A stretch of DNA of 48,142 bases. It comes from Methanobacteriota archaeon. GTDB taxonomy: Archaea; Thermoplasmatota; Thermoplasmata; Methanomassiliicoccales; UBA472. A model generated the notes under the pieces. The model was given only the letters and a program-made list of their open reading frames with translations. It was not told the origin of the DNA and did not search any database. Location: contig JAKPZB010000078.1 of the NCBI GenBank assembly GCA_029560215.1, positions 1-48,142 of the forward strand, in the 5' to 3' direction. This document shows, piece by piece, positions 1 through 48,142 of the stretch. Within the stretch, counting starts at the first letter, position 1, and each line of letters opens with the position of its first letter. The translations under genes and the position numbers were made by a program.

Positions 1-135
1 TGTCCCGTCTTAAGTCAGGAAGCGCATGGGCGGACCCGCCCCCGAAGGAGCGCGCGGATAGGACCTTTTCCTACGGGCATGATCCTCAAATCATGCTGGA
101 TCCATCCTGGTTTCCCCACAGCCTTTCCGACTCGG
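1..135 (-). ncRNA. Candidate structured RNA, 5' portion, running off the left edge; class unresolved
   Basis: GC-rich with no ORF >=60 aa in any frame. Minus-strand hairpins GCAUGAU-UUGAGG-AUCAUGC (77-96) and CGCUCC-UUCG-GGGGCG (37-52). The U-G wobble in the second exists only on the minus strand (C-A mismatch on plus). A TATA-like TTTATAAATA lies about 25 nt upstream on the minus strand (about 160-171). Confidence 0.3.
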
Positions 136-255
136 GCAATATCTACTATTACCTTATCTAATATTTATAAATTTGTCCGTTTAATGGGGTATCCAGAATA
201 TTATTAGTCATATATTAATAAAATTAAGCTAGAAGGTTAATTAATTGAAGTCAAA

Positions 256-487
256 AGTGCCCGGGCGGAGGGGAGGAGTAAGGCGACCTTCGGTCCGACC
301 CATTCCTCAAAATGGAGAAGTTCCTCGGGCGACCACCCCTTCATCTCCCGCCGATCGCACGTAGGGCGCGGGGGGAACCGCTGCGATCGAGCAGTCCTAT
401 ACTGCGCGCGCACGGCTGACCTTTTAGGCCGACGAAGGCGGGCGGAGATGCATCCGCAGGTCCTGCCCTCTCCATTCCACGGGCAAC
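256..487. ncRNA. Candidate structured RNA (about 230 nt); strand and class unresolved
   Basis: GC-rich island between AT-rich blocks with no ORF >=60 aa. The ends pair (TGCCCG 258-263 with CGGGCA 480-485) and the helix extends further (GGAGGGG/CCTCTCC, with a G-U only on the plus strand). Internal perfect stems: GATCGCA 353-359/TGCGATC 382-388, GCAGT 391-395/ACTGC 401-405, GCGGA 442-446/TCCGC 453-457. TATA-like boxes flank it on both sides (about 211-225 for plus, 508-517 for minus). Confidence 0.3.
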
Positions 488-556
488 ATTATACTTGGTC
501 GTGCTCACTATAAATAGATTGTTTTTATGCCTGGATGTACAAAATAAGGGAAAGGC

Positions 557-781
557 TCATTCCTTGAGGGAATCCAATTCCGTCCGGGCCGCCCGAACCT
601 TCTCGGCGATCTCCTCCATCTTCACCTGGCTCCTCCGGCGGATGCGTTGCAGCTCATCCTCGCCAATCTCCCTGCGCTTGTGAAGGCGTTCCGCCTCCTC
701 CAACTCGGCGCGGTATTCTGCCCGCAGGGCGTTGAGCTGTTTGATCTTGGCCTCGAGCTTGGATTTCTTGGAACCGAACAT
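557..781 (-). CDS. Small charged coiled-coil protein, function unknown
   Basis: ORF 557..835 trimmed to internal Met19 (MFGSKKSKLEAK...), which avoids overlap with the upstream gene and has a GGGAGAGG Shine-Dalgarno-like element. Heptad-like K/E/R-rich sequence. Confidence 0.4.
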   Translation of the reverse strand: MFGSKKSKLEAKIKQLNALRAEYRAELEEAERLHKRREIGEDELQRIRRRSQVKMEEIAEKVRAARTELDSLKE

Positions 782-813
782 GCCTCTCCCAGAATAATAT
801 CGGCTGACATCGG

Positions 814-1257
814 TTAAATAGATTGTCCGTTCCAAGCCCCTTCGGAGAGAGAGGAACGGAGAAGGTCCAGGACCATGAACAGGGGGACGCCCTCCTTAAC
901 ATGGAACAGATGGGTGGGGCAACCGCAGTCCGAGGAGCCGAACCTCCGGACCGCGGGCTCTACCCCGATTTGCCCGGTTAGGGCAGAGGCCAACCGGCAC
1001 TCCATTTCCTTCCTCCCCCGGAAGGCGAGAGCGCCGACCACCTCTCCTTGAACCGTGAGATGATCGATGTGCCAACGCTTCCTCTTATCGGACCGCATGT
1101 GCCTGGCCAGACGGGGCATCAGGCCGGACTGAGCTGAACCGCAGTAGAGATAGTGGCCTCTTTCAAAAGATACCACCCCCAGGCCTCCCACCCGGATGGC
1201 CGCCGGTTGGGGAAGGTGCACGACCAGCACATAGACCCCTGGCGACGAGCGCATCAT
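814..1257 (-). CDS. DUF123 / GIY-YIG-superfamily (Uri-like) protein
   Basis: Motif GHYLYCGSA...LMPRLARH...KRKRWHIDHL matches the DUF123 signature as I recall it (GxYxYxGSA ... RH ... WHIDYL). Starts 6 nt after the mmp7 stop on the same strand. Confidence 0.65.
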   Translation of the reverse strand: MMRSSPGVYVLVVHLPQPAAIRVGGLGVVSFERGHYLYCGSAQSGLMPRLARHMRSDKRKRWHIDHLTVQGEVVGALAFRGRKEMECRLASALTGQIGVEPAVRRFGSSDCGCPTHLFHVKEGVPLFMVLDLLRSSLSEGAWNGQSI

Positions 1258-1263
1258 CCCCCG

Positions 1264-2181
1264 TTAGCGGACCTTGCCCTCCACCTCGGCCTTGGTCTTG
1301 ATCCGGATGATGGTGCTGTCGCCCAGGCGGCAGTCGGAGATGGTGGCGATCTCCTTGAGCTTGCGACCGTAGACATCCAGCTCCTCCAGCTCCCTGACGT
1401 GCTCCTTGTAGGGGATCTTGACCCTGAGACCGTCCACGTGCAGCACCACCGGGGCCGGACGCAGGCACTCCTGCACCGCGTCCATCCCCTCCAGGGCGTC
1501 CTTGACCTCCGAAGGGTGGACGAAGAGGGGGTCCTCCTCGATCTCCTTGCGGCGCTTGTCGATGACCTCCTTGACCCGATCGGCGATCTCCTCGAGCTTG
1601 GCTATCTCCTCGGAGCGCCGCATGCGCTCCACCTTGCGGCCGACGCCGCAGACCAGGGCCTCGCAGTGAGGGAGCGATTCCAGCTCCGGACCCACCACGG
1701 TCACCACCGGGATCTGGATGTCCTTGTAGAGGTCGATCTTCTCGTGGGTGACGCATTCCTTGAAGTTGCCGAGCATGAAGATGGCCGCGTCGTACTCCTC
1801 GATTATGGCCTTCTCCGCCGCGGATATCTGACAGGTCTTACGTCCGCGTCCCCGCGCCAGGCCCATCACTATGGTGATGGCCCCGTACCGGCGCAGATGT
1901 TCCGCAATATCGCAGATGGGGTGGGGCATGTGATGCCTTCCCAGGGTGGGGCCGATGACCGCTATCTCGGTTCCCGCCAAGGGCACCTCGACGATCTTCC
2001 CGCCCAGTTCCGCCGTCTTCTTCTCGATGAGCGGCCGGTCCTCGGCCGGTATGGCTATGGTCAGGGTGACCATCACCTGCACCTGGGTGCGCTGGAGCAC
2101 GAAACCTCCCACGTCGGCTATCAGATCGAGCAGTTCGTCGATCTTGTGGACCCCGCCGTCGAACATCAGTACTTCGTACAT
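1264..2181 (-). CDS. mmp7: Methanogenesis marker protein 7
   Basis: About 305 aa. The N-terminus MYEVLMFDGGVHKIDELLDLIADVGGFVLQ is typical of Mmp7. Position is last in the mmp3-6-5-15-17-7 operon, with a 1-nt overlap with the mmp17 stop. Confidence 0.8.
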   Translation of the reverse strand: MYEVLMFDGGVHKIDELLDLIADVGGFVLQRTQVQVMVTLTIAIPAEDRPLIEKKTAELGGKIVEVPLAGTEIAVIGPTLGRHHMPHPICDIAEHLRRYGAITIVMGLARGRGRKTCQISAAEKAIIEEYDAAIFMLGNFKECVTHEKIDLYKDIQIPVVTVVGPELESLPHCEALVCGVGRKVERMRRSEEIAKLEEIADRVKEVIDKRRKEIEEDPLFVHPSEVKDALEGMDAVQECLRPAPVVLHVDGLRVKIPYKEHVRELEELDVYGRKLKEIATISDCRLGDSTIIRIKTKAEVEGKVR

Positions 2182-2753
2182 CAGTCATCCTCCGGGCCCT
2201 TGATCATGTTGGCGTGCACCCTCTTGGCCTCCTCGATGAAATCGACGGTCATGCCATGCTCCGTGGCCACGATGGTCATCACGTTGTCGTTGAAGTACTC
2301 GTTCCTCAGCTTGAGCCCCTCGGGCAGAAGCCGCCACATGGCATCGAGCAATTGCGAGCGCACCTCCTCCTCCGGGTCCAGCTTCATGTCCGCCAGCTCC
2401 TCCATCGGGACGTCCTCCACGAACACCTCCAGCCGGGTGAGCTGCTGCACGCGCTCCCTGCCGTAGAGGCGCCAGAGGCTGGAAATGAGCCTGGGAGCGT
2501 ATGATTCGTCCTTGATGGTGATGAACGTCCCGCCTTCCTTGGACTCCATCTCCGCTATGTCGTAGACCGGGCGCTTGCTCCCGGAATGCTTTATGCGCAT
2601 GGATATGATGAACAGCGTCTGGTCCGGGCGAATGACGAAACGCACCTTCTCGACCATGGTGCTTATCCCCATGTCCATGAGGATCCGTTCCAGCAGCCAT
2701 TGGTACGACTCCAGGGCGTATTGCTCGGTGCCCTCCAGCTCGAATTCCACCAA
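2181..2753 (-). CDS. mmp17: Methanogenesis marker protein 17
   Basis: 190 aa, between mmp15 and mmp7, with size and order as in the conserved marker cluster. TTG/GTG start 4 nt after the mmp15 stop. Confidence 0.7.
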   Translation of the reverse strand: MVEFELEGTEQYALESYQWLLERILMDMGISTMVEKVRFVIRPDQTLFIISMRIKHSGSKRPVYDIAEMESKEGGTFITIKDESYAPRLISSLWRLYGRERVQQLTRLEVFVEDVPMEELADMKLDPEEEVRSQLLDAMWRLLPEGLKLRNEYFNDNVMTIVATEHGMTVDFIEEAKRVHANMIKGPEDD

Positions 2754-2757
2754 TCTC

Positions 2758-3981
2758 TCACCCCAGCAGGCCGGAGGCCAGCAGCGCCGCTCCTACCGCC
2801 CCGATGTACTGCGAGTCCCTGGGGACGATGGGACGCTGGCCCAGGGTGTGCTCCATGGCCGTGACCATGCCGGATATCAGCGAGGTGCCGCCGACCTGGA
2901 TGATCGGGCGGCGCACCTCAATCTCCTGCAGCTGCTGCTCGTATATCTGCTCGGCCACGCTGTGGCAGGCCGCGGAGGCCACGTCCGCCAGGGTGTTCCC
3001 GGCGGCCAGCGACGTGACCAGGTCCTGTATTCCGAACACGGAGCAGTAGGAGTTCATCTTGACCTTGCCGTGGTCGCCCTGGTCCGCCAGAGCGCCCAGT
3101 TCCGTGATCTCCACCTTCAGGCGTTTGGCGGTCATCTCCAGGAAACGCCCGGAGGCGCCGGCGCAGATGCCGCCCATGGTGAAGTTGTCCGGGATGCCGT
3201 CCCGGACGGTGATGGCCTTGTTGTCCATCCCCCCGATGTCGATGATGGTGGCCTCCCCCTTCTGCTTGCCGGCCAGCCACACCGCTCCCTTGGAGTTGAC
3301 GGTGAGCTCCTCCTGCACCAGCTTGGCATTGAACTTCTTTCCTAGCGTGTACCGTCCGTAGCCGGTGGTTCCGATCCCCTCCAGCTGCTCATACTTCACA
3401 CCGGCCTCGGCCAGGGCGTTGGTGAGGGCGGTCTCCGCGGAAGAGTAGACGTCGCCAGTAGGCAGCCAGTACTTGCCGATGATGACGTTGTCGCGCATGA
3501 TCACCGCCTTGGTGGTGGAAGATCCTGAGTCCAGTCCGGCGGTGAGGCCGACCTGCCTCTCCCTGGCCAGAAGCTCCTTCCTCTCCACGATGGTCACCAG
3601 CGCTTCCATCCTTGTGAGAAGCTGGGCGGCCTTGGTCCGCTCCGTGAACGAGTAGGTGACCACCGGCAGCCTCACGTGCTCCTGCACGAACTTCCTGAGC
3701 TCCGTTCGGACGAGAGCTCCCTCGGCGCAGCGGAAGCAGGTGGCGATGAATATGGCGTCCGCGTCATAGTTCTTGTTGGCCAGCTCGATGGCCCGGGCGA
3801 TCATCAGCTTCAGCTGGGGGCTGTTGGGGTTGAACCCGAACTCCTCGACCGCCTTGTCGATCTTCTGCATGTCCACGTCCGGGTAGACCATCTTGGCCCC
3901 CACGGTCTCCGCGGCGCGCTCGATCTCCGCCTGTACGCCGCTGTACTCCGTCCCGCAGGAAAGTTGGGCGATCTTGATCAT
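2758..3981 (-). CDS. mmp15: Methanogenesis marker protein 15 (BadF/BcrA/HgdC-type ASKHA ATPase)
   Basis: 407 aa. ASKHA phosphate-1 motif [14 protein letters not shown] and a second DIGGMDNK motif. ATGA overlap with mmp5. Confidence 0.85.
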
Positions 3982-4412
3982 TTCAGACCCTCCAGGAACT
4001 CCTTCACCCTGACCACCATGTCCTTGGCCTCATCCTCGTTGGAGGGGTAGTCCAAAGATAGTATCGGCACCTTGCGCTTGCGGACCAGGAGCTTGGCCAG
4101 TTCGTTGGTCCGTTGGCATCCCACGCACCCGAAGCTGTAAGGGGCGTCCTCCATGAATATGGCCGCTTCCGCCTGGTCGATGAGGGGGCCGTAGATGGCC
4201 AATCTCCCGCGTATTCCGGAAGGGATCTCTATCCCGGCGTACTTCAACCCTAGCTTGACATCATCCACCGTCACGTTCAGAGGCGGCGCCTCGATCTCGT
4301 TCGACGTGACGCGGTCGCGGAGGGCCTTCATCAGGCTGAGCGGTTCGTGGCCGAACCTCTCGACCAGATCGAATAGGATCAGGCTGTTCGGCGGCATTAT
4401 GAATATCTTCAT
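3978..4412 (-). CDS. mmp5: Methanogenesis marker protein 5
   Basis: 144 aa, translationally coupled (ATGA) to both mmp6 and mmp15. Size and position match the marker cluster. Confidence 0.7.
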
Positions 4413-4834
4413 GGGGACACCTCGTCGATGAGCTTCTTAAGGTCGTTGACCGGGATCTTCTGGCGTTTCTTTGGCGCGGGGGGCTTCTCGCCCTTCTCCA
4501 CGCAGATCAGGCCCTGTTCCACCAGGCACAGGTCCTTCCATTCCTTCTCCAGTTGGGCGAACCCGGGCCGGGAGCCGTGATGGGCCCGGCAGCGGCGGAG
4601 ATCGCCCATGGGGAAGGCGCGGATCTTGGAAAAGATGCGGTTGGGGTCCATCTTGCGAACCTCGTCCAGGGTGCGCTTCACCGCGTCCCTGGGGCCCTGC
4701 AGCACCACGCCGTAGCAGGTCTCCTTCACCGTGACCTCGTTGCCCAGGTTGTGCACGAAGCGGGCGATGCGGTCCGGAGTGAGGTCGGAAGTGGGGGCGA
4801 TGAATATCAGCCTGGTCTCTATGTTGCTGTCCAT
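4409..4834 (-). CDS. mmp6: Methanogenesis marker protein 6
   Basis: 141 aa, immediately after mmp3 (1-nt gap), ATGA-coupled to mmp5. Confidence 0.7.
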   Translation of the reverse strand: MDSNIETRLIFIAPTSDLTPDRIARFVHNLGNEVTVKETCYGVVLQGPRDAVKRTLDEVRKMDPNRIFSKIRAFPMGDLRRCRAHHGSRPGFAQLEKEWKDLCLVEQGLICVEKGEKPPAPKKRQKIPVNDLKKLIDEVSP

Positions 4835-4835
4835 C

Positions 4836-6482
4836 TCAATCCTCCTTGGGCTTGGACCTTTTGGCCGGGGCCTTCTTGGCAGCGGTCGTCTTCGGCTTCT
4901 TTGGCGCTTCGGCGCCCTCCTTTGGCTTCCCAGCCTTCTTTGCCTTCTTGACCGCGGATTCCTCGGGAGTGGCGCGGCGGATGTAGATGATGTCCTCCTC
5001 GGATATCCCGGACATCATGGCGTCCAGGTCTCCGACGAAACGCCCGAGCAGGTTGGTGCCCGGGATCTCCTCGCCGGTGGGACCGAACTCCTCGCTCTCC
5101 TCCAGGCGTATTCCCATGAGACCGCGCTGCGGTCGGGACATGTTGGTTATCGCCACGTCGCCGCGGACCGAGCGACCTTCGAACGTCCTCTCCGGATAAA
5201 GGTCGGCGGCCAGCTTGGGATTCCCTTCGAAAGTTATCATGGGCATCCCCTCGAAGGTGAAGTGCACCTTCATGGTGCCCACCGGCTTGTGGTCCAAGCC
5301 GGTGACCTTGCGGAAGTAGCGCACCGTCCACGGCGAGGCCTCGGGGTCCATGGTGAGCGGGTACACCTTCTCCCTGGGAACGCCCATGGTCTCGATCTCC
5401 CTCTCCTTGGAGGCGTGGATGGTCATCTCCGGCTCCTGCTCGACGATCACCGCCTCGTCGGAGGTGTCGCCGGTGCGCTTCTGGACCTTGCCAATGGATT
5501 CCAGGAACCTCTGCGCCTCGGCCTGGGTCTTGCCGATGGTCATTATCCTTACGGGGTCCGGCTGAACCAGCACCCTCCCCTTGAGCGGGACCAGATGCAC
5601 CAGGTTGTGGCCGTTGGTGACCTTCCCCACGGTGTTGTGGGAACGGTTCAGCTGGCGGACCTGGTTGTAGAAGTATATCTTCCCGGCCTGGTAGCCCTCG
5701 TGCCTTACGGTCACCGTATCCGGGTGGCGCACCTCGCTGTATTCCTGGCCCAGGGAGGTGTCCATGTTGGCCTCGCTGGCCGAGTAGCTGAAACCCTTCT
5801 CGTCTATCGGCAGGCTGCCCTCGCCGGTGACCACCAGGAAGTGCTCGCAGCAGAGCGGCGAACGCTCGTCCAGCTTCACCCCCACGAAGGTCTCTATGAG
5901 CATGCCGTCCTCCACCGGCACGTTGAGGTCGGTTACCGGGAAGGCGTCCTGGGAGGTCATGCGCAGCACCACCGGCTCGATGTGCTCGATGACATCCCCC
6001 TCGTCGAGAAGGTCCAGGATGTGCCTTCCCCTGGTGACCCGGCCGAACACGGCGTCCTGAAGGCCGAGGTCGTCGCTCATGTCCACCCGGGCGATCATGA
6101 AGTAGGTGGTGTTCACGTCGTAACCGCCCAAGGCGAAGAAGCAATCGTAGCGCTTGTAAGTGGAAGTCCCGCGGGACTTCTCCAGCTGCGTCGGGAAGGA
6201 ACCGAAAGCATGCAGGCGGCTGGTCTGCCAACGCAGATTCCTTCCGACCACGTCGTGATACAGGCGTTTCCAGGCCTCGGCGAAGACGCTCCCGTTCAGT
6301 TCGATGATGAAGCAGCCACGGGGAGTTTTCACCATGTATTCGTTGGTCAGCTTGCGCTGGGCGTCCAGAGGTCGGATCAGGGCCACCGAGCTGCCTGGAA
6401 CATAGGGCTCTCCAACGATGGCCTGGGCCACCGTCGCCCCGTCGGGCAGTACCTTCTCCTTGCCGTTCACGATAGCTCTCAT
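4836..6482 (-). CDS. mmp3: Methanogenesis marker protein 3, with an extra Lys/Ala/Pro-rich C-terminal tail
   Basis: About 548 aa from Met11 of ORF 4836..6512 (MRAIVNGKEKVLPDG..., preceded by GAGGGGG). Length and N-terminus are typical of Mmp3 (UPF0288). First gene of the marker operon. Confidence 0.8.
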   Translation of the reverse strand: MRAIVNGKEKVLPDGATVAQAIVGEPYVPGSSVALIRPLDAQRKLTNEYMVKTPRGCFIIELNGSVFAEAWKRLYHDVVGRNLRWQTSRLHAFGSFPTQLEKSRGTSTYKRYDCFFALGGYDVNTTYFMIARVDMSDDLGLQDAVFGRVTRGRHILDLLDEGDVIEHIEPVVLRMTSQDAFPVTDLNVPVEDGMLIETFVGVKLDERSPLCCEHFLVVTGEGSLPIDEKGFSYSASEANMDTSLGQEYSEVRHPDTVTVRHEGYQAGKIYFYNQVRQLNRSHNTVGKVTNGHNLVHLVPLKGRVLVQPDPVRIMTIGKTQAEAQRFLESIGKVQKRTGDTSDEAVIVEQEPEMTIHASKEREIETMGVPREKVYPLTMDPEASPWTVRYFRKVTGLDHKPVGTMKVHFTFEGMPMITFEGNPKLAADLYPERTFEGRSVRGDVAITNMSRPQRGLMGIRLEESEEFGPTGEEIPGTNLLGRFVGDLDAMMSGISEEDIIYIRRATPEESAVKKAKKAGKPKEGAEAPKKPKTTAAKKAPAKRSKPKED

Positions 6483-6598
6483 CTTGTCCCCCTCATGGAT
6501 GCAGTGCGGCAATTATAAGGTTATTCCCGAGCCGTTCAATCTGGCTATGGCTTTCGACTACCCTTGGCCAAGCACCTCTTCCTTGGGCCGCAGGGGAT

Positions 6599-7201
6599 GT
6601 GCAAGTTATGAATAACCGCAAGTCGCTGAACCGTGGTATGGAAAGGAACGCCGTCCGCGGAGCGGTGCGCGAGAGGATACTGGAATTGAAGGGCATCGAG
6701 GTCCTGGAGTACCTTGACCAGGACTTCCGCCAGGAGATCGAGCGGAGGGAGCGCGAAGCGGAGGGGAACGGCGCGGTGGGCGGACTGATGGCCTTCGTGA
6801 ACTCCGGGGTATGGGACGTGCTAACCCGGCAGGAGGTCTTCGTCATCGTGGCCCAGCCCCAGATGGAGATCCTCCATCCCCAGGAGCACCTGGTGCACAT
6901 CGTGGACCAGCGGGGGCAGGTCATCGGCGAATATCTGCCGGAAGGAAAACGGGACGACGTGGAACTGAGGGAGAACGCCTACCTGCTGAGCGAGGACTTC
7001 GTCCTCTACGGCGATGTGGACATAGTCGGAGAGCCGTACTTCCTGATCCCGCCCATGACCTTTCCCCCCTTGGAGGGAATGTCCGGCATCAAGAGATTGG
7101 TCAGCGCCAGCATCTCCACGGCCTCCGACGACTACATCCGCGGCCGGTTGGGTTACGGGGACACCAAATGCTGGACCCATCTGGTCGGTTACGACCTCTA
7201 A
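6599..7201 (+). CDS. Protein I cannot place in a family; paralog of 13182..13724
   Basis: The C-terminal half aligns by eye with the other copy: VIGEYLPEG...EDFVLY...[19 protein letters not shown]...LVSAS...THLVGYDL versus VIGTEILPGE...DDFVVF...KEFFLMPPVSFPELEQVPG...IVSCS...SILVGFDLS. GTG start at 6599, or ATG at 6608/6638. Confidence 0.6.
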
Positions 7202-7803
7202 GGCATGGTCCGCTTGACCTTGGCCACTATCTCGTCCAGCTTGGTCTGGCTGACCGTGGTGCCGCGCACCACGCCGGTGACGATCTCCATGATGGTGCCT
7301 TTGGTGCCGATGTCCTCGTCCTTGGGCATGACCAAACGGGTCTTGCAGCCGATGCGGGCGAAGTCCTCGAAGTCCACCGGGGCCTGGCAGCAGATGACCG
7401 CCGGCAGGTCCACGTTCCTGAGGATCAACCTGGCCTTGTAGATGATGTGGTTGCGGACGTTTCCCAGGTGTATGAGAGCGACCTTGAACTGCTGGATGCG
7501 GGCAACCTCTATGGGCTCCAGTCCGAAAAGGGAGCTGGTGGAGACGTCCACCGCGTCGGAGGGCACGCCGGAACCGGCGGTGATGACGATGACCGAGGTG
7601 TCGATGCCCTCCTCCCTCAGACCGTAGGTGATCTCGCAGACCGGCTTGGTGATGTGGCGTTTCCCGGGACCCATGGCCACGGCCACCACGTCGCGCCCGC
7701 TGTCGGAGATGGTGGCCCTCTGGGCCAGGCTTCCGCCCACGCCCATCCCCCGGGCCTCTCGGCATTCCACGAAACGGGTCTTGCGGCCGATGGAGTCCTT
7801 CAA
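7198..7803 (-). CDS. mcrC: Methyl-coenzyme M reductase operon protein C
   Basis: 201 aa. [25 protein letters not shown] and [24 protein letters not shown] are characteristic of McrC. TTG start 2 nt after the atwA stop. Confidence 0.9.
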
Positions 7804-7805
7804 GG

Positions 7806-9428
7806 TCAGACCTCGCAGACGTCGGACTCGTCGCCTTCCAGGTCATCCTGGGTCATGCCCTTCAGGACCTCCTGGGGGGTTCCCAGCGCCACCATCTTGC
7901 CGCTCTTCATGAGCGCCACCCGGTCGCAGCAGGCCATTATGAAATCCATGTCATGACTGACGATGAGGAAGGTCTCGTTGAGCTCCTTGCGAGCGTGCAG
8001 TACTGACTTCGCCACGGCCTGACGGGTGATGGGGTCCATGGTGCCGGTCGGTTCGTCGAGAACCACGAAGCGCGGCTCGATGATCATGGTCCTGGCCAAC
8101 ACTATGCGTTGCTTCTCGCCCACGCTCAAGGCGTCCGGGTAGGCGTAGAGGATGCGCTCCACCTCCTTGGCGGTGAAGCCGACCCCGCGCATGACCTGGA
8201 TGGCCTTCATCTTGGCCAGTTCCTGCGGGAGCTTCATCCCCAGGCATACGGTCAGGTTCTGAAGGACGGTGTTGAACGGATAGAGCGCGTTCTCCTGGTG
8301 CATGATACCGATGTACTGGGTGGCGCGGCCTCTGCCCTCCTCTCCCAGATCGGACATGTTCACCCAGTCGTCGCCGATGCGGACAAGAACATCGCCATGT
8401 GTGGCCGGGGTGATGCCGGATATCATCCGGGATAGCGTGGTCTTGCCCGCCCCGCTCAGCCCGATCAGCCCGAATATCTCTTTTTCGTTGACATCGAAGG
8501 TGACGTCGTCCACCGCCTTCACCACGCCGCGGACGATGGAATAGAAGTATTTCTTGGCGCCTTCCACGCGGATGACCGGCTGTCCGACCTGGACGTCCAT
8601 GTCCTTGTCCCTGACGAAAGTGACGTTGAAGGCCTTGGTGACCTCGTGGGGGGCGCCCTCGGCCTTGATCATCCCGTCCTCCAACCAGATGGCCCTCTGG
8701 GAAAGAAGCTCGATGGCCTTGGGCCAGTGGGAGGTGACCACCATGGCCATGCCCGTGTCATTGACCGCTTTGATGAGCGCCTTGTGAACGGTATCCGCGG
8801 TCTCCGGGTCCAGGGTCCCGGTCGGTTCGTCGGCCAGGAACAGCAACGGCTCGCGGGCCAGCTGCCTGGCCAGCACGGTCCTCTGCTTCTCCCCTCCGGA
8901 GAGGTCGCGAGCGATGTGCATGGTGCGGTAGGTCATGTTGACCATCTCCAGCAACTTGATGGCCCGCTCCACCTTCTTCTCGTCGGAATTCTCCCTCATG
9001 GACTCGAAGACGTTCTCGATGACGCTGAGATCGCCGTACAGCGCGAAGGTCCTCTGGAGCATGATGGCTATGCGCCCGCGCATGGCCATCCTAAGGGGGT
9101 TCCGTTCATCCAGGGCCCAGAAGTCGATCTCCACGGTCTTGGTGCCCTTCCCGCACTGCGAGCACTTGGCCCCGGGCGACGGCATGTCTATCCAGCCGCA
9201 GGATTCGCAATGATTTACCCGATAGATGATGCGCCCGGAGTCGGGTTTGTACTCCTTGTTGCCGCGCATGGCATTGATGAGGACGGACTTGCCGCTCCCG
9301 CTCCTGCCGATGAGCCCGAGAACCTCGCCGGTGCGGACGGTGGTGCTGATGTCCTTGAGCACCTGGTGACCATTGAAGCTCTTGGATACCTTGTCCAATA
9401 TGACGAGAACCTCTGAACCCTCGGGCAT
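7806..9428 (-). CDS. atwA: MCR system component A2 (double ABC ATPase)
   Basis: Two ABC cassettes (Walker A GRSGSGKS and GLSGAGKT; signatures LSGGEKQ and LSVGEKQ) and a CxxC...CxxC insert (CESCGW...CSQCG). About 540 aa, adjacent to mcrC. ATG at 9428 preferred over TTG at 9440. Confidence 0.9.
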
Positions 9429-9516
9429 CCTGTTTGCCAACGATTATGGCAGATATAATACTTACCCTGTTTAGAATGCCTGGCTTTAACAATTGGATGG
9501 TGTAAGATATTTATGG

Positions 9517-9533
9517 ATGGATTATATATCCAT
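9517..9533. promoter_or_regulatory. Palindromic operator candidate ATGGAT-TATAT-ATCCAT in the atwA / wHTH-gene divergent intergenic region
   Basis: Sequence ATGGATGGATTATATATCCATCC at 9513-9535. The same 6-N5-6 palindrome is present at 18414-18434 and 39705-39752. Confidence 0.6.
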
Positions 9534-9539
9534 CCCACA

Positions 9540-10502
9540 ATGCCAATGTCCTTCAATTCCTACTTTGCCGGGGGCCCCACGCCAAAGTTCAACGCCTATC
9601 ACATTTGGAAGGCGCATCAGGTGGTGGCCAAGGAAGGCCCCATCGGCCGGAAGGCCTTGGCCGACCTTCTGCAGATCGGTGAAGGCAGCACCCGGACCAT
9701 CCTAGACAAGATGATGCGGGAGGGCTCCATAGAGAGCTCGCGCCTTGGCATAACCATAACCGAGCGCGGCAAGAGGAAGCTGGACAACTCCGGCGTTGAG
9801 GTCAGGCAGATCGACCTGTCCGATCTTACGCTGGGAAAGTACAACTGCGCCGTGCTCATCAAGGGCGCGGCGGAACGGGTGAACCTGGGCTGCGAGCAGC
9901 GGGACGAGGCGGTGCGGGCGGGAGCGATCGGGGCGACCACCCTGGTGGTCCACAATTCTCGGATCGTGTTCCCGGGGGACGAGGAGTTCCCGGACCAATC
10001 GCTGGTGGCCCCTTTGAGGAACTATTTCCGCATGGACGACGGCGACGTGATCATCATCGGCTCCGCCTTCAGCTATGAAGCGGCGGAGAAGGGCGCGGTG
10101 ACCGCCGCCCTTTCGCTCGGGAACCTTTCCCGCCGATGCTGGAACGAGGGCACGAACATCTTGAGCCAGGATACCGAGGCGGACGATCTCCGGTGCCTGG
10201 CCCTGGCCATTCACGAGCTTCTCGGCCGCCTACCGGTCACCATGCGCTCCAAGAACCACCCGGGCGTCCGATGCGAGGATGGCGAGGTCATCGACATTCA
10301 TTTCACCGGGCCCATGTTGGAGGAGTCCATGAAGAAGGGCATGGTCATACGCCGGACATCCACCAGCGGTCCGTACCGCGGATTGCCCATCATCGCCGTC
10401 CCCATCATGCGCAAGAAGGAGGCCATAGCCTCCATCGCCACCATGGACCTGGGGAAGGCCACGCCGTCGGAGCTGCTGAGCCGGTTGGCCGAGCGGTCCT
10501 AG
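9540..10502 (+). CDS. Winged-helix (wHTH) protein with a large C-terminal domain of unknown function; putative transcription regulator
   Basis: N-terminal GPIGRKALADLLQIGEGSTRTILDKMMREG looks like a wHTH recognition unit. My tentative recollection is DUF4443-type N-terminal and DUF2111-type C-terminal regions (unverified). Start moved to ATG 9540 because ATG 9513 lies inside the palindrome. Confidence 0.55.
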   Translation: MPMSFNSYFAGGPTPKFNAYHIWKAHQVVAKEGPIGRKALADLLQIGEGSTRTILDKMMREGSIESSRLGITITERGKRKLDNSGVEVRQIDLSDLTLGKYNCAVLIKGAAERVNLGCEQRDEAVRAGAIGATTLVVHNSRIVFPGDEEFPDQSLVAPLRNYFRMDDGDVIIIGSAFSYEAAEKGAVTAALSLGNLSRRCWNEGTNILSQDTEADDLRCLALAIHELLGRLPVTMRSKNHPGVRCEDGEVIDIHFTGPMLEESMKKGMVIRRTSTSGPYRGLPIIAVPIMRKKEAIASIATMDLGKATPSELLSRLAERS

Positions 10503-12331
10503 AAGTAGTACCAGATGCTGCGGTACCGCTCCGGGTCCTCGCCCCTCTCGGCCAGGGCGGCCAGGAAGTCCGCGATGGGAACGTCGCGGTGCACGTAGGT
10601 GGGGGCCACGGCGATGTTCTTCTCCCAGGGATGAAACTCATAGACCCTTTCGCCCCGGGGGGTCAGTGATATCAGGTCGTGATGCTGCCAGGCGCGCAAG
10701 TGGTTCTTTCCCAGGGCGGGAATGTTGAAGACCGGTTCGTCGGTCCGGCTGAGCCCGGGAAGCAGCCTGGCCTCTTCCTTCCGTTCCTGCAGCAGCCGGG
10801 CGATGGGCACCCGGTACTCGGCCGTCTCCTCCTTACCCTTGGCGTTGAAGGTGTAGTATGGGTCGATCCCGATCTCCTTCAGCGTCGAGCGCAGCGCCAC
10901 CGTCTCGAAGCGCCGGCAGTTCTCCATGGTGAAGACCTGCTGGTTGTACACGGATATGCCCAGTCGGCGCAGGTCGCGGACCGCGGCGGCCGCTTCCGGG
11001 GTGATCTCGTAAGGATGTTCGAAATGGGTGACCAGGGCCAATTCTCGCTTCGGGGGGTCCTGTACCTCCGCCAACCCCTCCAGGAAGCCGTGGTCGATCC
11101 TCATCGGCAGCACCGCCGGCACCCTGGTCCCCAGCCGCAGCCGTTTGATATGGGGAATGGCCGCCAGCCTTTTGAGGAGGCGACGTAACTGAGTGTTCGC
11201 CAGCATGGCGGGGTCCCCTCCGGTGATGAGCACCTCGCTGACCGCCGGATGCTCCTCGAACCACCGCAGCGCCGCCTCGATCTTCTCGGGAGGGGCCATG
11301 GCGTCCTCGGACAGGACGCCTTCGATCTCCCAGTTCCTCTGGCAGTAAACGCAGATCTGGGCGCAGGTGTTGTAAGGTTTGAATATGGCTATCATGGGAT
11401 AGCGCCTGGTAACCAGGTCCACTGGCGAGGTCTGGCCTTCCATCATGAAGTCCAGGCTGGCCGAGGGGTCCGACCTGGACCTGAGGACCGCTCGCACATA
11501 GCTCAGCGGGGGAATGACCTGGGCGCGCACGGCGTGGTCCCATTTCCGCGAGGGCTCCCGGTCCATGAGCGAGAGGTAGTACGGGGTGATGCCGAAGGGG
11601 ATGCGGTTCTCGGAACAGAGGGTTATCGCCTGGCGCTCCTTGTCGGTGAGCTCGATCAGGTCGCCGATCACGTCCGGGGTCAGCATGACATTCCTCATCT
11701 GCCACACATAATCGTTCCAGTCGTCCATGTCGGCGCCCAGGTATTCCGTTATCCGGTTGCGGTTCTCGCGCCGCCTTTGGATCGCCCAAGGTTCCAGTCC
11801 GCTGGGATACCTGACCGTCCATTCGGCCACCGCCCCCGCCATTCCGTCCAGGTAATCCGAGCGCACGCGTCCCCCTTCCTGACCGCCGAGCGCGGTGAAG
11901 TCCGGAGCCTCCTGAAGCTCCAGCACCGGTTCTCCGGTGGTGCCCCTCATGATGTGGATGATGTCCTGTACGAAGGCTTGGCTCGCGCCCTCAAGGGAAC
12001 CCTGGGAGATGTCGAATAGAACCTGGAGAACGGATTCGCCGCTCACTCTCTCGTTTCGGGGAGACAGGAAGTTGCGCATCACCCGGATGCAATGCAGGGA
12101 GTTGGACCGTTCCAGGGCGTGGATGCGGCAATCCCTGGAATGCAACGCGGATTCCCTTTCCCTTAGCAGATCGAACACCGCGGCACGGGCAGACCTTAGG
12201 TCCTCGGCGGGACCCAGCGCGTCATGCAGCTGGGGATCGGTCGCCCATAACACGGTCTGTCCGATATCCTTGTTCTCGCTCCCGCCCTCGGCGGAAGCTT
12301 TCGCTGGGGTTCTCGTGTTGCGCATGACCAT
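10499..12331 (-). CDS. KamA-family (lysine 2,3-aminomutase-like) radical SAM protein with an N-terminal extension of about 200 aa
   Basis: CAQICVYCQRNW (CX3CX2C), flanking ITGGDP and the PYYTFNAKGKEE region typical of KamA-like enzymes. 610 aa versus the roughly 400-450 aa I recall for the family. Confidence 0.7.
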   Translation of the reverse strand: MVMRNTRTPAKASAEGGSENKDIGQTVLWATDPQLHDALGPAEDLRSARAAVFDLLRERESALHSRDCRIHALERSNSLHCIRVMRNFLSPRNERVSGESVLQVLFDISQGSLEGASQAFVQDIIHIMRGTTGEPVLELQEAPDFTALGGQEGGRVRSDYLDGMAGAVAEWTVRYPSGLEPWAIQRRRENRNRITEYLGADMDDWNDYVWQMRNVMLTPDVIGDLIELTDKERQAITLCSENRIPFGITPYYLSLMDREPSRKWDHAVRAQVIPPLSYVRAVLRSRSDPSASLDFMMEGQTSPVDLVTRRYPMIAIFKPYNTCAQICVYCQRNWEIEGVLSEDAMAPPEKIEAALRWFEEHPAVSEVLITGGDPAMLANTQLRRLLKRLAAIPHIKRLRLGTRVPAVLPMRIDHGFLEGLAEVQDPPKRELALVTHFEHPYEITPEAAAAVRDLRRLGISVYNQQVFTMENCRRFETVALRSTLKEIGIDPYYTFNAKGKEETAEYRVPIARLLQERKEEARLLPGLSRTDEPVFNIPALGKNHLRAWQHHDLISLTPRGERVYEFHPWEKNIAVAPTYVHRDVPIADFLAALAERGEDPERYRSIWYYF

Positions 12332-12448
12332 ACCTCGCCGCCCTAACCGAACCGAAAAAGTGACCGTCCCGCAGCGCGACGTTCATTATTAGAGGCTCAT
12401 CTTACTTATCATTTCCCCCGCCGACGGGGCATACGATTATCTGGACCC

Positions 12449-12808
12449 ATGCCGATGCGGGGGGGAATGCCCGAAGAAACGGAACTCCCGCTCCAGGCCA
12501 CGGTCAAGGTCGACCCTGGCGTCTGCCGGCTTCACAGCACCATCCAGGCCCGCACCGACGGGATGCTGGTGGAGTTCGAGGTCCTGCACAGCGACTGCCC
12601 GCAGGTGAGCGACCTTAAGAAGGTCCTGAAGCGGGTGGAGATCTGGGACGTCATGAAGATGCCTTACTCCGAGAACGCCGTCTATCAGATGTGCGGAGAG
12701 GTGCTCAGGCACTCCTCCTGCCCGGTGCCCATGGCCATGATCAAATGCGCCGAGGCCGCGGCGGAACTGGCGCTCAAGAGGACGGTGACCGTGGAGTTCG
12801 TTCCCTGA
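12449..12808 (+). CDS. Small Cys-containing protein, function unknown
   Basis: 119-aa ORF with ordinary coding composition. Cys residues at CRLH, SDCP, QMCG, SSCP and IKCAE. Convergent with, and abutting, the AhpD-like gene. Confidence 0.4.
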   Translation: MPMRGGMPEETELPLQATVKVDPGVCRLHSTIQARTDGMLVEFEVLHSDCPQVSDLKKVLKRVEIWDVMKMPYSENAVYQMCGEVLRHSSCPVPMAMIKCAEAAAELALKRTVTVEFVP

Positions 12809-13102
12809 TCATTCAGACAGCAGCTTGTCGATGGAGGGCATGCCGACCGCCGCGCTCGGTCCGGCCAGGTACATGGCCACGAACAGGGATTCCCGGATCT
12901 CGTCCTTGGTCGCCCCGGCCTCCATGGCCTTCTTGGCGTGCAACTTGAAGCATTCGTCGCATTTGAGCACGGCGGTGACGGCGATCGCGATGAGCTCCTT
13001 CTCCTTGAAGCTCAGCTTGTTGTCCTTGAAGACCTCGTTCTTGAAGCGATACATGGCGCGAATGACTTCGGGCTGCTGCTCGGCCATCTGTTCCAGGCTC
13101 AT
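12809..13102 (-). CDS. Carboxymuconolactone decarboxylase / AhpD-like family protein
   Basis: 97 aa. KEKELIAIAVTAVLKCDECFKLHAKKAMEAGATKDEI contains the CxxC and helix pattern of the CMD/AhpD family. Confidence 0.7.
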   Translation of the reverse strand: MSLEQMAEQQPEVIRAMYRFKNEVFKDNKLSFKEKELIAIAVTAVLKCDECFKLHAKKAMEAGATKDEIRESLFVAMYLAGPSAAVGMPSIDKLLSE

Positions 13103-13181
13103 GGACCTTGAATCGCCTAGCAGGGATATTAACGATTGCGGAGAAACAACCTTTTTCTAACCACAGGGCATTAGGGTCGGC

Positions 13182-13724
13182 GTGCAACCAGAGGAGAGAG
13201 CGGTCGAGATCATCAAAGGCATGACCGGCACCCGGCTGGCCTTCCTGCTCAGCCCGGAGGTCATCGCGGCTGTCCAGAGGATCGAGGACAGCATCAAGTC
13301 CCAGATAGGCCTGGACGTGGTGAACGAGGGGGTCAACCAGTGCCTCCGCAGGCAGCATGTCATCTGCGTGATCAAGGACACCCGATTCCGCCCTCCGCCC
13401 GAACCGACCGTCCTCATGATGGGCGACACGGACCTGGTCATCGGGACCGAGATCCTTCCCGGAGAGCATTCCCGATACAAGGAGATGGACAACATCTGCT
13501 GGCTGGGCGACGACTTCGTGGTCTTCACGGACAAGGTGCCCAAGTCCAAGGAGTTCTTCCTGATGCCCCCGGTATCGTTCCCGGAGCTGGAACAGGTCCC
13601 CGGAGCCACGAACATAGTGTCCTGCAGCCCTTCCCCGCTGGGGGACATGATCATCAAGAACTACTACGAGCTTGAGGACAACCCGAAGCTGGCCAGCATA
13701 TTGGTCGGCTTCGACCTGTCCTGA
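13182..13724 (+). CDS. Protein I cannot place in a family; paralog of 6599..7201
   Basis: See 6599..7201 for the alignment. Convergent with the end of the mcr operon. GTG start at 13182 or ATG at 13221. Confidence 0.6.
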   Translation: MQPEERAVEIIKGMTGTRLAFLLSPEVIAAVQRIEDSIKSQIGLDVVNEGVNQCLRRQHVICVIKDTRFRPPPEPTVLMMGDTDLVIGTEILPGEHSRYKEMDNICWLGDDFVVFTDKVPKSKEFFLMPPVSFPELEQVPGATNIVSCSPSPLGDMIIKNYYELEDNPKLASILVGFDLS

Positions 13725-13725
13725 T

Positions 13726-13790
13726 CTTTTTCCTTTTTACATTCGACCGCGGAAGGACGGTCGTCCACACATTTTTTTAAAAAAAGAGAG
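13726..13790. terminator. Bidirectional terminator between the mcr operon tail and 13182..13724
   Basis: T-runs (TCTTTTTCCTTTTT), hairpin CGACCG-N8-CGGTCG (13744-13763), then TTTTTTTAAAAAAA, which reads as a T7 run on both strands. Confidence 0.6.
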
Positions 13791-13819
13791 AAAAGGTAAA
13801 GGGTTTGTTCTTGGCGAAC

Positions 13820-14089
13820 TCAACCGCCCCCGCTCGGGGTGATGGTCGAGATGTCGGCCTCCACGTCCTTGGAGAGACCTTGCATCTGGCCCAGCACCAC
13901 CGTCCGGGTCCGCTCCTTGTAGGAGGTCCGCTTGTACTCGTCCGCCGAAGCGGGGTCCAGGAGACTGGTGACGTACCAGAGGCTGTAGGTGTCGAGCAGA
14001 GCCCATTCCATCCCGTCGCGCTCTCGCACTTCCAGTATCTTTCCCACCGTCCCGGTGACCCTGTACTTCGCGATATCTCCTACTTGCAT
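13820..14089 (-). CDS. Small conserved-looking protein (89 aa) downstream of mcrA, function unknown
   Basis: Starts 8 nt after the mcrA stop on the same strand and lies before the bidirectional terminator. The sequence MQVGDIAKYRVTGTVGKILEV...WALLD...LWYV suggests a small beta-barrel. Confidence 0.5.
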   Translation of the reverse strand: MQVGDIAKYRVTGTVGKILEVRERDGMEWALLDTYSLWYVTSLLDPASADEYKRTSYKERTRTVVLGQMQGLSKDVEADISTITPSGGG

Positions 14090-14097
14090 TGGACACC

Positions 14098-15762
14098 TTA
14101 CTTGGCGGGGATGATGGCGGTCCTCTCACCCATGGGCACGAACTCCCTGAGGCAGCCGCGACCGAACTCCTTGGTAATGTTCGCGAAGTCGAACGGGAGG
14201 TTCTTGTCGGCGAATGCGATCTTGATCAGGGGGCTGCACACGTAGGCGTCTCCGCGAGCCGCGTGGGGAGCCATGGCGATACCGGCGTATCCGCTCAGGT
14301 GACCCACGTTCATGGCGTAGTTCGGGAAGTTCGGACCGCGCAGCTCGTGCGGCAGACCCTCGTCGCTCCGGTAGGAGAACGAGTTGGACGCACCGCACAT
14401 GTCCTGCAGGTCGTATCCGTAGAACCCGAGCCTTCCGAGCCTCTCACGGTGCTGGTACATGGATAGGTACCAGGCATTGACACCCGCGTTGGCGTTACCA
14501 GTGGCCATGGCCACACCGATGCCGGTGGCGGCCGCAGCGACGGTCGCCCTCTGGGACCCACCGAAGTGGGCTTCCATGGCGGCCGGGTAGCGCTCGTACA
14601 TCTCCAGGGCGTAGGAGTTGATCTCGGACCCGAGCTTCTCGATCAGCTCAGTGGAGGGCTTGCTCTTGCAGAACCCGCCGTACTTGTCCTTGATGTGGTC
14701 CACGGCCCAGTAGGTGTAGTCCTCCAGGATGTCGTCGGTGTAGGCGGCGGTGGCGTACTGAGTGAACCCGACACCTCCGGACATGTAGGATCCGAGGTAT
14801 ATCTGGTCGAACACCACTGCACCCAAAGCGACAGTTTCCAGGGAGGCCCTGGCGGGGTCGTCCGGCTTGGTCCTGGTGCTCTGGACCATATCGGCCAGCA
14901 CACCGAACGGAATTCCACCGGGCTCGTTGGGGCCCCTGGCCCTCCTGGCGGGCATCATGGTACCCATCTCCACCACTGCGGCGTGCTTGGCGGCGAAGGC
15001 GAAGTCGGCGATCGCGGCTTCACCGGCGGCCAGCCGGTACGCGGTGATGAAGGCCATGGAGATCTGCATCGCAGAGTGCCTGGAGATCGTACCACCGTCG
15101 CACACGCGTCCGACGATGGACGGAACACGGACGACCTGCCACAGCTTCTTGCCGACAGCGGCCTTCAGCTGCTTGGCCTGGTCCGCGGGGAACTCCTTGT
15201 TGATGTCAATGACGAAGCACTTGTCGATCTCGTCGATCAGCTCGTCGTCGCCAGAGAACACCTTGACGTAGGAGTCCTTCACGATCTCAGGGCAAAGCTC
15301 GGCCATGTGCTCCTGAACCACTGCGCCGCCTGGCATGGTGTGGTTGACAGCTTCCAGGTAGCGGTTGATGGTCTCGGGGGTGACCTCCTTCGACAGCCTC
15401 TTCTCGATAACGTTGTGCGCGACATCCAGACCGACGATGACGGTCCTGCGGATATCATCCCAGGCCTGCTGCATCGCAGCGTTGTTGACCCAGTGCAGGT
15501 CATCGGCCTCGCCATAGATGTCCGTGTGGGACAGCTGGTAGGGCATCAAGACACGCTGGCCGAGAGCCACACCAATATCCTGGTTCATCATGGGGATCCC
15601 ACGGGCCTTGGCAATCTTGTTGGACTGCTCAACCCACTCCCGCTTCCTCTTCGACTGTCTCCAGCCTCCGTAGGAATAGTGCTTGGAGCGGACCTCCGTG
15701 GGGTCCTCCTTGAACTTCTTCTTCATGGCGGCGATGAACATCTTGTCCTTTTCCTTCGCCAT
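14098..15762 (-). CDS. mcrA: Methyl-coenzyme M reductase alpha subunit
   Basis: 554 aa with hallmark segments [32 protein letters not shown] and [17 protein letters not shown]. The sites corresponding to the modified His, Arg, Gln, Gly, Asp and Cys are all present. Confidence 0.98.
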
Positions 15763-15764
15763 AT

Positions 15765-16547
15765 TTAGTCCTCCTTAACATCGAAGGGCTTGAAGCCGCA
15801 CTTGGTCCTCAAGGTGTGGATCCTGAGGTTCTGCCTCATGACCTCCTCGTCCTCCCTCATGTCCACGCCGTCGGCGCGGAACATGGTGGTGTGCTCCTTC
15901 AACCACTTCTCGGGCATCGGCTTTCCGACCGCGACCGGCTTGTCCAGCGGGACACCGACCTGGTCCTTCACGTACTCGACCTCGCCCTTCTTCGCGTTCC
16001 ACCGGAACCTCTGCCAGGCGTCGAACATCATTCCGTTCTCGTCCAGCCTGACGGCGTGTCCGTGCACGGTCGCGCCTCTGATACCGGTTCTGGCGGTATC
16101 GAAGGTCTCGCCATCGATGAGTTCCTTGGCCACCTTTTCGACGTCCCTCTCCCTCATCTCGATGATCTGCCTTCCGGACAGGGTACCAGTGTCAATTCCC
16201 CGGTATCTGCACATGTACATCTGCGCCCTCACATACGGGACGATGGGGGCCCAGTACACGGAGTCAGTGAACTGAACGTACCTGATCCTGTCTCCCTTCT
16301 TCGCACCCTCCATGGGCTCGACCAAGGCCCGGATCGGGCAGTCGGGCTCGTTACCCTCGGCCAGCGGCGCGTGGATGGTGGCGTAGTCGGAACCGGGGAC
16401 ACGGTGTCCCAGGATCTTGACCACATCGTCCATCGGAATGTCGCGCAGCTTCTCCAGCTTGACGCTGGAGTCCATGAAGCGTCTGCGGTTCTTGGCGGGC
16501 AGGGTGTTGCCAGGATAGAGTTGTGCCTTGTACTTTGTCTTAGCCAT
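15765..16547 (-). CDS. mcrG: Methyl-coenzyme M reductase gamma subunit
   Basis: 260 aa. [21 protein letters not shown]...[19 protein letters not shown] is typical of McrG. Confidence 0.95.
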
Positions 16548-16548
16548 G

Positions 16549-16971
16549 TTATTTCACCAATCCTTTATTGTAGTCTGTAGTAGTTGGCTTGAACTTGTTG
16601 TAGCGACCTACCTCCAGAGTGAAACTGAAGGGTAGCACTTCCTTGCATACCTCCTCGATGTCCTTGAGAGCCTGGGGCACAAAGTCGATGTCGGCGATCT
16701 CGACGAAAACCCGACCGACCTGTATCTTAAGCTCTATGTCCTCCCCTCTGACCTTGATCTTCCTTCGTTCCGGATGGTTTACCGGACCGCCAGTGCCCGG
16801 ACCGGCCTTGATGACTGCGGGCAGGCCCTCGCCCTGGATGTTGATCTGCCTGACGTTCTTCACGGCGTACAGCTTGTTCAGCAGCACCTCCGTGGTGGAA
16901 GCCATCAGCAACCTCTCGGGGAATATCTGGATCTCGGGTAGGGGGACTCCCTCGAAGGCAGGCGTACTCAT
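16549..16971 (-). CDS. mcrD: MCR operon protein D
   Basis: 140 aa between mcrB and mcrG. IFPERLL...LLNKL...GEGLP...[18 protein letters not shown]...[14 protein letters not shown] matches McrD. Confidence 0.9.
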
Positions 16972-16973
16972 GT

Positions 16974-18302
16974 TCAGACCAGCTCCTTCAGTTTCTTGGC
17001 CTCCTTGCCTACCATCTTCATCGGGCTCTTGAACTCCGGGATCTCGCCGAAGATCTCCTTGAACACCAGGGAGGTGTTCTCAGCGCTGAAGTACTGGGTA
17101 CCAGCATCCAGAGCGCATCCGGCGGCGATGACGGGGATTACAGTGCCCTTCGCATGCCTAGTAACCACGTGGTTCCCGTGGAACAGTCCCGGACCGCCAC
17201 CACCATAGATGGAGTGGCTGAAGAAGGACATACCGACGGAAGTACCCATGGCCCTGCCGTAGTCTACACCGGGCAGGCTGGTCTCGTGCTCGATCAGGTC
17301 GTTGTAGTACAGAATGGTGGACGGAACACCCTGAGCGGCCCTTGCGGCGCCGATGTTCACGCAGATCGCGGCCAGCATACCAGCGGACACGTACGCGTTC
17401 CACAGCGGGAAGTCGTTGGTGGTGTACTCAACGAATCCGGAGGGGAACTTCTTTCCCTTCTTGATGACCTTGTCCTCTAAGGCCCTGCCGACAACGGAGG
17501 CAACGACGTCACCGACGGTGCCGGTCTTGCCGTTCTCCTTGACCCAGCTGTAGACCATGTTGTTGGCGTTCAGGCCCTGATAGGCCAGGGACAACAGGTG
17601 CTGCCTCTCGAAGTTGCCGATCGCGTCGCCCATCTCGTAGGCGGCGGCGGTCTCGTAGATAGAGGAGAGAGCGGCGGCGTTCATGGCGTTCCTGCCAGTC
17701 AGCATGACTAGGTGGTTGGCCATGATGTTCCTGAGGGCGTATCCAGTACCCTCGTTCAACTGCGGTACATCGAGAATGGTCTTAAGGTTGGACCCTTGCA
17801 TGTTGATGGTCTGCGGGTATCTGCCCCAGACGGCGGCCTTGACCATGGAAGCTTCGAACATGTTCACGTTGAACTGGTCGATGATTGCCTCGGTCACGGC
17901 GGCGGCAACGGTGGTGAACCCAGTGGTGTACTCGGCACCGGCGTCCATCCTGACGGACGGAACGGTGACGATCATCCTCTTGCCGTCAGCCATCGTCTCG
18001 ATCTTGGAGTCGTCGTCCTTGGCGGCCTTGACGATGTCAGCGATCCTCTTCTTCAACTTATCAGCGTTCGCCACGATAGCGAGGTCCAGGCTCCTGCCGG
18101 GAACATTCAATCCGCCAACCGCTCCGGTCTTGAGACCCTTCTCAATACCTTCGAGGTTGACAGCGATCGTTCTCTTCGTCAGAGAGATGGTTCGCTTAAT
18201 GGCGGCGTTGTTTAACGGACTCAATGCGTCGAGAGGCACGTCCTTTTCAATCAATTTGCCTCTGTCGTCATACAAGTCCACCTTGTCCTTGTATTTTGCC
18301 AT
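16974..18302 (-). CDS. mcrB: Methyl-coenzyme M reductase beta subunit
   Basis: 442 aa. N-terminus [30 protein letters not shown]. Strong Shine-Dalgarno element (GGAGGT) upstream. First gene of mcrBDGA. Confidence 0.95.
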
Positions 18303-18576
18303 TTTTTACCTCCTTTCAATAGCTCGGTCCCCTCAAGCAGACTTACATCAATCCTGAGAAAACCGGTACCCCTTGCGAACTCGACAATGTATAGTTAGAA
18401 TATAAGCTTGATGATGGATGGATAATCCATCCATATTAAACAATAGCTTAATTTTTGTCGCATCCCAGACAAAAATCGTTAAGTTTTAACGTCCTAAAAT
18501 TTTTTAATATTTTTATATTATAATATAATAGCCGCTTCGATTTTTAATTTATTTTCAACGAATGTTATAATAATAT
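18303..18576 (-). promoter_or_regulatory. mcr operon promoter and leader region
   Basis: A 274-bp very AT-rich spacer between tfuA and mcrB with several TATA-like boxes (for example TTATATT at about 18398-18404 on the minus strand, and TATAATATAATA at about 18510-18530) and the palindrome at 18414-18434. Confidence 0.6.
18414..18434. promoter_or_regulatory. Perfect 21-bp palindrome ATGGATGGAT-A-ATCCATCCAT (two overlapping ATGGAT-N5-ATCCAT units)
   Basis: Read directly from the sequence. Lies 112-132 nt upstream of the mcrB ATG. Confidence 0.65.
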
Positions 18577-19218
18577 TTATCGTTGTTCGCAAACGCCCTT
18601 AATGAATTTGAGGACGGTTATCGCGTCCTCCTTTTTAATATCTCGGTAATTCTCCGCAAAAAATCGGTCGAATGACTCGGCATTTTTATCGCCTACGATC
18701 CGTCGGGCCACCTCGCGGAACGCGGTCACCGTCCGGCGGGGATAGTAGATCGCGCGCATCTCGTTCATTATCCCGGCCCTCTGCTCGGCGTCGATGACGT
18801 CGGCCATCCACGCCTGGTCCAAAAGGATCCGCAGGTTCACCAGCGGTTCGGACAGCGGCTCCATGGTCTCCGGGTCGAACACCAACGCTACCTCGTCATC
18901 CCCCTGGACCTCGCCGTTGGCGTACATCCTGAAGATGTGTCCCACTCCGGTCATACCATAATGTCCCATCTCGGCCGCGCGCAGCGCGCCCATGCTCCCC
19001 CCGCCGATGACCTTCACCTTGCGGTTCAGGAGCGAAAGGATCTCCCGGTGCCCGACCGAGCAGCTCTGCAGGAAAACGCCGTCGATGATGCCGACCACCT
19101 CCACGCCTTCCAGATGCAGCAGGTCCCCCCTCTTCACCGGAGGACGGAAATCCGCGTCGAGCACTTCCCTGGCCTCGGACAGGGGAAGGCTCGGACCAAG
19201 GAACACCACCGGCCTCAT
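18577..19218 (-). CDS. tfuA: TfuA-like protein (partner of YcaO for McrA thioglycine formation)
   Basis: 213 aa. VFLGPSL...PPVKRGDL...VGIIDGVF...SVGHREIL...VIGGGSMGALRAAE is typical of TfuA. 4-nt overlap with ycaO. Confidence 0.9.
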   Translation of the reverse strand: MRPVVFLGPSLPLSEAREVLDADFRPPVKRGDLLHLEGVEVVGIIDGVFLQSCSVGHREILSLLNRKVKVIGGGSMGALRAAEMGHYGMTGVGHIFRMYANGEVQGDDEVALVFDPETMEPLSEPLVNLRILLDQAWMADVIDAEQRAGIMNEMRAIYYPRRTVTAFREVARRIVGDKNAESFDRFFAENYRDIKKEDAITVLKFIKGVCEQR

Positions 19219-20408
19219 GCCACCAGCCTCGGTCCCAGGCGGTCCATGTCCATGGCGTATATCTCCATTCCGGGGATGATCACTCGGACCACCGGGACCC
19301 CGAGCTCCGGCCTGGTGAGCTCGACCACGATCACCTTCTCGAACCCTCGTTCCATCAGATGGTCCAGCACCACCTCGATGTCCTCCAGGAGGTCCTTGGT
19401 GTCGAACTCCTCGAAGTCGGATATGCTGACCCCGTCGGACGGGGAGAAGTACATGGAGTTCATGCGCTTCATCCGCTCGTATCCAAGCGTGCGATTGAGG
19501 TCGGCCTTGGTGGTGTCCTCGCGGGCGCCGTGGATCTGCGTGCAGCGGCTCTGCGCCACCTCGGTGAGAGCGCGAATGGCCGCCACCCGGGGGCTCAGAT
19601 GGGTGCCCACGCCCAGGTTAAGCAGGGCGGGGTCCTTCATCCTCACGTCGTCCGCGGCCGCGGCGATGGTGGGGATCCCGATATCGCTGGTGAGGTCCTT
19701 GAGGTGCACCTCCACTCCCTGTTTGCTGAACTTCTCCAGGAGGTCGCTCACCACCGGGCAGTCGTCGCCCACCACGATCTCCCCGCGCGGTCTGCGCTTC
19801 GCCTCGCATATGGACCAGGCGTCCCGTTCGATCACCTCGCACATGGCGTGCAGGATGGCCTCCTCCAGATTGTTGCCGGAGGCCAGGCCGTTGGTGTTGC
19901 TCCGGAAGAGCTGGAGGTCCTTGTTCGATTCGTAAGGATGGTAAACCGCCCCGGCCGGCACCCAGATGTCCTCCCCCTCGATCAGGTCGTATCCCTTCAC
20001 CCAGGCGATGGGATGGTAGTTGACGTGGACGTTGATCATCTGCGGAAGGATGAGCGAGCGGGGGTCCACGGCGTTCTCCGAGGCCAGCATGTTCTCCATC
20101 AGGTCCCTTCTCAGCTTCTCGTCCTTGGGTTCGGCGGAGTACCGTTCCATGGCCTCCATTATGGCGGAGACCCGGGCCTGCTCCCGGCTGGCCCCCTTGC
20201 CGTTGTAAATGGATATGGCCCCTTCCTTGGCCCCCGGCCGGATGCTGGAGAACACCGGGATGCCGATGCGGTCCAGGTCGGTTATGTCCGCCACCCGGGT
20301 GATCCCGGCCGCGGGGAGCAGAGGCTCCACCCGCTTCAGGGTGGCCCTGGGGCTTATCGCCCGATGACCGTCCTTGGTATAGGTCTTGGGGACGGGGCGG
20401 AGTTCCAT
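19215..20408 (-). CDS. ycaO: YcaO-type ATP-dependent amide-activating enzyme (methanogenesis marker 1)
   Basis: About 397 aa from the ATG at 20408 (TTG at 20435 is possible). GITRVADITDLDRIGIPVF...IYNGKGASREQARVSAIMEAMERYS matches YcaO. Located directly upstream of tfuA and mcrBDGA. Confidence 0.9.
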   Translation of the reverse strand: MELRPVPKTYTKDGHRAISPRATLKRVEPLLPAAGITRVADITDLDRIGIPVFSSIRPGAKEGAISIYNGKGASREQARVSAIMEAMERYSAEPKDEKLRRDLMENMLASENAVDPRSLILPQMINVHVNYHPIAWVKGYDLIEGEDIWVPAGAVYHPYESNKDLQLFRSNTNGLASGNNLEEAILHAMCEVIERDAWSICEAKRRPRGEIVVGDDCPVVSDLLEKFSKQGVEVHLKDLTSDIGIPTIAAAADDVRMKDPALLNLGVGTHLSPRVAAIRALTEVAQSRCTQIHGAREDTTKADLNRTLGYERMKRMNSMYFSPSDGVSISDFEEFDTKDLLEDIEVVLDHLMERGFEKVIVVELTRPELGVPVVRVIIPGMEIYAMDMDRLGPRLVA

Positions 20409-20450
20409 GGGTGGGGAGAACCTCGGAGGAGTCAAAAAACTTTTGCGTGA

Positions 20451-20933
20451 TCAATCCCGGTGCCCCTCGCTCTCCGCCAACGGCACGGCGAGATCGAACA
20501 CGGCGTCCTCGTTGATCGGAATCCGCTCGATCAGGATGTCCACCTCCACCCGTTGCACATTGGGTATGTTGACGATCTTGTCCTGGATGAGATCGTAGAG
20601 ATTGTCCACGCTGCTGGAGTAGACCTCGCAGATCAGGGAATGGTCCCCGAACACCTTGTGCGCGTACTGGATGCCCGGGAACTTTTTCAGTTCGTCGATC
20701 ACCGCGCTCAGCGGCGAACCGACCACCTGCAGCCCGATAAGGGCGCGCATGAGGCCCAGCTTCCCGGTGTTCACCTGCATGGTGTAGGCGTTGACGTAAC
20801 CTTCCTCCTCCAGACGGGAGATTCGTCTGCTTACCGTGGCCTTGGACACCCCGAGCTTATCCCCGATGGTCCCCAGGTTCTCCCGGGCGTTCTTCCTCAG
20901 CATCCTGAGTATCTCTAGGTCGATGAGGTCCAT
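20451..20933 (-). CDS. Lrp/AsnC-family transcriptional regulator
   Basis: DLIDLEILRMLRKNARENLGTIGDKLGVSKATVSRRISRLEEEGYV (HTH) followed by a C-terminal RAM-like domain. ATG at 20933 preferred over TTG at 20948. Confidence 0.85.
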   Translation of the reverse strand: MDLIDLEILRMLRKNARENLGTIGDKLGVSKATVSRRISRLEEEGYVNAYTMQVNTGKLGLMRALIGLQVVGSPLSAVIDELKKFPGIQYAHKVFGDHSLICEVYSSSVDNLYDLIQDKIVNIPNVQRVEVDILIERIPINEDAVFDLAVPLAESEGHRD

Positions 20934-20943
20934 GGTTAAACCC

Positions 20944-20958
20944 TGCAATTTTATTGCA
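20944..20958. promoter_or_regulatory. Inverted repeat TGCAAT-TTT-ATTGCA just upstream of the Lrp-family gene
   Basis: Perfect 6-3-6 palindrome 11-25 nt upstream of the ATG. Possible autoregulatory site. Confidence 0.35.
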
Positions 20959-21071
20959 AAACGACCATTGACAAGGCCATTATATTGACCTTTGTTTCAA
21001 AAATGAATGATATTTAAAATTTTTTTGTAAGAAATCGCCTTCATCCCTGCCGCGCGATACGGTTCGGGAGA

Positions 21072-21896
21072 TCATTTGACGGAGCATACCCATCGGTCAT
21101 AGAACGGGTCCCGCTGGTTCTCGAAGACCCTGGGCTCCCGGCCCACGGCCTCGGCCCAGGACCTCAGCTGCTCGGCCTCCTCCTGGGAACCCACGGTTAC
21201 CATCACCTGGTCGGCGATGAGCAGCACCTGCTCGAAGATCCGCTTCCATATCCATGAGTTGCCCACGTTGATGTCACCGGCCATGAGCATCAGGGCGAAC
21301 GGCGCCCTTTCCAGATACTGGGTTGCCCTGGTGGCGTCCAGCTGCACGGTGCTCCAGGTCTGCAGGCGGCCGGAATGCAGTCCGCGGCTCAACAGGGCCG
21401 CGTCGAGGTCGAAGGCGAAGGAACGCAGGCCCACCTTTGACAACGCTAGGCTTCCCACGCCGGAACCGCAGCAGCAGTCGTAACAGAGATCCCCCGGCCT
21501 GAACTCCCACTCCTTCCACACCAGGTCGGAGACCTTCTTGGTCCGGTCATTGGGAACGTCGTCCAGGGCTGGCTCCACCTCGTCCATGATCCTCCGGGCG
21601 AAATGGTCGTACACCGCTTCCCGGTACGTCTCCGTATCGCAGGTGTACACGCTTATGTCCAGCTCCGGAAGAAGTTCGACCAGCTCGTCCGACGGTTCCT
21701 TCCACAGGAAGCTGACCGCCTTCCAGCCGCCGTCCTCCCGGGCCATGGCCAAGGGCGTCTCGTCCCGCGAGATCAGCAGACGGACCTGGTCCGACCCGCG
21801 CAGCATCTGGGCCAGGAAGACCTCGTTCCCCAGGTCCTCCAGGGTGTTCTCCAGCAGCCTGAGGTCGTCCAACTCGAAAAGTTCGCACAGCGCCAT
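21072..21896 (-). CDS. Class I SAM-dependent methyltransferase with an N-terminal domain of unknown function
   Basis: Motif I-like DLCYDCCCGSGVGSLAL followed by FAFDLD (acidic motif II). The roughly 130-aa N-terminal part has no recognisable family. Confidence 0.6.
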   Translation of the reverse strand: MALCELFELDDLRLLENTLEDLGNEVFLAQMLRGSDQVRLLISRDETPLAMAREDGGWKAVSFLWKEPSDELVELLPELDISVYTCDTETYREAVYDHFARRIMDEVEPALDDVPNDRTKKVSDLVWKEWEFRPGDLCYDCCCGSGVGSLALSKVGLRSFAFDLDAALLSRGLHSGRLQTWSTVQLDATRATQYLERAPFALMLMAGDINVGNSWIWKRIFEQVLLIADQVMVTVGSQEEAEQLRSWAEAVGREPRVFENQRDPFYDRWVCSVK

Positions 21897-21992
21897 GATA
21901 GGCGGGTATCAAAGCTGGTACTATTAATAACTGGTCAAATTCGCGGGATAATCCGCAAACCGATAAATATCCTTAATCACTCCCCATCAGGG

Positions 21993-22985
21993 ATGAAAGC
22001 GCAGCCCAGAAGGGATTGGGACCTCTGGTCCATCGGGATCCTCTCTATTATACTCATATTGGTAATATACGCGCTGCCGGACAGCGCCCTGCGAATCGTC
22101 ATCGGGCTGCCGTTCATTCTCTTCTTTCCCGGATACTCCGCGCTGTCGGTGCTCTTCCCGGAGAGCAAGGACCTGGAGATCATCGAACGGGTGGCGCTCT
22201 CCTTCGGCCTGAGCATCGCCATCTCCCCGCTGGTCGGCTTCGGCCTGAACTACACGCCGTTCGGAATCCGGCTGGCGCCCATCCTGTTCTCCCTGGCGGC
22301 GCTCAACATCGCCCTGAGCGTCGGAGGCCTCTATCGCCGCGAGAAGGCGGAGAGCCCGTACCTTCCCTTCGATCCCGCCGCGGTATGGAAGAAATATTCG
22401 ACCCAGTTCAAGGCCGAGAAGGGAGTGGACAAAGTGCTGACCGTCGTCCTGGTGATATCCATCCTCTCCTCGGTTATCGCCTTGGTATACGTGGTGGCCG
22501 TGCCTCGTCAGGGGGAGAGCTTTACCGAGTTCTACATCCTTGGACCGGGCGGCAACGCCACCGGTTACCCCCGCAACCTGACGGTGGGGCAGGATGCCTC
22601 GGTCATCATCGGCATAGCCAATCACGAACATCGCGAGGTGCGGTACACCGTCGAGCTCTGGCTGGTGAACATGAGCTTCGTGGACAACGCCACCCAGGTG
22701 CACGCCATGTACTTCTTCGATTCCTTCAACGTCACCCTGGAACATACCGACGTGGACCTGGAGGGGGAGTGGCAGCCGCAGTGGGAGCTGCCCTACGATT
22801 TCAACGTGAGCATCGAGGGCAACTACAAGCTTTGGTTCCTTCTCTACAAGGACGGCGCGCCGGCGCTTCCCTTCGCTCCCTCTCCGATGATGGATTACAC
22901 GGGCACCTCCGCCGAGGACCGGATCATCAGGGCGGTGGAGAACGAGGTGCAGAGCCTGAACCTGAACCTGCGGGTGACCGTCTGA
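21993..22985 (+). CDS. Archaeal membrane protein (DUF1616-like): N-terminal transmembrane helices plus an extracellular beta-rich domain
   Basis: Start at internal Met131 of ORF 21603..22985 (MKAQPRRDWDLWSIGILSIILILVIYALP). About four hydrophobic helices, then a domain with N-x-S/T sequons. Confidence 0.6.
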   Translation: MKAQPRRDWDLWSIGILSIILILVIYALPDSALRIVIGLPFILFFPGYSALSVLFPESKDLEIIERVALSFGLSIAISPLVGFGLNYTPFGIRLAPILFSLAALNIALSVGGLYRREKAESPYLPFDPAAVWKKYSTQFKAEKGVDKVLTVVLVISILSSVIALVYVVAVPRQGESFTEFYILGPGGNATGYPRNLTVGQDASVIIGIANHEHREVRYTVELWLVNMSFVDNATQVHAMYFFDSFNVTLEHTDVDLEGEWQPQWELPYDFNVSIEGNYKLWFLLYKDGAPALPFAPSPMMDYTGTSAEDRIIRAVENEVQSLNLNLRVTV

Positions 22986-23264
22986 TCACATGACGCCGAG
23001 GTAGCGCCGGTCGTACTCGTCCATCAGCGCGTCGCGATATTGCCTCTCGGAACCTTCAGGAACGACCTGGCGCGCCTTGGCCCTCGACAAAAGCTCGTCG
23101 GCCACCAGCTTCCGCTTCGATATCTTCAAACGGCGGACCTCCTCCATGATCTCCTCCAATCCCGCGACCTCCACCAGCTGACCGTTGACCAGGAGCTTCT
23201 CGCCTTCGTTGAACGGCAGCCCGGTATCGCAGCCCACGCAGTTGAGTTTGGGATCCTCGCTCAT
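22986..23264 (-). CDS. Small protein with an N-terminal CxxC, function unknown
   Basis: 92-aa ORF (NCVGCDTGLPFNEGEKLLVNGQLVEV...), immediately downstream of 23311..24036 on the same strand. Confidence 0.4.
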   Translation of the reverse strand: MSEDPKLNCVGCDTGLPFNEGEKLLVNGQLVEVAGLEEIMEEVRRLKISKRKLVADELLSRAKARQVVPEGSERQYRDALMDEYDRRYLGVM

Positions 23265-23310
23265 CTCGGTTCGGAAAAATAACGCGAAAAGGGAAAAAAA
23301 GGGTTTCGGT

Positions 23311-24036
23311 CTACAGGAAGTAGAACCGGGTCTTGTGGGTGAGGCAGACGTTCCCCATCTTCTCCAGGCGGTCCAGGACCCCGGAGTAGCGGCGGACCAT
23401 GACCTTGCCCTCGTCGGGAAGCTTCTCCCGCAGGAGCCTGACCTCGGCCAGGAGCCGGTCGGCGTCCTCTACGGAGAAGATCTTCTTGCTCTCCACCGAG
23501 GAGGGGACGCTGGCCACGATGGCGCAGCCATACTTTTGAGCTATACCCGGCAGAGCGCTGTTCTCCGGTCCGAAGGTGCCCATGCAGCCCCGGCCCTCGT
23601 CCCAGGACAGCGGGCACTTGGCGCAGGTGGCGGCCATGTCGTCGAAGGACAGCATGTCCCAGCCGGTGAGCCGGTCGTCCTTCCCGGCCCTCTCCATCAG
23701 GGCGGGCAGGCGGTCCGCGGGCACCTTGTCCAGGGAGATCCATCCGGTGTAGAGCTTGCGGCTCTCGGCGGTCAGCAGCTGGCGGTCCGCCTCGTTCTTG
23801 ACCTTCTCCAGGTAGAGGGTCTCCATCTCCGGGTCCAGGCAGTTCCGTTTCAGGAATGCTTCCCAGTCCGCCCCCAGCACCAGTTTGGCCTGGCTTATCG
23901 GCACCACCAGGTCGAACTCGGCCAGGTCCTCGAAGCCGGAGACGTCCTTCAGGTTGACCTTCAGCAGGGTGGTCTTCCCGGTCTTGCACAACGCGCTGTC
24001 GCTGTCTACCTCGCAAATTGCTATTGAGACTCCCAT
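23311..24036 (-). CDS. Protein of unknown function with a CxxC-X9-C cysteine cluster
   Basis: 241-aa ORF containing ATCAKCPLSWDEGRGCMGTFGPEN and a further Cys (YGCAIV). Divergent from the mtrA-like gene. Confidence 0.45.
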   Translation of the reverse strand: MGVSIAICEVDSDSALCKTGKTTLLKVNLKDVSGFEDLAEFDLVVPISQAKLVLGADWEAFLKRNCLDPEMETLYLEKVKNEADRQLLTAESRKLYTGWISLDKVPADRLPALMERAGKDDRLTGWDMLSFDDMAATCAKCPLSWDEGRGCMGTFGPENSALPGIAQKYGCAIVASVPSSVESKKIFSVEDADRLLAEVRLLREKLPDEGKVMVRRYSGVLDRLEKMGNVCLTHKTRFYFL

Positions 24037-24189
24037 TAGATCCCTTCCTGCCGCGTATTACAAAAGGGCGGTATATATCGGTTGTCCCCATAACGCTGAA
24101 ATTGATTTTTGTCTGACGGGACCGGGTTAACGGGTGCTAACTGGCCATGATACTTTTTATATATTATTGAAATTGAATATGTCGGGAGA

Positions 24190-24963
24190 ATGGCAATGGC
24201 GGAAACGGACACGTGGCCAATGGCCAGCGGTGATTATGTCCTAGGGGACGAAGCTTCGCCGGTGGCGGTGCTCATAGTCGGCCGGGGAGCGGTGGAGGTC
24301 CCGCCGGAGCTTTACCGCATCAAGGGCATCCTGAAGACGGAGAACATCGGACTGGAGAGGGTGGTCGCCAACATCATCTCCAACCCCCGGATCCGGGTGC
24401 TGGTCATCTGCGGCAAGGAGGAGTTCGGGCACTTCCCAGGAGCGGCCATCCACGCGCTGATGGAGAACGGAGTGGACGAGCACAGGCGCATTCGGAACAC
24501 CCGATCGGCCATCCCGTTCCTGTGCGACCTGCCGTTGGAGGCGGTGGAACGCTTCCGCCAGCAGGTGGAGCTGGTGGATATCATGGACGACACGCCGGCG
24601 CAGGAGATCGCCGCCTACGACCCTATATATGAGTTCGAGGCGGAGAGCCGGGACCGGCTGGAGAACAAATTGAGGGAACTGGCCGGAAGGACCTTCGAGC
24701 CGTTTCCCGGAGAGGCCATGTTCGTTCGTTCCAAGGCCTTCGCCGGGGAGGGCGTAAGCGTGGCCAAACAGCTCCATCTGGCCTCGGACGATTTCATCAC
24801 GCCGATGCTCCGCCTTCCCTCGGACGGGCTGAACACCGACATGGGAATGGTCCTGCTGGACCAGGAGTTCGGCGTGGTGCTCGAGCCCTTGCAGGGCAGG
24901 ATCATCACCGTGCCGTCCGTAGAACTGGCCATGAGATTGCGTTCGTATCTAACGGGGTTCTGA
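24190..24963 (+). CDS. Soluble MtrA-like (MtxA-like) corrinoid protein
   Basis: WPMASGDYVLGDEASPVAVLIV...GILKTENIGLERVVANIISNPRIRVLVICGKEEFGHFPGAAIHALMENGVD...AIPFL matches the MtrA cobamide-binding domain, including the conserved His. There is no C-terminal hydrophobic anchor. Confidence 0.8.
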   Translation: MAMAETDTWPMASGDYVLGDEASPVAVLIVGRGAVEVPPELYRIKGILKTENIGLERVVANIISNPRIRVLVICGKEEFGHFPGAAIHALMENGVDEHRRIRNTRSAIPFLCDLPLEAVERFRQQVELVDIMDDTPAQEIAAYDPIYEFEAESRDRLENKLRELAGRTFEPFPGEAMFVRSKAFAGEGVSVAKQLHLASDDFITPMLRLPSDGLNTDMGMVLLDQEFGVVLEPLQGRIITVPSVELAMRLRSYLTGF

Positions 24964-24964
24964 C

Positions 24965-25849
24965 ATGTACAAGTTCCAAACCGCGCAGCGGGAGATCGAG
25001 ATCGGCGGGGTCAAGGTCGGAGGACAACCGGGAAAGAGGCGGACCATGCTGGTCGGTTCGCTCTTCTACCCGAGGCATTCGGTGGTGCTCGATCCCCGCA
25101 AGGGTGAGCTGGACCGGGCGAAGCTGAACGAGAGGCTGGACAGCTATCTGAACACCATCGAGAGATGCGGCTGCCCCTCCGGCCTGATGCTCTACGCCGA
25201 AAGCTGCGAGTCCGCCCGGGCCTACCTGGAGGCGGTGTGCGACAAGGTCCCCGGACCGCTGTTCGCCGATTCCGGCAGCGCCGAGGTAAGGCTCTCCTTC
25301 CTCCGCAGCGCCCAGGAGATGGGCGTCCTGGACCGGGTGGTCTACAACACCATCAACGCCGGCCTTTCCGAGGAGGAGACCCAAGCGCTGAGGGAATGCC
25401 CGCCGGTGAACGCGGTGGTCCTGGCCTTCAATCCCCGGGGGGACGACGTCAAGGGAAGGATCTACATGCTGGAGAGCGGGGACGATCTGATCCCCCAGGG
25501 ACTGGTCCCGGCGGCGGAGGAGCTGGGGATACGGAACCTGCTCATCGACACCGCGGTGACCTCGCCGGACCTCAGCGCCGGGTCGGCCCTGCGTTCCATC
25601 CTGGTGGCCAAAGCGAAGTGGGGGATCCCCACGGGATGCGCCCTCCACAACGCGGTGGAATGCCTGAGGCTGGATGGGTTGGAAGATCCCAAGGAGGCCC
25701 GGCGCAGCGTGGACGCCTCAGCGGTGGCCATCAGCATCATGTCCGGGGCGGACTACGTGGTCTACGGTCCCTTGGAGTACGCCAAGCGGACCATGCCCGT
25801 GGCGTCCTTCACCGACAAGATGATGGAGCAGGCGGCCCGGGACCTATAG
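24965..25849 (+). CDS. MtrH-like (MtxH-like) methyl-pterin:corrinoid methyltransferase
   Basis: N-terminus YKFQTAQREIEIGGVKVGGQPGKRRTMLVGSLFY and ...LLIDTAVTS... resemble MtrH. Starts 1 nt after the mtrA-like stop. Confidence 0.8.
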   Translation: MYKFQTAQREIEIGGVKVGGQPGKRRTMLVGSLFYPRHSVVLDPRKGELDRAKLNERLDSYLNTIERCGCPSGLMLYAESCESARAYLEAVCDKVPGPLFADSGSAEVRLSFLRSAQEMGVLDRVVYNTINAGLSEEETQALRECPPVNAVVLAFNPRGDDVKGRIYMLESGDDLIPQGLVPAAEELGIRNLLIDTAVTSPDLSAGSALRSILVAKAKWGIPTGCALHNAVECLRLDGLEDPKEARRSVDASAVAISIMSGADYVVYGPLEYAKRTMPVASFTDKMMEQAARDL

Positions 25850-26689
25850 TTCCATCGAGCATCCCGCCCCCAGCAGCAGGAACCCCGGGAAGCGGTCCGA
25901 GAAAAGTTTGGTGGCCGCGAACCCGGTGCAGTGCATAGGGGCCACCTTCTCCAATCCCGCCTGCTTCATCCCGTCCACCGTCCTCAGCAGGAGGTTGGCG
26001 TCGGCCTTTCCCAGGTGGAAGCCTCCGGCGGCCATGAGCAGCTTCCGTCCGGTGTGCATGCGGACTTGCGAAAGGATGTTCACCACGCCCGGATGCCCGC
26101 AGCCGGTGAGCACCACCAGTCCGTGGCGGGTGGACAGGCACAGGGCCTGCTCCTCCATCACCAGGTCCGGGACCAGCTCGCCGTTCTGTTCTCGATGGAA
26201 GGATGACGGCCTTTCGAAATCCGTCCTCCGGAACACCTCCCCGGTGGTGCTCACCCCGTTCGCCAGCTCCTTAGGGCGGTCGTCGTAGGAAGGCGGATGC
26301 TCCTTCAGGAGCGAGAGCAGCTCGTCGGACGGCCCTATCTCCTTTCTTACCCCGGAGGCCTCCACGAATCGCCGTCCCTGGAAGGTCAGGGGATGGGTGT
26401 GCACCGGTATCCCCTCCCGGAGCAGGAGCGGCAGCGCGCCCAGATGATCGTAGTGGCCGTGGGAGATGAAGACCAGGTCGATGTCCTTCGGCCGGAGGCC
26501 GAGGAGGTTCAGGTTGTGGACGAAGGTCCCTTCAGATGAACCGGCGTCCAGCAGGACCCTTTTTCCCTGGTCGGTCTCGACGAGAAGAGAAAGGCCGTGC
26601 TCGGCGAGGAAGTTGCCAGGGATTTTAGAAATGGATAAAAAGGGGTTTGAGATGCCTGAACTGTCATCGACCAGGCAGGTAAGGCGCAC
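25844..26689 (-). CDS. MBL-fold metallo-hydrolase (COG1237-like)
   Basis: AEHGLSLLVETDQGKRVLLDAGSS...DIDLVFISHGHYDHLGALP carries the HxHxDH motif. As I recall, this group includes the archaeal dihydropteroate-synthase analogue of methanopterin biosynthesis; assignment to that function is not established here. Confidence 0.6.
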   Translation of the reverse strand: MRLTCLVDDSSGISNPFLSISKIPGNFLAEHGLSLLVETDQGKRVLLDAGSSEGTFVHNLNLLGLRPKDIDLVFISHGHYDHLGALPLLLREGIPVHTHPLTFQGRRFVEASGVRKEIGPSDELLSLLKEHPPSYDDRPKELANGVSTTGEVFRRTDFERPSSFHREQNGELVPDLVMEEQALCLSTRHGLVVLTGCGHPGVVNILSQVRMHTGRKLLMAAGGFHLGKADANLLLRTVDGMKQAGLEKVAPMHCTGFAATKLFSDRFPGFLLLGAGCSMEL

Positions 26690-28339
26690 CTACGCGTCCT
26701 CTCCCTTCTTGACGATCTTCAACGCGCTGAAGTTGTAGACGCTCTCCGGGCAGACGGCCTGGCAGTTCTTGCAGGCCGTGCCGAGGCAATGCTCGGTGTT
26801 GACGCGGATGAGGAACTTCTTGTCCCCCATGGCAGTGACCTGCAGGGCGCACTCGGGGCATTCCTTCTGGCACTTCTTGCAGCCTATGCAGCCCTCGAAG
26901 GAGCCCATGAGATATACGCCAACATCGTCCAGGGTCCTCAGGCCGCGAGCGCCGATGACCGGGATATCCGAGAGCACCAGACGGATGGTCTCCTTCGGGC
27001 GTACGATGTCCGGGAGCGGGCGCAGCCCGGCGTGCCTGACCATCTCGTTGTACATTTCCATGGACATGCCCTCGGTCCAGTAGGCAATCTCGTTGACGTA
27101 GATGTCCTCGAACACCTTGCTGGTGGCGAACATGATGTGCTTGCTGGATATCGCGTTCGCCACATCCTGCATCTTGTCCAGGCCGTCGTCGTCCACCAGG
27201 ATGTCGTAGGACATCATCAGGGAGGTGTTGCCGGCCTGCACGGTCTTCTCCAGGACCCGGGGGATGAGGCCCACGGTCTGGGCCTTGATCGGATCGACGT
27301 AGGTTCCGGAAGCGCCGGCCATGTACATGGTCCTGATATCCGTGTCGTCCACGCCGACCTCCTCGATCAGGGTGCGGTGCCCGGCGCGGATGGCTCCGAT
27401 GGCCTTTCCCGCCTCGCGCACGTCCTCCTCGCCGAAGTAGATGCCGTTGGTGAGGTGTATCTTCCGGTCGGGGGTGTTTACGTACGGCAGCTTTATCACG
27501 CCGGTCTCCAGCCCGATGGCCATGGCGGCCACGGTGCCGGTGCCGGTTATTCCCCGGGCGACCACGCCGTCCAGGCGCTGCTCCTCTCCAGTGCTGGGGT
27601 CCACCAGGGCCGATCTGACCGGGTGCAGCTTGTCGTTGAGAACGATGTTGTACCATCTTCCGTTCTCTCCGAGCACGATGTCGGATATGGCCTGTGGAGC
27701 GGCCAGCATGCCGAAGTCGATGGACTGCCCCTCCATGGCCGGTCCGGCGGCGGCGGAGCCGGTGTACAGCTCGCCCTTGTAGAACAGGCCCATCTCAGCG
27801 TTGGTGCCGTAATCGGTCACCATGCAGGTCTCCTTCTTGTCCATCAGCCCGGTCTTCATGATCATGGCCAGGGCGTCCGCGCCTATCTCATGGCGGATGG
27901 ACGGAGGGATGCGGACCTCGGCGGTGCGCTTGACCGAGCTCATTCCCAGCTCCTCGGCCTTTAGGGAGTGGGCCTTGCGCTCGGGGACCTTGACGTTGAG
28001 CCTCTTAAGTATGGACTGGCCGGCGAAGGCCAGGTCGCGGATCTCGATCTTCTCGAACATGGACATCTGGGCCGGGTTCCCGCATACCGACACGCGCTCG
28101 ATCTCCTCGGCCTTGGCGCCCATGGTGGCGATCAGCTTGTCGACCGTCTCGATGACAATGCGGTGCCCCACGTCCGCGCCGTTCTCCATCCAGAAATGAA
28201 GATGGTCCATGATGTTGGCCCCGGGAAGCGGGTGCCTCATGGTTATGGCCGTAGCCAGGATCTTGCCTTTCTTGTCCAGATCTACCAGGTGCCCCCGGTA
28301 ACCGCTAGTTCCTAAATCCAGCGCGACTCCCAATGCCAT
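26690..28339 (-). CDS. ramA: RamA-type corrinoid protein reductive activase (ASKHA ATPase plus 2x[4Fe-4S] ferredoxin domain)
   Basis: ALGVALDLGTSGYRGHLVD at the N-terminus, and C-terminal CIGCKKCQKECP and CLGTACKNCQAVCP. ATG at 28339 with a GAGGT Shine-Dalgarno element is preferred over 28396. Confidence 0.85.
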   Translation of the reverse strand: MALGVALDLGTSGYRGHLVDLDKKGKILATAITMRHPLPGANIMDHLHFWMENGADVGHRIVIETVDKLIATMGAKAEEIERVSVCGNPAQMSMFEKIEIRDLAFAGQSILKRLNVKVPERKAHSLKAEELGMSSVKRTAEVRIPPSIRHEIGADALAMIMKTGLMDKKETCMVTDYGTNAEMGLFYKGELYTGSAAAGPAMEGQSIDFGMLAAPQAISDIVLGENGRWYNIVLNDKLHPVRSALVDPSTGEEQRLDGVVARGITGTGTVAAMAIGLETGVIKLPYVNTPDRKIHLTNGIYFGEEDVREAGKAIGAIRAGHRTLIEEVGVDDTDIRTMYMAGASGTYVDPIKAQTVGLIPRVLEKTVQAGNTSLMMSYDILVDDDGLDKMQDVANAISSKHIMFATSKVFEDIYVNEIAYWTEGMSMEMYNEMVRHAGLRPLPDIVRPKETIRLVLSDIPVIGARGLRTLDDVGVYLMGSFEGCIGCKKCQKECPECALQVTAMGDKKFLIRVNTEHCLGTACKNCQAVCPESVYNFSALKIVKKGEDA

Positions 28340-28507
28340 GGATAACCTCGAGGGGAGGAATGCCATCGTCGGATTTATAATACTGTTCCCCTTCATCCCC
28401 CCGTCAGAAAGGTAGGCCAGCCTGCGGCCATGGTGGCGTTTATCGCGCCCCGCTCCGGGACAACGGAATTATACCTGAAAGGCCCTTAACGGCGCTAGTG
28501 TGATTAC

Positions 28508-29173
28508 ATGAGGATCGCCCAGGTGACTGGTTTCTTGGGGAGCGGCAAGACCACCTTCCTGATCGAGGTGGCCAAGGAGCTTAACTCCCGCGGGCTCAAG
28601 GTGGCCACCATCGTGAACGACGTCGGCCATATCAACGTCGACCGCAAGTGCATGGAGGTGCACGGCATCGACACCATGGAGATATCCGGAGGATGCATCT
28701 GTTGCGAGGTGCAGGGCACCCTCACCACCACGGTGACCAACATCTACATGAGCTACCGGCCGGACGTCATTCTGGTCGAGCCCACCGGCGTGGCCATCCC
28801 CCTCGGCCTCAAGCAGGCCGCGGCGGAGACGGTCAAGAAGATGCCCAAGGTCCTGGAGCAGTCGCCGATCGTCACCTTCGTGGACGCCATGCGCATCGAC
28901 AAGCTCATGAACAACGTCCGCCGGCTGGTCGAGACCCAGATCGTGGAGGCGGACGCCGTGCTCATCAACAAGGTGGACGCGGTGAGCGATGAGCGCCTGC
29001 GCCAGGTGACCGAGATGGTGACGGGGCTGAACCCGGAGGTACGGTTGTTCTACGGCTCGTCGCGGACAGGGCAGGGCGTCAAGGAGGTGGCCGACCTGAT
29101 GGTGCATGGACAGGCGGTCACCTACGACCTCTCGGACGCCGAGGAACGCTTCGACCGGAAGTACGGGGAGTGA
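28508..29173 (+). CDS. CobW/COG0523-family G3E GTPase, GTPase domain only
   Basis: P-loop GFLGSGKTT, metal motif GCICCE, VEPTGVA, and NKVD. Ends after about 220 aa. Confidence 0.85.
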   Translation: MRIAQVTGFLGSGKTTFLIEVAKELNSRGLKVATIVNDVGHINVDRKCMEVHGIDTMEISGGCICCEVQGTLTTTVTNIYMSYRPDVILVEPTGVAIPLGLKQAAAETVKKMPKVLEQSPIVTFVDAMRIDKLMNNVRRLVETQIVEADAVLINKVDAVSDERLRQVTEMVTGLNPEVRLFYGSSRTGQGVKEVADLMVHGQAVTYDLSDAEERFDRKYGE

Positions 29174-29177
29174 ACGG

Positions 29178-29630
29178 ATGGACCAGAAGGAAAGACAGCT
29201 TCTCACCCACCGCGCCTCGGACGAGCTGGGAAAGTTCTCCATGTGGTTGCGTTTGTACATCACCGACCCCTTGGACGGAGCGCGATCGGAAAAGATGGTC
29301 CTGGACCTTATGAACGGAATAACCAAGGAATGCTTCGCCCGGGGGGCAGACATGATCGGGCACGTCAAGTCCTTCCTGACCGCCGAGGGCGGCTCGACCA
29401 TATCGGTCAGCCTAATCGACCTGGACATCCCGCCGACGGTGCAGAACCGCTTCGACGGCACCATGATGAGCCGGGGCGAGCTCATCGTCCATGTCATCGT
29501 GCACGGGATGTGGGACCCCCAGGTCCGTGAGACGTCGCTGGAGTTCACCAAGGGGTTCATGGCCGAGCGCTCCATCGACTACGAAGTGATCAACGACTTC
29601 TACGAGAAGGAGAAGCGGGTCAAGGACTGA
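29178..29630 (+). CDS. Possible detached CobW C-terminal-domain-like protein
   Basis: 150-aa ORF starting 4 nt after the GTPase stop in another frame. The combined length (about 370 aa) equals a full-length COG0523 protein. GHVKSFL...ISVSLID weakly recalls the CobW_C beta pattern. Confidence 0.4.
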   Translation: MDQKERQLLTHRASDELGKFSMWLRLYITDPLDGARSEKMVLDLMNGITKECFARGADMIGHVKSFLTAEGGSTISVSLIDLDIPPTVQNRFDGTMMSRGELIVHVIVHGMWDPQVRETSLEFTKGFMAERSIDYEVINDFYEKEKRVKD

Positions 29631-29669
29631 GCGGGAAAGGATATCTACGGCCCATGCCCATTAGGGCGC

Positions 29670-30719
29670 ATGTTCCCGCGTGAAAGGTTCGAGGCAGCTT
29701 TTGAGAAAGCCCCCGCCGACCGACCGCCAATCATGTATCAACATCTCGGGGCGGCGAGGACCGTTCTTAACGCCGCCGGGCTCACCATGCGGGAGGGCTT
29801 CCACGACCCGGAGAAGTTCGCCAAGATATGCATCATGGCCCAGCGCATCACCGGCTTCGACAACGTGATGGCCGGATGGGGGGACATTCTGGTCGAAGCG
29901 AGGGCGCACGGCACCCGGTGGAGGTGGCCGGAGAAGGACTATTACCCGAGGTCGGACGGCTACGCCATATCGTCCCTGGCCGAACTGGACAAGGTCCAGC
30001 CCGTCGATCCCATGAAGGATGAGTTCTGGTCCGTTCCCCTTCGGGCCGCGGGGCTGCTTCAGGAACGCCACGGCAACGAGGTGGCGGTGGTCGGCTGCAT
30101 CAACGGGCCGATGATGATGAGCGGGGAGATCATGGGTTACGAAAATTTGCTGATGTCCACCTGGTCCGAGCCCGACCTGGCCTCTCAGCTCATGGACCGC
30201 ATGCTGGAGTCGTCGCGGATGTACGGCGAACACCTCTCAAGGATGGGGATCGGCCACGTGTTCATCGAGGATGGCACCTGCTCGCCGGACGTGAACTCCA
30301 TAGAGGGACTGCGGAAGTTCGATCTTGGGTATCTGTCCAAGCTAATGGCCTCCTTCCGTTCAAACGGAATAAGGTCCATCGTTCACAATTGCGCGGTCAA
30401 TCCCTATACAGATGGTTACCTGGAGATGACCATCGAGGCACTGCATCTCACCCCCAAGGCCGATGACCGCAAGGCGGCCTACGACAGATTCCGCTCCCGG
30501 ACTACGGTGATTGGAGGAATAGACCAGACCTTCCTGCTCTTCAAGGGCACCCCTGCGCAGGTGGAGGCCGAGGTCCGGGGAATGATGAACGATTGGGGCG
30601 ATGCTCCGGGCTTCATGATCGCCCCGGGATGCGAGATGCCCTTCAAGACCCCGATCGAGAACATCATCGCCCTTAGAGAGGCTGCTGCAAGATGCTACTC
30701 CGGGTCGGGCAATGGTTGA
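29670..30719 (+). CDS. URO-D-family methyltransferase (MtaA/MtbA/CmuA-like), divergent member
   Basis: 349 aa. N-terminal RERFEAAFEKAPADRPPIM, putative Zn ligands in VHNCAV (HxC) and APGCEMP. Confidence 0.7.
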   Translation: MFPRERFEAAFEKAPADRPPIMYQHLGAARTVLNAAGLTMREGFHDPEKFAKICIMAQRITGFDNVMAGWGDILVEARAHGTRWRWPEKDYYPRSDGYAISSLAELDKVQPVDPMKDEFWSVPLRAAGLLQERHGNEVAVVGCINGPMMMSGEIMGYENLLMSTWSEPDLASQLMDRMLESSRMYGEHLSRMGIGHVFIEDGTCSPDVNSIEGLRKFDLGYLSKLMASFRSNGIRSIVHNCAVNPYTDGYLEMTIEALHLTPKADDRKAAYDRFRSRTTVIGGIDQTFLLFKGTPAQVEAEVRGMMNDWGDAPGFMIAPGCEMPFKTPIENIIALREAAARCYSGSGNG

Positions 30720-30892
30720 ACGTTTGTTAAAATATTTACAATCGTTTCATCTCCATTGAATCGAGCCAGTAGTAAATAATTAACCAGTGTTAATGGATGC
30801 TCTTCAAACCTTTCGTTACGATAGATTAATGTACAGAAAATTAGATACTCGCAATTAGGTCAGATTCCTACTGGATATAAGGAGGAAGTAAT

Positions 30893-31909
30893 TTGTCCGA
30901 AAAATTGACTCCGAGGGACAGGGTATTAGATGCCCTTAAGGGAAAGAAGCATGACAGACCCCCGGTCGCGGTCTTCACTCAGAGCGCTACCATGGGACAG
31001 ATGGACAGACTCGGTGTGGCCTGGCCGGAAGCCCATTACGACATCGATAAGATGGTGACCTTGGGCGGGGGACAGGCCAAGATCTTTGGGTTCGAGGCCG
31101 TCAGGGCTCCGTTCTGCCTTACCGTAGAGGCGGAGAGCCTGGGCATGACCGTTGACAAAGGCCGAAAGGACCGTACCCCGATGGTCAAGGGACACTCCGC
31201 GGCCATGGAGGACGAACCGGCCCTCATTGATGTCGGAACCTTCCTGAAGTCGGGCCGCGCGGCTATCGTTCAGAAGGCCGTCACCAAGATGAAGGCGGTC
31301 TATGGCGCCGAGTACCCGGTGATCGCCGGGAACACTGGACCGTTCACCCTGGCCGGTCACCTGGTCGGTACCGAGAACTTGGTGCTGTACATCATGGTCG
31401 ACCCACCTCTAGTGAACAAGTGGGTCGAAGCGGCTAACGTCATATGCAAGGGATACAGCCAGGCCCTGGCGGATGCTGGAGCAGATGTCGTCCAGATGTC
31501 CGAGCCTTCCGCTAGCACCGACCTGCTCTCGCCGGATATGTTCGATGATTACGCAGGCAAGTACGTGGCAGACAGCCTGGCCCCGGTCAAGGGAGCCACA
31601 GGCGTTCTGCACATCTGCGGCAACACCACCGACATCCTGAACAACATGATCAACACCGGCGTCAAGGCCCTCTCCATCGAGGAGAAGGTCGTCCCGGAAG
31701 AGGCGGTCAGGATCGTCAACCACCGCGCCGCACTGATCGGTAACGTCGGTGTGGTCAACCCGCTGCTGCAGGGAACCCCTGAGGACGTCCTAGCCCACGG
31801 AAAGCGCTGCGCTGCCGCCGGCTTCGACGTGGTGTCCCCGGGATGCGGCCTCTCCGCCCTGATCAAGGACGAGAACCTGGCCGCCCTGGTCAAGGCCGTA
31901 AAGGGCTAA
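30893..31909 (+). CDS. Methylcobamide:CoM methyltransferase (MtaA/MtbA type)
   Basis: 338 aa. LTPRDRVLDALKGKKHDRPPVA, LHICGNT (HxC) and SPGCGLS Zn-ligand motifs. TTG start with GGAGG 8 nt upstream. Confidence 0.85.
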   Translation: MSEKLTPRDRVLDALKGKKHDRPPVAVFTQSATMGQMDRLGVAWPEAHYDIDKMVTLGGGQAKIFGFEAVRAPFCLTVEAESLGMTVDKGRKDRTPMVKGHSAAMEDEPALIDVGTFLKSGRAAIVQKAVTKMKAVYGAEYPVIAGNTGPFTLAGHLVGTENLVLYIMVDPPLVNKWVEAANVICKGYSQALADAGADVVQMSEPSASTDLLSPDMFDDYAGKYVADSLAPVKGATGVLHICGNTTDILNNMINTGVKALSIEEKVVPEEAVRIVNHRAALIGNVGVVNPLLQGTPEDVLAHGKRCAAAGFDVVSPGCGLSALIKDENLAALVKAVKG

Positions 31910-31929
31910 AAGCCCTCAAACCCCCTTTT

Positions 31930-33042
31930 TCATTTTTCCTTTTTTCTTGCTTTTCCATCCTGGTCGAAGTACCGTCCCTTGAACCATAGCGACAGATTGA
32001 CCAGGCTTATGAGCGCCGGCACCTCCACCAAAGGTCCGACCACCGCGGCGAAGGCCACCCCCGAACCGATGCCGAAGACCCCTATGGCCACGGCGATGGC
32101 CAGCTCGAAGTTGTTGGAGGAGGCGGTGAAGGATTGCGCGGCCGCGTGCGGATAGTCGAAGCGCAGCTTGATGGAGAGATAGAAGGAAAGCAGGAACATC
32201 ACCAGGAAGTATATCAGCAGGGGAATGGCTATGCGAAGGACATCAAGAGGCAGCTCGACCAGGTACTCGCCCTTCAGGGAGAACATCACCACGATGGTGA
32301 ACAGCAGAGCGAGGAGAGAGACCTTGCCCATGACCGGCATGAACCGCCCGTCATACCATTCCGGCCCCTTCCTTTTTCTAAGGAAGCGGCGGGTCAGCAT
32401 CCCTCCGAAGAAAGGTATGCCGAGATATATCAGGACGGTGACCGCGACCTGCACTATGGTTATGTCGACCTCCACCCCCGAGCCGGGAACGAGGGCCTCG
32501 GAAAGCACGAACACCAGGAAGTAGGCGTAGAAGGCGTAGAGGGCGATCTGAAAGAGGGAGTTGAGGGCCACCAGGACCGCGGCGTACTCGGAATCGCCCT
32601 TGGCCAGCTGGTTCCAGACCAGGACCATGGCGATGCAGCGGGCGATGCCCGTCAGGATCAGGCCGATGCGGTACTCGGGGAGATCGGGAAGGAAGATCCA
32701 GGCCAGGACGAACATCAACATCGGCCCGACCAGGTAGTTGAGGAGTAGCGAGACCGAGAACATCCTCTTGGTCTCCGGCATGCGGGTCAGTTTCGGAAGG
32801 TCCTCGTACCTCACCTTGGCCAGGGGAGGGAACATCATGAGGATGAGGCCGATGGCGATGGGCAGGGAAGTGGTCCCCACGCTCAGGGAGTCCAGGGCAT
32901 CGGCCAGACCGGGAACGGCGGTGCCAAGCCCGACCCCTATGGCCATGGCCAGGAAGATCCATACGGTCAGGTACCGGTTCAGGAACGAAAGCTTACCCGA
33001 GGCGTTCGACACTGTGTCACCTGCTCGGTAATCGCGGTTCAA
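31930..33042 (-). CDS. acr3: ACR3-family arsenite efflux transporter
   Basis: About 370 aa, 10-TM pattern. [23 protein letters not shown] and the ...[14 protein letters not shown]... segments are typical of ACR3. Confidence 0.85.
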
Positions 33043-33158
33043 AATATATTGAAATATTCTAGGTTTACCAGTTCGGGGATTATCGGACCACGGCCGGTCG
33101 GCGGGCCGTGATCGCTGGTAAGTATTTTTAGATCCGGCAACCGGCCCTCATAGGGCAT

Positions 33159-33401
33159 TCATTCCTTGAGCATCTCGACCAGTTCGCCCACCGGAGGGAC
33201 CTTTCCCATGAACCTGAGCATCCCGTCGATCGCCAGGGCCGGGGTGACCATTATTCCCCGGTCGGTAATGGCATCGATGTCCTCGATCTTGACCACCTCG
33301 GCCTTAATCCCGGCCTGGTCTAGGGCCTCGATGACGTTCCTTTCCAACCTCTTGCATTTGGCGCATCCGGTACCGAACACCTCAATCTTCACGATCTTCA
33401 A
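33159..33401 (-). CDS. Small thioredoxin-fold protein (redox-active disulfide protein 2 type)
   Basis: 80 aa. MKIVKIEVFGTGCAKCKRLE...TPALAIDG with a CxxC motif. This type is commonly paired with the permease family found upstream. Confidence 0.8.
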   Translation of the reverse strand: MKIVKIEVFGTGCAKCKRLERNVIEALDQAGIKAEVVKIEDIDAITDRGIMVTPALAIDGMLRFMGKVPPVGELVEMLKE

Positions 33402-33437
33402 CCTCCGATATAGTGCGAGAACATACCATCATCCTGT

Positions 33438-34478
33438 TCATCCTGCTAACGCTCCGAATATCATACCGGCGACGGTGGACATCAGTACCACCAACAACGC
33501 ATACGCCACCGTCTTCTTCACGCCCATGATCCGTCCCAAGACCACCAGGGAGGGGGCGCTGATCGTTGGACCTGAAAGGAGGAGGGCAAGGGCGGGACCG
33601 GCGGCCATGGCCCCGGTGGAATAGCCGAAGGTGGTACCGATTATGGGAACCTCCAGCAGGGTGGGCATATAAAGTATCGTGCCAAGGATGGAAGCGAGCA
33701 GGTTGGCCGATGGTGAATTATCCCCCAAATACGGAGAGAAGGTCTCTGGAGGAAGGAAATATGCCAGGACGCCTACGGCGAATGTCCCGACGAGCAGAAT
33801 CGGCACTATCTTCTTGGCCAGGTCCCATGTCTCCATTCCCCAGTCGGTGATCTCGTCCCTCTCGAAATGATATATCGCCAGATAGGCCACCAGAAGGGTC
33901 AACGCATACACCATCGGCAACTTAACAAGCCAATCCAGCGGTGAAGCGCCTATCACCAGGATGAGGATCAGGAGGGAGAAGAAGCTGAGGATCACCCATT
34001 TCGGCTTTTCCTCCCCGCTCGATGGCAGCTTGAACTCGCCTTTGGGCCGCTCATTGCGGAACAGACCGGCCATGATCAGTCCCACCAGCATCGACATGCC
34101 TATCGCGGCGATCGCCCTGGCGATCCCAATATCGTAGCCGAGCACTTGGGCGGTGTAGATGATGGCCAGGACGTTTATACCCGGTCCGGCGAACAGGAAG
34201 GTGATCGCTGGACCCAATCCGCTCCCTTTTTTATAGATGCCAGTGAAGAGGGGCAGAATGGTGCAGCTGCACACCGCCAGCACCAGGCCGGATATGGAAG
34301 CCACCGGATATGATATGTATTTCCGGGTATGTGGACCGAAGTACTTCAGGATGGCCTCCTTCCTGACAAAGGCGGCGATGGCACCGGCGATGAAGAACGC
34401 CGGTATCAAGCAGGTGAGGGTGTGCTGGGAAACGTACTCGATCAATCCATCGATGCCGCTCCGCAACGCCCCCAACAA
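33438..34478 (-). CDS. COG0701-type permease (ArsP-like)
   Basis: 346 aa, multi-TM, with the conserved vicinal Cys motif AVCSCTILPLF. Confidence 0.75.
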   Translation of the reverse strand: MLGALRSGIDGLIEYVSQHTLTCLIPAFFIAGAIAAFVRKEAILKYFGPHTRKYISYPVASISGLVLAVCSCTILPLFTGIYKKGSGLGPAITFLFAGPGINVLAIIYTAQVLGYDIGIARAIAAIGMSMLVGLIMAGLFRNERPKGEFKLPSSGEEKPKWVILSFFSLLILILVIGASPLDWLVKLPMVYALTLLVAYLAIYHFERDEITDWGMETWDLAKKIVPILLVGTFAVGVLAYFLPPETFSPYLGDNSPSANLLASILGTILYMPTLLEVPIIGTTFGYSTGAMAAGPALALLLSGPTISAPSLVVLGRIMGVKKTVAYALLVVLMSTVAGMIFGALAG

Positions 34479-34638
34479 AATGTCTTCCGTCGGACCACCT
34501 TCAATTTCAAATTATTTTGTAATGGCATTCGATAGATAATAAATATTATTTAAAATATTCTAGAAACAGTTTGCCTCATATACAGTATCCAGTGCGCGTC
34601 GCTCCGTTGGAAAGGCGGCGAGGTGACGGTAATCTTCG

Positions 34639-36606
34639 TTACTTCTTCTTCCCCTTGGGCGCCGGGTCCCCGGTAGCCCGGGCGACGATATCAACCCAGG
34701 CGGTCTGCTCCCCTTCCACGTTGTCCCCGCCGAAGAACTTGTTGTGATAGACATCGCTGCGCACCCGTATGTTCTCCGCCCCCGCCTCGTAGACCTTGTT
34801 CCGCACGTACTCCTCGGCCTGCCGACGGGCGGAGCTTATAGCCTGCTCGACATGACCGTAGGTGGTCGGCGTTCCGAAGGGGCCCAGCACGAAGAACACG
34901 TTGTCCATGTTCGGGAAGACCTGGGCGGTGACCGTTTCGGATATCTGGCTGCAGACGGCCCCCACCGCGTTGCCGACATCGTGGTCCTTGGGCATGATCA
35001 CCTTGACGTTCATGCGCTTCTCGAGAGGAGGCATGTAGATATGGGTCGGCGCACCGATGCCTACCAGGGGCCGGTCCAGTCCGGTATGGGAGGTGATGCT
35101 GCTATTATGGTTGCCGTTCACCGTCGACCTCAAGAGGTAGTTGAAACCAGTCGTGCCTTCCATATCGCCCGACTCGTCCAGCACCACCTTGCGCATGACC
35201 TCTTCGCCCACCCGGGTGATGAACTCCTGCTGGAAGGATTCCACGTAGTCCTCGAAGGATTTGTGCGCCCAGTTGGCCATGAACTGCACGCCCAGGCGGG
35301 CCGCCTCCACGTCAAAGCGGTCGAAGTACCCCTGCACGTGCATGAAATCCGTGGCGGTGAGCCCGGTCATCTGCAGGAAGCCGCGGTCCTTGAGATGCTT
35401 GACCACGTCCCGGTAGGTGTAGACCTCGGGATTGCCCAGCCGGACCTCCTCCAGGGTGCTGATGGGATGGGCTTTGACGAACTCGTAGACCGCCCTCTCC
35501 TTAGGGGAGAGCTTGGTCACCGCCCTATCCACGTGAACATAGTAGTTCGTCTCGCTGGTGGAGTTCATCTTCTCCTTGAGCCCCGGATAGGACGCCGAGG
35601 CGACCGACAGCGGCACCACCCGTTCCGGTCCGATCTTGAAGTTGCCCCGCTGATCGGACTCCACGTGGGAATCCCCTCCCAGACCCACGGTCCAGATGTC
35701 GATGGCCCGAACCCGGGTGCGCCAATGGCCGACGGTGGCCCCTTCCTTGGAGATGCGGGGGAACCCGTCATCCAGATAGGCGATGTCCGTGGACGTCCCG
35801 CCGATGTCCACCACGATGAAGCTTTCTTCCTTGCAGAGAAGCTTGCCGCCCATCAGGCTGGCCGCCGGCCCGGACAGGATGGTCTCCACCGGCCTCTCCC
35901 GGGCCTTATCGATGTTCATCAGCGTCCCGTCGCCCTTGAACACCAGGATGGTGGCATCGACGCCCCTTTCCTTCAAGGAACGTTCCACGCCGTCCAGGAA
36001 ATCGGAGATTATCGGCAGCAGGCGAGCGTTCAGCACCGCGGTGACGCTCCGTTCCGGAACCCCCAGCTGGGAAGTGAGATGATGTCCCAGCACCACCGGG
36101 AGCCCGGTGCGTTTCTTGATCATGCGGGAGGCTTCCAGCTCATGCGCGGGATTATAAACGCTGAAATGGCTGGAGACCACGAAGGAATCGACCTCCTCCT
36201 TCATCTTATCCACCGCCTGCTCCAGAGCTTCGGTGTCCAGGGGCGCCAGCTGCTGGGCCCAGACCCCGTGACCACCCTTGATGTAGGCGTCCATGTCGGC
36301 GCCCGAACGGTAATCGCCCATGGGCGTCCAGCCGATCCCGATGTGCCCGACCTTTCCTCCCTTTCCGGTGAGGATGGAATTGGTGGCCAGCGTCGTGGAT
36401 AGCCCTACGAACTGGATGTCCGCCCGGTCGAAGGCGTCGCTCGCCAACGCTTCATCGATAGCCCCAAGTATACCTATAGATAGATCATGATAGGTGGTCT
36501 GGGACTTGCCCTTGGACAGAACCTCCAAGGTGTCCATGTCCACGACAGCCGCGTCGGTGTATGTCCCACCGGTGTCCAGACCCAATCCCAGTCGTCTCGT
36601 CGCCAT
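34639..36606 (-). CDS. Hydantoinase/oxoprolinase A-family (ASKHA) protein
   Basis: LGLGLDTGGTYTDAAVVD at the N-terminus and a second DIGGTSTDIA motif. About 655 aa from the ATG at 36606 (the longer ORF reaches 36660). Confidence 0.8.
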   Translation of the reverse strand: MATRRLGLGLDTGGTYTDAAVVDMDTLEVLSKGKSQTTYHDLSIGILGAIDEALASDAFDRADIQFVGLSTTLATNSILTGKGGKVGHIGIGWTPMGDYRSGADMDAYIKGGHGVWAQQLAPLDTEALEQAVDKMKEEVDSFVVSSHFSVYNPAHELEASRMIKKRTGLPVVLGHHLTSQLGVPERSVTAVLNARLLPIISDFLDGVERSLKERGVDATILVFKGDGTLMNIDKARERPVETILSGPAASLMGGKLLCKEESFIVVDIGGTSTDIAYLDDGFPRISKEGATVGHWRTRVRAIDIWTVGLGGDSHVESDQRGNFKIGPERVVPLSVASASYPGLKEKMNSTSETNYYVHVDRAVTKLSPKERAVYEFVKAHPISTLEEVRLGNPEVYTYRDVVKHLKDRGFLQMTGLTATDFMHVQGYFDRFDVEAARLGVQFMANWAHKSFEDYVESFQQEFITRVGEEVMRKVVLDESGDMEGTTGFNYLLRSTVNGNHNSSITSHTGLDRPLVGIGAPTHIYMPPLEKRMNVKVIMPKDHDVGNAVGAVCSQISETVTAQVFPNMDNVFFVLGPFGTPTTYGHVEQAISSARRQAEEYVRNKVYEAGAENIRVRSDVYHNKFFGGDNVEGEQTAWVDIVARATGDPAPKGKKK

Positions 36607-36656
36607 GTATATCCCTGGGGGATGCACGAGACCGGGATTTAAGAATTCTCTTACTC

Positions 36657-38021
36657 TCAAAGCAATATGGCGATGGGGAGCAAGAGCAGAACGAAGGCCG
36701 CCGCCGCGGTGCCGGCCAGCTTGAACCTCCCGGTCACCCCTTTCGTCCTGGCCCAGCAGAACATGGTGATGATGGAGAGGAGAGCCATCTGGAGGCCGCC
36801 CAGCAGGACGTACTTTTCCCCCACGCCGCTGAAGTCGTCGATGCGAATGTTAACGGCCATCAGGATGACCGCCAGACCTTCCAGGGCGATGAACGCGGTC
36901 GCCACCAGGAACGCTGAGGACGTGATGCGCCTGGGCCACTTGCTCAGCCCTGGGTGGGTGGAGACCAGCCAGGCGATGATGGCGATCATGGAAAGTACCA
37001 GCAGCTGGACGCCGGCCAGGCGGAAGGTCCTCTCCAGGATCGTTCCCAGCCCTTCTATGTAGGTGTTGGCGGCCAGGGCCATGGCGAACACGCCCTCGAA
37101 CGCCAGCATGGAGAGGGCGAAGGTCGGCAGGAACACCTTCGGGTAATGTCGGTCTAGCGGTTCCTTGCGCACCTTCCAGAGAACGGGAGCTATCAATCCT
37201 AGAGCGAAGAGCTGGGAGACCCCGGCCACCACCACCACCTTGATCACGCTACCCACTCCGTCCACGGCCACCGCTCCGACGTAGAAGGTGGCGAATACGC
37301 AACCGGCGGCGATCGTTCCTCCCAGGACGGTCATGGCCACCAGGCTGGGCCAGCCGTTGAGGAACTTGGGCAGCTTGGGGGCCAGCCAAGGATCGTAGGC
37401 CAGGGTCCAAAGGATGAACGTCAGCAGGCCGAGCGTCATCAGGACCAGGCCGCCGTTGGATATGGTGCTCTCCTGGAAGCCGGTGACCCCGATCACCCGG
37501 GTGGTTCCAGCTATTCCGTAGGCGACCAATCCCTCCACGGCTATCAACGCGGCGGCGATCTGCCCGAACGAGTCGGTCAGCCAGTTCTCCGACCTAATAC
37601 TGCGGAGCCGCCACAGACGCAGGGAGATGATGCCGATGCCGAAGAGCTGCCCTCCCACCAGCACTATCCATTTCTTTCCGACCCCTCCGAAGTCGGTGAT
37701 GAACACGTCTCCGGCCAGCACGGCGATGGCGATGCCCTCCACCGCCACCAGCCCCATGCCCAGATAGGCGAACAGGCTCAGAAGCCTGATCAGGATCGGT
37801 CTCTCCAGGTCGGGGAAGGCCATCGTGAAGGCCCAGACCGCGGTGATGAAGACCCCCAGGACCGCCAGCTGAACGGCCGCCAATTGGAAGGTGGAGGCCA
37901 TGATGGTCCCGACGCCGTCTATTCTGGTCACATCGGCCAGGCTGAGAGCGAAGAAGCCCTCGAAGGCGATGGCCCAGCCCAACAGGATGCCCGACAATGT
38001 TCGGTTGGATACGCCCTTCAT
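36657..38021 (-). CDS. Integral membrane protein built from six tandem repeats of about 70-75 aa (two TM helices each)
   Basis: Repeats share A-x-EG ... I-[DE]-G-x-G ... G-[VG]-Q-[LM] ... W. Examples: AFEGFFALSLADVTRIDGVGT..AAVQLAVLGVFITAVW, AVEGIAIAVLAGDVFITDFGGVG..GGQLFGIGIISLRLW, AFEGVFAMALAANTYIEGLGT..AGVQLLVLSMIAIIAW, ALEGLAVILMAVNIRIDDFSGVG..GGLQMALLSIITMFCW. Confidence 0.7.
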   Translation of the reverse strand: MKGVSNRTLSGILLGWAIAFEGFFALSLADVTRIDGVGTIMASTFQLAAVQLAVLGVFITAVWAFTMAFPDLERPILIRLLSLFAYLGMGLVAVEGIAIAVLAGDVFITDFGGVGKKWIVLVGGQLFGIGIISLRLWRLRSIRSENWLTDSFGQIAAALIAVEGLVAYGIAGTTRVIGVTGFQESTISNGGLVLMTLGLLTFILWTLAYDPWLAPKLPKFLNGWPSLVAMTVLGGTIAAGCVFATFYVGAVAVDGVGSVIKVVVVAGVSQLFALGLIAPVLWKVRKEPLDRHYPKVFLPTFALSMLAFEGVFAMALAANTYIEGLGTILERTFRLAGVQLLVLSMIAIIAWLVSTHPGLSKWPRRITSSAFLVATAFIALEGLAVILMAVNIRIDDFSGVGEKYVLLGGLQMALLSIITMFCWARTKGVTGRFKLAGTAAAAFVLLLLPIAILL

Positions 38022-38075
38022 TCACTCCCCCGATTTCTGAAGATACCTCTCTCTTCGATTATACAAGTTACGCAG

Positions 38076-38912
38076 TCAATCTGAACCGGCGGAACCATGG
38101 ACGCGTTCCCCGGCGGTGCTCGTGATGGTTCCTTCTCCGCCAGCGGCGGATGTCCTCATGTAAAGGTCGTTGATGGTCTCGAGCGACCTCTGGCCTTTCG
38201 GGGTGAGCGCGTAATCGCCGCGGCCGCCTCTCTGGAACACCATGCCGGTGCCGGTGAGCCTCTGCAGATGGAAGAGCAGGTTCCCTCCTCGCAGATTGGT
38301 CAGGGAGGAGAGCTCGGTGAACGAGCGCTGCGATCGGCTCAGCGCTTTCATGATCAGCATGCGCTGGGGGTTGGACAGCGGTTCGAGGATGTCCCGAACG
38401 ATGATCTCCTCGGGCATCAGGTCGATGCTGTCTCTGATCTCTTCCTTGCTGCGGTAGAGCCCAAGCTGCCGCATCAGTTCGGTCTGGTCCTGGAATAGGG
38501 AACCGACCTCCCGGAAGCATCCATCGCACCTTCCCGCCACGGCTTGGGACCTCAGGGATTCCAACTTTTCTGATTGCCGGTCGAGGTCCTCCTCGGTCAC
38601 CCTCGGCCGGTCGAGCAGGCTGAGGTTCTCGTCAAGGAGCTCCATGAACCTCTGACGACACTCCGGCCGCATCTCGCATCTCTTGGCCATACCCGCGTCC
38701 AGCCGGCTCGCCGCCTTCTGCCGCGCCTCGTCTCTTAGCAGATCGAAGACCTCCGGCCGTCGGAGCTCGGAGCCCTGAGAGCTCCTCAGCAGGGCGGTTA
38801 TGTAACGAAGCTCCAGCCCCATCTCCTCCACCTTCTGTTTGAGCTGAACTATCTCCTTACCAACGGCATCCTCGTGGACGGTCATTTCGCACCGATACAT
38901 GATAATGACCAA
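38076..38912 (-). CDS. ArsR-like wHTH protein with a long Cys-containing coiled-coil N-terminal region
   Basis: C-terminal LSNPQRMLIMKALSRSQRSFTELSSLTNLRGGNLLFHLQRLTGTGMV is an ArsR/SmtB-type wHTH. The N-terminal roughly 170 aa contain CEMRPEC and RCDGC pairs. Confidence 0.65.
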   Translation of the reverse strand: MVIIMYRCEMTVHEDAVGKEIVQLKQKVEEMGLELRYITALLRSSQGSELRRPEVFDLLRDEARQKAASRLDAGMAKRCEMRPECRQRFMELLDENLSLLDRPRVTEEDLDRQSEKLESLRSQAVAGRCDGCFREVGSLFQDQTELMRQLGLYRSKEEIRDSIDLMPEEIIVRDILEPLSNPQRMLIMKALSRSQRSFTELSSLTNLRGGNLLFHLQRLTGTGMVFQRGGRGDYALTPKGQRSLETINDLYMRTSAAGGEGTITSTAGERVHGSAGSD

Positions 38913-39002
38913 ACGGTATAAGATTATGCACCGATATTTTTATTGATTAAATATTATTTTTATAAAAGGTCATAAAAAAAAGGAATTGGGGGCAGTGCCC
39001 CT

Positions 39003-39638
39003 TTAGTGCTTCAGGAGCCTGATCGCTTCGCGAACGGCTTCGTTGGCGTCGTAGCCCCAGCCGTCTGCGCCGATGCTCTTGGCAAAGTCCGCAGAGGTGG
39101 CGCCGCCACCGATCATGGTCTTTACCTTTCCCTTCATGCCGCCCTCGGCCAGCATCTTCTCGATCTCCTTCATGCCCGCCAGGGTGGGGGTCATCAGGGT
39201 GGAGGTCGCGACGATCTGAGCGCTCTCGTCCTTGGCCTTCTGCACGATGTCCTTCAGGGGCACGTCGCGGCCGAGGTCGAAGATGGTGTTGCCAGCGCCG
39301 GTCAGCAGGGCCTTGACGATGTTCTTGCCGATGTCGTGAACATCTCCCTCGACCACGCAGAGGACGATCTTTCCGGCAGCCTCAGCGGAGGCGGTGTCCA
39401 GCTTCGGCAGGGCCAGGTTCAATCCCTGGTACAGGGTCTGGGCGGACAGCAAGACCTGGGGCAGGAAGTACTCCTTCTTCTCATACTTCTCGCCGACGAT
39501 CTCCATCGCCTTGCTCAAGCCGTTGAAGATGATCTCCTTGGCGGAGACTCCAGAGTCAAGGAGCTTCTGGGTCTCTCCCTTGGCTTCCTTGATCCTCCCC
39601 TTAACCACTATGTCAATCAATGCGTCCATGTTTGCCAT
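39003..39638 (-). CDS. Cobalamin-binding corrinoid protein (MtbC/MttC/MtmC size class)
   Basis: B12-binding DxHxxG motif (EGDVHDIGKN), an N-terminal four-helix cap region, about 211 aa. ATG at 39638 preceded by GGAGGAAAATAAA. No cognate substrate methyltransferase is adjacent. Confidence 0.9.
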   Translation of the reverse strand: MANMDALIDIVVKGRIKEAKGETQKLLDSGVSAKEIIFNGLSKAMEIVGEKYEKKEYFLPQVLLSAQTLYQGLNLALPKLDTASAEAAGKIVLCVVEGDVHDIGKNIVKALLTGAGNTIFDLGRDVPLKDIVQKAKDESAQIVATSTLMTPTLAGMKEIEKMLAEGGMKGKVKTMIGGGATSADFAKSIGADGWGYDANEAVREAIRLLKH

Positions 39639-39704
39639 TTTATTTTCCTCCAAAGAAGTTTTCTGCGTCCAAATTTCAATCGAGACTAATAAACCCTTGG
39701 ATGG

Positions 39705-39752
39705 ATGGATGAGACATCCATACTATCCTTAGTGGATGGATTATTCATCCAT
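39705..39752. promoter_or_regulatory. Two ATGGAT-N5-ATCCAT palindromes, centres 31 bp apart, upstream of the corrinoid protein gene
   Basis: ATGGAT-GAGAC-ATCCAT (39705-39721) and ATGGAT-TATTC-ATCCAT (39736-39752), 67-114 nt upstream of the ATG at 39638. Confidence 0.6.
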
Positions 39753-39799
39753 GAATTCGTGCCATGCACTATTGTTAAGGCCGTTTAATTACATTATAT

Positions 39800-40912
39800 T
39801 CATGCGTTTTTGTAAATAATTTCGCCGCATGACGCGCACCGGCCTTCGATCGTCCGGTCGTCGATCTCGGAATATGATGGGCAGAACTTGCTGAGGCGGT
39901 TGCCTTCATAGACCACCTTCTCCGAGACCTCCGTGGCCGCCCTGCCGATGACCAGAGAACTGCATCCTGGGCAATATGTCTGATGCTCGTCGCCCTCCAC
40001 CATTCCGCTCAGGTAAACGAACCTCAACCCCTGCGAGATCGCCCTGGCCTTAGCCTCCCTCATCGGCTGCATTCCGGTCGGCTGAAGATGAGAGAGCCGG
40101 TGGGCGGGCATGAAACGGTATAGGTGAATCGGCACTTCCCTTCCCAAGCCCGCCGCCCAGCCGAAGAAATCGTTCAATTCTTCCTTCCCGTCGTTCAACC
40201 CGGGGATGATCAGATAGGCCAGCTCGAGATGCCTTCCGCCTTCGCGGATCATCTGGCAGGCTCGCAGCACTGGGGATAACGTCCCTCCGCAATTGACCCT
40301 ATAGAATTCATCTCTGAAGCCCTTGACGTCCACCTTGAAAACGTCCACCGATTCCAGGAGATCCTTGAGCGGCCCCGTCTCCACGTAGCCGTTGGTGTTC
40401 ATCATGATGTAGAGATGGCGTTCCTTGGCCAGCCTGCCAGTGTCGATGATGAACTCGCTCCAGACCACCGGCTCGTTGAAGGTGAAGGCGATCCCCTGCA
40501 CCTTTTTATCCAAGGCGAAGGAGACCAGCTCCTCGGGGGACGTCACTGGCTCGCTCCGCCCCTCAGGACCCGACGAGGCCAGGGCGGCGTTCTGGCAACA
40601 GTCGCAGTCCAGATTGCAACCGAAGGTGCCTACGGACAACAACTTGCTGCCCGGGCGGTAATGATAGATTGGTTTCTTCTCGATCTGGTCCACCGCCTGG
40701 GCGCAGACGCGGCCGTAATTGAGGGCGAACAATGCACCACCGATAACCCCGCGGGTCCGGCACTTGCCCAGACCGCCCTCGGGAATGGAACAGCGATGAG
40801 GGCACAGGCCACAGACAAAGCTAATCCCCTCTGGAACGCCCCACCTCGCCGGCCGAACCCCGCCATTAGACCCTGGATCAATAATCGTCATCCTCGCTTT
40901 GGGATGCACCAC
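39800..40912 (-). CDS. Radical SAM enzyme of the AmmeMemoRadiSam / PflA-like (COG1180) type
   Basis: N-terminal CGLCPHRC...GKC cluster, radical SAM motif GCNLDCDCCQN (CX3CX2C), C-terminal CPGC...CASC zinc-ribbon-like pairs. 370 aa. Confidence 0.7.
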   Translation of the reverse strand: MVHPKARMTIIDPGSNGGVRPARWGVPEGISFVCGLCPHRCSIPEGGLGKCRTRGVIGGALFALNYGRVCAQAVDQIEKKPIYHYRPGSKLLSVGTFGCNLDCDCCQNAALASSGPEGRSEPVTSPEELVSFALDKKVQGIAFTFNEPVVWSEFIIDTGRLAKERHLYIMMNTNGYVETGPLKDLLESVDVFKVDVKGFRDEFYRVNCGGTLSPVLRACQMIREGGRHLELAYLIIPGLNDGKEELNDFFGWAAGLGREVPIHLYRFMPAHRLSHLQPTGMQPMREAKARAISQGLRFVYLSGMVEGDEHQTYCPGCSSLVIGRAATEVSEKVVYEGNRLSKFCPSYSEIDDRTIEGRCASCGEIIYKNA

Positions 40913-41069
40913 AAACAGGGCATTTGTCTTGGTTCTTCTTCAAGATACATCCACAGACGATGCACTCCACCAAACTAACCCTCTGAAAAATATAGTGGTT
41001 ATGACGGTAATTAATTTTCGGTCCGAATCATAAAATGGGGAAGGACCGGAACCGTTCGTCGGCGGGACG

Positions 41070-42008
41070 CTAATCCATGCCGGCTACGGTGAGGGATAGG
41101 CCTTTCTTCAGATCGTAGGCGGGGGCGTATCCCAGCATCCGGCGGGCCTTGGAGATGTCGGCGAGGGAATGCTTTACGTCGCCCTTTCTCTCTTCCTGGT
41201 GGACGATGTTCCCCTCTTCCTTCCGGTCCAAAGATCTCAGGACCAATGAGGCCAGCTGGTTGACCGTGACCTTCTCCTGATTGGCCACGTTGAACACCTC
41301 GCCGTGATGCCTCTCGTCCATCGCCGCCAGTATGTTCGCCTGCACTACGTCCTTGACGAACACGAAGTCCCTGGTCTGCTCCCCGTCCCCGTAGATGGTG
41401 AGCGGCCTTCCGGCCTTGGCCGCGGATATGAAGCGCGGGATGACCGCGGCGTAATCCGAGCCGGGGTCCTGCCGAGGTCCATAAACGTTGAAGTAGCGCA
41501 GGCTGCAGGTGGGCAGTCGATAGTTGAGCCAGAAGTTGCGGCAGTACATCTCCCCGGTCATCTTGGTCACCGCGTACGGGGATATCGGGGCGGGCAGATC
41601 GTCCTCCCGCTTGATCTCCGAGGGCGCGTCGCCATAGACGGCGGAGGAGGAGGCAAAGACCAACTTGCGCACCTTGGCGTCCCGCGCCTCCATCAGCACC
41701 CGGAGCGTACCGCACACGTTCACCTGGTTACTGGAGATGGGATCGTCCACGCTCCGCGGAACGGAAGCGATGGCCGCGTGATGGAAGACGTAATCCACCC
41801 CTTCCATGGCCCCGCGGACCGTGTCGATGTCCCTGATGCTCCCGTTGATGAGCTCGACGTCCATCCCGTCCAGGTTGTTCCGCTTCCCGGTGGTCAGGTC
41901 GTCCAGGACCAGCACTTCGTTCTCCTCGTGGAGCGCCTGGGCGATGTTGGAACCTATGAAACCGGCTCCGCCGGTTATGAGCACCCTCTTCCGCTTGATG
42001 GTTGGCAT
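41070..42008 (-). CDS. NAD-dependent sugar epimerase/dehydratase (SDR, UDP-glucose 4-epimerase-like)
   Basis: Start at internal Met54 (MPTIKRKRVLITGGAGFIGSN: Rossmann GxxGxxG) and the catalytic YxxxK (YAVTK). Confidence 0.85.
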   Translation of the reverse strand: MPTIKRKRVLITGGAGFIGSNIAQALHEENEVLVLDDLTTGKRNNLDGMDVELINGSIRDIDTVRGAMEGVDYVFHHAAIASVPRSVDDPISSNQVNVCGTLRVLMEARDAKVRKLVFASSSAVYGDAPSEIKREDDLPAPISPYAVTKMTGEMYCRNFWLNYRLPTCSLRYFNVYGPRQDPGSDYAAVIPRFISAAKAGRPLTIYGDGEQTRDFVFVKDVVQANILAAMDERHHGEVFNVANQEKVTVNQLASLVLRSLDRKEEGNIVHQEERKGDVKHSLADISKARRMLGYAPAYDLKKGLSLTVAGMD

Positions 42009-42042
42009 GGACGTAAAGGGAAAACCATGGACGCTCTTGAAC

Positions 42043-42816
42043 CTATGCCCTCCGACGACCCTTCGACTGGTCCCGGACCTTGCCCAGCCGGATGAGCCCG
42101 ATGTCGCTGCAACCGAACACCAGAGCCTCGCCCATGTCCACCTCTCGGAGCCCCGGGGATAGGACATCTCCGGCCAGGAGGGTGCTGACGTCGTTCCCGG
42201 CGGCCAGGGGACTGAAGGCCGGCAGCACCAGCACCTCCGCCTGCGGATGATAGAGGAAGGCTGGAAGTTTAACGTATCCTCCTACGCCGTCGAACAGCCG
42301 GGCCGAGGGATGTTCGTGCCCCTGCACCAGCGGTCGCCCGGGTTCGGTGAGGTGACCGTGCGAAAGGTGCACGCCGTCGATCACCGCTTGGTCAACCAGC
42401 TCCAGGCCCAGGCGGGAGGTGATGGTGGCCAGGTAGTTGTCGTGATTGCCGCGGACCACGGTCAGCTCGGCCAGCGAACCGAGATGCTCCAGCATTTCCC
42501 GCACCTGCGACCACTCCTGGTCCAGGTTGCGGGAGAACTCGTGCTTGAGGTCCCCCAGCACCACGATGCGCTTGGGATGATGTGCGCTCACCACCTCGTC
42601 GATCCGCCGCCTCATCTCCCTGGCCTGGGCGCGGGGGAGCTGCATGCCCTCCAGCTCCAGGCTGGCCTCTATGCCCAGATGAAGGTCCCCCAGCAACAAT
42701 GTCCGGGAGCGCATCAGCATCGCGCAACGTCCGTTGATCAGACGGAGGTCGGGCGCGACATCGAGGTGCTGCATGCCTTCCCGAAGGTCGCGGGAGGATA
42801 TCAATCCCTTGCCCAT
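42043..42816 (-). CDS. Calcineurin-like metallophosphoesterase (archaeal SbcD-related small type)
   Basis: LLLGDLHLG, VVLGDLKHEF, VVRGNHDN and SHGH motifs. Start at 42816 (MGKG..) or 42774 (MQHLD..). Confidence 0.7.
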   Translation of the reverse strand: MGKGLISSRDLREGMQHLDVAPDLRLINGRCAMLMRSRTLLLGDLHLGIEASLELEGMQLPRAQAREMRRRIDEVVSAHHPKRIVVLGDLKHEFSRNLDQEWSQVREMLEHLGSLAELTVVRGNHDNYLATITSRLGLELVDQAVIDGVHLSHGHLTEPGRPLVQGHEHPSARLFDGVGGYVKLPAFLYHPQAEVLVLPAFSPLAAGNDVSTLLAGDVLSPGLREVDMGEALVFGCSDIGLIRLGKVRDQSKGRRRA

Positions 42817-42865
42817 TTTCGAAGCTGGGGGCGATAGGATATTATACGGACGCTCCGCTGAAAGG

Positions 42866-43633
42866 ATGATGATCAGGCGCACCTTCCTTCTACTTCCGGG
42901 CATCGGACAGCTGAAGGAGCGCAGGCTCTGGGAGACCGGCGTGCTCTCCTGGGAGGATTTCTTCGACCGAAGGCATCTGGCCGGCATATCGGACCGCCGG
43001 AAGGGGGACCTGGACCAGGAGCTGGGGACGGCCAAGGAGCTTTGGGACCGGGGACGGACCGAATACTTTACCAGACTCCTTCCATCAGGACAGCATTGGC
43101 GCATGTACCGCCGCCTGAAGGAAGATACCGCCTACCTGGACATAGAGACGAACGGACTGGGACCTGGCGCCATCATAACCATGATCTCCGTGCATCGTAA
43201 CGGTGATACCACCACTCTGACCAGGGGCATGGACCTCAACGCGGAGAATTTGACCAGAACGCTGGACGGGACCAAGATGCTGGTCACCTTCAACGGCAGC
43301 ACCTTCGATCTGCCGATGATCGAAAGGGAGTTCCCCTTCTCCGTTCCCAAGGTCCCTCATTACGACCTCAGGCACGCCTGCCCCAAGGTGGGATTGTCCG
43401 GAGGGCTGAAACAGGTGGAGATACTTCTCGGCTACCGCCGCCCGCAGGAGGTGGCCTACGTCACCGGAGAGGAGGCGGTCTATCTCTGGCACCTCTGGGA
43501 GCGGAAGGGGAACGAGAACGCCCTCAAGCTTCTGCGCCGTTACAACCAGGAGGACACCAGGAACCTGGAGCAGCTGGCCGAGGTGGTTTACGGTAGGCTG
43601 GAGGAGAGATCGCTCGCGGGGTGCGGCAGATGA
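42866..43633 (+). CDS. RNase H-fold 3'-5' exonuclease (YprB/COG3359-like) with an N-terminal HhH
   Basis: LLLPGIGQLKERRL (HhH), exo motifs AYLDIETNG, TFNGSTFDLP and YNQEDT. Start at internal Met45. Confidence 0.7.
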   Translation: MMIRRTFLLLPGIGQLKERRLWETGVLSWEDFFDRRHLAGISDRRKGDLDQELGTAKELWDRGRTEYFTRLLPSGQHWRMYRRLKEDTAYLDIETNGLGPGAIITMISVHRNGDTTTLTRGMDLNAENLTRTLDGTKMLVTFNGSTFDLPMIEREFPFSVPKVPHYDLRHACPKVGLSGGLKQVEILLGYRRPQEVAYVTGEEAVYLWHLWERKGNENALKLLRRYNQEDTRNLEQLAEVVYGRLEERSLAGCGR

Positions 43634-45303
43634 CCGGCGACGCCCAGGCGTTCCGGGAGAGGGCGAGAAGCCTGGCCGACCGGGTAAGGAACGCCGGTTC
43701 CGTGGCCATATTCTCGCACATCGACGCGGACGGCGTCTCCTCGGCGGCCATCGCCTATCGCGCCGTGGAAAGATTGGGATTTACCCCCAAGGTTCATTTC
43801 CTGAAATCCATGAGCGAGAAGGACATCAAGCTCATCAACTCCTGCCCCGAGGAACTGGTTTGGATATGCGATCTGGGCGCTGGGTCCTACAAGCAGCTGG
43901 ATGGCTCCCGGTGCATCATCACCGACCATCACCACATCTTCGGCAGCGGACAATCGTTCCTGGAGTTCTTCGGGGGGATGGAGAACATGCTCAATCCCCT
44001 GGAGTTCGGGTTCGAAGGCTCCACCCACCTGAGCGGGGCGGGCTGCACATACTTCGTGGCCAGGGAGCTCGATCCGGCCAACGCGGACCTGGCCTATCTG
44101 GCCATCGTGGGCGCGGTGGGCGACCTGCAGGACAAGAAGGCCCGAAGACTGGATGGTCCTTTGCACGCCTCGATCATCGAGGACGCCCGTAGCGCCGGGA
44201 CCCTCAAGGTGGCGGAGAACGACCTGCCATTCTTCGGCTGGGTAACCCGGACCGCGGTGGCCATGATCGCCTTCTCCAACGACCTCAAGGCCATCGGATA
44301 CGAGTGCACGTTCAACGATGTGAACCAGCTTTTCAAGGAACAGAAGGTGAGCACCTACCGCGGCCGGCGCGAACCGTCCATCAAGGACGAGAACTTGAGC
44401 AAGTTCTACAGCTGGTCGGAGCTCAGGAAGGACGATCGGAACAACATCATCGACGCCCTCAAGATATCCCTTCTCAAAAAAGGCAAGGACCCGGTCCAAC
44501 TTGTGAACATGATGGGTGACGTCTACCTCTTCCCCAGGTTTCCCTTGGGCTCGGCCAGCCGGGAGGCCAAGGAGTTCGCCACCATGCTGAACGCCTCCGG
44601 CCGATACCTTCATTCCAAGAGCGACGCGGCTCCGCTGGAAGGGCTGACCGAACCGCAGATCGCGGTGGAAGGGGAGGAAGCGAGCGGGGGGTTCCAAGGA
44701 GAGCTGATAATCAAGGCCTGTCTGGACCCGGTGACCTTCTCCTCCGACGCCATGGCCAAGCTGGGGAATCACCGCGATAATCTGAAAAAGGGGATGGAGG
44801 AGATCCATTCCATAGTCGCCCTGGACCACATCCAGTACATCAAAGGCCGGATGGACAGCCTGGAGAACAAGAACAGGGCCAAGTACACCCTGAACGCCGA
44901 GGATACCATACTGGGGATCATCGTGGGCATGGTCCTGGACCAGAAGCCCCGCGCCGACGAGTCCCGCTTCTCCGTACGCGAGGATATGCCCCTCATCGCC
45001 ATGGCCGAGGTCTCGGACGATGGCGACGACCTCGCCGGGGACGGAGCTGTCCAGGGCAAGCGGGGTAGCCCGGGGGAAAGGATCAAGGTGTCCGGCCGGA
45101 TGAGACGGGAGCTGGCAGAAAAAGGCGTACACCTGGGAGAGGCGATGAAGCAGGCCGCCCTGAAGGTCAAAGGCGTGGGCGGAGGGCACAACGTCGCCGC
45201 AGGCGCCACCGTCCCGAAACGAAAGATAAAGGCCTTCCTGGAGGCCCTGGATAAGGAAATTGGCGAGCAGAAGGCCCGCTTCAGCCCATCAGGGCGACCA
45301 TGA
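43630..45303 (+). CDS. DHH-family phosphoesterase (archaeal RecJ-like)
   Basis: SHIDADGVSS (DHH motif I/II region), ITDHHH, GGGHNVAAGA near the C-terminus (DHHA1). ATGA overlap with the upstream exonuclease gene. Confidence 0.8.
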   Translation: MTGDAQAFRERARSLADRVRNAGSVAIFSHIDADGVSSAAIAYRAVERLGFTPKVHFLKSMSEKDIKLINSCPEELVWICDLGAGSYKQLDGSRCIITDHHHIFGSGQSFLEFFGGMENMLNPLEFGFEGSTHLSGAGCTYFVARELDPANADLAYLAIVGAVGDLQDKKARRLDGPLHASIIEDARSAGTLKVAENDLPFFGWVTRTAVAMIAFSNDLKAIGYECTFNDVNQLFKEQKVSTYRGRREPSIKDENLSKFYSWSELRKDDRNNIIDALKISLLKKGKDPVQLVNMMGDVYLFPRFPLGSASREAKEFATMLNASGRYLHSKSDAAPLEGLTEPQIAVEGEEASGGFQGELIIKACLDPVTFSSDAMAKLGNHRDNLKKGMEEIHSIVALDHIQYIKGRMDSLENKNRAKYTLNAEDTILGIIVGMVLDQKPRADESRFSVREDMPLIAMAEVSDDGDDLAGDGAVQGKRGSPGERIKVSGRMRRELAEKGVHLGEAMKQAALKVKGVGGGHNVAAGATVPKRKIKAFLEALDKEIGEQKARFSPSGRP

Positions 45304-46213
45304 TGGCCTTCTGGGCGTGCAGGCGGTTCTCGGCCTGGTCCATCACTACGGAGGCCGGGCTGTCGATGACCTCGTCGGTGATCTCCATCCCCCGGTGCGC
45401 TGGCAGGCAGTGCATGACTATGGCCTTCTTATGGGCCACGGACATCAGGTCATCATTGACCTGATAGGGCTTGAAGATCTTCTCCCGCAGCTTCTGCTCC
45501 TCCTCCTGGCCCATGGATACCCATACGTCCGTGTACACCACGTCCGCGTCCTTGACCGCCTCTTTGGGGGATTCCACGACCTTCAGCTTGCACCCGTTCT
45601 TCTTGGCGATGGCCTTGGCCTTCTTCAACACCCCGGGGTCCGGTTCGTACCCCTTGGGGCAGCCGCAGGAGAGGTCCATCCCGACCATGGCGCAGCCGAG
45701 CATCAGGGAGTTGCAGACGTTGTTACCGTCGCCCACGTAGGCCATCTTGATTCCCTTCAGCTTGCCCAGGTGCTCCTTGACCGTCAGCAGGTCGGCCATG
45801 ATCTGGCAGGGATGCTCGAAGTTGTCCAGGCCGTTGATGACCGGGACCGTCGCATGCTTGGCCAGCTCCATGACCATGCTGTGCTCGTACGCCCGGTACA
45901 TGATTCCGTCAACGTAACGGGAAAGAACCCGGGCGGTGTCCGCCACGGTCTCCCCCCGGCCCATCTGCAGGTCCTTGGTGTTGAGCGTGACCGCGAAACC
46001 ACCCAGTTCGATCATCCCCACCTCGAAGGAGACCCTGGTGCGGGTGGAGGACTTCTCGAATATCATGGCCAGGACCTTTCCCTTCAGCGGCTGGTCGTCC
46101 AGGTCCCGCTTCTTCTTCATCTCCTCGGCCGTCCTCAATATGTCCAGGATATCGTCCTGCACGTCCAGCATGGTGGTTAGGTCCCGCTTCATCTCTCGCA
46201 CCGTCTTTAACAT
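45281..46213 (-). CDS. argF: Ornithine carbamoyltransferase
   Basis: FEKSSTRTRVSFE, HPCQIMADL and HCLPAHRGMEITDEV motifs. 310 aa. Confidence 0.92.
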   Translation of the reverse strand: MLKTVREMKRDLTTMLDVQDDILDILRTAEEMKKKRDLDDQPLKGKVLAMIFEKSSTRTRVSFEVGMIELGGFAVTLNTKDLQMGRGETVADTARVLSRYVDGIMYRAYEHSMVMELAKHATVPVINGLDNFEHPCQIMADLLTVKEHLGKLKGIKMAYVGDGNNVCNSLMLGCAMVGMDLSCGCPKGYEPDPGVLKKAKAIAKKNGCKLKVVESPKEAVKDADVVYTDVWVSMGQEEEQKLREKIFKPYQVNDDLMSVAHKKAIVMHCLPAHRGMEITDEVIDSPASVVMDQAENRLHAQKAIMVALMG

Positions 46214-46357
46214 TCATCACGGCGATGATATTGCTATCGCCGGGGTGCTGTAGGATTCCGCCCTCCATAATAAAGGGGATGATTCGAAATCAACAAAGCC
46301 GCAGTTTTATGTCCCTTGACGGTCGGCATCCCTCGTGCTTCAGCTGATGGACGGGGT

Positions 46358-47158
46358 TCAGGGAAGCAGTCCGTAGCCGAAGGGCAGGAAGGAGAAAAGG
46401 AAGAAGTTCAATATGCCGTGCATCAGGGCCACCAGACCGAGACTGCCGGTCCGCTGGTAGGCGTAGGCGAGGACCAGTCCCACGCCCAGTACGAAGATCA
46501 GGTAGGGAACGCTGTGGTAGCCCGAGTGCATGATGGAGAACATCAGGGCGGAGACGGCGATACTCACATGTTTTCCATATTGCTTATCCACCGAGCTTTG
46601 CAGCAGTCCGCGGAAGATGAGCTCCTCCCCGAAACCGACGAACACCACCATGACCAGGAAAAGCTTGCCGAGGTCCAGGGGGCCCAGGTCGTGGACCAGC
46701 GCCGAGTTGCCCAGAACGAAATGTTCCAGGTTGGCCACCAGGTAGCCGAAGATGATGGCTATCAGCAGGTATTCCCACTTCCATTTGACCTCCGGCCGCA
46801 GCCCGTGGCCGTTGAGGAATCGCACCAGGTTGCGCCAGTGGAGCTTGTCGGCGTCCACCACCGTCTGCCTCCAGACGATGTAGCCGGCCAAGATGATCGG
46901 GGCGTACACGAAGGGCATCCAGAGCAGCGTTTCGGTGAAGAACACCGGCATCCCTATGTTCAGCACCCGCAGCAGGGAGACCAAGGCGAAGGACTGGTAG
47001 AGGAGCATGCGCTTCTCCACCCAGATCGGGAGTAGTATGCATGCGAAGATGTTCAGGGCGTGCAGACCTAGGCAGGATTCGACCGAACCGTCGAAGTAGA
47101 AGGCCTCGGCTACCGCGATGATGATCATTGGAAGCAGCAGCCCGACCTTGTCCCGCAT
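46358..47158 (-). CDS. CPBP-family intramembrane glutamic endopeptidase (CAAX protease-like)
   Basis: Multi-TM protein with GFGEELIFRGLL (EExxxR), FSIMHSGYH and HGILNF motifs. Confidence 0.8.
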   Translation of the reverse strand: MRDKVGLLLPMIIIAVAEAFYFDGSVESCLGLHALNIFACILLPIWVEKRMLLYQSFALVSLLRVLNIGMPVFFTETLLWMPFVYAPIILAGYIVWRQTVVDADKLHWRNLVRFLNGHGLRPEVKWKWEYLLIAIIFGYLVANLEHFVLGNSALVHDLGPLDLGKLFLVMVVFVGFGEELIFRGLLQSSVDKQYGKHVSIAVSALMFSIMHSGYHSVPYLIFVLGVGLVLAYAYQRTGSLGLVALMHGILNFFLFSFLPFGYGLLP

Positions 47159-47435
47159 CCGCCCTTCATCGAGGGCGAATGATTAATTACTATCGTCTGG
47201 TGATTCGAAAAAAAATAAAAAAAGGAGGATTGGTCATCGTCAGCGGTGATCAGGCGCGGAGGAAAAAAATGTTGCCGTTGACTATGACAAAGTTCGGCTG
47301 GCCTAGGTTCTTCTTCACTTGTATCACCTCTTTAGTGAATTCTTATCGGTATAATCGCATTTGAACGATGATTGAAATAATATTTAATCATTATCTTGCT
47401 ACTACAACGCTAAAAAATGATTTTAGTGGTGCAAA

Positions 47436-48008
47436 ATGACCGAGATAGGTGTCGAACAGATCAAGGTGCTGTCGGACCAGAACCGCCTGGCCATACTGTC
47501 CTTGCTTGCCATCAGAGAGATGACCACCACTGCCATATCCGATCTCCTGGGACTGAGCGTGCAGAACGCCCAGTACCACATCAAGAAGCTGCTGGAGGCC
47601 GGTCTCATCGTGCCCACCCGCACCGAGCTGGTGGGGAACCTGGTGGAGAAGTACTATCGTTCCGCCTTCGAGCCAGGGATCATGGGCGACGCCGCCGGCG
47701 TCAGCTCGGTGGATATCGCGGAACGCCTGAACATCGTCTTTGCGGCGCTGGGCGCCATCAAAGGCATCCTGAACCGCGGCATACGCACCATGGACGAGCG
47801 GAAGGAGTACTTCATGAACGTGGCCGACCGCCCGAACTATCCCTTCGGGGCGAACTACGTCATCCTGCCGGTGAGCGATTCCGCCGCGCAGGAGGCGGAG
47901 AAGCTGATCTCCGATCTCGACGACCGTCTCAAGGAGCTCTCGGACAAGCATCCAGAGGAGGGGAAGCCCAAGTTCGCCATCCTCTATTCGGTGTTCCCCT
48001 TCGAGTGA
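47436..48008 (+). CDS. ArsR-family wHTH transcriptional regulator with a C-terminal extension
   Basis: IKVLSDQNRLAILSLLAIREMTTTAISDLLGLSVQNAQYHIKKLLEAGLI is a canonical ArsR wHTH. Confidence 0.75.
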   Translation: MTEIGVEQIKVLSDQNRLAILSLLAIREMTTTAISDLLGLSVQNAQYHIKKLLEAGLIVPTRTELVGNLVEKYYRSAFEPGIMGDAAGVSSVDIAERLNIVFAALGAIKGILNRGIRTMDERKEYFMNVADRPNYPFGANYVILPVSDSAAQEAEKLISDLDDRLKELSDKHPEEGKPKFAILYSVFPFE

Positions 48009-48055
48009 GAGGGCGAATATTTATTAAGCTTGACGCAATGCTGAAATCCCATCAT

Positions 48056-48130
48056 GGCCGGGATGGGGTAGCCTGGTTATCCTTGGGGACTGTGGATCCC
48101 CGGACGCGCGTTCAAATCGCGCTCTCGGCC
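48056..48130 (+). tRNA. tRNA-His (anticodon GUG) with a genomically encoded G-1
   Basis: Cloverleaf: acceptor GCCGGGA/TCTCGGC, anticodon stem GGGGA/TCCCC with loop CTGTGGA (GTG), T arm GCGCG-TTCAAAT-CGCGC. An extra G at 48056 pairs with discriminator C at 48130. No encoded CCA. A T5 run follows. Confidence 0.85.
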
Positions 48131-48142
48131 CCTTTTTCATTC

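Follow-up and report, generated by a model that had tools for sequence, protein, structure and literature searches.

In Methanococcus maripaludis, the MCR activation complex consists of McrC, Mmp7, Mmp17, Mmp3, component A2 and DUF2098; its structure, reported in 2025 for this one model methanogen, was the first of its kind (PMC12176620). DUF2098 was recovered together with McrC on purification and, within the complex, binds to a loop of McrC (PMC12176620); an earlier listing, in which it is probably arCOG04846, has this small protein as an "SH3 fold protein" (Borrel 2014). The window analysed here (the whole stretch of 48,142 nucleotides) is a Methanomassiliicoccales methanogenesis island in which all six activation-complex subunits are encoded. 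Two paralogous genes of an unnamed family, here called copy 1 and copy 2, abut mcrC and the DUF2098 gene, respectively.

The island and its two antisense genes

The features of the island, by position in the window, are as follows.

1264-2181, minus strand: mmp7 (NCBIfam methan_mark_7)
2181-2753, minus strand: mmp17 (NCBIfam methan_mark_17)
2758-3981, minus strand: mmp15 (NCBIfam methan_mark_15)
3978-4412, minus strand: mmp5 (NCBIfam methan_mark_5)
4409-4834, minus strand: mmp6 (NCBIfam methan_mark_6)
4836-6512, minus strand: mmp3, first gene of its unit (TIGR03268, E = 5.8e-127)
6483-6637, no strand: divergent intergenic region between mmp3 and copy 1 (sequence inspection)
6599-7201, plus strand: copy 1, member of the unnamed family (mechanical ORF, 200 codons from GTG 6599)
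7198-7803, minus strand: mcrC (TIGR03264, E = 4.6e-88)
7806-9440, minus strand: atwA, MCR activation component A2, a double ABC ATPase (TIGR03269, E = 2.6e-222)
9513-10502, plus strand: winged-helix + DUF4443 + DUF2111 protein, upstream of copy 2
12449-12808, plus strand: DUF6951 protein, upstream of copy 2
12809-13102, minus strand: CMD/AhpD-like protein of 97 aa with a CDEC motif (Pfam PF02627, E = 8.1e-20)
13182-13724, plus strand: copy 2, paralog of copy 1 (180 aa; the GTG start aligns with the Met of its homologs)
13725-13819, no strand: convergent spacer between copy 2 and the DUF2098 gene (95 nt, T-rich)
13820-14089, minus strand: DUF2098 gene, last after mcrA (89 aa; Pfam PF09871, E = 3.4e-15)
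14098-15762, minus strand: mcrA (NCBIfam equivalog)
15765-16547, minus strand: mcrG (NCBIfam equivalog)
16549-16971, minus strand: mcrD (NCBIfam equivalog)
16974-18302, minus strand: mcrB (NCBIfam equivalog)

The first marker unit has the order mmp3-mmp6-mmp5-mmp15-mmp17-mmp7, with ATG 6482 as the likely start of mmp3 (the TIGR03268 match begins at residue 14), and atwA lies upstream of mcrC in one transcription unit. Copy 1 is flanked by the mmp3 unit and mcrC-atwA, and copy 2 by the CMD gene and DUF2098-mcrAGDB. The MCR modification genes tfuA and ycaO are also found in the island.

Copy 1 is a monocistronic unit that points away from mmp3 and runs toward mcrC. An earlier note on this DNA had placed here a plus-strand frame of 200 codons that faces the mmp3 start and overlaps the mcrC stop by 4 nt, and this description holds: the arrangement with mmp3 is divergent, and the TAA of copy 1 occupies 7199-7201 and the mcrC stop 7198-7200 (CTA on the plus strand), which gives a tail-to-tail overlap of 4 nt. 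The start codon of copy 1 is probably ATG 6638 (187 aa) or ATG 6608 (197 aa) and not GTG 6599, as suggested by the N-termini of the homologs and an AT-rich box at 6603-6615. On inspection, this box reads AAGTTATGAATAA and lies about 25-35 nt 5' of ATG 6638, and a TTATAA is found at about 6514-6519, some 32-37 nt 5' of the mmp3 ATG; the two are putative promoter elements of copy 1 and mmp3, respectively.

Copy 2 is likewise monocistronic; the CMD gene diverges from it, and DUF2098-mcrA converges on it from the other side. Its frame at 13182-13724 (plus strand, 180 aa) had been recognized before and was said to converge on the tail of mcrBDGA; the convergence is correct, although the partner is an overlooked DUF2098 gene and mcrA itself is not abutted. 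A mechanical ORF of 130 aa at 13737-14129 (minus strand) was discarded, being a wrong frame of low complexity that covers the DUF2098 gene. The identification of copy 2 with the "SH3 fold protein" arCOG04846 that Borrel et al. placed beside mcrA was also rejected, since that description fits the 89-aa DUF2098 gene, and the gene order of Ca. M. alvus, with the "SH3 fold protein" between ycaO and mcrA, speaks against copy 2 as well. The spacer between copy 2 and the DUF2098 gene carries oligo-T/oligo-A tracts on both strands, TCTTTTTCCTTTTT and TTTTTTTAAAAAAA, and is plausibly a bidirectional archaeal terminator region.

BLASTP identifies the two copies as paralogs (E = 2e-16; 135 aa aligned at 32% identity). 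The kinship that the earlier note had seen in the C-terminal half is real but wider than described: with homologs added, the alignment of the two families covers essentially all of both. Copy 1 and copy 2 fall in separate clades of the family tree, which indicates that they diverged anciently and did not arise by local duplication. The database relatives number 66 for copy 1, with identity down to 44%, and 403 for copy 2.

The conservation of the island was counted over 80 species-level loci, for which the genomes were scanned with the alignment of the copy 2 subfamily, the broad A1 and A2 alignments lacking a conserved stretch. Copy 2 is convergent with the mcr operon, with mcrA at most 4 kb away, in 46 of 53 informative loci, and copy 1 stands between mmp3 and mcrC in 23 of 45, the remainder having mmp3 abutting mcrC. 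Around them, DUF2098 was found in 71 of the 80 loci and the CMD gene at the same position in 58 of 80, and upstream of copy 2 the DUF6951 gene (62/71 informative loci) and the winged-helix + DUF4443 + DUF2111 protein (56/62) are kept. The linkage to MCR-related genes hence extends beyond one genome to the order Methanomassiliicoccales, across which each copy is inserted in the MCR island in antisense, as a unit of one gene.

Sequence and fold of the family

The earlier failure to match either copy to a named family was borne out in Pfam, NCBIfam and the PDB. In the NCBIfam scan no model matched either copy at E <= 0.01, and the neighboring genes matched strongly in the same searches; neither copy belongs to the methanogenesis marker families TIGR03264-TIGR03291 (McrC, A2, Mmp1, 3, 5, 6, 7, 15, 17 and others). 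Among 46 distant members, NCBIfam gave no consistent family, the sole match being that of one member to HI0074 (E = 9e-4), and hmmscan of 80 members against Pfam-A (E <= 0.01) gave no common family and three unrelated single matches. A Pfam scan of 10 unusually long members found no fused domains. Searches of PDB chains with the A1 profile returned unrelated proteins at a best E of 0.19, and those with the A2 profile nothing at E <= 1. No paper describing the family was found in literature searches by topic and by the accessions of its neighbors in M. luminyensis and Ca. M. intestinalis.

Descent from another protein of the island was considered and rejected for Mmp, McrC and McrD by aligning the 80-sequence family alignment with hhalign to alignments of 13 neighboring island families built from the loci, none of which exceeded a probability of 1%. 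The McrC/Mmp7 family (PF04609) had no Pfam match to either copy and an hhalign probability of 0.2-0.3%, McrD (TIGR03260) had no NCBIfam match and 1.0%, and Mmp3, 5, 6, 15, 17, DUF2111, DUF6951, McrG, TfuA and DUF123 remained at or below 1% each; neither copy matches DUF2098 (PF09871).

The AF2 models are confident for copy 1 (pLDDT 88.2, pTM 0.82, with residues 1-10 of low confidence) and more so for copy 2 (pLDDT 96.6, pTM 0.90). With a Foldseek E <= 1e-3 or TM > 0.5 as the criterion for a shared fold, nothing in the PDB resembled either model, the best match having E = 0.65 for copy 1 and E = 0.2 with TM at most 0.38 for copy 2. Copy 2 gave repeated weak matches to the nitroreductase fold (TM 0.33-0.38, rmsd 10-12 Å) and copy 1 gave none; these were not counted as support for kinship with this fold, being below the shared-fold threshold (E >= 0.2, TM <= 0.38). 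The family, so far undescribed, consists of soluble proteins of about 180-200 aa with a mixed alpha/beta fold in the models. The family lacks a conserved Cys or His and any recognizable nucleotide- or cofactor-binding motif, and no similarity to B12-binding domains or known tetrapyrrole-binding folds was seen. In members of about 25% identity, the near-invariant polar residues are E35, N48 and D155, plus R57 (copy 2 numbering). What is new here is the protein family and apparently its fold; no new mechanism is demonstrated.

Members outside the mcr island

The family comprises 399 clusters at 50% identity (E <= 1e-3), and its named members come from Bathyarchaeia, Kariarchaeaceae (Asgard), Methanofastidiosum and bacteria of the Desulfobacterales. 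The suggestion that it might be restricted to mcr-containing genomes is contradicted by the members in Bathyarchaeia, Kariarchaeaceae and Desulfobacterales, and for the same reason it falls outside the definition of a methanogenesis marker as present in all methanogens and no non-methanogens (Kaster 2011; Borrel 2014). Among the minority of matches that carry names, none besides Methanofastidiosum belongs to another methanogen order.

In other archaea and in Desulfobacterales, members recurrently lie at most two genes from corrinoid reductive activases (RACo/RamA) and corrinoid-dependent methyltransferases, which include MtrH, URO-D/MtaA, a pterin-binding methyltransferase and MtmB/MtmC. MtrH, a member and MFS stand in succession in about 30 loci. 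RACo also stands beside a member followed by TBP (loci L056 and L089), and a RamA-like gene, DUF1638, a member and URO-D occur in a row at L054. At L176, a cluster running from RACo, MtmB and MtmC to URO-D adjoins a member followed by MFS, and at L084 a member precedes URO-D, with cobW and a second URO-D nearby. In Desulfobacterales a member adjoins RACo and a pterin methyltransferase, and further contexts place members beside MtrH and RACo or beside URO-D. About 10 of 14 member clusters at 60% identity have an activase or methyltransferase neighbor. These four activase and methyltransferase gene types make up 59 of the 281 genes within two positions of a member and none of the 308 at four or more positions, in locus counts that are not phylogenetically independent (many metagenome loci come from related samples) and with crude gene calls (longest non-overlapping ORFs). 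Some lineages have neither a corrinoid nor an MCR neighbor: in 14 loci LplA precedes a member that adjoins HAD, in Methanofastidiosum a member lies between asd and CbiQ, a third paralog of Methanomethylophilaceae is convergent with DUF2284/NikR (L170 and L175), and the member of L067 adjoins topoisomerase VI.

Proposed function and comparison with known systems

Here it is proposed, at a probability of roughly 0.4 and on the basis of gene neighborhood, that the family is functionally linked to tetrapyrrole-dependent methyl-transfer enzymes, with MCR as one lineage-specific case. The members outside mcr genomes, with their corrinoid methyltransferase and activase neighbors, are what would make the link general to this class of enzymes. 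Several observations count against it: some lineages have neither type of neighbor, as listed above, activation in M. maripaludis proceeds with a complex that contains no such protein (PMC12176620), and copy 1 is missing from half of the Methanomassiliicoccales loci.

Less certain than the link itself is the kind of protein involved, which may be an accessory or adaptor without a cofactor of its own that MCR acquired on two occasions. Members of the family would then serve as non-catalytic accessories, either adaptors or holding chaperones, for methyl-transfer enzymes in which a metal-tetrapyrrole (Co-corrinoid or Ni-F430) has to be reductively activated at the cost of ATP, and by binding either the enzyme that bears the cofactor or its activase they would help to dock the two. 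In Methanomassiliicoccales two paralogs would have been recruited to MCR, copy 1 to act with the McrC/A2/Mmp activation machinery and copy 2 with MCR/DUF2098. The absence of conserved Cys or His disfavors a redox or metal center and favors a binding role, and the invariant Glu, Asn and Asp might just as well belong to a catalytic site. Doubtful at present is the most novel form of the proposal, in which the family is a new-fold accessory subunit common to the RACo/RamA (Co-corrinoid) and McrC-Mmp-A2 (Ni-F430 MCR) activation systems that docks the inactive enzyme on its activase, so that in Methanomassiliicoccales one or two lineage-specific subunits, missing in the Methanococcus complex, would be required in addition for MCR activation.

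An unlikely alternative, yet the best surviving one, is that members carry the cofactor (corrinoid, F430) or its metal (Co, Ni), or chaperone the insertion, loading apo-methyltransferases or apo-MCR and taking no part in reductive activation. MCR and the corrinoid enzymes have a metal-tetrapyrrole in common, CbiQ is directly downstream of the member in Methanofastidiosum, cobW is near members in L084, L170 and L175, and the third paralog of Methanomethylophilaceae has, besides the convergent NikR and DUF2284, HypA/HypD and a Mur-ligase-like gene nearby. However, no Cys, His or Met is conserved that could ligate a metal, the lack of likeness to B12-binding domains and known tetrapyrrole-binding folds weighs on the same side, and the commonest neighbors are activases and methyltransferases, not genes for biosynthesis or transport.

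It is quite improbable that the family has no specific link to these enzymes and is a general-purpose protein, such as a regulator or stress protein, whose synteny was inherited in one order and whose other associations are due to chance or hitch-hiking. The mixed contexts (LplA/HAD, asd, topoisomerase, exonuclease VII) and the dispensability of copy 1 in half of the loci would fit this, and synteny within one order is weak evidence alone. Yet the association with RACo or methyltransferases recurs in differing gene orders and orientations, in archaea and bacteria alike and in widely separated clades of the tree, near and distant genes contrast (59/281 against 0/308), and two distinct paralogs were independently fixed beside MCR activation genes.

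The chances are slimmer still that the family is an enzyme, with the invariant Glu, Asn and Asp at work in its active site, that acts on a protein side chain or small molecule shared by these pathways, for example in modification or repair. The near-invariant E35, N48 and D155, plus R57, would suit an active site, the island has tfuA and ycaO for MCR modification, and the Foldseek likeness of copy 2 to flavin/F420-binding nitroreductase-fold domains, weak and non-significant (TM 0.35-0.38, E >= 0.2), points the same way. On the other side stand the lack of any enzyme-family match by sequence or fold and of a recognizable nucleotide- or cofactor-binding motif, and no modification common to MCR and corrinoid proteins is known.

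That both frames are chance antisense ORFs in GC-rich DNA, as might be thought in a window of about 60% GC crowded with long spurious ORFs on both strands, of which the neighboring 13737-14129 is truly one, is refuted by hundreds of homologs conserved in length and motifs down to about 25% identity, the very confident AF2 models of both copies and their position in otherwise empty space between annotated genes; both copies are genuine genes that purifying selection maintains.

MCR assembly and reductive activation are a central open problem in methane biology, and efforts at methane mitigation target Methanomassiliicoccales, the chief methyl-reducing methanogens in animal guts. The order-wide pair beside mcrC/A2 and DUF2098/mcrA provides candidate lineage-specific activation or assembly factors. 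Should the proposed link be functional, the relatives beside RACo/RamA and corrinoid methyltransferases in Bathyarchaeia, Asgard archaea and bacteria of the sulfate-reducer type would connect two activation systems so far treated apart, and several hundred sequence clusters without annotation, apparently without a solved fold, would gain a role.

Among the known proteins to which the family can be compared, the nitroreductase-fold domains (e.g., the C-terminal domain of FbiB, PDB 4xom) are the best Foldseek matches of copy 2, with several in the top 35, but they differ at E >= 0.2, TM 0.35-0.38 and an rmsd of about 10 Å and are absent for the copy 1 model. DUF1638 and DUF2284 resemble the family as small uncharacterized proteins in corrinoid- or nickel-related clusters; they are distinct Pfam families, however, and neither copy matches them. 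McrD is the closest functional analogy for copy 2, as a small soluble mcr-encoded protein without cofactor motifs that has been proposed to bind MCR in maturation, though it has no homology to the family (hhalign 1%) and the window has its own mcrD at 16549-16971. McrD is not known outside mcr operons, whereas the unnamed family reaches non-methanogens and bacteria.

DUF2098 is similar in being a small protein tied to McrC (Ramirez-Amador et al. 2025, PMC12176620), and the tail-to-tail pairs of the island join copy 2 with DUF2098 and copy 1 with mcrC, which encodes the binding partner of DUF2098; it belongs, however, to another family, of about 90 aa against the about 180-200 aa and mixed alpha/beta fold of the unnamed one. 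RACo/RamA, the commonest neighbor type outside the mcr island, form a conceptual parallel to the McrC/A2/Mmp genes that flank copy 1. In sequence the unnamed family is unrelated to RACo, and it lacks both an ASKHA ATPase domain and an Fe-S motif; a member would be a partner of RACo/RamA-type activases rather than an activase.

Gene map of the methanogenesis island

The window holds a complete methanogenesis island, as identified with NCBIfam and Pfam models, in which copy 1 and copy 2, the two members of the unnamed family, are found beside mcrC and the mcr operon.

Genes of the island (coordinates, strand, gene or product)
1264-2181, minus, mmp7
2181-2753, minus, mmp17
2758-3981, minus, mmp15
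3978-4412, minus, mmp5
4409-4834, minus, mmp6
4836-6512, minus, mmp3
6599-7201, plus, copy 1
7198-7803, minus, mcrC
7806-9440, minus, atwA (A2)
9513-10502, plus, winged-helix, DUF4443 and DUF2111 protein
10499-12331, minus, KamA-family radical SAM protein
12449-12808, plus, DUF6951 protein
12809-13102, minus, CMD/AhpD-like protein
13182-13724, plus, copy 2
13820-14089, minus, DUF2098 protein (89 aa; PF09871, E = 3.4e-15)
14098-18302, minus, mcrA, mcrG, mcrD, mcrB
18577-19218, minus, tfuA
19215-20435, minus, ycaO

The GC content of the window is ~60% and long ORFs crowd both strands, so whether the two copies are genes was asked first. In a collection of 5.8 billion proteins, copy 1 has 66 relatives at E ≤ 1e-3, with a lowest identity of 44% and all named ones from Methanomassiliicoccales, and copy 2 has 403 relatives; both are genuine genes. 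The two are paralogs, with 32% identity across 135 aa (BLASTP, E = 2e-16). The likeness that the earlier note had seen in their C-terminal halves is real but reaches essentially full length once homologs are included, with G32, E51, N68, G70, G110, F134, F155, S171, D177 and G197 (copy 1 numbering) invariant. Homologs of copy 1 mostly measure 197 or 187 aa, conservation in the alignment sets in at Met14 of the ORF and an AT-rich box lies 25-35 nt 5' of that ATG; we therefore think that copy 1 starts at 6638, 6608 being less likely. The mmp3 start is probably 6482, where an ATG is present with a TTATAA box ~32-37 nt upstream, the NCBIfam match beginning at residue 14 of the mechanical ORF.

Copy 1 (TAA, 7199-7201) and mcrC (stop CTA, 7198-7200) overlap tail to tail by 4 nt, as first described. 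Copy 2 does lie opposite to the mcrA strand, but its reported convergence on the mcr tail had overlooked the DUF2098 gene directly 3' of mcrA, which was masked in the mechanical ORF list by a longer spurious ORF. This 130-aa ORF (13737-14129) was rejected as a gene, being in the wrong frame over the 89-aa frame that matches PF09871. Borrel et al. (2014) reported an "SH3 fold protein", arCOG04846, beside mcrA, which is probably this DUF2098 protein.

Other genes of the island include the 610-aa KamA-family protein, encoded between the DUF2111-protein and DUF6951 genes, which has an aminomutase-like core and an N-terminal extension of ~190 aa. By tblastn, its detection was confined to loci closely related to the window (11 of the 12 loci L001-L012, L010 being the exception), and it is possibly a lineage-specific MCR modification enzyme. 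The two plus-strand genes between atwA and copy 2, both uncharacterised, are conserved neighbours order-wide; the DUF6951 protein contains Cys, and the winged-helix, DUF4443 and DUF2111 protein looks like a transcription factor within the island. The CMD/AhpD-like protein has a CDEC (CxxC) motif, its gene being a conserved, putative redox-type partner of copy 2. Genes for MtrA-like (24190-24963, plus) and MtrH-like (24965-25849, plus) proteins and a RamA-type activase (26690-28396, minus; RACo middle and C-terminal domains with a 2x[4Fe-4S] domain) are located at a distance of 11-15 kb from copy 2; according to Borrel et al. (2014), Methanomassiliicoccales lack the Mtr complex.

Linkage to MCR across Methanomassiliicoccales

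The copy 2 subfamily alignment was scanned against one genome per GTDB species, giving 220 relatives, of which the best 80 loci are all from Methanomassiliicoccales and share the same gene order (tblastn with window proteins). Among informative loci, mcrA lies no more than 4 kb from copy 2, in convergent orientation, in 46 of 53, DUF6951 is directly upstream in 62 of 71 and the DUF2111 protein is upstream in 56 of 62, while a divergent CMD gene is found in 58 and DUF2098 in 71 of the 80. Copy 1 lies between mmp3 and mcrC in 23 of 45 informative loci; in 20 of the 22 without it, chiefly MAGs labelled Methanomethylophilaceae, mmp3 adjoins mcrC directly. This pattern fits the gene accession numbers given by Borrel et al. 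(2014), by which a single gene separates mmp3 from mcrC in M. luminyensis and Ca. M. intestinalis, with no such gene in Ca. M. alvus. Judged by these counts and the shared gene order, copy 2 is linked to MCR throughout the order and copy 1 throughout a clade, and the linkage is not a peculiarity of this genome. Four of the 80 loci (L063, L072, L076, L077) carry bacterial bin names (Dialister hominis, Bacteroidaceae, Firmicutes CAG:194, Lachnospiraceae) with full Methanomethylophilaceae-type mcr/mmp islands, which points to bin contamination of GTDB representative assemblies.

An unnamed family wider than MCR

The earlier note could name no family, and neither could these searches. No Pfam-A or NCBIfam model, methanogenesis-marker models included, matched the copies, 80 + 46 diverse relatives or 10 unusually long relatives; profile searches found nothing among PDB sequences, hhalign gave ≤1% probability against each of 13 neighbouring island families, and no paper describing the family was found. 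AlphaFold2 models (copy 1, pLDDT 88.2, pTM 0.82; copy 2, pLDDT 96.6, pTM 0.90) predict identical secondary-structure order, with helices and strands in the N-terminal half and a C-terminal half rich in strands, and Foldseek against the PDB gave no match with E < 0.2 or TM > 0.38. Foldseek matches to a nitroreductase fold were weak and non-significant for copy 2 and nonexistent for copy 1. Being outside Pfam-A 2025, NCBIfam 20.0, the PDB (sequence and fold) and the searchable literature, family and fold are rated new.

When 1.84 billion cluster representatives were searched exhaustively with the joint profile (HMMER), 399 clusters scored E ≤ 1e-3, and 280 of them reached E ≤ 1e-10. The few named ones comprise Ca. 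Kariarchaeaceae (Asgard), Methanofastidiosum, Ca. Bathyarchaeia, additional Methanomethylophilaceae paralogs and, among Bacteria, three Desulfobacterales MAGs; a restriction to mcr-containing genomes, which the earlier note had raised as a question, does not hold, Ca. Bathyarchaeia, Ca. Kariarchaeaceae and Desulfobacterales showing that the family is wider than MCR. A crude NJ tree has a copy 1 clade neighbouring the Methanofastidiosum protein, a copy 2 clade also holding extra Methanomassiliicoccales paralogs, and a group from other archaea and bacteria. Given these separate clades, the copies are old paralogs and no local duplication.

Neighbours elsewhere and proposed role

Of the extra Methanomassiliicoccales paralogs, one (L054) adjoins a RamA-like activase, DUF1638 and URO-D/MtaA, and another (L056, with L089 arranged alike) has a divergent RACo; RACo and RamA are corrinoid reductive activases. 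Scanning metagenomes with the non-Methanomassiliicoccales subgroup added 80 loci, whose neighbours were clustered de novo and their representatives annotated by Pfam.

Arrangements around family members
xanthine-dehydrogenase-like genes, then MtrH -> member -> MFS: ~30 loci
spermine-synthase-like gene -> member // RACo, pterin-binding methyltransferase: 15 loci, Desulfobacterales-like
member // MtrH, RACo: recurrent
member // pterin methyltransferase: recurrent
member // URO-D: recurrent
RACo-MtmB-MtmC-x-TrmB-URO-D // member -> MFS: L176

Family members in Desulfobacterales MAGs (L116, L141, L155 and relatives; P0406-P0408) always come after a gene that fuses spermine synthase and MFS, and their convergent neighbours are RACo and a CdhD/AcsE-like pterin-binding methyltransferase. 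The cluster of xanthine-dehydrogenase-like Mo subunits, MtrH, member, MFS, DUF3788 and XdhC, recurrent in metagenome contigs (many of L086, L087 and L105-L131), looks like a catabolic methyl-transfer module that is as yet uncharacterised.

Activase and methyltransferase neighbours recur across unrelated lineages: RACo, MtrH, pterin methyltransferase or URO-D lies at most two genes away in ~10 of 14 member clusters (60% identity), and these four gene types account for 59 of the 281 genes found no more than two positions either side of a member, against 0 of 308 at ≥4 positions, uncorrected for relatedness. MCR, its activation genes, RACo/RamA and the MtrH, MtaA, pterin and MtmBC methyltransferases have in common methyl transfer on a metal-tetrapyrrole. 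This cofactor, Ni-F430 or Co-corrinoid, has to be maintained in the +1 state, or brought back to it, by a reductive activase that depends on ATP, as is established for these systems (for MCR, PMC12176620).

From gene neighbourhood, the best explanation is an accessory or adaptor protein without catalytic activity, which would bind either the cofactor-bearing enzyme or its activase and would have been recruited twice to MCR in Methanomassiliicoccales; physical interaction and direction of effect are what we infer. One rival is an enzyme using invariant acidic and amide residues, as Glu, Asp and Asn are conserved besides Gly and Phe. Another is a cofactor or metal carrier; the lack of conserved Cys or His makes an electron-transfer or metal-binding role unlikely. 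A family with no specific link to MCR or corrinoid systems would fit the exceptions (LplA -> member // HAD in 14 loci; asd -> member -> CbiQ in Methanofastidiosum; topoisomerase VI beside the L067 member; a Methanomethylophilaceae paralog convergent with DUF2284/NikR, with cobW and HypA/HypD near) but not the recurring neighbours. The last of these, a third, very divergent paralog (L170, L171, L174, L175), overlaps DUF2284 or NikR tail to tail and also has a Mur-ligase-like gene near, the theme being nickel, not corrinoid.

For gut methanogens, the two copies are concrete candidates for factors of MCR activation or assembly that are specific to the lineage. The M. maripaludis MCR activation complex contains McrC, Mmp7, Mmp17, Mmp3, A2 and DUF2098, the last bound by a McrC loop (PMC12176620), which is why the DUF2098 gene matters here; the window encodes all six of these non-MCR proteins. 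The genes of the interacting pair are those found tail to tail with copy 1 (mcrC) and copy 2 (DUF2098), a pairing that may be meaningful or coincidental, and the family suggests a possible bridge between the corrinoid and F430 activation systems.

Follow-up and report, generated by a model that had tools for sequence, protein, structure and literature searches.

A palindrome conserved at promoters of mcrBDGA, corrinoid-protein operons and a winged-helix protein gene in Methanomassiliicoccales is a probable transcription-factor operator

Here, we describe a short palindrome, with TGGAT-N5-ATCCA as its core, that lies at the promoters of the mcrBDGA operon, of a corrinoid-protein gene and of a gene for a winged-helix protein, hereafter REG, in a 48,142-nucleotide stretch of archaeal DNA (the window), and that is conserved at the orthologous promoters of related Methanomassiliicoccales. 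The palindrome is very probably the operator of a transcription factor. We suggest that the operator belongs to a one-component transcription factor conserved in this order, most likely REG itself, and we favor, by a modest degree of confidence, a model in which REG binds the palindrome, represses its own gene and activates the mcr and corrinoid operons. The type of system, i.e., regulator, operator and regulon, is classical; the specific pairing proposed here, with its targets, has apparently not been described before. The sequence-only reading of the window had not recognised the motif as a described archaeal operator, and in agreement with it we found in the literature no mcr operator or mcr regulator for Methanomassiliicoccales. 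The outcome is a testable pairing of a 15–21 bp operator with a candidate sensor-domain regulator and a small predicted regulon comprising REG, mcrBDGA and selected corrinoid/methyltransferase operons.

The window belongs to a member of the Methanomassiliicoccales; its best homologs are in MAGs of this order, and its base composition is ~60% G+C. Exact matches to ATGGATNNNNNATCCAT (ATGGAT-N5-ATCCAT) start at positions 9517, 18414, 18418, 39705 and 39736, i.e., there are five matches, whereas 100 dinucleotide shuffles lead to an expectation of 0.01 and in no case gave as many. The earlier statements that the copies exceed chance and that all of them lie in AT-rich intergenic DNA are both borne out, the hosts being the gap between atwA and the winged-helix gene (9429-9539), the region upstream of mcrB (18303-18576) and the region upstream of the corrinoid-protein gene (39639-39799). 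Pfam matches likewise confirmed the gene identities given before, namely AtwA/A2, McrB, a B12-binding protein and a winged-helix protein with DUF4443 and DUF2111 (Table 1). Allowing up to two mismatches adds, in the window, just register shifts of the known sites and weak matches at 27720 and 36772. The real unit exceeds the pattern first noticed: all four sites fit GGATGGAT-N5-ATCCAT, and the TGGAT-N5-ATCCA core is accompanied by additional GGAT/ATCC quarter-repeats. Because GGAT and ATCC are repeated in tandem, each site has both a TGGAT-N5-ATCCA and a TGGAT-N9-ATCCA register. The distance between the two sites of the corrinoid-protein gene corresponds to about three helical turns, and paired sites at this 31-bp spacing are retained in three related loci (L081, L082 and L083).

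Table 1. Genes, promoter elements and palindromic sites of the window
Feature	Position	Strand	Remarks
atwA (component A2), two ORFs, mmp3, mmp6, mmp5, mmp15, one ORF, mcrC	1264-9428	minus	Assigned by Pfam; given in order of transcription, atwA first
TATA-like box of REG, GATATTTA	9506-9513	plus	Immediately 5' of the palindrome
Putative operator at REG, ATGGATGGAT-TATAT-ATCCATCC	9513-9535	both	Between the TATA-like box and the start codon of REG
REG, PH0730-like/CggR-like winged helix + DUF4443 + DUF2111, 320 aa	9540-10502	plus	Assigned by Pfam
mcrB-mcrD-mcrG-mcrA operon	14098-18302	minus	Assigned by Pfam; inferred target of the palindrome
Start-region element of mcrB, GCAAGGGG	18369-18376	minus	At the predicted transcription start; 5' UTR of ~74 nt
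TATA box of mcrB, CTTATATT	18399-18406	minus	TTATAT conserved in all mcrB upstream regions
Putative operator at mcrB, perfect 21-bp palindrome ATGGATGGAT-A-ATCCATCCAT	18414-18434	both	Holds two overlapping exact matches; ends 7 nt before the mcrB TATA box (BRE position)
lrp/asnC, ycaO, tfuA	18577-20948	minus	Assigned by Pfam; upstream of mcrB; Lrp/AsnC protein itself at 20451-20948
B12-binding corrinoid-protein gene	39003-39638	minus	Assigned by Pfam; followed by genes for an ArsR-like HTH protein (38076-38912), orf454 and a hydantoinase-like protein
TATA box of the corrinoid-protein gene, TTTATTA	39687-39694	minus	TTTAT/TTTAA conserved 12 nt after the palindrome in relatives
Putative proximal operator at the corrinoid-protein gene, plus strand TGGATGGATGGAT-GAGAC-ATCCAT	39698-39721	both	In gene orientation ATGGAT-GTCTC-ATCCATCCATCCA, then AGGG and the TATA box TTTATTA
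Putative distal operator at the corrinoid-protein gene, TGGATGGAT-TATTC-ATCCAT	39733-39752	both	31 bp from the proximal site

Three lines of evidence support that the palindrome is an operator. First, it is a dyad with a preferred spacing that occurs above chance. We collected the DNA around REG from GTDB species representatives by means of a REG-homolog profile (the REG set; 80 loci, 1.21 Mb; nearly all titles name Methanomassiliicoccales, with three bacterial bin names and a few names at phylum or class level only). In this set, TGGAT-Nx-ATCCA with x from 0 to 20 has 81 matches at N5, 79 at N9, 10 at N1, nine at N13, and zero to five at each of the other spacings; the N1 and N13 enrichment stems from the 4-bp repeat. 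An independent set, made up of metagenome contigs that encode relatives of the corrinoid protein (the corrinoid set; 80 loci, 446 kb), repeats this pattern, with 35 matches at N5, 32 at N9 and zero to five at the others. The spacing preference serves as an internal control, and base composition cannot explain it. Second, the site has a fixed place relative to core promoter elements at the REG, mcrB and corrinoid promoters. Third, orthologous promoters keep the site while their flanks diverge. Among Methanomassiliicoccaceae-like loci, an exact site precedes REG in 48 of 51 orthologous loci and mcrB in 27 of 30, so that its conservation in orthologous mcrB promoters is upheld; the remaining loci have it in 9 of 22 and 3 of 12 cases, respectively. 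When 23 REG promoters were aligned with MAFFT and anchored on the ATG, only GGATGGAT and ATCCA were invariant and the flanks diverged. Gut-type Methanomethylophilaceae have no site at mcrB and, at REG, just the N9 register (TGGATG-N7-CATCCA), and a termite-gut clade (L066-L068, L073, L076) has no site before REG.

A conserved palindrome could also be something other than a protein operator, i.e., a MITE-like repeat, a hairpin of 5' leader RNA, or a restriction or methylation motif. The palindrome is a perfect inverted repeat for which a hairpin is possible, and GGATG resembles known restriction-enzyme sites. We nevertheless hold an explanation of this kind to be highly improbable. The sites of the REG set (1.21 Mb) form 89 clusters. 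Of these, 87 are located immediately in front of REG or at a distance of 107-170 bp ahead of mcrB, i.e., in two promoter contexts. Conservation extends over only ~20 bp with divergent flanks, and copies in coding DNA are at chance level in this set; the motif does not behave here as a dispersed repeat. The two remaining clusters, L013:1073 and L016:543, have nearly identical sequences; at least the former is a lone N9 match within an ORF, and such non-promoter matches are consistent with background. The window has no Rfam match, and a hairpin is disfavored because the sites at mcrB and at the corrinoid-protein gene lie upstream of the TATA box and so are probably not transcribed. Moreover, in the related loci the arms of the palindrome are constant and the spacer is variable, which points to base-specific contacts by a protein and not to a structure kept by compensatory changes.

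REG is transcribed divergently from the atwA...mcrC operon. Across the related REG loci, a TTTAA, TTTAT or TTATA box stands immediately 5' of the palindrome as it does in the window; the end of the palindrome is 6-8 nt from the REG ATG in 48 of 50 related loci; and the promoter is without a Shine-Dalgarno sequence. From the box 5' of the palindrome and the lack of a Shine-Dalgarno sequence, we predict a leaderless REG mRNA with the operator between TATA and start, and the usual archaeal TATA-to-start distance predicts that transcription would begin ~1-4 nt before the ATG. In 48 of 51 orthologous promoters, the palindrome lies between the TATA-like box and the ATG and, with the start so placed, would overlap the core promoter of the putative regulator itself. 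Judged by analogy, the palindrome clearly occupies a repressor position here. MDR1, LrpA and Phr are archaeal repressors that block the recruitment of RNA polymerase from such a position. A site that is fixed to the core promoter of a regulator's own gene is the usual signature of autoregulation, and an operator at the REG promoter would likewise fit control by another factor.

In the window, the TATA box of atwA lies at 9453-9460, 54 bp from the palindrome. Among the loci, the distance from the palindrome to atwA ranges from 74 to 413 bp, whereas that to REG is constant at 6-8 nt. Furthermore, atwA promoters that do not adjoin REG (L045, L046, L048 and L051) have no site within 300 bp, even if one mismatch is allowed. 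Because the distance to REG is constant, that to atwA varies and separate atwA promoters are without a site, the copy at 9517 is best read, on the sequence evidence, as the operator of REG itself. The sequence-only reading had correctly located this copy between atwA-mcrC and the winged-helix gene and had missed its likely role as that regulator's own operator. Its assignment of the MCR activation genes (atwA-mcrC) to the regulon is not supported, since the site tracks REG and not atwA; regulation of atwA...mcrC would still be possible where the atwA and REG promoters lie close to each other.

The arrangement at the other two promoters is different in that the palindrome lies upstream of the TATA box. 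In gene orientation, the mcrB promoter reads ...cgATTGTTTAnn-[TGGATGGAnnATCCATCCAT]-CATCAAG-CTTATAT-(~25 nt)-GCAAGGGG...GGAGG-ATG. TTATAT and GCAAGGGG are kept in every mcrB upstream region, clades without the palindrome included; because they persist without it, we take TTATAT for the TATA box and GCAAGGGG for the start region, and with these elements so placed, the palindrome abuts the BRE position from upstream. The ATCCA pentamer is 9 or 13 nt from the mcrB TATA box, depending on the register, and the extended arm ATCCATCCAT ends ~5-7 nt before TATA, reaching the BRE position. Related corrinoid promoters read TGGAT-N5-ATCCATCCAT-(a/c)AAAG-cCTTTAT, and in 22 of 28 of them the distance from ATCCA to TATA is 12 nt. 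As a separate observation, GCAAGGGG(A) is found ~25 nt downstream of the mcrB TATA box order-wide (L001-L080) and, judged from its sequence and place, is probably an initiator or the start of a long 5' UTR of ~74 nt or more.

By analogy, this rigid placement 12-13 nt from TATA suggests that the site at mcrB and at the corrinoid genes is in an activator position. Ptr2 of Methanocaldococcus, TFB-RF1 of Pyrococcus and EarA of Methanococcus are activators that recruit TBP/TFB from sites just upstream of BRE/TATA, the same position as that of the palindrome at mcrB and the corrinoid genes, and Ptr2 can also have two sites. They differ in belonging to other protein families (Lrp/AsnC, TrmB-like and others) and in their motifs, and activation by REG is proposed from the shared position. 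Alternatively, REG may bind and repress every target, by hindering TFB at the BRE, with ligand binding relieving repression. Many archaeal winged-helix regulators are repressors, the site at the REG promoter is in a clear repressor position, the ATCCATCCAT arm ends at the BRE position ~5-7 nt before TATA, and a site that abuts the BRE could also repress. However, the sites of classical archaeal repressors are found over TATA/BRE or downstream of these elements, whereas the pentamer core at these promoters is upstream of the BRE, as with activators of the Ptr2, TFB-RF1 and EarA type; moreover, the mcr operon normally ranks among those with the highest expression. We therefore consider repression of all targets unlikely and prefer the model in which REG acts with opposite sign at its own promoter and at its targets.

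In this model, we infer the identity of the binder, the transcription starts, the sign of regulation and the sensing of a ligand. We suggest that a REG dimer contacts the two pentamers, which are one helical turn apart. At its own promoter, bound REG would sit between TATA and the leaderless start and, because the site fills this gap, would block recruitment of RNA polymerase, resulting in negative autoregulation. At mcrBDGA and several corrinoid/methyltransferase operons, REG bound upstream of BRE/TATA would help to recruit TFB/TBP and thereby activate transcription. The GAF/Cache-like C-terminal domain(s) of REG may couple this control to a small molecule or to a redox signal. The coexistence of the N5 and N9 registers is not explained by a simple rigid REG dimer.

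REG is the best candidate for the binder because the most conserved copy of the palindrome is locked to its own core promoter and because of synteny, its winged helix and a model of its sensor fold. With regard to synteny, the gene order mcrC<-...<-atwA, REG->, mcrA<-G<-D<-B, tfuA/ycaO/lrp is kept order-wide in the 80 REG loci, so that REG sits between the atwA...mcrC and mcrBDGA operons throughout Methanomassiliicoccales. A comparative-genomics paper on the order mentions only an ~16-kb cluster of methanogenesis markers (PMC4153887). In the window, a gene for a 610-aa radical SAM protein of the KamA family (aminomutase-like; 10499-12331, minus strand) is convergent with REG and lies between REG and mcrA; a KamA-family gene has this place in L001-L012 and L055, the closest relatives, and in no other locus.

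A different factor might bind the palindrome, with REG merely among its targets; the Lrp/AsnC protein (20451-20948), the ArsR-like protein (38076-38912) and an unlinked factor come into question. A 5-N5-5 geometry is typical of sites for the Lrp family, to which the activator Ptr2 belongs, which binds upstream of BRE/TATA, and this geometry of the palindrome would suit an Lrp-type binder; in addition, lrp is syntenic with mcrB in most loci. However, 0 of 89 sites are near lrp, and the lrp promoters bear another conserved motif, GAAACATTGT/GGAACAATGTTGC, and no TGGAT site. From sequence, then, the Lrp/AsnC protein would not autoregulate through the motif that it is supposed to bind. The ArsR-like gene is present in the closest relatives only, whereas the site is order-wide, and for any other binder it would have to be explained why the most conserved copy is fixed to the core promoter of REG. 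We thus judge a binder other than REG to be improbable.

A second motif, TTAACRAT/ATYGTTAA, is found beside the palindromes on their promoter-distal side, at 9486-9493, 18475-18482 and 39771-39778. The window holds four matches as against 0.77 expected, three of which adjoin the putative operators and the other lies at 13129-13136; enrichment over permuted 8-mers is modest only. In mcrB promoters, 'cgATTGTTTA' abuts the palindrome; in atwA promoters (L013/L015), the arrangement is ATYGTTAA-N5-TTAACGAT followed by CATCTGG; and the lrp promoters of L013-L059 carry the similar GAAACATTGT/GGAACAATGTTGC. Judged by these resemblances, the second motif may serve the syntenic Lrp/AsnC protein as its operator, in which case it would tie atwA, mcrB and lrp together.

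REG has 652 homologs, and each one with a source name is from Methanomassiliicoccales. The best structural match of REG domains 1-2 is PH0730 of Pyrococcus horikoshii (PDB 2p8t; E 5e-22, TM-score normalised to the target 0.75), which shares the PH0730-like_N winged helix and DUF4443 with REG and is without DUF2111. To our knowledge, PH0730, which comes from structural genomics, has neither a known function nor a known operator. The winged helix of REG superimposes on DNA-bound CggR with an rmsd of 0.7-0.9 A over 62-64 aligned positions, consistent with a Pfam CggR_N match; REG is without the C-terminal sugar-phosphate-binding domain of the SorC/CggR family, its Pfam domains being a CggR_N-like winged helix, DUF4443 and DUF2111. 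CggR itself acts as a repressor in bacteria and recognises another operator. DUF2111 was modeled with a pLDDT of 87.6 and matched sensor domains of the GAF, Cache and PAS-like types with query-normalised TM-scores of 0.5-0.6; by this fold resemblance, the C-terminal domain of REG models as a GAF/Cache-like sensor fold. REG would therefore, as modeled, combine a DNA-binding and a sensor domain in one polypeptide, as a one-component regulator does. The DUF2111 family is very small, with 74 representatives at 50% identity in an exhaustive search of 1.84 billion proteins (a word-indexed search with DUF2111 alone returned just 11 fragments, and family size was taken from the exhaustive search instead). 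It includes stand-alone forms of 110-140 aa in other methanogens, one of them in Methanofervidicoccus abyssi. In the full text of the literature, we found no paper that mentions DUF2111 or DUF4443.

Four loci (L052, L054, L056 and L062) encode REG paralogs with 44-51% identity. Their genes adjoin ramA, mtaA-like and corrinoid genes or a second mmp15-mmp5-mmp6 set, and none of them is preceded by a TGGAT palindrome. The lack of a site before these genes, as before REG in the termite-gut clade and at mcrB in gut Methanomethylophilaceae, speaks against the REG model. Orthologs keep GEGSTRTIL and the TGGAT half-site; paralogs have GEGSVR in place of GEGSTR in this helix. In a single case, a paralog-linked corrinoid promoter (L052:16265) has GGGAT-N5-ATCCC in the same place relative to TATA. 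As a general half-site family of the paralogs, GGGAT-N5-ATCCC was rejected: of its 10 matches, eight lie within mcrB coding sequence and one in a promoter, that in L052.

The sites at the corrinoid-protein gene are conserved as well. Among 24 orthologs with 60-95% identity and adequate upstream DNA, 19 have an exact site and 23 have one with at most one mismatch, at 52-84 nt before the start codon. The gene had been called an orphan; instead, a cluster that other genomes also keep begins with it. In L081-L105, this cluster comprises genes for a metallophosphoesterase, (a radical SAM protein), the corrinoid protein, (an ArsR-like protein), (orf454), a hydantoinase-like protein, an MtaA-like protein and RamA, and we consider it a putative methyltransferase system. 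In the window, the cluster (34639-39638, minus strand) consists of genes for the corrinoid protein, the ArsR-like HTH protein, orf454, which has no Pfam match, and a 673-aa hydantoinase/oxoprolinase-like protein with a weak match to MutL, the B12-mutase partner. Genes for an ArsP permease and an SBF/ACR3-type transporter follow in the window, where other genomes have MtaA-like and RamA genes.

The site also precedes several paralogous pairs of genes for a corrinoid protein and a URO-D-type methyltransferase, as well as one mtaC-mtaB operon (L140). By contrast, the mtmCB operon that adjoins REG in L161 has no site even with one mismatch, and the predicted regulon is therefore selective. The notion of a dedicated methanogenesis regulon is largely borne out for mcrBDGA and the corrinoid gene, which have conserved promoter sites, and is unsupported for atwA-mcrC, as the site beside it tracks REG; throughout, binding and regulation are predicted. 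In L113, a corrinoid/URO-D pair has on its downstream side, at position 6054, a site of standard architecture, TGGATGCGGCATCCATCCAT-AATAGAC-CTATATAA, which points to a gene truncated by the contig end.

Among binders of mcr promoters, the literature gave us a single candidate, IMPDH VII (MTH126) of Methanothermobacter thermautotrophicus, a protein with a winged helix and CBS domains for which binding to the mcr promoter has been reported and a role in mcr regulation proposed (PMC3087415). IMPDH VII resembles REG in joining a winged helix to a sensor, and differs in having a CBS pair instead of DUF4443/DUF2111 and in belonging to a different order. We know of no palindrome of the present kind for IMPDH VII. 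In Methanosarcina, a methylotrophic methanogen, dedicated Msr regulators control methanol methyltransferase (mtaCB) operons. Their protein family is unrelated, and no control of mcr is known for them, whereas the palindrome links mcr with methyltransferase operons, one mtaCB operon (L140) among them.

A more far-reaching reading, which we offer tentatively and regard as possible rather than probable, is that REG is the first dedicated master regulator of MCR expression in any methanogen, that with a methanogen-restricted sensor family it senses a methanogenesis-specific signal, such as the CoM/CoB heterodisulfide, methyl-CoM, F430 or the corrinoid state, and that it coordinates MCR with methyl transfer by way of one position-dependent operator. 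The model preferred here, in which REG represses itself and activates mcr and corrinoid operons, would give a function to DUF4443 and DUF2111. Methanomassiliicoccales include gut and rumen methanogens, and the pairing of REG and palindrome might be used to control their gene expression or to mitigate methane.

Two further features were noted in the window. A G+C-rich intergenic stretch downstream of mcrC (240-500) has many short complementary runs and is without an Rfam match at gathering thresholds, and a tRNA-His gene is present at 48057-48132.

Follow-up and report, generated by a model that had tools for sequence, protein, structure and literature searches.

PH0730 of Pyrococcus horikoshii (PDB 2P8T), which is composed of a PH0730-like_N domain and a DUF4443 domain, is a structural-genomics protein of unknown function. 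It has no DUF2111 domain and no assigned operator, regulon or ligand. In the literature searched, it is listed only as a predicted winged helix-turn-helix (wHTH) or DNA-binding protein (PMC6316755, PMC2475642). CggR of Bacillus subtilis, in the CggR/SorC family (PDB 7oyk and 8r3g), is a metabolite-controlled regulator of a central energy pathway, is encoded beside its target operon, and joins a wHTH to a sugar-phosphate-binding effector domain. IclR-family proteins have a wHTH followed by alpha/beta effector domains (GAF-like in IclR), are typically encoded divergently from their target operon and are autoregulated.

Methyl-coenzyme M reductase (MCR) makes nearly all biological methane, and the control of its level in methanogens is poorly understood. 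Methanomassiliicoccales are methylotrophic, H2-dependent methanogens that live in wetlands, guts and rumen. We are not aware of any regulator dedicated to mcr in this order, and the literature searched gave none. In Methanosarcina, MsrA-G are said, from the work of Bose and Metcalf in 2008/2009, to be local regulators of methanol and methylsulfide methyltransferase operons. To our knowledge, no control of mcr by Msr proteins has been reported.

We analysed a window of 48,142 nucleotides (nt) from a Methanomassiliicoccales archaeon. A gene at 9540-10502 on its + strand encodes 320 amino acids (aa), and an earlier note, made from the sequence alone, had named the product as the candidate binder of a palindrome, 5′-ATGGAT-N5-ATCCAT, and, if that were right, as a regulator of MCR synthesis and activation. 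The open reading frame (ORF) 9513-10502 (+) was confirmed. The N-termini of homologues (MxLxFxSY...) favour the ATG at 9540, and orthologues of 319-321 aa share this start. The upstream ATG at 9513 is inside the palindrome, which explains database entries of 329 aa that start with MDGLYIHP.

A Pfam search, the domain check that the note had called for, identified three domains. A PH0730-like_N domain (PF22167; residues 33-78, 9636-9773 +) scored 40.6 bits (E = 2.8e-10) against a cut-off of 30.2, while CggR_N, at 29.3 bits (E = 6.9e-7), was just below its cut-off of 30. The segment previously quoted as wHTH-like, residues 33-62, is inside this domain. The DUF4443- and DUF2111-like regions, which the note had named tentatively, both proved real: DUF4443 (PF14544) covers residues 98-193 (9831-10118 +; E = 2.7e-28, 98.3 bits, cut-off 27), and DUF2111 (PF09884) covers residues 224-304 (10209-10451 +; E = 1.2e-26, 93 bits, cut-off 27), with a predicted alpha-3beta-alpha-3beta-alpha arrangement. 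DUF2111 is a putative sensor or partner-binding domain. The Pfam search gave no SorC sugar-phosphate-binding effector domain and no match to HTH_IclR or IclR_C. Msr proteins combine an ArsR-type HTH with DUF1724, and neither HTH_5 nor DUF1724 matched here. No NCBIfam family was found for the full protein, its DUF2111 part or free-standing DUF2111 proteins, nor was there a match to methan_mark_N.

The first AlphaFold model was poor in DUF2111. A deeper alignment improved it to a pLDDT of 87, with values above 85 in the wHTH region. The model has the DNA-binding fold that the note had expected: its wHTH superposes on the DNA-bound CggR DNA-binding domain (7oyk) with an rmsd of 0.9 A over about 64 residues (Foldseek) and 25% identity. 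In the CggR/SorC family the wHTH is joined to the sugar-phosphate-binding domain, whereas here the C-terminal 240 aa are DUF4443 and DUF2111. The putative regulator would resemble CggR in biological position as well, as a metabolite-controlled factor encoded beside a target operon of central energy metabolism.

The N-terminal two thirds of the protein are homologous to PH0730 (phmmer E = 1.5e-13, residues 31-191). The model matched 2P8T in Foldseek with E values of 1.4e-10 and 3e-10, target-normalised TM-scores of 0.77-0.78 and an rmsd of 2.7-2.8 A. The two proteins have in common a GEGSxRT recognition helix and an RDEAxxxGAxGATT motif in DUF4443. In our protein the latter reads EQRDEAxRAGAxGATT, and RDEAxxxGAxGATT is invariant in the orthologue alignment. 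The recognition helix, GEGSTRTILDKM, is nearly invariant across Methanomassiliicoccales. IclR proteins also gave full-length Foldseek matches (probability 0.9-0.98), with rmsd of about 19 A and TM-scores of 0.16-0.25, so that only the architecture is comparable. In a fold search for DUF2111 with the full-length model, wHTH and IclR matches dominated, leaving weak GAF, IclR-like and dCache hints. A DUF2111 profile against PDB sequences returned noise only (actinohivin; a PDE GAF domain at E = 0.76). The literature searched treated neither DUF2111 nor DUF4443, nor any regulator of this kind.

The window has five exact copies of 5′-ATGGAT-N5-ATCCAT, against 0.01 expected, at 9517, 18414 and 18418 (overlapping), 39705 and 39736. 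Two further matches with two mismatches, at 27720 and 36772, are inside ORFs and were treated as chance. From this distribution and its conservation, described below, we conclude that the product of 9540-10502 is probably a DNA-binding regulator that recognises copies of 5′-TGGAT-N5-ATCCA in front of its own gene, of the mcr operon and of a gene for a corrinoid protein. The candidate site is an inverted repeat, unlike the direct repeats bound by CggR.

The first of these sites, operator 1 (GGATGGAT-TATAT-ATCCATCC, 9515-9535), is flanked 5′ by a TATA-like box and 3′ by the start codon of the regulator gene. The exact site 5′-ATGGAT-TATAT-ATCCAT (9517-9533) is the core of this extended GGATGGAT-N5-ATCCATCC, and the centre of the operator is TTATATAT. 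Six bases separate the 9517-9533 palindrome from the ATG at 9540, in agreement with the note's statement that the gene starts 7 nt after the site. The TATA-like box, ATATTTAT (9507-9514 +), is directly 5′ of operator 1 and is conserved as TTTAWAT in orthologues. About 30 nt lie between its centre and the ATG. With the distance between TATA box and start site that is general in archaeal promoters, this implies a leaderless regulator mRNA. An isolated half-site, TTGGATGG (9493-9500), at a distance of about 30 nt from the operator 1 centre, is kept as ATTGGAT in the closest relatives (loci L001-L010), and is possibly an auxiliary site.

The overlapping pair forms the mcr operator, ATGGATGGAT-A-ATCCATCCAT (18414-18434), located 112 nt upstream of the mcrB ATG. 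The mcrB-mcrD-mcrG-mcrA operon (14098-18302, - strand), recognised from ORFs, NCBIfam and synteny, is a putative regulated target. A CTTATAT box at 18400-18406 on the mcrB (-) strand, conserved in a profile of 27 mcrB promoters, is likely the mcrB TATA box. It is 7 nt 3′ of the 21-nt operator and 9-10 nt from its 17-nt GGATGGAT-N-ATCCATCC core.

The remaining two sites, operator 3a (5′-ATGGAT-GAGAC-ATCCAT, 39705-39721) and operator 3b (5′-ATGGAT-TATTC-ATCCAT, 39736-39752), are upstream of the gene for a corrinoid protein (39003-39638, - strand; Pfam B12-binding and B12-binding_2), a putative member of the regulon. They are centred 31 bp apart, or about three helical turns. A TATA-like TTTATTAG (39686-39693, gene strand, -) is 5 nt 3′ of extended operator 3a, whose last arm base is 39699, and is likely the promoter of this gene. 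The corrinoid-gene sites have so far been seen only in this window.

We compared 80 species-level orthologous loci from Methanomassiliicoccales (1.21 Mb). All 81 perfect copies of 5′-TGGAT-N5-ATCCA in them were either 3-10 nt before the regulator ATG or 108-171 nt upstream of mcrB. The same held for all 85 stringent matches, with 48 before the regulator ATG and 37 upstream of mcrB; no further site was present outside these two promoters in the 1.21 Mb. Among orthologues, 46 distinct promoters kept operator 1; its arms were invariant and its spacers variable (TATAT, GATAT, GGTAT, AGACC, GCACC and others). In the footprint profiles, a conserved TATA-like box adjoined the palindrome. In host-associated Methanomethylophilaceae, the regulator's own site was degenerate or had an N9 spacing, and several mcrB promoters had no obvious site in the presence of the protein. 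Across these motif variants (N5, N9 and the degenerate Methanomethylophilaceae sites), the recognition helix is invariant.

The invariance of the arms bears on another explanation, in which the palindrome does not serve as a protein operator. It would either form a hairpin in the 5′ leader of an RNA or belong intrinsically to a bidirectional promoter whose TATA box is the TATATAT centre. The TATA-like centre of operator 1 would suit the promoter version, and a hairpin with a folding energy of -12.9 kcal/mol is predicted for the region. The z score of this hairpin, -1.94, is unremarkable, and the arms show no compensatory changes although the spacer varies. Copies of the palindrome also precede TATA-like boxes and would there stay out of the transcript, and the mcrB site has a one-base centre without a TATA-like core. 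We rejected the hairpin on these grounds and regard this explanation as a whole as extremely improbable.

The motif was also found with distant relatives that have only the first two domains. In a profile search at E ≤ 1e-10, there were 745 representatives (one for each cluster of 50% identity), and most of the representatives among the matches listed were two-domain PH0730-like proteins. We examined 75 loci encoding such wHTH-DUF4443 proteins, retrieved with a subset of the alignment comprising 10 sequences. A perfect 5′-TGGAT-N5-ATCCA was present in 40 of the 75, giving 46 sites in total against 0.285 expected and a maximum of 2 in 200 shuffles. When the spacing between the arms was varied, N5 gave 46 sites, N1 gave 14, N9 gave 7, and every other spacing gave 0 or 1. 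The sites were intergenic and lay beside TATA-like boxes before neighbouring genes. The order and the two-domain relatives share a conserved GEGS[TVI]RT helix, which fits a common half-site. In one relative (P0136, locus L164), the domains are fused in the reverse order, DUF2111-wHTH-DUF4443, and the palindrome GGTTGGAT-GTATT-ATCCATCC is located between the fusion gene and an MtaA-like/corrinoid operon.

The two-domain relatives adjoin unrelated genes, such as those for SAM synthetase, argF, arcC and ECF S-components, so the DNA-binding module by itself is no marker of methanogenesis. The wHTH-DUF4443 module is not specific to methanogens, and only the DUF2111-containing proteins are tied to methanogenesis genes. 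We propose 5′-TGGAT-N5-ATCCA as an operator of the PH0730 family, which is new as far as the literature searched shows.

These relatives also speak to the question of whether another factor binds the palindrome, with the gene at 9540-10502 merely a member of its regulon. Two genes in the window could encode such a factor. An Lrp/AsnC gene (20451-20948) adjoins ycaO-tfuA-mcr and is syntenic with the genes around mcr in each of the 28 loci that extend to this region, and archaeal Lrp-type proteins can bind palindromes of 13-15 bp with AT-rich centres. A gene for an ArsR-type (HTH_5) protein (38076-38912) is downstream of the corrinoid gene, in the corrinoid operon. The Lrp/AsnC gene, despite its synteny, was rejected: a different conserved palindrome, of the 5′-GCAAC-N3-GTTGC type, occupies its upstream region, with no TGGAT site. 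The ArsR-type gene has no match in orthologous mcr loci. Moreover, the palindrome follows the PH0730-type module into unrelated lineages, in the two-domain relatives as well as in the reverse-order fusion, so that the motif belongs with this DNA-binding module rather than with some other factor. Binding by another factor thus appears improbable. The assignment of the palindrome to the 9540-10502 product, as first suggested in the note, gains support from this comparative evidence.

The gene order is conserved as well. The regulator gene is divergent from mcrC (7198-7803 -) and atwA (component A2; 7806-9428 -), both identified by Pfam and NCBIfam, across an intergenic region of 111 nt. About 65 of the 80 species-level loci have the gene upstream of the mcr operon and in divergent orientation to atwA-mcrC; the linkage to atwA and mcrC on which the note had asked for a survey is thus widespread in the order. 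In Methanomassiliicoccaceae and Methanomethylophilaceae, atwA-mcrC-mmp3 is divergent on the upstream side, and DUF6951/CMD/orf180/mcrAGDB/tfuA-ycaO follows on the downstream side. The regulator gene is in the middle of the MCR marker cluster. This cluster is listed in Table 5 of Borrel 2014, where the regulator gene is not among the entries.

The broader proposal of a regulator of MCR synthesis and activation holds in part. The palindrome is placed for autoregulation and for action on mcrB. Control of atwA-mcrC would be plausible only where the intergenic region is short; in genomes with an intergenic region of 250 nt, the palindrome is far from atwA.

For the mechanism, we propose that the protein works as a one-component transcription factor, most likely a dimer, whose winged helix of the PH0730/CggR type would recognise the 15-bp inverted repeat 5′-TGGAT-N5-ATCCA, extended to GGATGGAT-N5-ATCCATCC in this clade. 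Its own promoter, which would give a leaderless mRNA, is most likely repressed by it; at the mcr and corrinoid promoters, it most likely acts from a position immediately 5′ of the TATA box. At the regulator's own promoter, where the TATA-like box precedes the site and the start codon follows after only 3-6 nt, the bound protein would block recruitment of RNA polymerase, resulting in negative autoregulation. At the mcrBDGA promoter, the site would be a few bases upstream of the likely BRE/TATA, and the same would apply to the two phased sites of the corrinoid gene. A site just upstream of BRE/TATA usually accompanies activation in archaea. Bound protein may therefore activate these promoters or, alternatively, occlude the BRE. 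DUF4443 and DUF2111 would set the DNA-binding activity in response to a signal. No binding, footprint, transcription-start or expression data were found in the literature searched.

The sign of regulation depends on where the TATA box is. In the profile of mcrB promoters, the palindrome is between two conserved AT-rich boxes, GTTTAWY on its 5′ side and CTTATAT on its 3′ side, so that it is ambiguous on which side of the real TATA box the palindrome lies, and hence which sign the regulation has. The protein might be a plain repressor at its own, mcr and corrinoid promoters, blocking TFB/TBP or RNA polymerase and released by a ligand when substrates or cofactors of methanogenesis are available, with no dual role as activator and repressor. 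GTTTAWY is directly 5′ of the mcrB palindrome, like the TATA-like box at the regulator's own promoter, and if it is the TATA box, the geometry at mcrB is repressive. In the corrinoid promoter, only 5 nt separate the end of the site from the TATA-like box, so that the site would overlap a BRE. Several two-domain relatives have a TATA box, the palindrome and a leaderless start, in this order, before the target gene. On the other hand, CTTATAT on the 3′ side of the mcrB palindrome is the better conserved box, and in L164 and many relatives the sites are just 5′ of TATA-like boxes, the placement that more often activates. We consider repression at all three promoters possible but doubtful, and prefer autorepression combined with action from immediately 5′ of the TATA box at the other two.

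The C-terminal domain links the protein to the MCR marker genes. In Methanobacteriales, a free-standing DUF2111 gene is between mmp6 and mmp5, in the order mmp2-mmp3-mmp6-DUF2111-mmp5-mmp15-mmp17 in all four loci, and is translationally coupled in mmp6-DUF2111-mmp5 operons. Its products are 114-127 aa long and lack a DNA-binding domain; they are homologous to the C-terminal domain of our protein (33-44% identity, with H, R, E, D, YTGP and VVP kept). In the window, mmp6 abuts mmp5 with no free DUF2111 in between. Paralogues adjoin RACo/MtaA-like genes or paralogues of mmp15/mmp17. The reverse-order fusion and these paralogues beside MtaA-like, corrinoid and RACo genes recall the Msr proteins as dedicated local regulators next to methylotrophic methanogenesis genes. 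The position of the free DUF2111 suggests that the signal, be it a ligand or a partner, is probably linked to the MCR marker (Mmp) proteins.

The same coupling within mmp6-DUF2111-mmp5 operons, and the location of the regulator gene amid the MCR marker cluster, would fit a mainly structural or chaperone role in MCR maturation or activation, with the winged helix used for protein contacts and the palindrome unrelated. This is very unlikely. The wHTH is a close structural match to the DNA-bound CggR domain, its recognition helix is conserved throughout the family, and the palindrome accompanies wHTH-DUF4443 even without DUF2111 or methanogenesis genes. The published MCR activation complex consists of McrC, Mmp7, Mmp17, Mmp3 and A2, with no wHTH-DUF4443-DUF2111 protein in the list (PMC12176620).

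For a DNA-binding regulator, the two domain orders allow a more speculative account, which we put forward tentatively. DUF2111 might be a module of Mmp function and MCR activation that a PH0730-type DNA-binding module captured at least twice, once in each order. The fusion would read the same ligand or partner as free DUF2111 encounters in its place between Mmp6 and Mmp5, and would feed the state of the machinery back onto transcription of mcr and methyltransferase/corrinoid genes. In this account the whole PH0730/DUF4443 family would share the operator 5′-TGGAT-N5-ATCCA, and would represent a widespread, previously unrecognised class of archaeal regulators.

If the assignment is true, a concrete pair of protein and operator would make the control of mcr genes testable in Methanomassiliicoccales. 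It would give a first function to DUF4443 and DUF2111, both Pfam domains of unknown function, and a predicted common operator to a large family of archaeal regulators. It would also offer a way to approach the still unnamed DUF2111 gene of the mmp operon; parts of this operon were shown recently to make up the MCR activation complex. The pair may further find use in reporter systems or in efforts to change how much methane is produced.

A complete methyl-coenzyme M reductase (MCR) marker neighbourhood surrounds the regulator gene (9540-10502, plus strand) in the window, which has a G+C content of 60% and whose closest relatives are all Methanomassiliicoccales. On the minus strand to one side lie mmp7 (1264-2181), mmp17 (2181-2753), mmp15 (2758-3981), mmp5 (3978-4412), mmp6 (4409-4834), mmp3 (4836-6512), mcrC (7198-7803) and atwA, for component A2 (7806-9428). 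A conserved ORF of unknown function, orf200 (6599-7201, plus), is placed between mmp3 and mcrC. To the other side lie a KamA-type radical-SAM gene (10499-12331, minus), DUF6951 (12449-12808, plus), a CMD-family gene (12809-13102, minus), orf180 (13182-13724, plus), mcrA, mcrG, mcrD and mcrB (14098-18302, minus), tfuA and ycaO (18577-20435, minus) and an Lrp/AsnC regulator gene (20451-20948, minus). Borrel et al. (2014) described a 16-kb marker cluster, and the regulator gene is not among their listed genes.

Several neighbours deserve mention in their own right. The products of orf200 and orf180 are paralogues (32% identity, E 2e-16) that matched no Pfam or NCBIfam family. Both genes are conserved order-wide, orf200 flanked by mcrC and mmp3 but on the other strand, orf180 near mcrA; arCOG02882, listed as a 'conserved hypothetical protein' in Table 5 of Borrel et al. 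(2014), may correspond to orf180. The KamA-family (aminomutase-like) protein has 610 aa, including an N-terminal extension of about 190 aa. Its gene, wedged between the regulator gene and DUF6951, is limited to the closest relatives (loci L001-L012 except L011, and L055) and is absent from the rest of the order. Farther away on the minus strand (33438-39638), a gene for a corrinoid protein with B12-binding domains (39003-39638) is followed by genes for an ArsR-type HTH/DUF7347 protein (38076-38912), a 454-aa protein for which no family or PDB relative was found (36657-38021), a hydantoinase/ASKHA-like protein of 673 aa (34639-36660) and an ArsP-type permease (33438-34478). This gene set may be an uncharacterised corrinoid-dependent methyltransferase system.

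The regulator gene begins just past its operator, as the earlier note had stated: the palindrome ATGGAT-TATAT-ATCCAT occupies 9517-9533, its extended form GGATGGAT-N5-ATCCATCC occupies 9515-9535, and six bases separate the exact 17-nt palindrome from the ATG at 9540. Homologues of 319-321 aa begin MxLxFxSY, in support of a start codon at 9540. Another possible ATG, at 9513, falls within the palindrome (ATGGATGG...). Database entries of 329 aa (P0003 and P0006) start MDGLYIHP because this upstream ATG was used; the peptide in these over-extended public gene calls is translated operator.

Pfam searches identified the N-terminal winged-helix (wHTH) segment, pointed out in the earlier note, as PH0730-like_N (residues 33-78, E 2.8e-10; CggR_N also matched, E 6.9e-7). 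The two regions named in the earlier note proved real: DUF4443 at residues 98-193 (E 2.7e-28) and DUF2111 at residues 224-304 (E 1.2e-26). By Pfam thresholds the protein belongs to both the PH0730-like/DUF4443 and the DUF2111 families, and it falls outside the SorC/CggR, IclR, Lrp/AsnC and Mmp families. A definition of Msr regulators as ArsR-type HTH proteins with DUF1724 would exclude it from that family as well. In an AlphaFold model built from 84 sequences (mean pLDDT 87), the winged helix and DUF4443, an alpha/beta domain, are connected by a disordered linker (197-204) to DUF2111 (alpha-3beta-alpha-3beta-alpha). The top structural match of the model was PH0730, a protein from structural genomics (2P8T; E 1e-10, target-normalised TM-score 0.77-0.78), and its wHTH superposed on the operator-bound CggR DNA-binding domain at 0.9 A over about 64 residues. 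Full-length IclR matches (rmsd about 19 A) reflect only a shared wHTH plus alpha/beta effector architecture.

The three-domain architecture is restricted to Methanomassiliicoccales. When 1.84 billion representative proteins were searched with a profile, 1148 relatives were retrieved, of which 745 had E<=1e-10. Among the relatives listed, most were PH0730-like proteins of about 200 aa with wHTH and DUF4443, and a few were free-standing DUF2111 proteins (114-127 aa). One protein (P0137, 241 aa) has two DUF2111 domains in tandem. Another, the singleton P0136, has the reversed order DUF2111-wHTH-DUF4443; that the two occur fused either way round suggests a joint action of DUF2111 and the DNA-binding module.

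The proposed linkage to atwA and mcrC was borne out by a survey of 80 species-level loci from GTDB genomes. In about 65, the regulator gene is divergent from atwA-mcrC(-orf200)-mmp3 upstream and is followed downstream by DUF6951, CMD, orf180, mcrAGDB and tfuA-ycaO. This synteny is kept from 95% down to 41% protein identity, in Methanomassiliicoccaceae and Methanomethylophilaceae. A few genomes carry a second, unlinked regulator paralogue (44-51% identity) whose neighbours are again methanogenesis-related genes: DUF1638, RACo and two MtaA-like URO-D genes in L052, and mmp17 and mmp15 paralogues plus RACo in L056. In locus L007 of one close relative (AnMBR.bin351, 18253-20710), the mcrA downstream of orf180 is only 45% identical to the McrA of the window and mcrG 63%, while McrA identity in other loci is at least 70%; either a second, divergent MCR or a rearrangement of the locus may account for this. 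Three GTDB genome records with bacterial titles (Eggerthellaceae, Acutalibacteraceae and Firmicutes CAG:194; L069, L072 and L078) include contigs with a typical Methanomethylophilaceae mcr/atwA/regulator locus; these contigs are likely archaeal and mis-binned.

The exact palindrome ATGGAT-N5-ATCCAT occurs five times in the 48 kb of the window (0.01 expected): at 9517, at 18414 and 18418 upstream of mcrB, and at 39705 and 39736 upstream of the corrinoid-protein gene. The mcrB pair overlaps, jointly forming ATGGATGGAT-A-ATCCATCCAT. In nearly all Methanomassiliicoccaceae, the intergenic region has GGATGGAT-N5-ATCCATCC 3-10 nt before the regulator ATG. A stringent scan of the 80 loci (at most one mismatch, any spacing from 0 to 12) gave 85 matches, 48 at the regulator's own start and 37 at 108-171 nt upstream of mcrB, with none outside these promoters. 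Likewise, all 81 perfect TGGAT-N5-ATCCA sites in the 1.21 Mb of these loci were at one or the other. In these loci, two promoters and no others bear the palindrome as a phylogenetic footprint. The profile of 46 distinct own promoters, A.AA..TTTAWAT-GGATGGAT-N5-ATCCATCC-(3-6 nt)-ATG, has invariant arms and a variable spacer; that of mcrB promoters (n=27) is ATyGTTTAnnaT-GGATGGA-N3-TCCATCC-AtcAtCAagCTTATAT. The regulator's own site has become degenerate or N9-spaced (for example ATGGAT-GAATCATAC-ATCCAT) in Methanomethylophilaceae that are host-associated or of the sediment clade; their mcrB promoters keep the N5 site in some loci (L057-L059), and none was seen in others.

A serious alternative is that the palindrome is bound by the Lrp/AsnC protein encoded beside ycaO, since all 28 loci long enough to include this position keep its gene in synteny with ycaO-tfuA-mcr. 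However, the upstream region of this gene has no TGGAT site and carries another conserved palindrome, for example GGAACAATGTTGC, TGCAACGTTGTTGCA or TGCAACAAAGTTGCA, of the type GCAAC-N3-GTTGC (20949-21100 and the equivalents in L011-L079). It fits the classic 13-15 bp format of Lrp sites. As the palindromes are distinct, each regulator appears to have its own autoregulatory box; this pattern suggests that the MCR neighbourhood includes another autoregulated factor, the Lrp/AsnC protein, distinct from the first.

Distant relatives associate the TGGAT palindrome with the wHTH-DUF4443 protein. With a profile of the two-domain proteins, which lack DUF2111, we retrieved 80 metagenomic loci of relatives (36-99% identity to the profile's first sequence); 75 were left after removal of five Methanomassiliicoccales-type loci. 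A perfect TGGAT-Nx-ATCCA lay within 150 nt of the start in 6 of the 34 non-redundant loci with an intergenic upstream region (0.056 expected; maximum 2 in 2000 shuffles). Perfect TGGAT-N5-ATCCA sites were found in 40 of the 75 loci (46 sites in 344 kb versus 0.285 expected; maximum 2 in 200 shuffles). By spacing, there were 46 sites for N5, 14 for N1, 7 for N9 and 0-1 for every other spacing; the N1 and N9 sites are by-products of GGATGGAT-type arms. The sites (consensus gtTGGAT-N5-ATCCAac) are intergenic and abut TATA-like boxes. They precede neighbouring genes for a 218-aa ORF of unknown function, ECF-transporter S components, a binding protein of the Peripla_BP_2 type, a radical-SAM protein and a beta-propeller/PKD protein. 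A frequent layout in these loci (L084-L163) is a TATA box, the palindrome and a leaderless start, then the conserved 218-aa ORF, ECF S components, Peripla_BP_2 or the radical-SAM gene. The P0136 gene is divergent from an operon of MtaA-like (URO-D) and corrinoid genes, and the shared control region carries GGTTGGAT-GTATT-ATCCATCC. The recognition helix GEGS[TVI]RT is conserved across all these contexts, and the wHTH-DUF4443 module is their only common feature. This association, which ties the motif to the wHTH-DUF4443 DNA-binding module, is the key new evidence.

At the regulator's own promoter, a TATA-like box, ATATTTAT (9507-9514), abuts the palindrome and is centred about 30 nt before the ATG. 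As 26-27 nt normally separate the centre of an archaeal TATA box from the start site, the regulator mRNA should be leaderless and the operator should lie over the start site, the usual place of archaeal repressors that block polymerase recruitment. Given this promoter geometry, the protein on its own operator would block polymerase recruitment. At mcrB, the best-conserved AT-rich box, CTTATAT (18400-18406, gene strand), is 7 nt downstream of the 21-nt operator and 9-10 nt from the 17-nt core; next come a conserved GCAAGGGG(A) element in the presumed leader (~18330-18345 and the equivalents in L001-L080) and a GGAGG ribosome-binding site. The corrinoid-gene sites, with centres 31 bp apart (about three helical turns), are just upstream of TTTATTAG. 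A site immediately 5′ of BRE/TATA is also found in the reverse-order fusion locus and many two-domain relatives. This position is typical of archaeal activators, but a protein there could also occlude the BRE. A second conserved box, GTTTAWY, immediately 5′ of the mcrB palindrome, leaves room for a repressor at mcrB. The protein could plausibly control atwA-mcrC only in genomes whose intergenic region measures 108-132 nt; where it is about 250 nt long, the lone site remains beside the regulator gene. Both the regulator's own palindrome and that of mcrB are preceded, at about 35-50 nt, by a recurrent CTGG(C) box.

The putative sensor side of the protein has its own genomic context. In 4 of 4 Methanobacteriales loci (L081, L165, L166 and L167), a free DUF2111 gene lies between mmp6 (DUF2102) and mmp5 (DUF2112), in the order DUF2117-mmp2-mmp3-mmp6-DUF2111-mmp5-mmp15-mmp17 with overlapping or abutting coding sequences; its product matched no NCBIfam 'methanogenesis marker' model. 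In another lineage, free DUF2111 precedes frhADGB. The window has mmp6 directly adjoining mmp5 (4409-4412), so the only DUF2111 there is the regulator-fused one. The ATP-driven MCR activation complex consists of Mmp3, Mmp7, Mmp17, McrC and A2, and the same study describes no role for Mmp5, Mmp6, Mmp15 or DUF2111 (PMC12176620). For the DUF2111 fold, structural comparison gave only weak GAF/dCache hints and a profile search of PDB sequences only noise. Its conserved polar positions (H225, R236, R244, E246, D252, E261, Y279 and D303) would be consistent with a ligand pocket or a surface for interactions. DUF2111 may be an unusual sensor domain taken over from the mmp genes. As for DUF4443, two-domain regulator genes are often last in their operons, and the preceding products resemble archaeal SAM synthetase, ornithine carbamoyltransferase and carbamate kinase, by C-terminal signatures seen by eye only; such neighbours hint that DUF4443 senses a small metabolite.

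The literature searched held nothing on DUF2111, DUF4443, such an operator sequence or a dedicated mcr regulator in Methanomassiliicoccales, and mentioned PH0730 as no more than a predicted wHTH or DNA-binding protein; the family-wide operator is unreported there. Comparative genomics and the family-wide motif association support in silico the earlier interpretation of the wHTH protein as palindrome binder and regulator. The protein probably recognises the palindrome and regulates both mcr and its own gene. It is a candidate metabolite- or partner-controlled wHTH regulator, predicted to work like other autoregulated one-component regulators encoded beside their targets. Beyond this order, the two-domain loci point to a widespread, unstudied type of archaeal regulon.

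Follow-up and report, generated by a model that had tools for sequence, protein, structure and literature searches.

We identified a perfect 21-bp palindrome upstream of mcrB in the stretch of 48,142 nt analyzed here (the window), and we regard it, with moderate confidence, as the operator of a transcription factor controlling methanogenesis, the likeliest factor being the protein with winged-helix, DUF4443, and DUF2111 domains encoded at 9540-10502. The predicted regulon comprises mcrBDGA, several corrinoid/methyltransferase operons, and the factor's own gene.

The window represents a methanogenesis island, in which mcrC and mmp genes together with atwA (component A2; 7806-9428, minus strand; TIGR03269, 739 bits) are followed by the gene at 9540-10502, mcrAGDB, tfuA, ycaO, and a gene for an Lrp/AsnC regulator, the remainder harboring MtrA/MtrH-like genes, RamA, two MtaA-like genes, and a corrinoid-protein gene. 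The presumed regulated target, the mcrBDGA operon (14098-18302, minus strand), was assigned based on the Pfam domains MCR_beta and MCR_beta_N for mcrB (16974-18302) and on ORF size and order for mcrD (16549-16971), mcrG (15765-16547), and mcrA (14098-15762), all on the minus strand; sizes and order agree with the called genes in loci L125-L128. The same-strand gene upstream of mcrB is tfuA, itself preceded by ycaO. The gene at 9540-10502 is located between the mcr operon and the divergent atwA-mmp-mcrC operon for MCR activation. The ATP-driven MCR activation complex consists of McrC, Mmp7, Mmp17, Mmp3, A2, and DUF2098 (PMC12176620). An ORF of 454 aa in the window (36657-38021) revealed no match in Pfam, NCBIfam, or the PDB.

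The palindrome is located at 18414-18434, 112 nt away from the start of mcrB, and reads ATGGATGGAT-A-ATCCATCCAT, i.e., ATGGATGGATAATCCATCCAT. A sequence-only reading that preceded this analysis had described it as a perfect palindrome composed of two operator units shifted against each other by 4 bp, and on both counts this description held: the two 10-nt arms are 100% complementary about one central A (10+1+10), and exact ATGGAT-N5-ATCCAT units are found at 18414-18430 and 18418-18434, offset by 4 bp, which also fits the cross-genome data given below. The half-site lies within a repeat of the tetranucleotide GGAT, which makes two overlapping registers available. The minus-strand TTATATT, placed in the same reading at about 18398-18404, is present as well, one base further on at 18399-18405. 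As for the symmetry, perfect palindromes (arm length 10 nt or more, loop length 5 nt or less) were found in 62 of 200 first-order Markov versions of the window (31%), so that symmetry alone is not significant and was dropped as evidence. Significance rests on this particular motif, not on its palindromic symmetry. With up to three mismatches, the 21-mer occurs at four places in the window versus none expected, namely at 18414 (mcrB), 9513 (the gene at 9540), and 39701 and 39732 (the corrinoid-protein gene). The 17-bp unit ATGGAT-N5-ATCCAT has five exact copies in the window, all at these four places, each of which carries at least one; at up to two mismatches, there are 10 matches versus 2.1 expected. 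No comparable site was detected at any other promoter in the 48-kb window, the sites being confined to three promoter regions.

Downstream of the palindrome, the minus strand reads CATCAAGC, then TTATATT. The predicted core promoter of mcrBDGA (18399-18412, minus strand), composed of this TATA box (18399-18405) and a BRE-like ATCAAGC (18406-18412), was delimited by an ungapped alignment in which CAAGCTTATAT is conserved and keeps a fixed distance to the palindrome, with the last C of the operator's proximal CCATCC 10 nt ahead of TTATAT. A near-invariant GCAAGGGG (18369-18376, minus strand) follows about 26 nt downstream of the TATA center; it is replaced by GCAAGGCG in loci L026 and L028 and would coincide with the predicted transcription start or come just after it. 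Further downstream, covariation revealed a stem-loop of 13 base pairs in the 5' leader RNA of mcrB (18325-18365, minus strand), with 93% of cells paired versus 42-56% in slid controls and compensatory changes in 10 of the 13 pairs. This covariation supports a transcription start between the TATA box and the hairpin. Since conservation turns RNA-type downstream of the TATA box, the operator is placed upstream of the core promoter and not deep in the 5' UTR; we infer a position of about -60 to -40, directly upstream of the BRE.

A scan for McrB with one genome per species returned 42 loci, and conservation was analyzed in 28 distinct mcrB promoters of Methanomassiliicoccales (McrB 61-95% identical). 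GGATGG-N5-CCATCC, the conserved core of the mcrB operator, or a variant of it with one mismatch was found in every Methanomassiliicoccales locus with sufficient upstream sequence, except L041, at about 120-170 nt ahead of the mcrB ATG, while the mcrB loci of other methanogen orders in the 42-locus scan had no such site. In a site-anchored ungapped alignment, the arms GGATGG and CCATCC were near-invariant (8-9 of 9 on the information scale for the 28 promoters) and the center was variable (2-5), with CAAGCTTATAT following at a constant distance. The comparison of the mcrB leader in related genomes therefore shows the palindrome to be conserved in Methanomassiliicoccales apart from L041. It also bears out the BRE-proximal placement proposed in the sequence-only reading, in that the distance between palindrome and TATA box is constant in the 28 promoters and RNA-type conservation begins only downstream. 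That the palindrome is a candidate control element, as likewise proposed there, gained in weight, since the motif is found again at other methanogenesis genes and upstream of a syntenic gene for a DNA-binding protein.

The second predicted target is the gene for an MtaC-like corrinoid protein (39003-39638, minus strand; Pfam B12-binding and B12-binding_2), whose start codon was read off the sequence. Its promoter-proximal predicted operator (39701-39721), ATGGATGTCTCATCCATCCAT in gene orientation, ends 7 nt ahead of the TATA box TTTATTA (39687-39693) and has conserved counterparts upstream of orthologous as well as paralogous corrinoid genes. A distal predicted operator (39732-39752), GTGGATGGATTATTCATCCAT, recurs in L043 and L044, the closest orthologous loci. 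Among the 80 loci obtained in a metagenome scan with the corrinoid protein, GGATGG-N5-CCATCC with at most one mismatch was located 80-180 nt upstream of roughly 30 corrinoid genes, including paralogues of 43-53% identity that are followed by URO-D-type methyltransferase genes, and almost no matches were found in these loci away from the upstream regions of corrinoid genes. Altogether, the site is present at 31 of 88 corrinoid genes; the mtmCB promoter of locus L126 is without it. The common promoter layout is ...ATCCATCC, N9-12, TTTAWWA, i.e., the spacing of 9-12 nt between site and TATA box at corrinoid genes compares with 10 nt (to TTATAT) at mcrB.

To assess specificity, we pooled 130 loci, window included, amounting to 1.24 Mb. 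Exact TGGAT-N5-ATCCA matched 104 times in this sequence, where about one match is expected by chance, and 103 of these matches were located within 260 nt upstream of mcrB, corrinoid-protein, or regulator genes: 42 belonged to mcrB (33 loci), 35 to corrinoid genes (31 loci), and 26 to genes of the 9540 type, leaving one elsewhere. Alignment of all classes revealed TGGAT-N5-ATCCA as the unit common to them and TGGAT-N6-TCCATCC(A) as the universal core. While the mcrB site superposes two registers 4 bp apart, the sites at corrinoid genes mainly consist of the distal unit TGGAT-N5-ATCCA and a proximal TCC(A). A reading of the site in the regulator promoter as GGATGG-N9-CCATCC, with a spacing incompatible with the N5 at mcrB, was given up, as the alignment showed one shared TGGAT-N5-ATCCA. 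Five mcrB promoters keep GGATGG-N5-CCATCC and have one or two mismatches in both registers of the other dyad, and the recognized unit is therefore ambiguous between TGGAT-N5-ATCCA and GGATGG-N5-CCATCC. In the former, the half-site centers are 10 bp apart, and its size suits a dimeric winged-helix protein.

The gene at 9540-10502 (plus strand) encodes a candidate regulator of 320 aa with an N-terminal winged helix (PH0730-like_N, of the CggR_N type) followed by DUF4443 and DUF2111 (PF22167, PF14544, and PF09884). Its nearest solved structure is that of PH0730 (2p8t), an uncharacterized protein homologous over the wHTH and DUF4443 part (E = 1.5e-13); the only other sequence relative with a solved structure is a weak match, the SorC-family regulator 2o0m. 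The AlphaFold model (mean pLDDT 82) likewise matched PH0730 best, its overall fold resembling IclR-type and GAF-containing proteins (winged helix plus GAF-like domains), and Foldseek superposed its winged helix on the operator-bound DNA-binding domain of CggR (7oyk) with an rmsd of 0.9 A. GEGSTRT, the recognition helix, shows no variation among 34 homologues and is largely retained in more distant ones, which makes a different motif in distant three-domain homologues unlikely. Judged from the Pfam domains, the fold match of the model, and this invariant helix, the product is a DNA-binding protein. 

The regulator gene also carries the site in its own promoter. The predicted operator (9513-9535), ATGGATGGAT-TATAT-ATCCATCC, has a TATA-like ATATTTAT (9506-9513) before it and, behind it, the ATG at 9540, a start codon with which those of the homologues agree. 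The site was found at 26 of 28 regulator-gene starts, always between TATA and ATG, and this arrangement is kept down to 53% protein identity, with TTTAAA, ATATTTAT, or TTTATA as TATA-like sequences and the ATG 3-7 nt past the dyad. It looks like the geometry of a leaderless, autorepressed gene. Furthermore, synteny of the gene with mcr extends to more than 25 loci, again down to 53% identity, and the order mcrC-mmp-atwA, regulator gene, mcrAGDB-tfuA-ycaO is retained in distant lineages. The three-domain architecture is rare, amounting to about ten clusters across 1.84 billion representative proteins, while wHTH and DUF4443 commonly occur together in two-domain proteins of about 200 aa, and DUF2111 commonly stands alone in proteins of about 100-135 aa. 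In a locus of another methanogen lineage (L030), a stand-alone DUF2111 gene (Pfam E = 3e-33) is located between mmp6 and mmp5, upstream of mmp15-mmp17-mmp7-mmp3-mcrB; in the window, mmp6 and mmp5 are adjacent, with no DUF2111 gene between them. 

A different factor might bind the operators of this same regulon, either the Lrp/AsnC protein encoded at 20451-20948, acting in a Ptr2-like manner, or one encoded elsewhere, the DUF2111 gene being only a member of the regulon. We consider this unlikely, though of the alternatives it fares best. The Lrp gene, upstream of ycaO-tfuA-mcrB, itself keeps synteny with mcr, in about 32 loci, Lrp boxes are typically dyads of 15 bp with 5 bp at the center, and stand-alone DUF2111 is a non-DNA-binding protein of the mmp cluster. 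However, the protein at 9540-10502 contains a bona fide winged helix in addition to DUF2111, and its gene has the dyad in the position described above, whereas the promoter of the Lrp gene has no GGAT dyad. Instead, the latter displays GAAACAWWGT-type boxes resembling a second conserved motif of the mcrB promoter, CTATTGTTTA (CWATYGTTWA; 18437-18446, minus strand), 2 nt upstream of the palindrome, so that Lrp may bind this second motif rather than the palindrome. CWATYGTTWA is conserved in mcrB promoters and has four copies in the window (9486, 13129, 18437, and 39769) versus 0.13 expected, three of which adjoin GGAT sites. In addition, locus L128 keeps both GGAT sites, but no Lrp gene was called in the approximately 3 kb covered upstream of its mcrB. 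An ArsR-like gene (38076-38899) was also considered as the regulator and rejected: its own promoter follows a T-rich stretch and has no GGAT site, and it adjoins arsenic-type transporters.

If the protein encoded at 9540-10502 is the factor, it would be a sequence-specific, dimeric or tetrameric protein recognizing a 15-17-bp dyad, (A)TGGAT-N5-ATCCA(T). Archaeal factors bound just upstream of the BRE usually help to recruit TFB and TBP, and based on this, activation is predicted at the mcrB and corrinoid promoters, where the factor would bind just upstream of the BRE and recruit TFB/TBP. At its own promoter, it would sit between the TATA box and the start codon and block RNA polymerase, resulting in autorepression. 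The DUF4443 and DUF2111 domains probably receive a signal, and since DUF2111 otherwise occurs as a stand-alone protein of the mmp cluster, this signal may have to do with the maturation or the activity of MCR. A broader proposal, which we put forward only tentatively, is that of a master regulator of methyl-reducing methanogenesis: a PH0730-type wHTH/DUF4443 protein fused with the DUF2111 of the mmp cluster (mmp5/6/15) could couple transcription of mcr, of corrinoid-methyltransferase genes, and of its own gene to the state of MCR assembly or activation or to a metabolite linked with that state.

The same factor at the same site could also act as a repressor at mcrB, abutting the BRE, hindering TFB/TBP, and throttling mcr without its signal. 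The sequence-only reading had named repressors as an option as well, most characterized archaeal regulators are repressors, and with its proximal arm about 10 nt before the TATA box and about 3-4 nt from the presumed BRE, the footprint could reach the latter. At the target promoters, however, the site never overlaps the TATA box or the start site, and the strict distance between site and TATA box in two unrelated promoter classes suggests protein-protein contact over simple occlusion. The one promoter at which repression is expected, that of the factor itself, has the site in another position, downstream of the TATA box. Very high expression is moreover required of the target genes. We therefore judge repression at mcrB to be improbable, somewhat more so than binding by another factor, and keep activation as the preferred reading.

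A role of the palindrome as a nucleic-acid hairpin, be it a terminator or processing signal of the tfuA transcript or a cruciform, is very improbable. It is located 143 nt downstream of the tfuA stop codon and, in single-stranded DNA, folds as a 9-bp stem of -8.1 kcal/mol (z = -3.5 versus shuffles). Among the 28 mcrB promoters, though, no compensatory changes occurred in the arms, and the rare arm changes, found in L012, L025, and L125, are one-sided and uncompensated, which argues for base-specific recognition by a protein and against a hairpin; that the adjacent leader hairpin does covary shows that the covariation test has power. Moreover, no T-run follows the palindrome, a sigma-70/terminator scan, which is not relevant to archaeal promoters, places no terminator there, and the same sequence, not just the same structure, recurs where there is no same-strand upstream gene, and between TATA and ATG. 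An Rfam scan of 18200-18700 revealed only a sub-threshold, meaningless match to RsaJ. Finally, a functionless chance palindrome in an AT-rich intergenic region, for which the simulated frequency given above may speak, is refuted for practical purposes by conservation across the order, phasing with the TATA box, and the concentration of the unit matches in three promoter classes.

The closest known systems include the Thermococcales glycolytic motif TGM of TrmBL1/Tgr (TATCAC-N5-GTGATA) and the SurR site (GTTn3AAC), and Kanai in 2007, Lee in 2008, and Lipscomb in 2009 reportedly worked on the position-dependent regulation by TrmBL1/Tgr, TGM, and SurR. Shared with TGM is a 6-N5-6 dyad common to many promoters of one pathway, and shared with both TrmBL1/Tgr and SurR is the rule, predicted here, that binding upstream of BRE/TATA activates and binding downstream of the TATA box represses. 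In contrast to TGM, the motif of this study is ATGGAT-N5-ATCCAT, with a half-site that is a tetranucleotide repeat giving two overlapping registers, the lineage is Methanomassiliicoccales, the predicted regulon consists of mcr and corrinoid methyltransferase genes, and the candidate factor has no TrmB family domains. Unlike TrmB or the ArsR-like SurR, it combines a PH0730-like winged helix with DUF4443 and DUF2111. Ptr2, an Lrp-family protein of Methanocaldococcus jannaschii, and TFB-RF1 of Pyrococcus furiosus have palindromic or defined sites directly upstream of BRE/TATA and recruit TBP or TFB from there, the mechanism that, by analogy, we propose for the mcrB site; yet the candidate factor does not belong to the Lrp family, and the promoter of the nearby Lrp gene is without the dyad. 

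With Bacillus CggR of the CggR/SorC group, the candidate factor shares the type of N-terminal winged helix, but it carries DUF4443 and DUF2111 and gave no match to the SorC sugar-phosphate-binding domain, and the CggR operator consists of direct repeats, whereas the site described here is an inverted repeat. For PH0730, we know of no function or site. In Methanosarcina, the Msr proteins (MsrA-G) are said to regulate the mtaCB methanol methyltransferase operons, as reported by Bose and Metcalf in 2008, and thus resemble the candidate in acting on corrinoid methyltransferase genes of methylotrophic methanogenesis and in having their genes near the targets. Being composed of an ArsR-type HTH and DUF1724, they belong to another protein family than the candidate factor, and to our knowledge, they are not known to control mcr, and we know of no motif in common. 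NrpR of Methanococcus maripaludis likewise recognizes a short GGA-type dyad (GGAA-N6-TTCC) that serves as operator throughout a regulon of a methanogen; its action is confined to repression from sites downstream of the TATA box of nitrogen genes, and spacing, sequence, and factor family differ. In its action, the element would thus resemble operators of the TGM type or upstream activating sites of the Ptr2 type while belonging to neither family, and within archaeal palindromic operators its novelty would lie in the uncharacterized factor family and the unusual half-site with overlapping registers.

The mcr operon is usually treated as constitutive, and we know of no dedicated mcr regulator described so far; a literature search for the motif, for functions of DUF2111 or DUF4443, and for an mcr regulator in Methanomassiliicoccales found no description. 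If true, the proposal would provide the first transcriptional activator dedicated to mcr to be described in any methanogen. For methane control in Methanomassiliicoccales, which include methylamine-consuming methanogens of the human gut, the rumen, and wetlands, the analysis defines a cis element precisely, names a candidate factor, and predicts a regulon. It would also provide a first functional context for the PH0730-like wHTH, DUF4443, and DUF2111, tying the latter to the MCR maturation cluster, and the operator, BRE/TATA, and structured leader may serve as a compact, portable promoter module for genetic tools.

L041 and L123 deviate from the common pattern. The mcrB promoter of L041 displays a different palindrome, TGGTGATAATCACCA, beside its TATA box, and this locus contains neither a second copy of TGGTGATAATCACCA nor a regulator gene; its mcrB is apparently frameshifted in the assembly. 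In L123, the regulator homologue is located away from mcr and lacks the site at its own promoter, and a variant dyad, TGGGAT-N5-ATCCCA, is found before the TATA box of a neighboring corrinoid operon.

The 5' leader of mcrB, the first gene of the mcr operon, harbored a conserved element (18325-18376, minus strand) consisting of a near-invariant start and a stem-loop. The leader opens with GCAAGGGG, which is replaced by GCAAGGCG in L026 and L028, two of the loci from related genomes used for comparison, and is followed by a stem-loop of 13 bp displaying strong covariation. Paired cells accounted for 93% of this stem compared to 42-56% in slid controls, and compensatory changes were detected at 10 of the 13 pairs, while a search against Rfam resulted in no match. 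This element may control how stable the mcr mRNA is or how it is translated.

Apart from the GGAT dyad (TGGAT-N5-ATCCA), a second motif, CWATYGTTWA, was found in four copies in the window (9486-9495, 13129-13138, 18437-18446, and 39769-39778), with 0.13 expected. Three of these are adjoined by GGAT operators, and the remaining one is located 44 nt upstream of an unannotated gene encoding 180 aa (13182-13724, plus strand), which is syntenic with mcrA. Since related GAAACAWWGT boxes were identified upstream of the Lrp/AsnC gene (20451-20948), which is syntenic as well, in its promoter in about 30 loci, CWATYGTTWA may represent the Lrp site.

In L041, which has the only Methanomassiliicoccaceae mcrB promoter lacking the GGAT dyad, a different perfect palindrome, TGGTGAT-A-ATCACCA (9835-9849), was detected 2 nt from the TATA box; no gene for the winged-helix regulator, the candidate binder of the dyad, was found in this 21-kb locus, and its mcrB displayed apparent frameshifts in the assembly. 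L123 harbored a regulator homolog (P0119, 51% identical) away from mcr and a variant dyad, GTGGGAT-GGCTT-ATCCCAC (about 16230-16260), 9-10 nt upstream of a TTTATTA box and preceding a corrinoid/URO-D operon (B12-binding gene 15520-16182). This variant may point to a shifted specificity. Within the window, the sole other palindrome with 10-nt arms, CACCGGCTTG-TGGTC-CAAGCCGGTG (5280-5304), falls within the coding region of mmp3 (4836-6512).

In methanogens of other lineages, DUF2111 makes up a stand-alone protein with a length of about 127 aa (L030 4723-5106; L034 about 4817-5110). Its gene in L030 is flanked by mmp6 and mmp5, in an mmp cluster directly upstream of mcrB, while in the window the gap between mmp6 and mmp5 contains no DUF2111, which instead forms a fusion with the winged-helix regulator. 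The mcr island also encodes, convergently to the regulator gene, a KamA-family radical SAM protein of 610 aa (10499-12331, minus strand; TIGR00238, 318 bits). This protein is extended by about 190 aa at its N terminus and may be a further MCR modification enzyme.

Adjacent MtrA-like and MtrH-like genes (24190-25849, plus strand) were identified close to RamA (26690-28396) and two MtaA-like genes (29670-31909), none of which revealed a GGAT dyad at their promoters in the window. To our knowledge, the Mtr complex is absent from the order of the host. A hydantoinase/oxoprolinase-like ATPase of 650-735 aa (34639-36660, minus strand; also in L048, L051, L053, and L115) was repeatedly found close to corrinoid-protein genes in several lineages, in L051 and L053 also close to MtaA-like genes, and may be an unrecognized accessory protein or activase of the corrinoid system.

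Finally, an ArsR-type regulator/transporter cluster (31930-38899, minus strand) includes an ArsP-type permease and an SBF-family transporter (Pfam PF01758). The regulator (38076-38899) has its own promoter and two Cys-rich motifs, CEMRPEC and CDGC. Next to it lies a polytopic membrane protein of 454 aa (36657-38021) with no matches in Pfam, NCBIfam, or PDB, and the permease and the transporter follow. L043 was found to encode this membrane protein as well as the ArsR-like regulator, and L048 the regulator only.

Follow-up and report, generated by a model that had tools for sequence, protein, structure and literature searches.

The protein encoded at positions 36657-38021 of the window (the whole stretch of 48,142 nucleotides analysed here) belongs to an undescribed family of membrane proteins with very few members in public databases. 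It has 13 predicted transmembrane (TM) helices, and its true repeat is a four-helix double hairpin (A + B) carrying two reciprocal Glu-Gln pairs, rather than a single hairpin. Our confidence in this architecture and family assignment is high. Its function can be addressed only tentatively: the 13-TM protein is a putative accessory cation or cation-coupled solute conduit for a corrinoid methyl-transfer system, a reading we favour while rating it below even chances.

A Shine-Dalgarno-like GGGGGAGTGA stands immediately 5' of the ATG of the 13-TM gene (Table 1). An earlier, sequence-only reading had described six tandem two-helix units in the product, which was borne out by two kinds of comparison. 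In pairwise Smith-Waterman alignments scored against 300 composition-preserving shuffles, 13 of the 15 unit pairs of the single sequence showed similarity at z = 3.9-18, with pairs 1/2 and 4/6 not significant at this level, and unit profiles built from 22 orthologues gave hhalign probabilities of 90-99% for all 15 pairs. Units 1 and 5 (z = 18.1) and units 2 and 6 (z = 16.9) scored highest, the latter pair having already been singled out by eye as especially close. The motif A-x-E-G is found in five of the six units, as had been reported (E21, E95, E163, E309 and E381), and unit 4 has AAGC at this place. Similarly, the helix-2 Gln occurs in five units (Q51, Q125, Q270, Q339 and Q411), with V193 in unit 3. 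The residues F442, L445 and P448 of the C-terminal helix are invariant in two family alignments (alignment numbering being protein numbering minus 1). With this helix, the 12-13 TM helices expected from internal duplication of a hairpin with a buried acidic residue came to 13.

Table 1 Positions of the 13-TM gene, its parts and the neighbouring genes in the window
Feature	Positions	Strand	Remarks
MtrA (no TM helix) and MtrH	24190-25849		No MtrB-G in the neighbourhood
RamA corrinoid reductive activase	26690..28396	-	TIGR04270, 705 bits
Divergent MtaA/CmuA-family (URO-D) methyltransferase	29670..30719	+	137 bits, under all NCBIfam cutoffs; 22% identical to the MtaA copy
MtaA-type methylcobamide:CoM methyltransferase	30893..31909	+	NCBIfam PRK06252, 314 bits, above cutoff
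Hydantoinase_A/MutL-like ASKHA ATPase	34639..36606	-	655 aa from ATG 36606; Pfam Hydant_A_N, Hydantoinase_A, MutL
13-TM repeat protein, complete ORF	36657..38021	-	454 aa plus stop; ATG start; ORF list and translation
C-terminal 13th TM helix, F..L..P motif	36660..36731	-	aa 431-454; model helix 430-452
Module 3	36732..37151	-	A5 (aa 291-362) and B6 (aa 363-430); inferred pairs E309...Q411, Q339...E381
Module 2	37152..37586	-	A3 (aa 146-219) and B4 (aa 220-290); E163...Q270 kept, reciprocal pair lost (V193, G240)
Module 1	37587..38021	-	A1 (aa 1-72) and B2 (aa 73-145); inferred pairs E21...Q125, Q51...E95
Cys-rich ArsR/SmtB-type HTH protein	38076..38912	-	CX6C and CX2C in N-terminal half; 54 nt upstream of 13-TM gene
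Corrinoid (B12-binding) protein, methylamine/glycine-betaine type	39003..39653	-	Pfam B12-binding, B12-binding_2; NCBIfam pyl_corrinoid, MtgC, MtbC

The family comprised 76 representatives among 1.84 billion proteins, and all named sources were Methanomassiliicoccales. Its defining features are hairpin units in even number, with A-x-E-G in the first helix, I-x-G-x-G-G in the loop and G-x-Q-L...W in the second helix, and then a terminal F..L..P helix; complete members have 2, 4, 6 or 8 hairpins. By the unit HMM, the window protein has six units plus the terminal helix, and no second family copy was found within the window. Additionally, 48 full-length or nearly full-length orthologues were collected at 44-98% identity. 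Over 551 family units, the unit HMM gave frequencies of 89% for G, 81% for Q, 83% for L, 69% for the closing W and 79% for E, the carboxylate being retained at this level despite overall identity down to 20-30%. One further sequence, P0091 (788 aa), has the look of hairpin repeats joined to a surface domain; compared with P0077, it is probably truncated or chimeric, and it was left out of the evidence.

The sequence-only reading could not name the family, and our searches gave the same outcome. Scans of the 13-TM protein returned no match in Pfam (E <= 0.01), NCBIfam, PHROGs or PADLOC, and the family profile likewise matched no PDB sequence at E <= 10. The precomputed Pfam annotation was empty for 51 of 51 homologues, and Pfam scans of eight distant relatives (E <= 0.1) gave sub-threshold chance matches only. 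Foldseek against the PDB found nothing significant for either of two confident models, one of six hairpins (best E = 0.1, TM <= 0.31) and one of four hairpins (best E = 0.6, TM <= 0.37).

Comparison of the unit profiles by hhalign showed that odd-odd and even-even matches were the strongest. Because the units alternate between two types in this way, the layout is (AB)3. We inferred the Glu-Gln pairing from co-presence and co-loss across 49 non-redundant relatives. Family-wide covariation links the TM1 Glu with the TM4 Gln, and the TM2 Gln with the TM3 Glu, of the same module. Specifically, for E(A)-Q(B) both residues were present in 76 cases, E only in 2, Q only in 7 and neither in 17 (odds ratio 92, p = 5e-12), and for Q(A)-E(B) the corresponding counts were 75 with both, 0 with Q only, 5 with E only and 22 with neither (p = 7e-18). 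Pairs between modules, which served as an internal control in the same proteins, were not linked (odds ratio 0.4, p = 0.66), nor was the association significant for pairs within the same hairpin (odds ratio 2.6). Closure of the modules into a ring, in which the first Glu would go with the last Gln, was not supported (no covariation, odds ratio 0.9).

In 45 orthologues, all six units could be detected; 12 of these have both Q(3) and E(4), 33 have neither, and none has one alone. Since the co-losses hit module 1, 2 or 3 in different lineages, they represent independent events. Small or hydrophobic residues replace the lost pairs, and Gln is found in place of Glu in a few units. No single Glu is invariant family-wide, and whole pairs can vanish. 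Of six possible pairs, the window protein retains five, with both partners of the sixth lost (V193 and G240), and it appears to carry the reciprocal pairing within A + B modules that characterizes the family. The six hairpins seen in the sequence-only reading are homologous, as it proposed, but the evolutionary and structural unit is the double hairpin and not the single hairpin duplicated six times. The family offers a natural modular membrane fold of 1 to 4 four-helix units, with buried Glu-Gln gained and lost pairwise, which is of use both for the study and for the design of helical membrane repeat proteins.

In the AlphaFold2 model (pLDDT 82.9, pTM 0.82), the 13 TM helices are regular; five of the six intra-unit loops contain a short beta-hairpin, and that of unit 3 has just one short strand. 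Every Glu and Gln is located 7-9 residues below the outer helix ends, at a common depth, which places these residues in the outer-leaflet third rather than mid-membrane. Lys and Arg number 20 in the inter-unit loops versus 9 in the intra-unit loops of the 454-aa translation; with K/R enriched in the inter-unit loops and an acidic or neutral character in the hairpin loops, the latter would face outward. Accordingly oriented, the N-terminus and the inter-unit loops are predicted to be cytoplasmic and the conserved I-x-G-x-G-G loops to point outward, and by the positive-inside rule the C-terminus would lie outside. The cytoplasmic loops are just 8-12 residues long and contain conserved motifs such as W-R-L-R...N-W.

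The co-loss of Glu and Gln is as compatible with a polar clamp of purely structural function as with binding sites. A structural protein would use the pairs as interhelical hydrogen-bond clamps joining hairpins A and B, with no passage through it, and its helical array would serve as a membrane platform, e.g., for docking soluble methyltransferase components or envelope machinery. The all-or-none behaviour of the pairs, their small or hydrophobic replacements and the occasional Gln for Glu agree with such a role, as do the conserved cytoplasmic loop motifs and the occurrence of paralogues in unrelated envelope contexts. The repeat number of 2 to 8 likewise recalls solenoid-like repeat proteins, and the top Foldseek match of the six-unit model by both probability (0.51) and TM-score (0.28/0.31) is 8ugc, a designed flat helix-turn-helix repeat protein, although this match is not significant (E = 0.36). 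However, it is specifically a carboxylate, and not any hydrogen-bonding residue, that is kept in 79% of the units; moreover, the protein has no partner-binding domain, and its cytoplasmic loops are short. We regard a scaffold or anchor as somewhat unlikely. If the protein is merely structural, it adds a well-defined new domain family and little beyond.

Known membrane proteins with tandem hairpins provide a second line of comparison. Rotor-ring c subunits (proteolipids) of F/V/A-type ATPases consist of tandem same-orientation hairpins with one buried carboxylate each, often with a Gln at equal depth; they come in 1-, 2-, 3- and 13-hairpin versions, and the carboxylates are partly lost. The 13-TM protein shares with them, including the multi-hairpin archaeal forms, the hairpins of one orientation, the buried carboxylate, a copy number driven by duplication and the loss of some carboxylates. 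Unlike in c subunits, its Glu is in the first helix (unit HMM position 19) and not in the second, its hairpin loops lie outside as beta-hairpins instead of facing the cytoplasm as a polar loop, it has an extra C-terminal helix, and its Glu-Gln pairing is confined to the A + B modules rather than continuing around a ring. No ATPase subunit genes were found among the window genes scanned or the called genes of related loci. DUF308/HdeD-type proteins also have repeated TM segments rich in small residues, but they lack the Glu-Gln hallmark, and the repeat lengths differ. Against the c subunits of I. tartaricus and E. coli, the unit profile gave hhalign probabilities of 1.1% and 0.1%, respectively; against three DUF308 neighbours, the unit profile reached 1.1% and the full-length alignment 0.3%, and there was no PF03729 match. 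Because these probabilities are about 1% or less, and in view of the lack of Pfam matches, identity with c subunits (PF00137) or with DUF308 was rejected.

Mitochondrial-carrier-type transporters have three parallel two-helix repeats in a fixed design. Like the 13-TM protein, they consist of tandem helical hairpins that all have one orientation, so such an architecture can transport. The 13-TM protein differs from them in its signature motif and its repeat number of 2 to 8, and neither sequence nor fold links the two, Foldseek against the PDB having found nothing significant.

In twelve GTDB species and further public assembly and metagenome contigs, the order is corrinoid protein, ArsR-like regulator, 13-TM protein and hydantoinase (HydA)-like ATPase, followed at some distance by mtaA, the divergent URO-D gene and RamA. 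The window itself agrees with the earlier description, in which the 13-TM gene follows the genes for the Cys-rich ArsR-like protein and the corrinoid protein. The divergent URO-D protein is a candidate substrate:corrinoid methyltransferase. More distant six-hairpin homologues at 23-28% identity (L020, L022 and L024) are still flanked by the corrinoid gene and mtaA; they share the strand of mtaA and precede it by 175-295 nt. In L023, a HydA-like gene intervenes. Across the gene orders of L020, L022, L023, L024 and L045, mtaA is the constant downstream partner and directly follows the 13-TM gene in distant lineages. The constant upstream partner is the corrinoid protein, with 71-97% identity across all related clusters, and RamA adjoins the divergent URO-D gene in all lineages.

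Methane-producing Methanomassiliicoccales are widespread in guts, digesters and wetlands. They are without the membrane part of the Mtr methyltransferase, and their methyl-transfer steps are thought to be wholly soluble. Against this background, a lineage-restricted 13-TM protein without known relatives, whose gene stands between those for the corrinoid protein and MtaA in the methanogenesis gene island, is a concrete candidate for a membrane link that has escaped notice and might consist of substrate or cofactor supply and possibly ion coupling.

A membrane protein of general housekeeping function, unrelated to methyl transfer, would explain the position as inherited synteny, perhaps with an envelope or lipid role like that of the paralogues. 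Indeed, part of the synteny could stem from inheritance within one order. In the close clade, it extends to unrelated genes (epimerase, DHH phosphoesterase and RNase H-like), and the 13-TM gene occupies a variable slot whose other contents differ between lineages. The four- and eight-hairpin paralogues are found in envelope or glycosylation neighbourhoods (DUF1616, GT2, Rce1-like, PAP2 and polysaccharide flippase) with no methyltransferase nearby. Against this, even homologues of 23-28% identity keep their place between corrinoid gene and mtaA amid reshuffled surrounding genes, and the strand of mtaA and close spacing to it are shared in four distant lineages. We consider a housekeeping role unlikely.

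Under the favoured reading as a conduit, the 13-TM protein would be an accessory, dispensable membrane component of the corrinoid-dependent methyl-transfer system. Most likely, it would conduct either a small cation (H+ or Na+) or, coupled to a cation, a small solute, which might be the methyl donor, coenzyme M or a metal required by the enzymes, and the protonatable Glu-Gln layers of the modules would act as binding or relay sites. In favour of this reading stand the repeat and module architecture with its 13 regular helices, the Glu-Gln covariation within modules, the retention of a carboxylate and the conserved gene order. A precedent is found in Methanomassiliicoccus luminyensis, where the permease genes mttP and mtbP are embedded in methyltransferase clusters (PMC5688252). 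Like the MttP, MtbP, MtmP and MtpP permeases, the 13-TM protein is polytopic and its gene is set among corrinoid-protein and methyltransferase genes. Unlike them, it shows no Pfam or NCBIfam permease homology, has another repeat architecture and is dispensable in related clusters; in addition, its cluster lacks a cognate MttB- or MtaB-type substrate methyltransferase. Several further points weigh against a conduit. The variation between 2, 4, 6 and 8 hairpins, the all-parallel repeats and the unbroken helices would be unusual for alternating-access carriers, and Pfam, NCBIfam, PDB sequences and Foldseek yielded no transporter or channel related by sequence or fold. Related clusters without the 13-TM protein exist (L052 and L059), the protein diverges faster (45-77% identity) than its enzyme neighbours (73-97%), and the envelope contexts of the paralogues count here as well.

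A more specific proposal is that the protein is an energy-coupling ion translocator, an analogue of the missing MtrB-G in which Na+ or H+ at the Glu-Gln sites would be coupled to methyl transfer to coenzyme M. MtrC, MtrD and MtrE act at the methyl-corrinoid to coenzyme M step of the Na+-pumping methyl-H4MPT:CoM methyltransferase; like them, the 13-TM protein is a membrane protein with intramembrane acidic residues that is encoded near MtrA and MtrH. Soluble MtrA and MtrH without MtrB-G are found near the gene in the window and near its homologue in L024, and Glu and Gln at one depth recall the Na+ sites of rotor-ring c subunits. The absence of MtrB-G from environmental Methanomassiliicoccales has been described previously (PMC6147122). 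However, the 13-TM protein has no Pfam match to MtrC, MtrD, MtrE or a c subunit, hhalign gave about 1% probability against the two c subunits, and its carboxylate is in the first helix of hairpins that loop outward. Moreover, the gene is 11 kb from mtrAH in the window and is absent from clusters that keep MtrAH (L052, L059 and L080), being dispensable there, and it diverges fast for a core bioenergetic subunit. We judge such an Mtr-like translocator quite unlikely, and a new ion-translocating module whose Glu-Gln layers would couple H+ or Na+ movement to methyl transfer from the corrinoid to coenzyme M, by way of MtaA or of the soluble MtrAH, appears highly improbable. If the ion-translocating reading is true, some Methanomassiliicoccales have an energy-converting methyltransferase unrelated to MtrB-G.

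The regulator gene upstream raises another alternative, namely a metal-ion transporter under the ArsR/SmtB-type regulator that would supply or remove divalent cations for the Zn-dependent URO-D methyltransferases or the cobamide proteins, alongside a CobW-type GTPase. Such a COG0523/CobW GTPase is encoded in the cluster, the regulator gene with its CX6C and CX2C motifs is close by, ArsP-like and ACR3 permease genes are inserted at the same locus, and the two Glu and two Gln of each module would make a fitting site for a hard divalent cation. On the other hand, the 13-TM protein has no conserved His, Cys or Met ligands. In distant lineages, DUF308 or YdjM membrane proteins take the place of the regulator, with a DUF308 gene directly upstream of the six-hairpin homologues in L020 and L024, and the regulator persists in clusters without the 13-TM protein (L052 and L059). 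This reading has a low probability in our estimate. The ArsP, ACR3 and ArsR-like genes also prompted a link of the locus to arsenic or methyl-arsenic, which was rejected and is speculation: the ars-like cassette is variable and is absent at the orthologous loci L006 and L010. A published study of DMAs demethylation (PMC10579292) gives no gene names.

The sequence-only reading also placed a hydantoinase-family ATPase gene at most 50 nt downstream of the 13-TM gene, and the gap is indeed 50 nt if translation starts at ATG 36606. The partnership that this implied is not obligate. An obligate pairing was rejected because each gene is found without the other: L020, L022 and L024 have no ATPase, and L059 has the ATPase without the 13-TM protein. 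Furthermore, the ATPase has >8000 homologues, mostly elsewhere, and a 2.55 Mb genome encodes two ATPase paralogues, 50% identical, with no 13-TM family member nearby. Our literature searches returned no work linking Methanomassiliicoccales with hydantoinase and none citing CP058896. Relatives of the hydantoinase-like ATPase in the PDB include 5-oxoprolinase, N-methylhydantoinase, and subunits of acetophenone carboxylase and acetone carboxylase.

The membrane protein is encoded on the minus strand by a 454-aa ORF whose ATG start is preceded by GGGGGAGTGA. As the sequence-only reading had described, it consists of six tandem two-helix units of about 70 aa, followed by a final hydrophobic helix. 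Against 300 composition-preserving shuffles, 13 of the 15 unit pairs scored far above background (z = 3.9-18), the closest being 1/5 (z = 18.1) and then 2/6 (z = 16.9), a pair already singled out by eye. With unit profiles from 22 orthologues, hhalign gave 90-99% probability for all 15 pairs. The best hhalign E-values were obtained for odd versus odd units (5e-14 to 2e-20) and even versus even units (5e-9 to 2e-18), indicating that two unit types, A and B, alternate in the order (AB)3. The expected A-x-E-G was indeed present in five of the six units (E21, E95, E163, E309 and E381), with AAGC in its place in unit 4, and G-x-Q-L also occurred in five (Q51, Q125, Q270, Q339 and Q411), with V193 at the Gln position in unit 3.

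No match to the protein was found in Pfam, NCBIfam, PHROGs or PADLOC, nor to the family profile among PDB sequences, in agreement with the initial failure to name its family. Among 5.8 billion proteins, a word-indexed search returned 51 relatives, all unnamed or "hypothetical", and their NCBI-named sources were all Methanomassiliicoccales; of 1.84 billion 50%-identity representatives screened exhaustively by profile, only 76 matched at E <= 1e-3. According to a unit HMM, complete members have 2, 4, 6 or 8 units (approximately 160-190, 300-330, 440-475 and 600-620 aa, respectively), odd counts coming mostly from fragments or from proteins with one unit missed by detection. Across 551 units, the hallmark Glu (79%) and Gln (81%), the closing W (69%) and several other residues (G, 89%; A27, 79%; I32, 64%; G34, 69%; G36, 76%; G47, 74%; L, 83%) were conserved. 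It is well supported that the feature is real and that the protein represents a previously undescribed, very small membrane-protein family. Additionally, one metagenome protein of 788 aa (P0091) carries three family hairpins resembling the start of P0077 and then a long Cys/Thr-rich tail without a Pfam match; either the protein is genuinely fused to a surface domain, or it results from misassembly or a frameshift.

Presence or absence of the hallmark residues was scored in 49 non-redundant complete members, counting Glu or Asp at HMM position 19 and Gln or Asn at position 49 as present. The uncorrelated residue pairs serve as an internal control because they share their phylogeny with the correlated ones.

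Covariation of hallmark residues; E and Q are the Glu and Gln of hairpin type A or B, and a module is one A+B double hairpin
Residue pair	Both present	First only	Second only	Both absent	Odds ratio	p
Q(A) + E(B), same module	75	0	5	22	not finite	7e-18
E(A) + Q(B), same module	76	2	7	17	92	5e-12
Q(B) + E(A) of next module	32	14	6	1	0.4	0.66
E + Q, same A hairpin	61	17	14	10	2.6	0.067
E + Q, same B hairpin	68	12	15	7	2.6	0.12
First E + last Q of protein	30	10	7	2	0.9	1

Co-losses hit module 1, 2 or 3 depending on the lineage. Among 45 window-protein orthologues with six units detected, the Gln of unit 3 and the Glu of unit 4 were kept together in 12 and missing together in 33, with no case of one without the other; in two orthologues, it was instead the Glu of unit 1 and the Gln of unit 2 that had been lost together. 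This co-presence and co-loss within modules indicates that the repeating entity is the four-helix double hairpin. By this covariation, each module has two Glu-Gln pairs in reciprocal arrangement, one linking TM1 with TM4 and the other TM2 with TM3, with the paired residues presumably in physical contact. With its three modules, the window protein could have six such pairs, of which five are present.

In the AlphaFold2 model (25-sequence alignment; pLDDT 82.9, pTM 0.82), the window protein shows 13 TM helices, all unbroken and 22-27 residues long, in keeping with the 12-13 estimated earlier, and a short beta-hairpin in five of the six intra-unit loops, unit 3 having a single short strand. The four-unit relative P0051 was modelled with pLDDT 83.2 and pTM 0.84. 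Foldseek searches of the PDB with both models found no analogue (best E = 0.1-0.6, TM <= 0.37); the top match of the six-unit model by probability and TM-score was a designed flat helix-turn-helix repeat protein. The predicted fold has no PDB analogue, and the modular logic of the family is unusually clear. In the translation, K+R number about 20 for the inter-unit loops and about 9 for the intra-unit loops; the N-terminus and inter-unit loops are therefore cytoplasmic, and the G-rich loops and C-terminus lie outside. By the model helix boundaries, the hallmark Glu and Gln all sit 7-9 residues in from the outer ends of their helices. The protein is outside every family among those tested: membership failed for the ATPase c-subunit in every testable feature (Pfam, hhalign, topology), and likewise for MtrC/D/E (Pfam), DUF308 (Pfam, hhalign), curated permeases (Pfam, NCBIfam) and solved transporter folds (Foldseek against the PDB, PDB sequence search).

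The window constitutes a Methanomassiliicoccales methanogenesis island, with a core block at 2758-20435, and also contains RamA, a CobW-type GTPase, a divergent URO-D methyltransferase and a bona fide MtaA. On the minus strand, a radical SAM enzyme is followed by a corrinoid protein, a Cys-rich ArsR-like protein, the membrane protein and a hydantoinase_A/MutL-like (HydA-like) ATPase, the last four separated by 90, 54 and 50 nt, and then by an ArsP, Trx3 and ACR3 cassette; the neighbours, and the 50-nt gap to the ATPase, are as first noticed.

Coordinates of the features in the window, in the membrane protein (aa) and in related loci
Feature	Position	Strand	Remark
BcrAD/BadFG-type ATPase	2758-3981		
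A2-like double ABC ATPase	7806-9440		
DUF4443/DUF2111 protein	9513-10502		
Large radical SAM protein	10499-12331		
McrA	14098-15762		
McrB	16974-18302		
YcaO	19215-20435		
DUF1616 membrane protein	21603-22985	+	15 kb from six-hairpin gene
MtrA and MtrH homologues	24190-25849	+	soluble, without MtrB-G
CobW/COG0523-type GTPase	28508-29630	+	best NCBIfam match 'CobW-related selenoprotein', below cutoff
Divergent MtaA/CmuA-family methyltransferase	29670-30719	+	22% identity to adjacent true MtaA; below all NCBIfam cutoffs
ACR3/SBF	31930-33042	-	
Thioredoxin_3	33159-33401	-	
ArsP_1 permease	33438-34478	-	
HydA-like ATPase	34639-36606	-	
Six-hairpin membrane protein	36657-38021	-	
Unit 1	aa 1-72		
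Unit 2	aa 73-145		
Unit 3	aa 146-219		
Unit 4	aa 220-290		
Unit 5	aa 291-362		
Unit 6	aa 363-430		
Final hydrophobic helix	aa 431-454		after unit 6
ArsR/SmtB-type HTH protein	38076-38912	-	170-aa coiled, Cys-bearing N-terminal half, CX6C + CX2C
AmmeMemoRadiSam-type radical SAM enzyme	39800-40912	-	247 bits, above cutoff; directly upstream of corrinoid gene
DUF1616, locus L001	4829-5890		near four-/eight-hairpin paralogue
DUF1616, locus L004	4215-5264		near four-/eight-hairpin paralogue
DUF1616, locus L021	5174-6160		near four-/eight-hairpin paralogue
130-aa HydA-like remnant, locus L052	15751-16143	-	matches only C-terminal end of ATPase (KVIIPQDHDVGNAVGAVCS...)

This gene order, with a variable ars-like cassette, is kept in 12 GTDB species genomes (all Methanomassiliicoccales MAGs) and several metagenome contigs, where identity to the window copy is 45-77% for the membrane protein and 73-91%, 84-98%, 78-94% and 87-97% for the HydA-like, corrinoid, MtaA and RamA proteins, respectively. 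More telling are loci with homologues at only 23-28% identity. The complete genome CP058896.1 (L024) has the order rSAM, corrinoid, DUF308, homologue, MtaA, URO-D (opposite strand), RamA, lactamase_B, MtrH and MtrA; L022 has corrinoid, DUF308, YdjM, homologue, MtaA, URO-D and RamA; L023 has corrinoid, YdjM, homologue, HydA-like and MtaA; and in L020 and L045, MtaA lies directly downstream of the homologue. Some related clusters do without the membrane protein, such as L059 (corrinoid, ArsR-like, HydA-like and MtaA) and L052, with the same order and a decayed HydA-like gene. The ArsR-like protein thus accompanies the corrinoid-MtaA cluster there too. This pattern indicates that the membrane-protein gene is a recurrent, dispensable occupant of a variable corrinoid-mtaA slot, in a methyl-transfer gene cluster of uncultured Methanomassiliicoccales. 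It is gained and lost independently of the HydA-like ATPase, whose family numbers >8000 homologues; in another genome, two of its paralogues have no membrane-protein family member nearby. Meanwhile, the four-/eight-hairpin paralogues P0051, P0124 and P0049 lie in envelope and glycosylation neighbourhoods (DUF1616, GT2, Rce1-like, PAP2, polysaccharide flippase and UDP-glucose dehydrogenase). Inherited synteny with an unrelated function appears unlikely.

Beyond the architecture, paired Glu-Gln layers, topology and operon context, which are established, the best inference for function, held tentatively, is that the protein may serve the corrinoid methyl-transfer system as an accessory membrane conduit. 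It would provide a cation (H+ or Na+) path or transport a small solute by cation coupling (for example CoM, a metal or the methyl donor of the divergent URO-D enzyme), with the protonatable Glu-Gln layers as binding or relay sites. This conduit is favored because the carboxylate persists in 79% of units while sequence drifts to 20-30% identity, because the gene is near mtaA on the same strand in distant lineages, and because permease genes are known inside methyltransferase clusters of M. luminyensis (PMC5688252). The ion or cation-coupled channel or transporter suggested at the outset is to that extent retained, but no characterised transporter family was matched in Pfam, NCBIfam, the PDB or Foldseek; the variable repeat number, the all-parallel repeats with unbroken helices, the dispensability of whole Glu-Gln pairs and the paralogues in unrelated contexts also speak against it. 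The main rival, somewhat doubtful in our view, takes the Glu-Gln pairs as structural clamps only, in a modular scaffold. If the protein does link methyl transfer to the membrane, its interest is high.

In working principle, the nearest analogy is the ATPase c-subunit proteolipid: it shares with the membrane-protein family the parallel hairpins, a buried carboxylate accompanied by Gln, internal multiplication to variable copy number and the loss of some carboxylates. An energy-coupling ion translocator is improbable, and a new module coupling methyl transfer to CoM with H+/Na+ movement via the Glu-Gln layers is highly improbable.

Several neighbours deserve mention. The AmmeMemoRadiSam-type enzyme occupies the same site in the distant lineages L020 and L024 (43-45% identity), and no AMMECR1 or Memo partner was seen near its gene. 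The window MtrA homologue (257 aa) lacks a predicted TM helix and is extended at its C-terminus by about 115 aa; the MtrA/MtrH pair also occurs close to the cluster in L014, L017 and L024 as well as in many metagenome loci, and MtrAH without membrane subunits has been noted in environmental Methanomassiliicoccales (PMC6147122). The divergent URO-D gene always adjoins RamA and encodes a candidate substrate:corrinoid methyltransferase. The CobW-type GTPase, which overlaps a conserved 150-174-aa ORF without family and lies directly upstream of the two URO-D methyltransferase genes, could serve these Zn enzymes as a metallochaperone. DUF1616 genes lie within a few kb of the four-/eight-hairpin paralogues, which may be coincidence within related genomes.

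The ArsR-like protein is likely a sensor-regulator. That the membrane protein is a metal transporter under its control is improbable. The ars-like cassette (31930-34478, minus strand) is an insertion separating the HydA-like gene from mtaA. Some orthologous loci have ArsP and Trx3 without ACR3, a single one has just ACR3 and others lack the cassette altogether, while L002 adds a DGC-domain gene beside ArsP and Trx3; because its content varies in this way, the site looks like an insertion hotspot.
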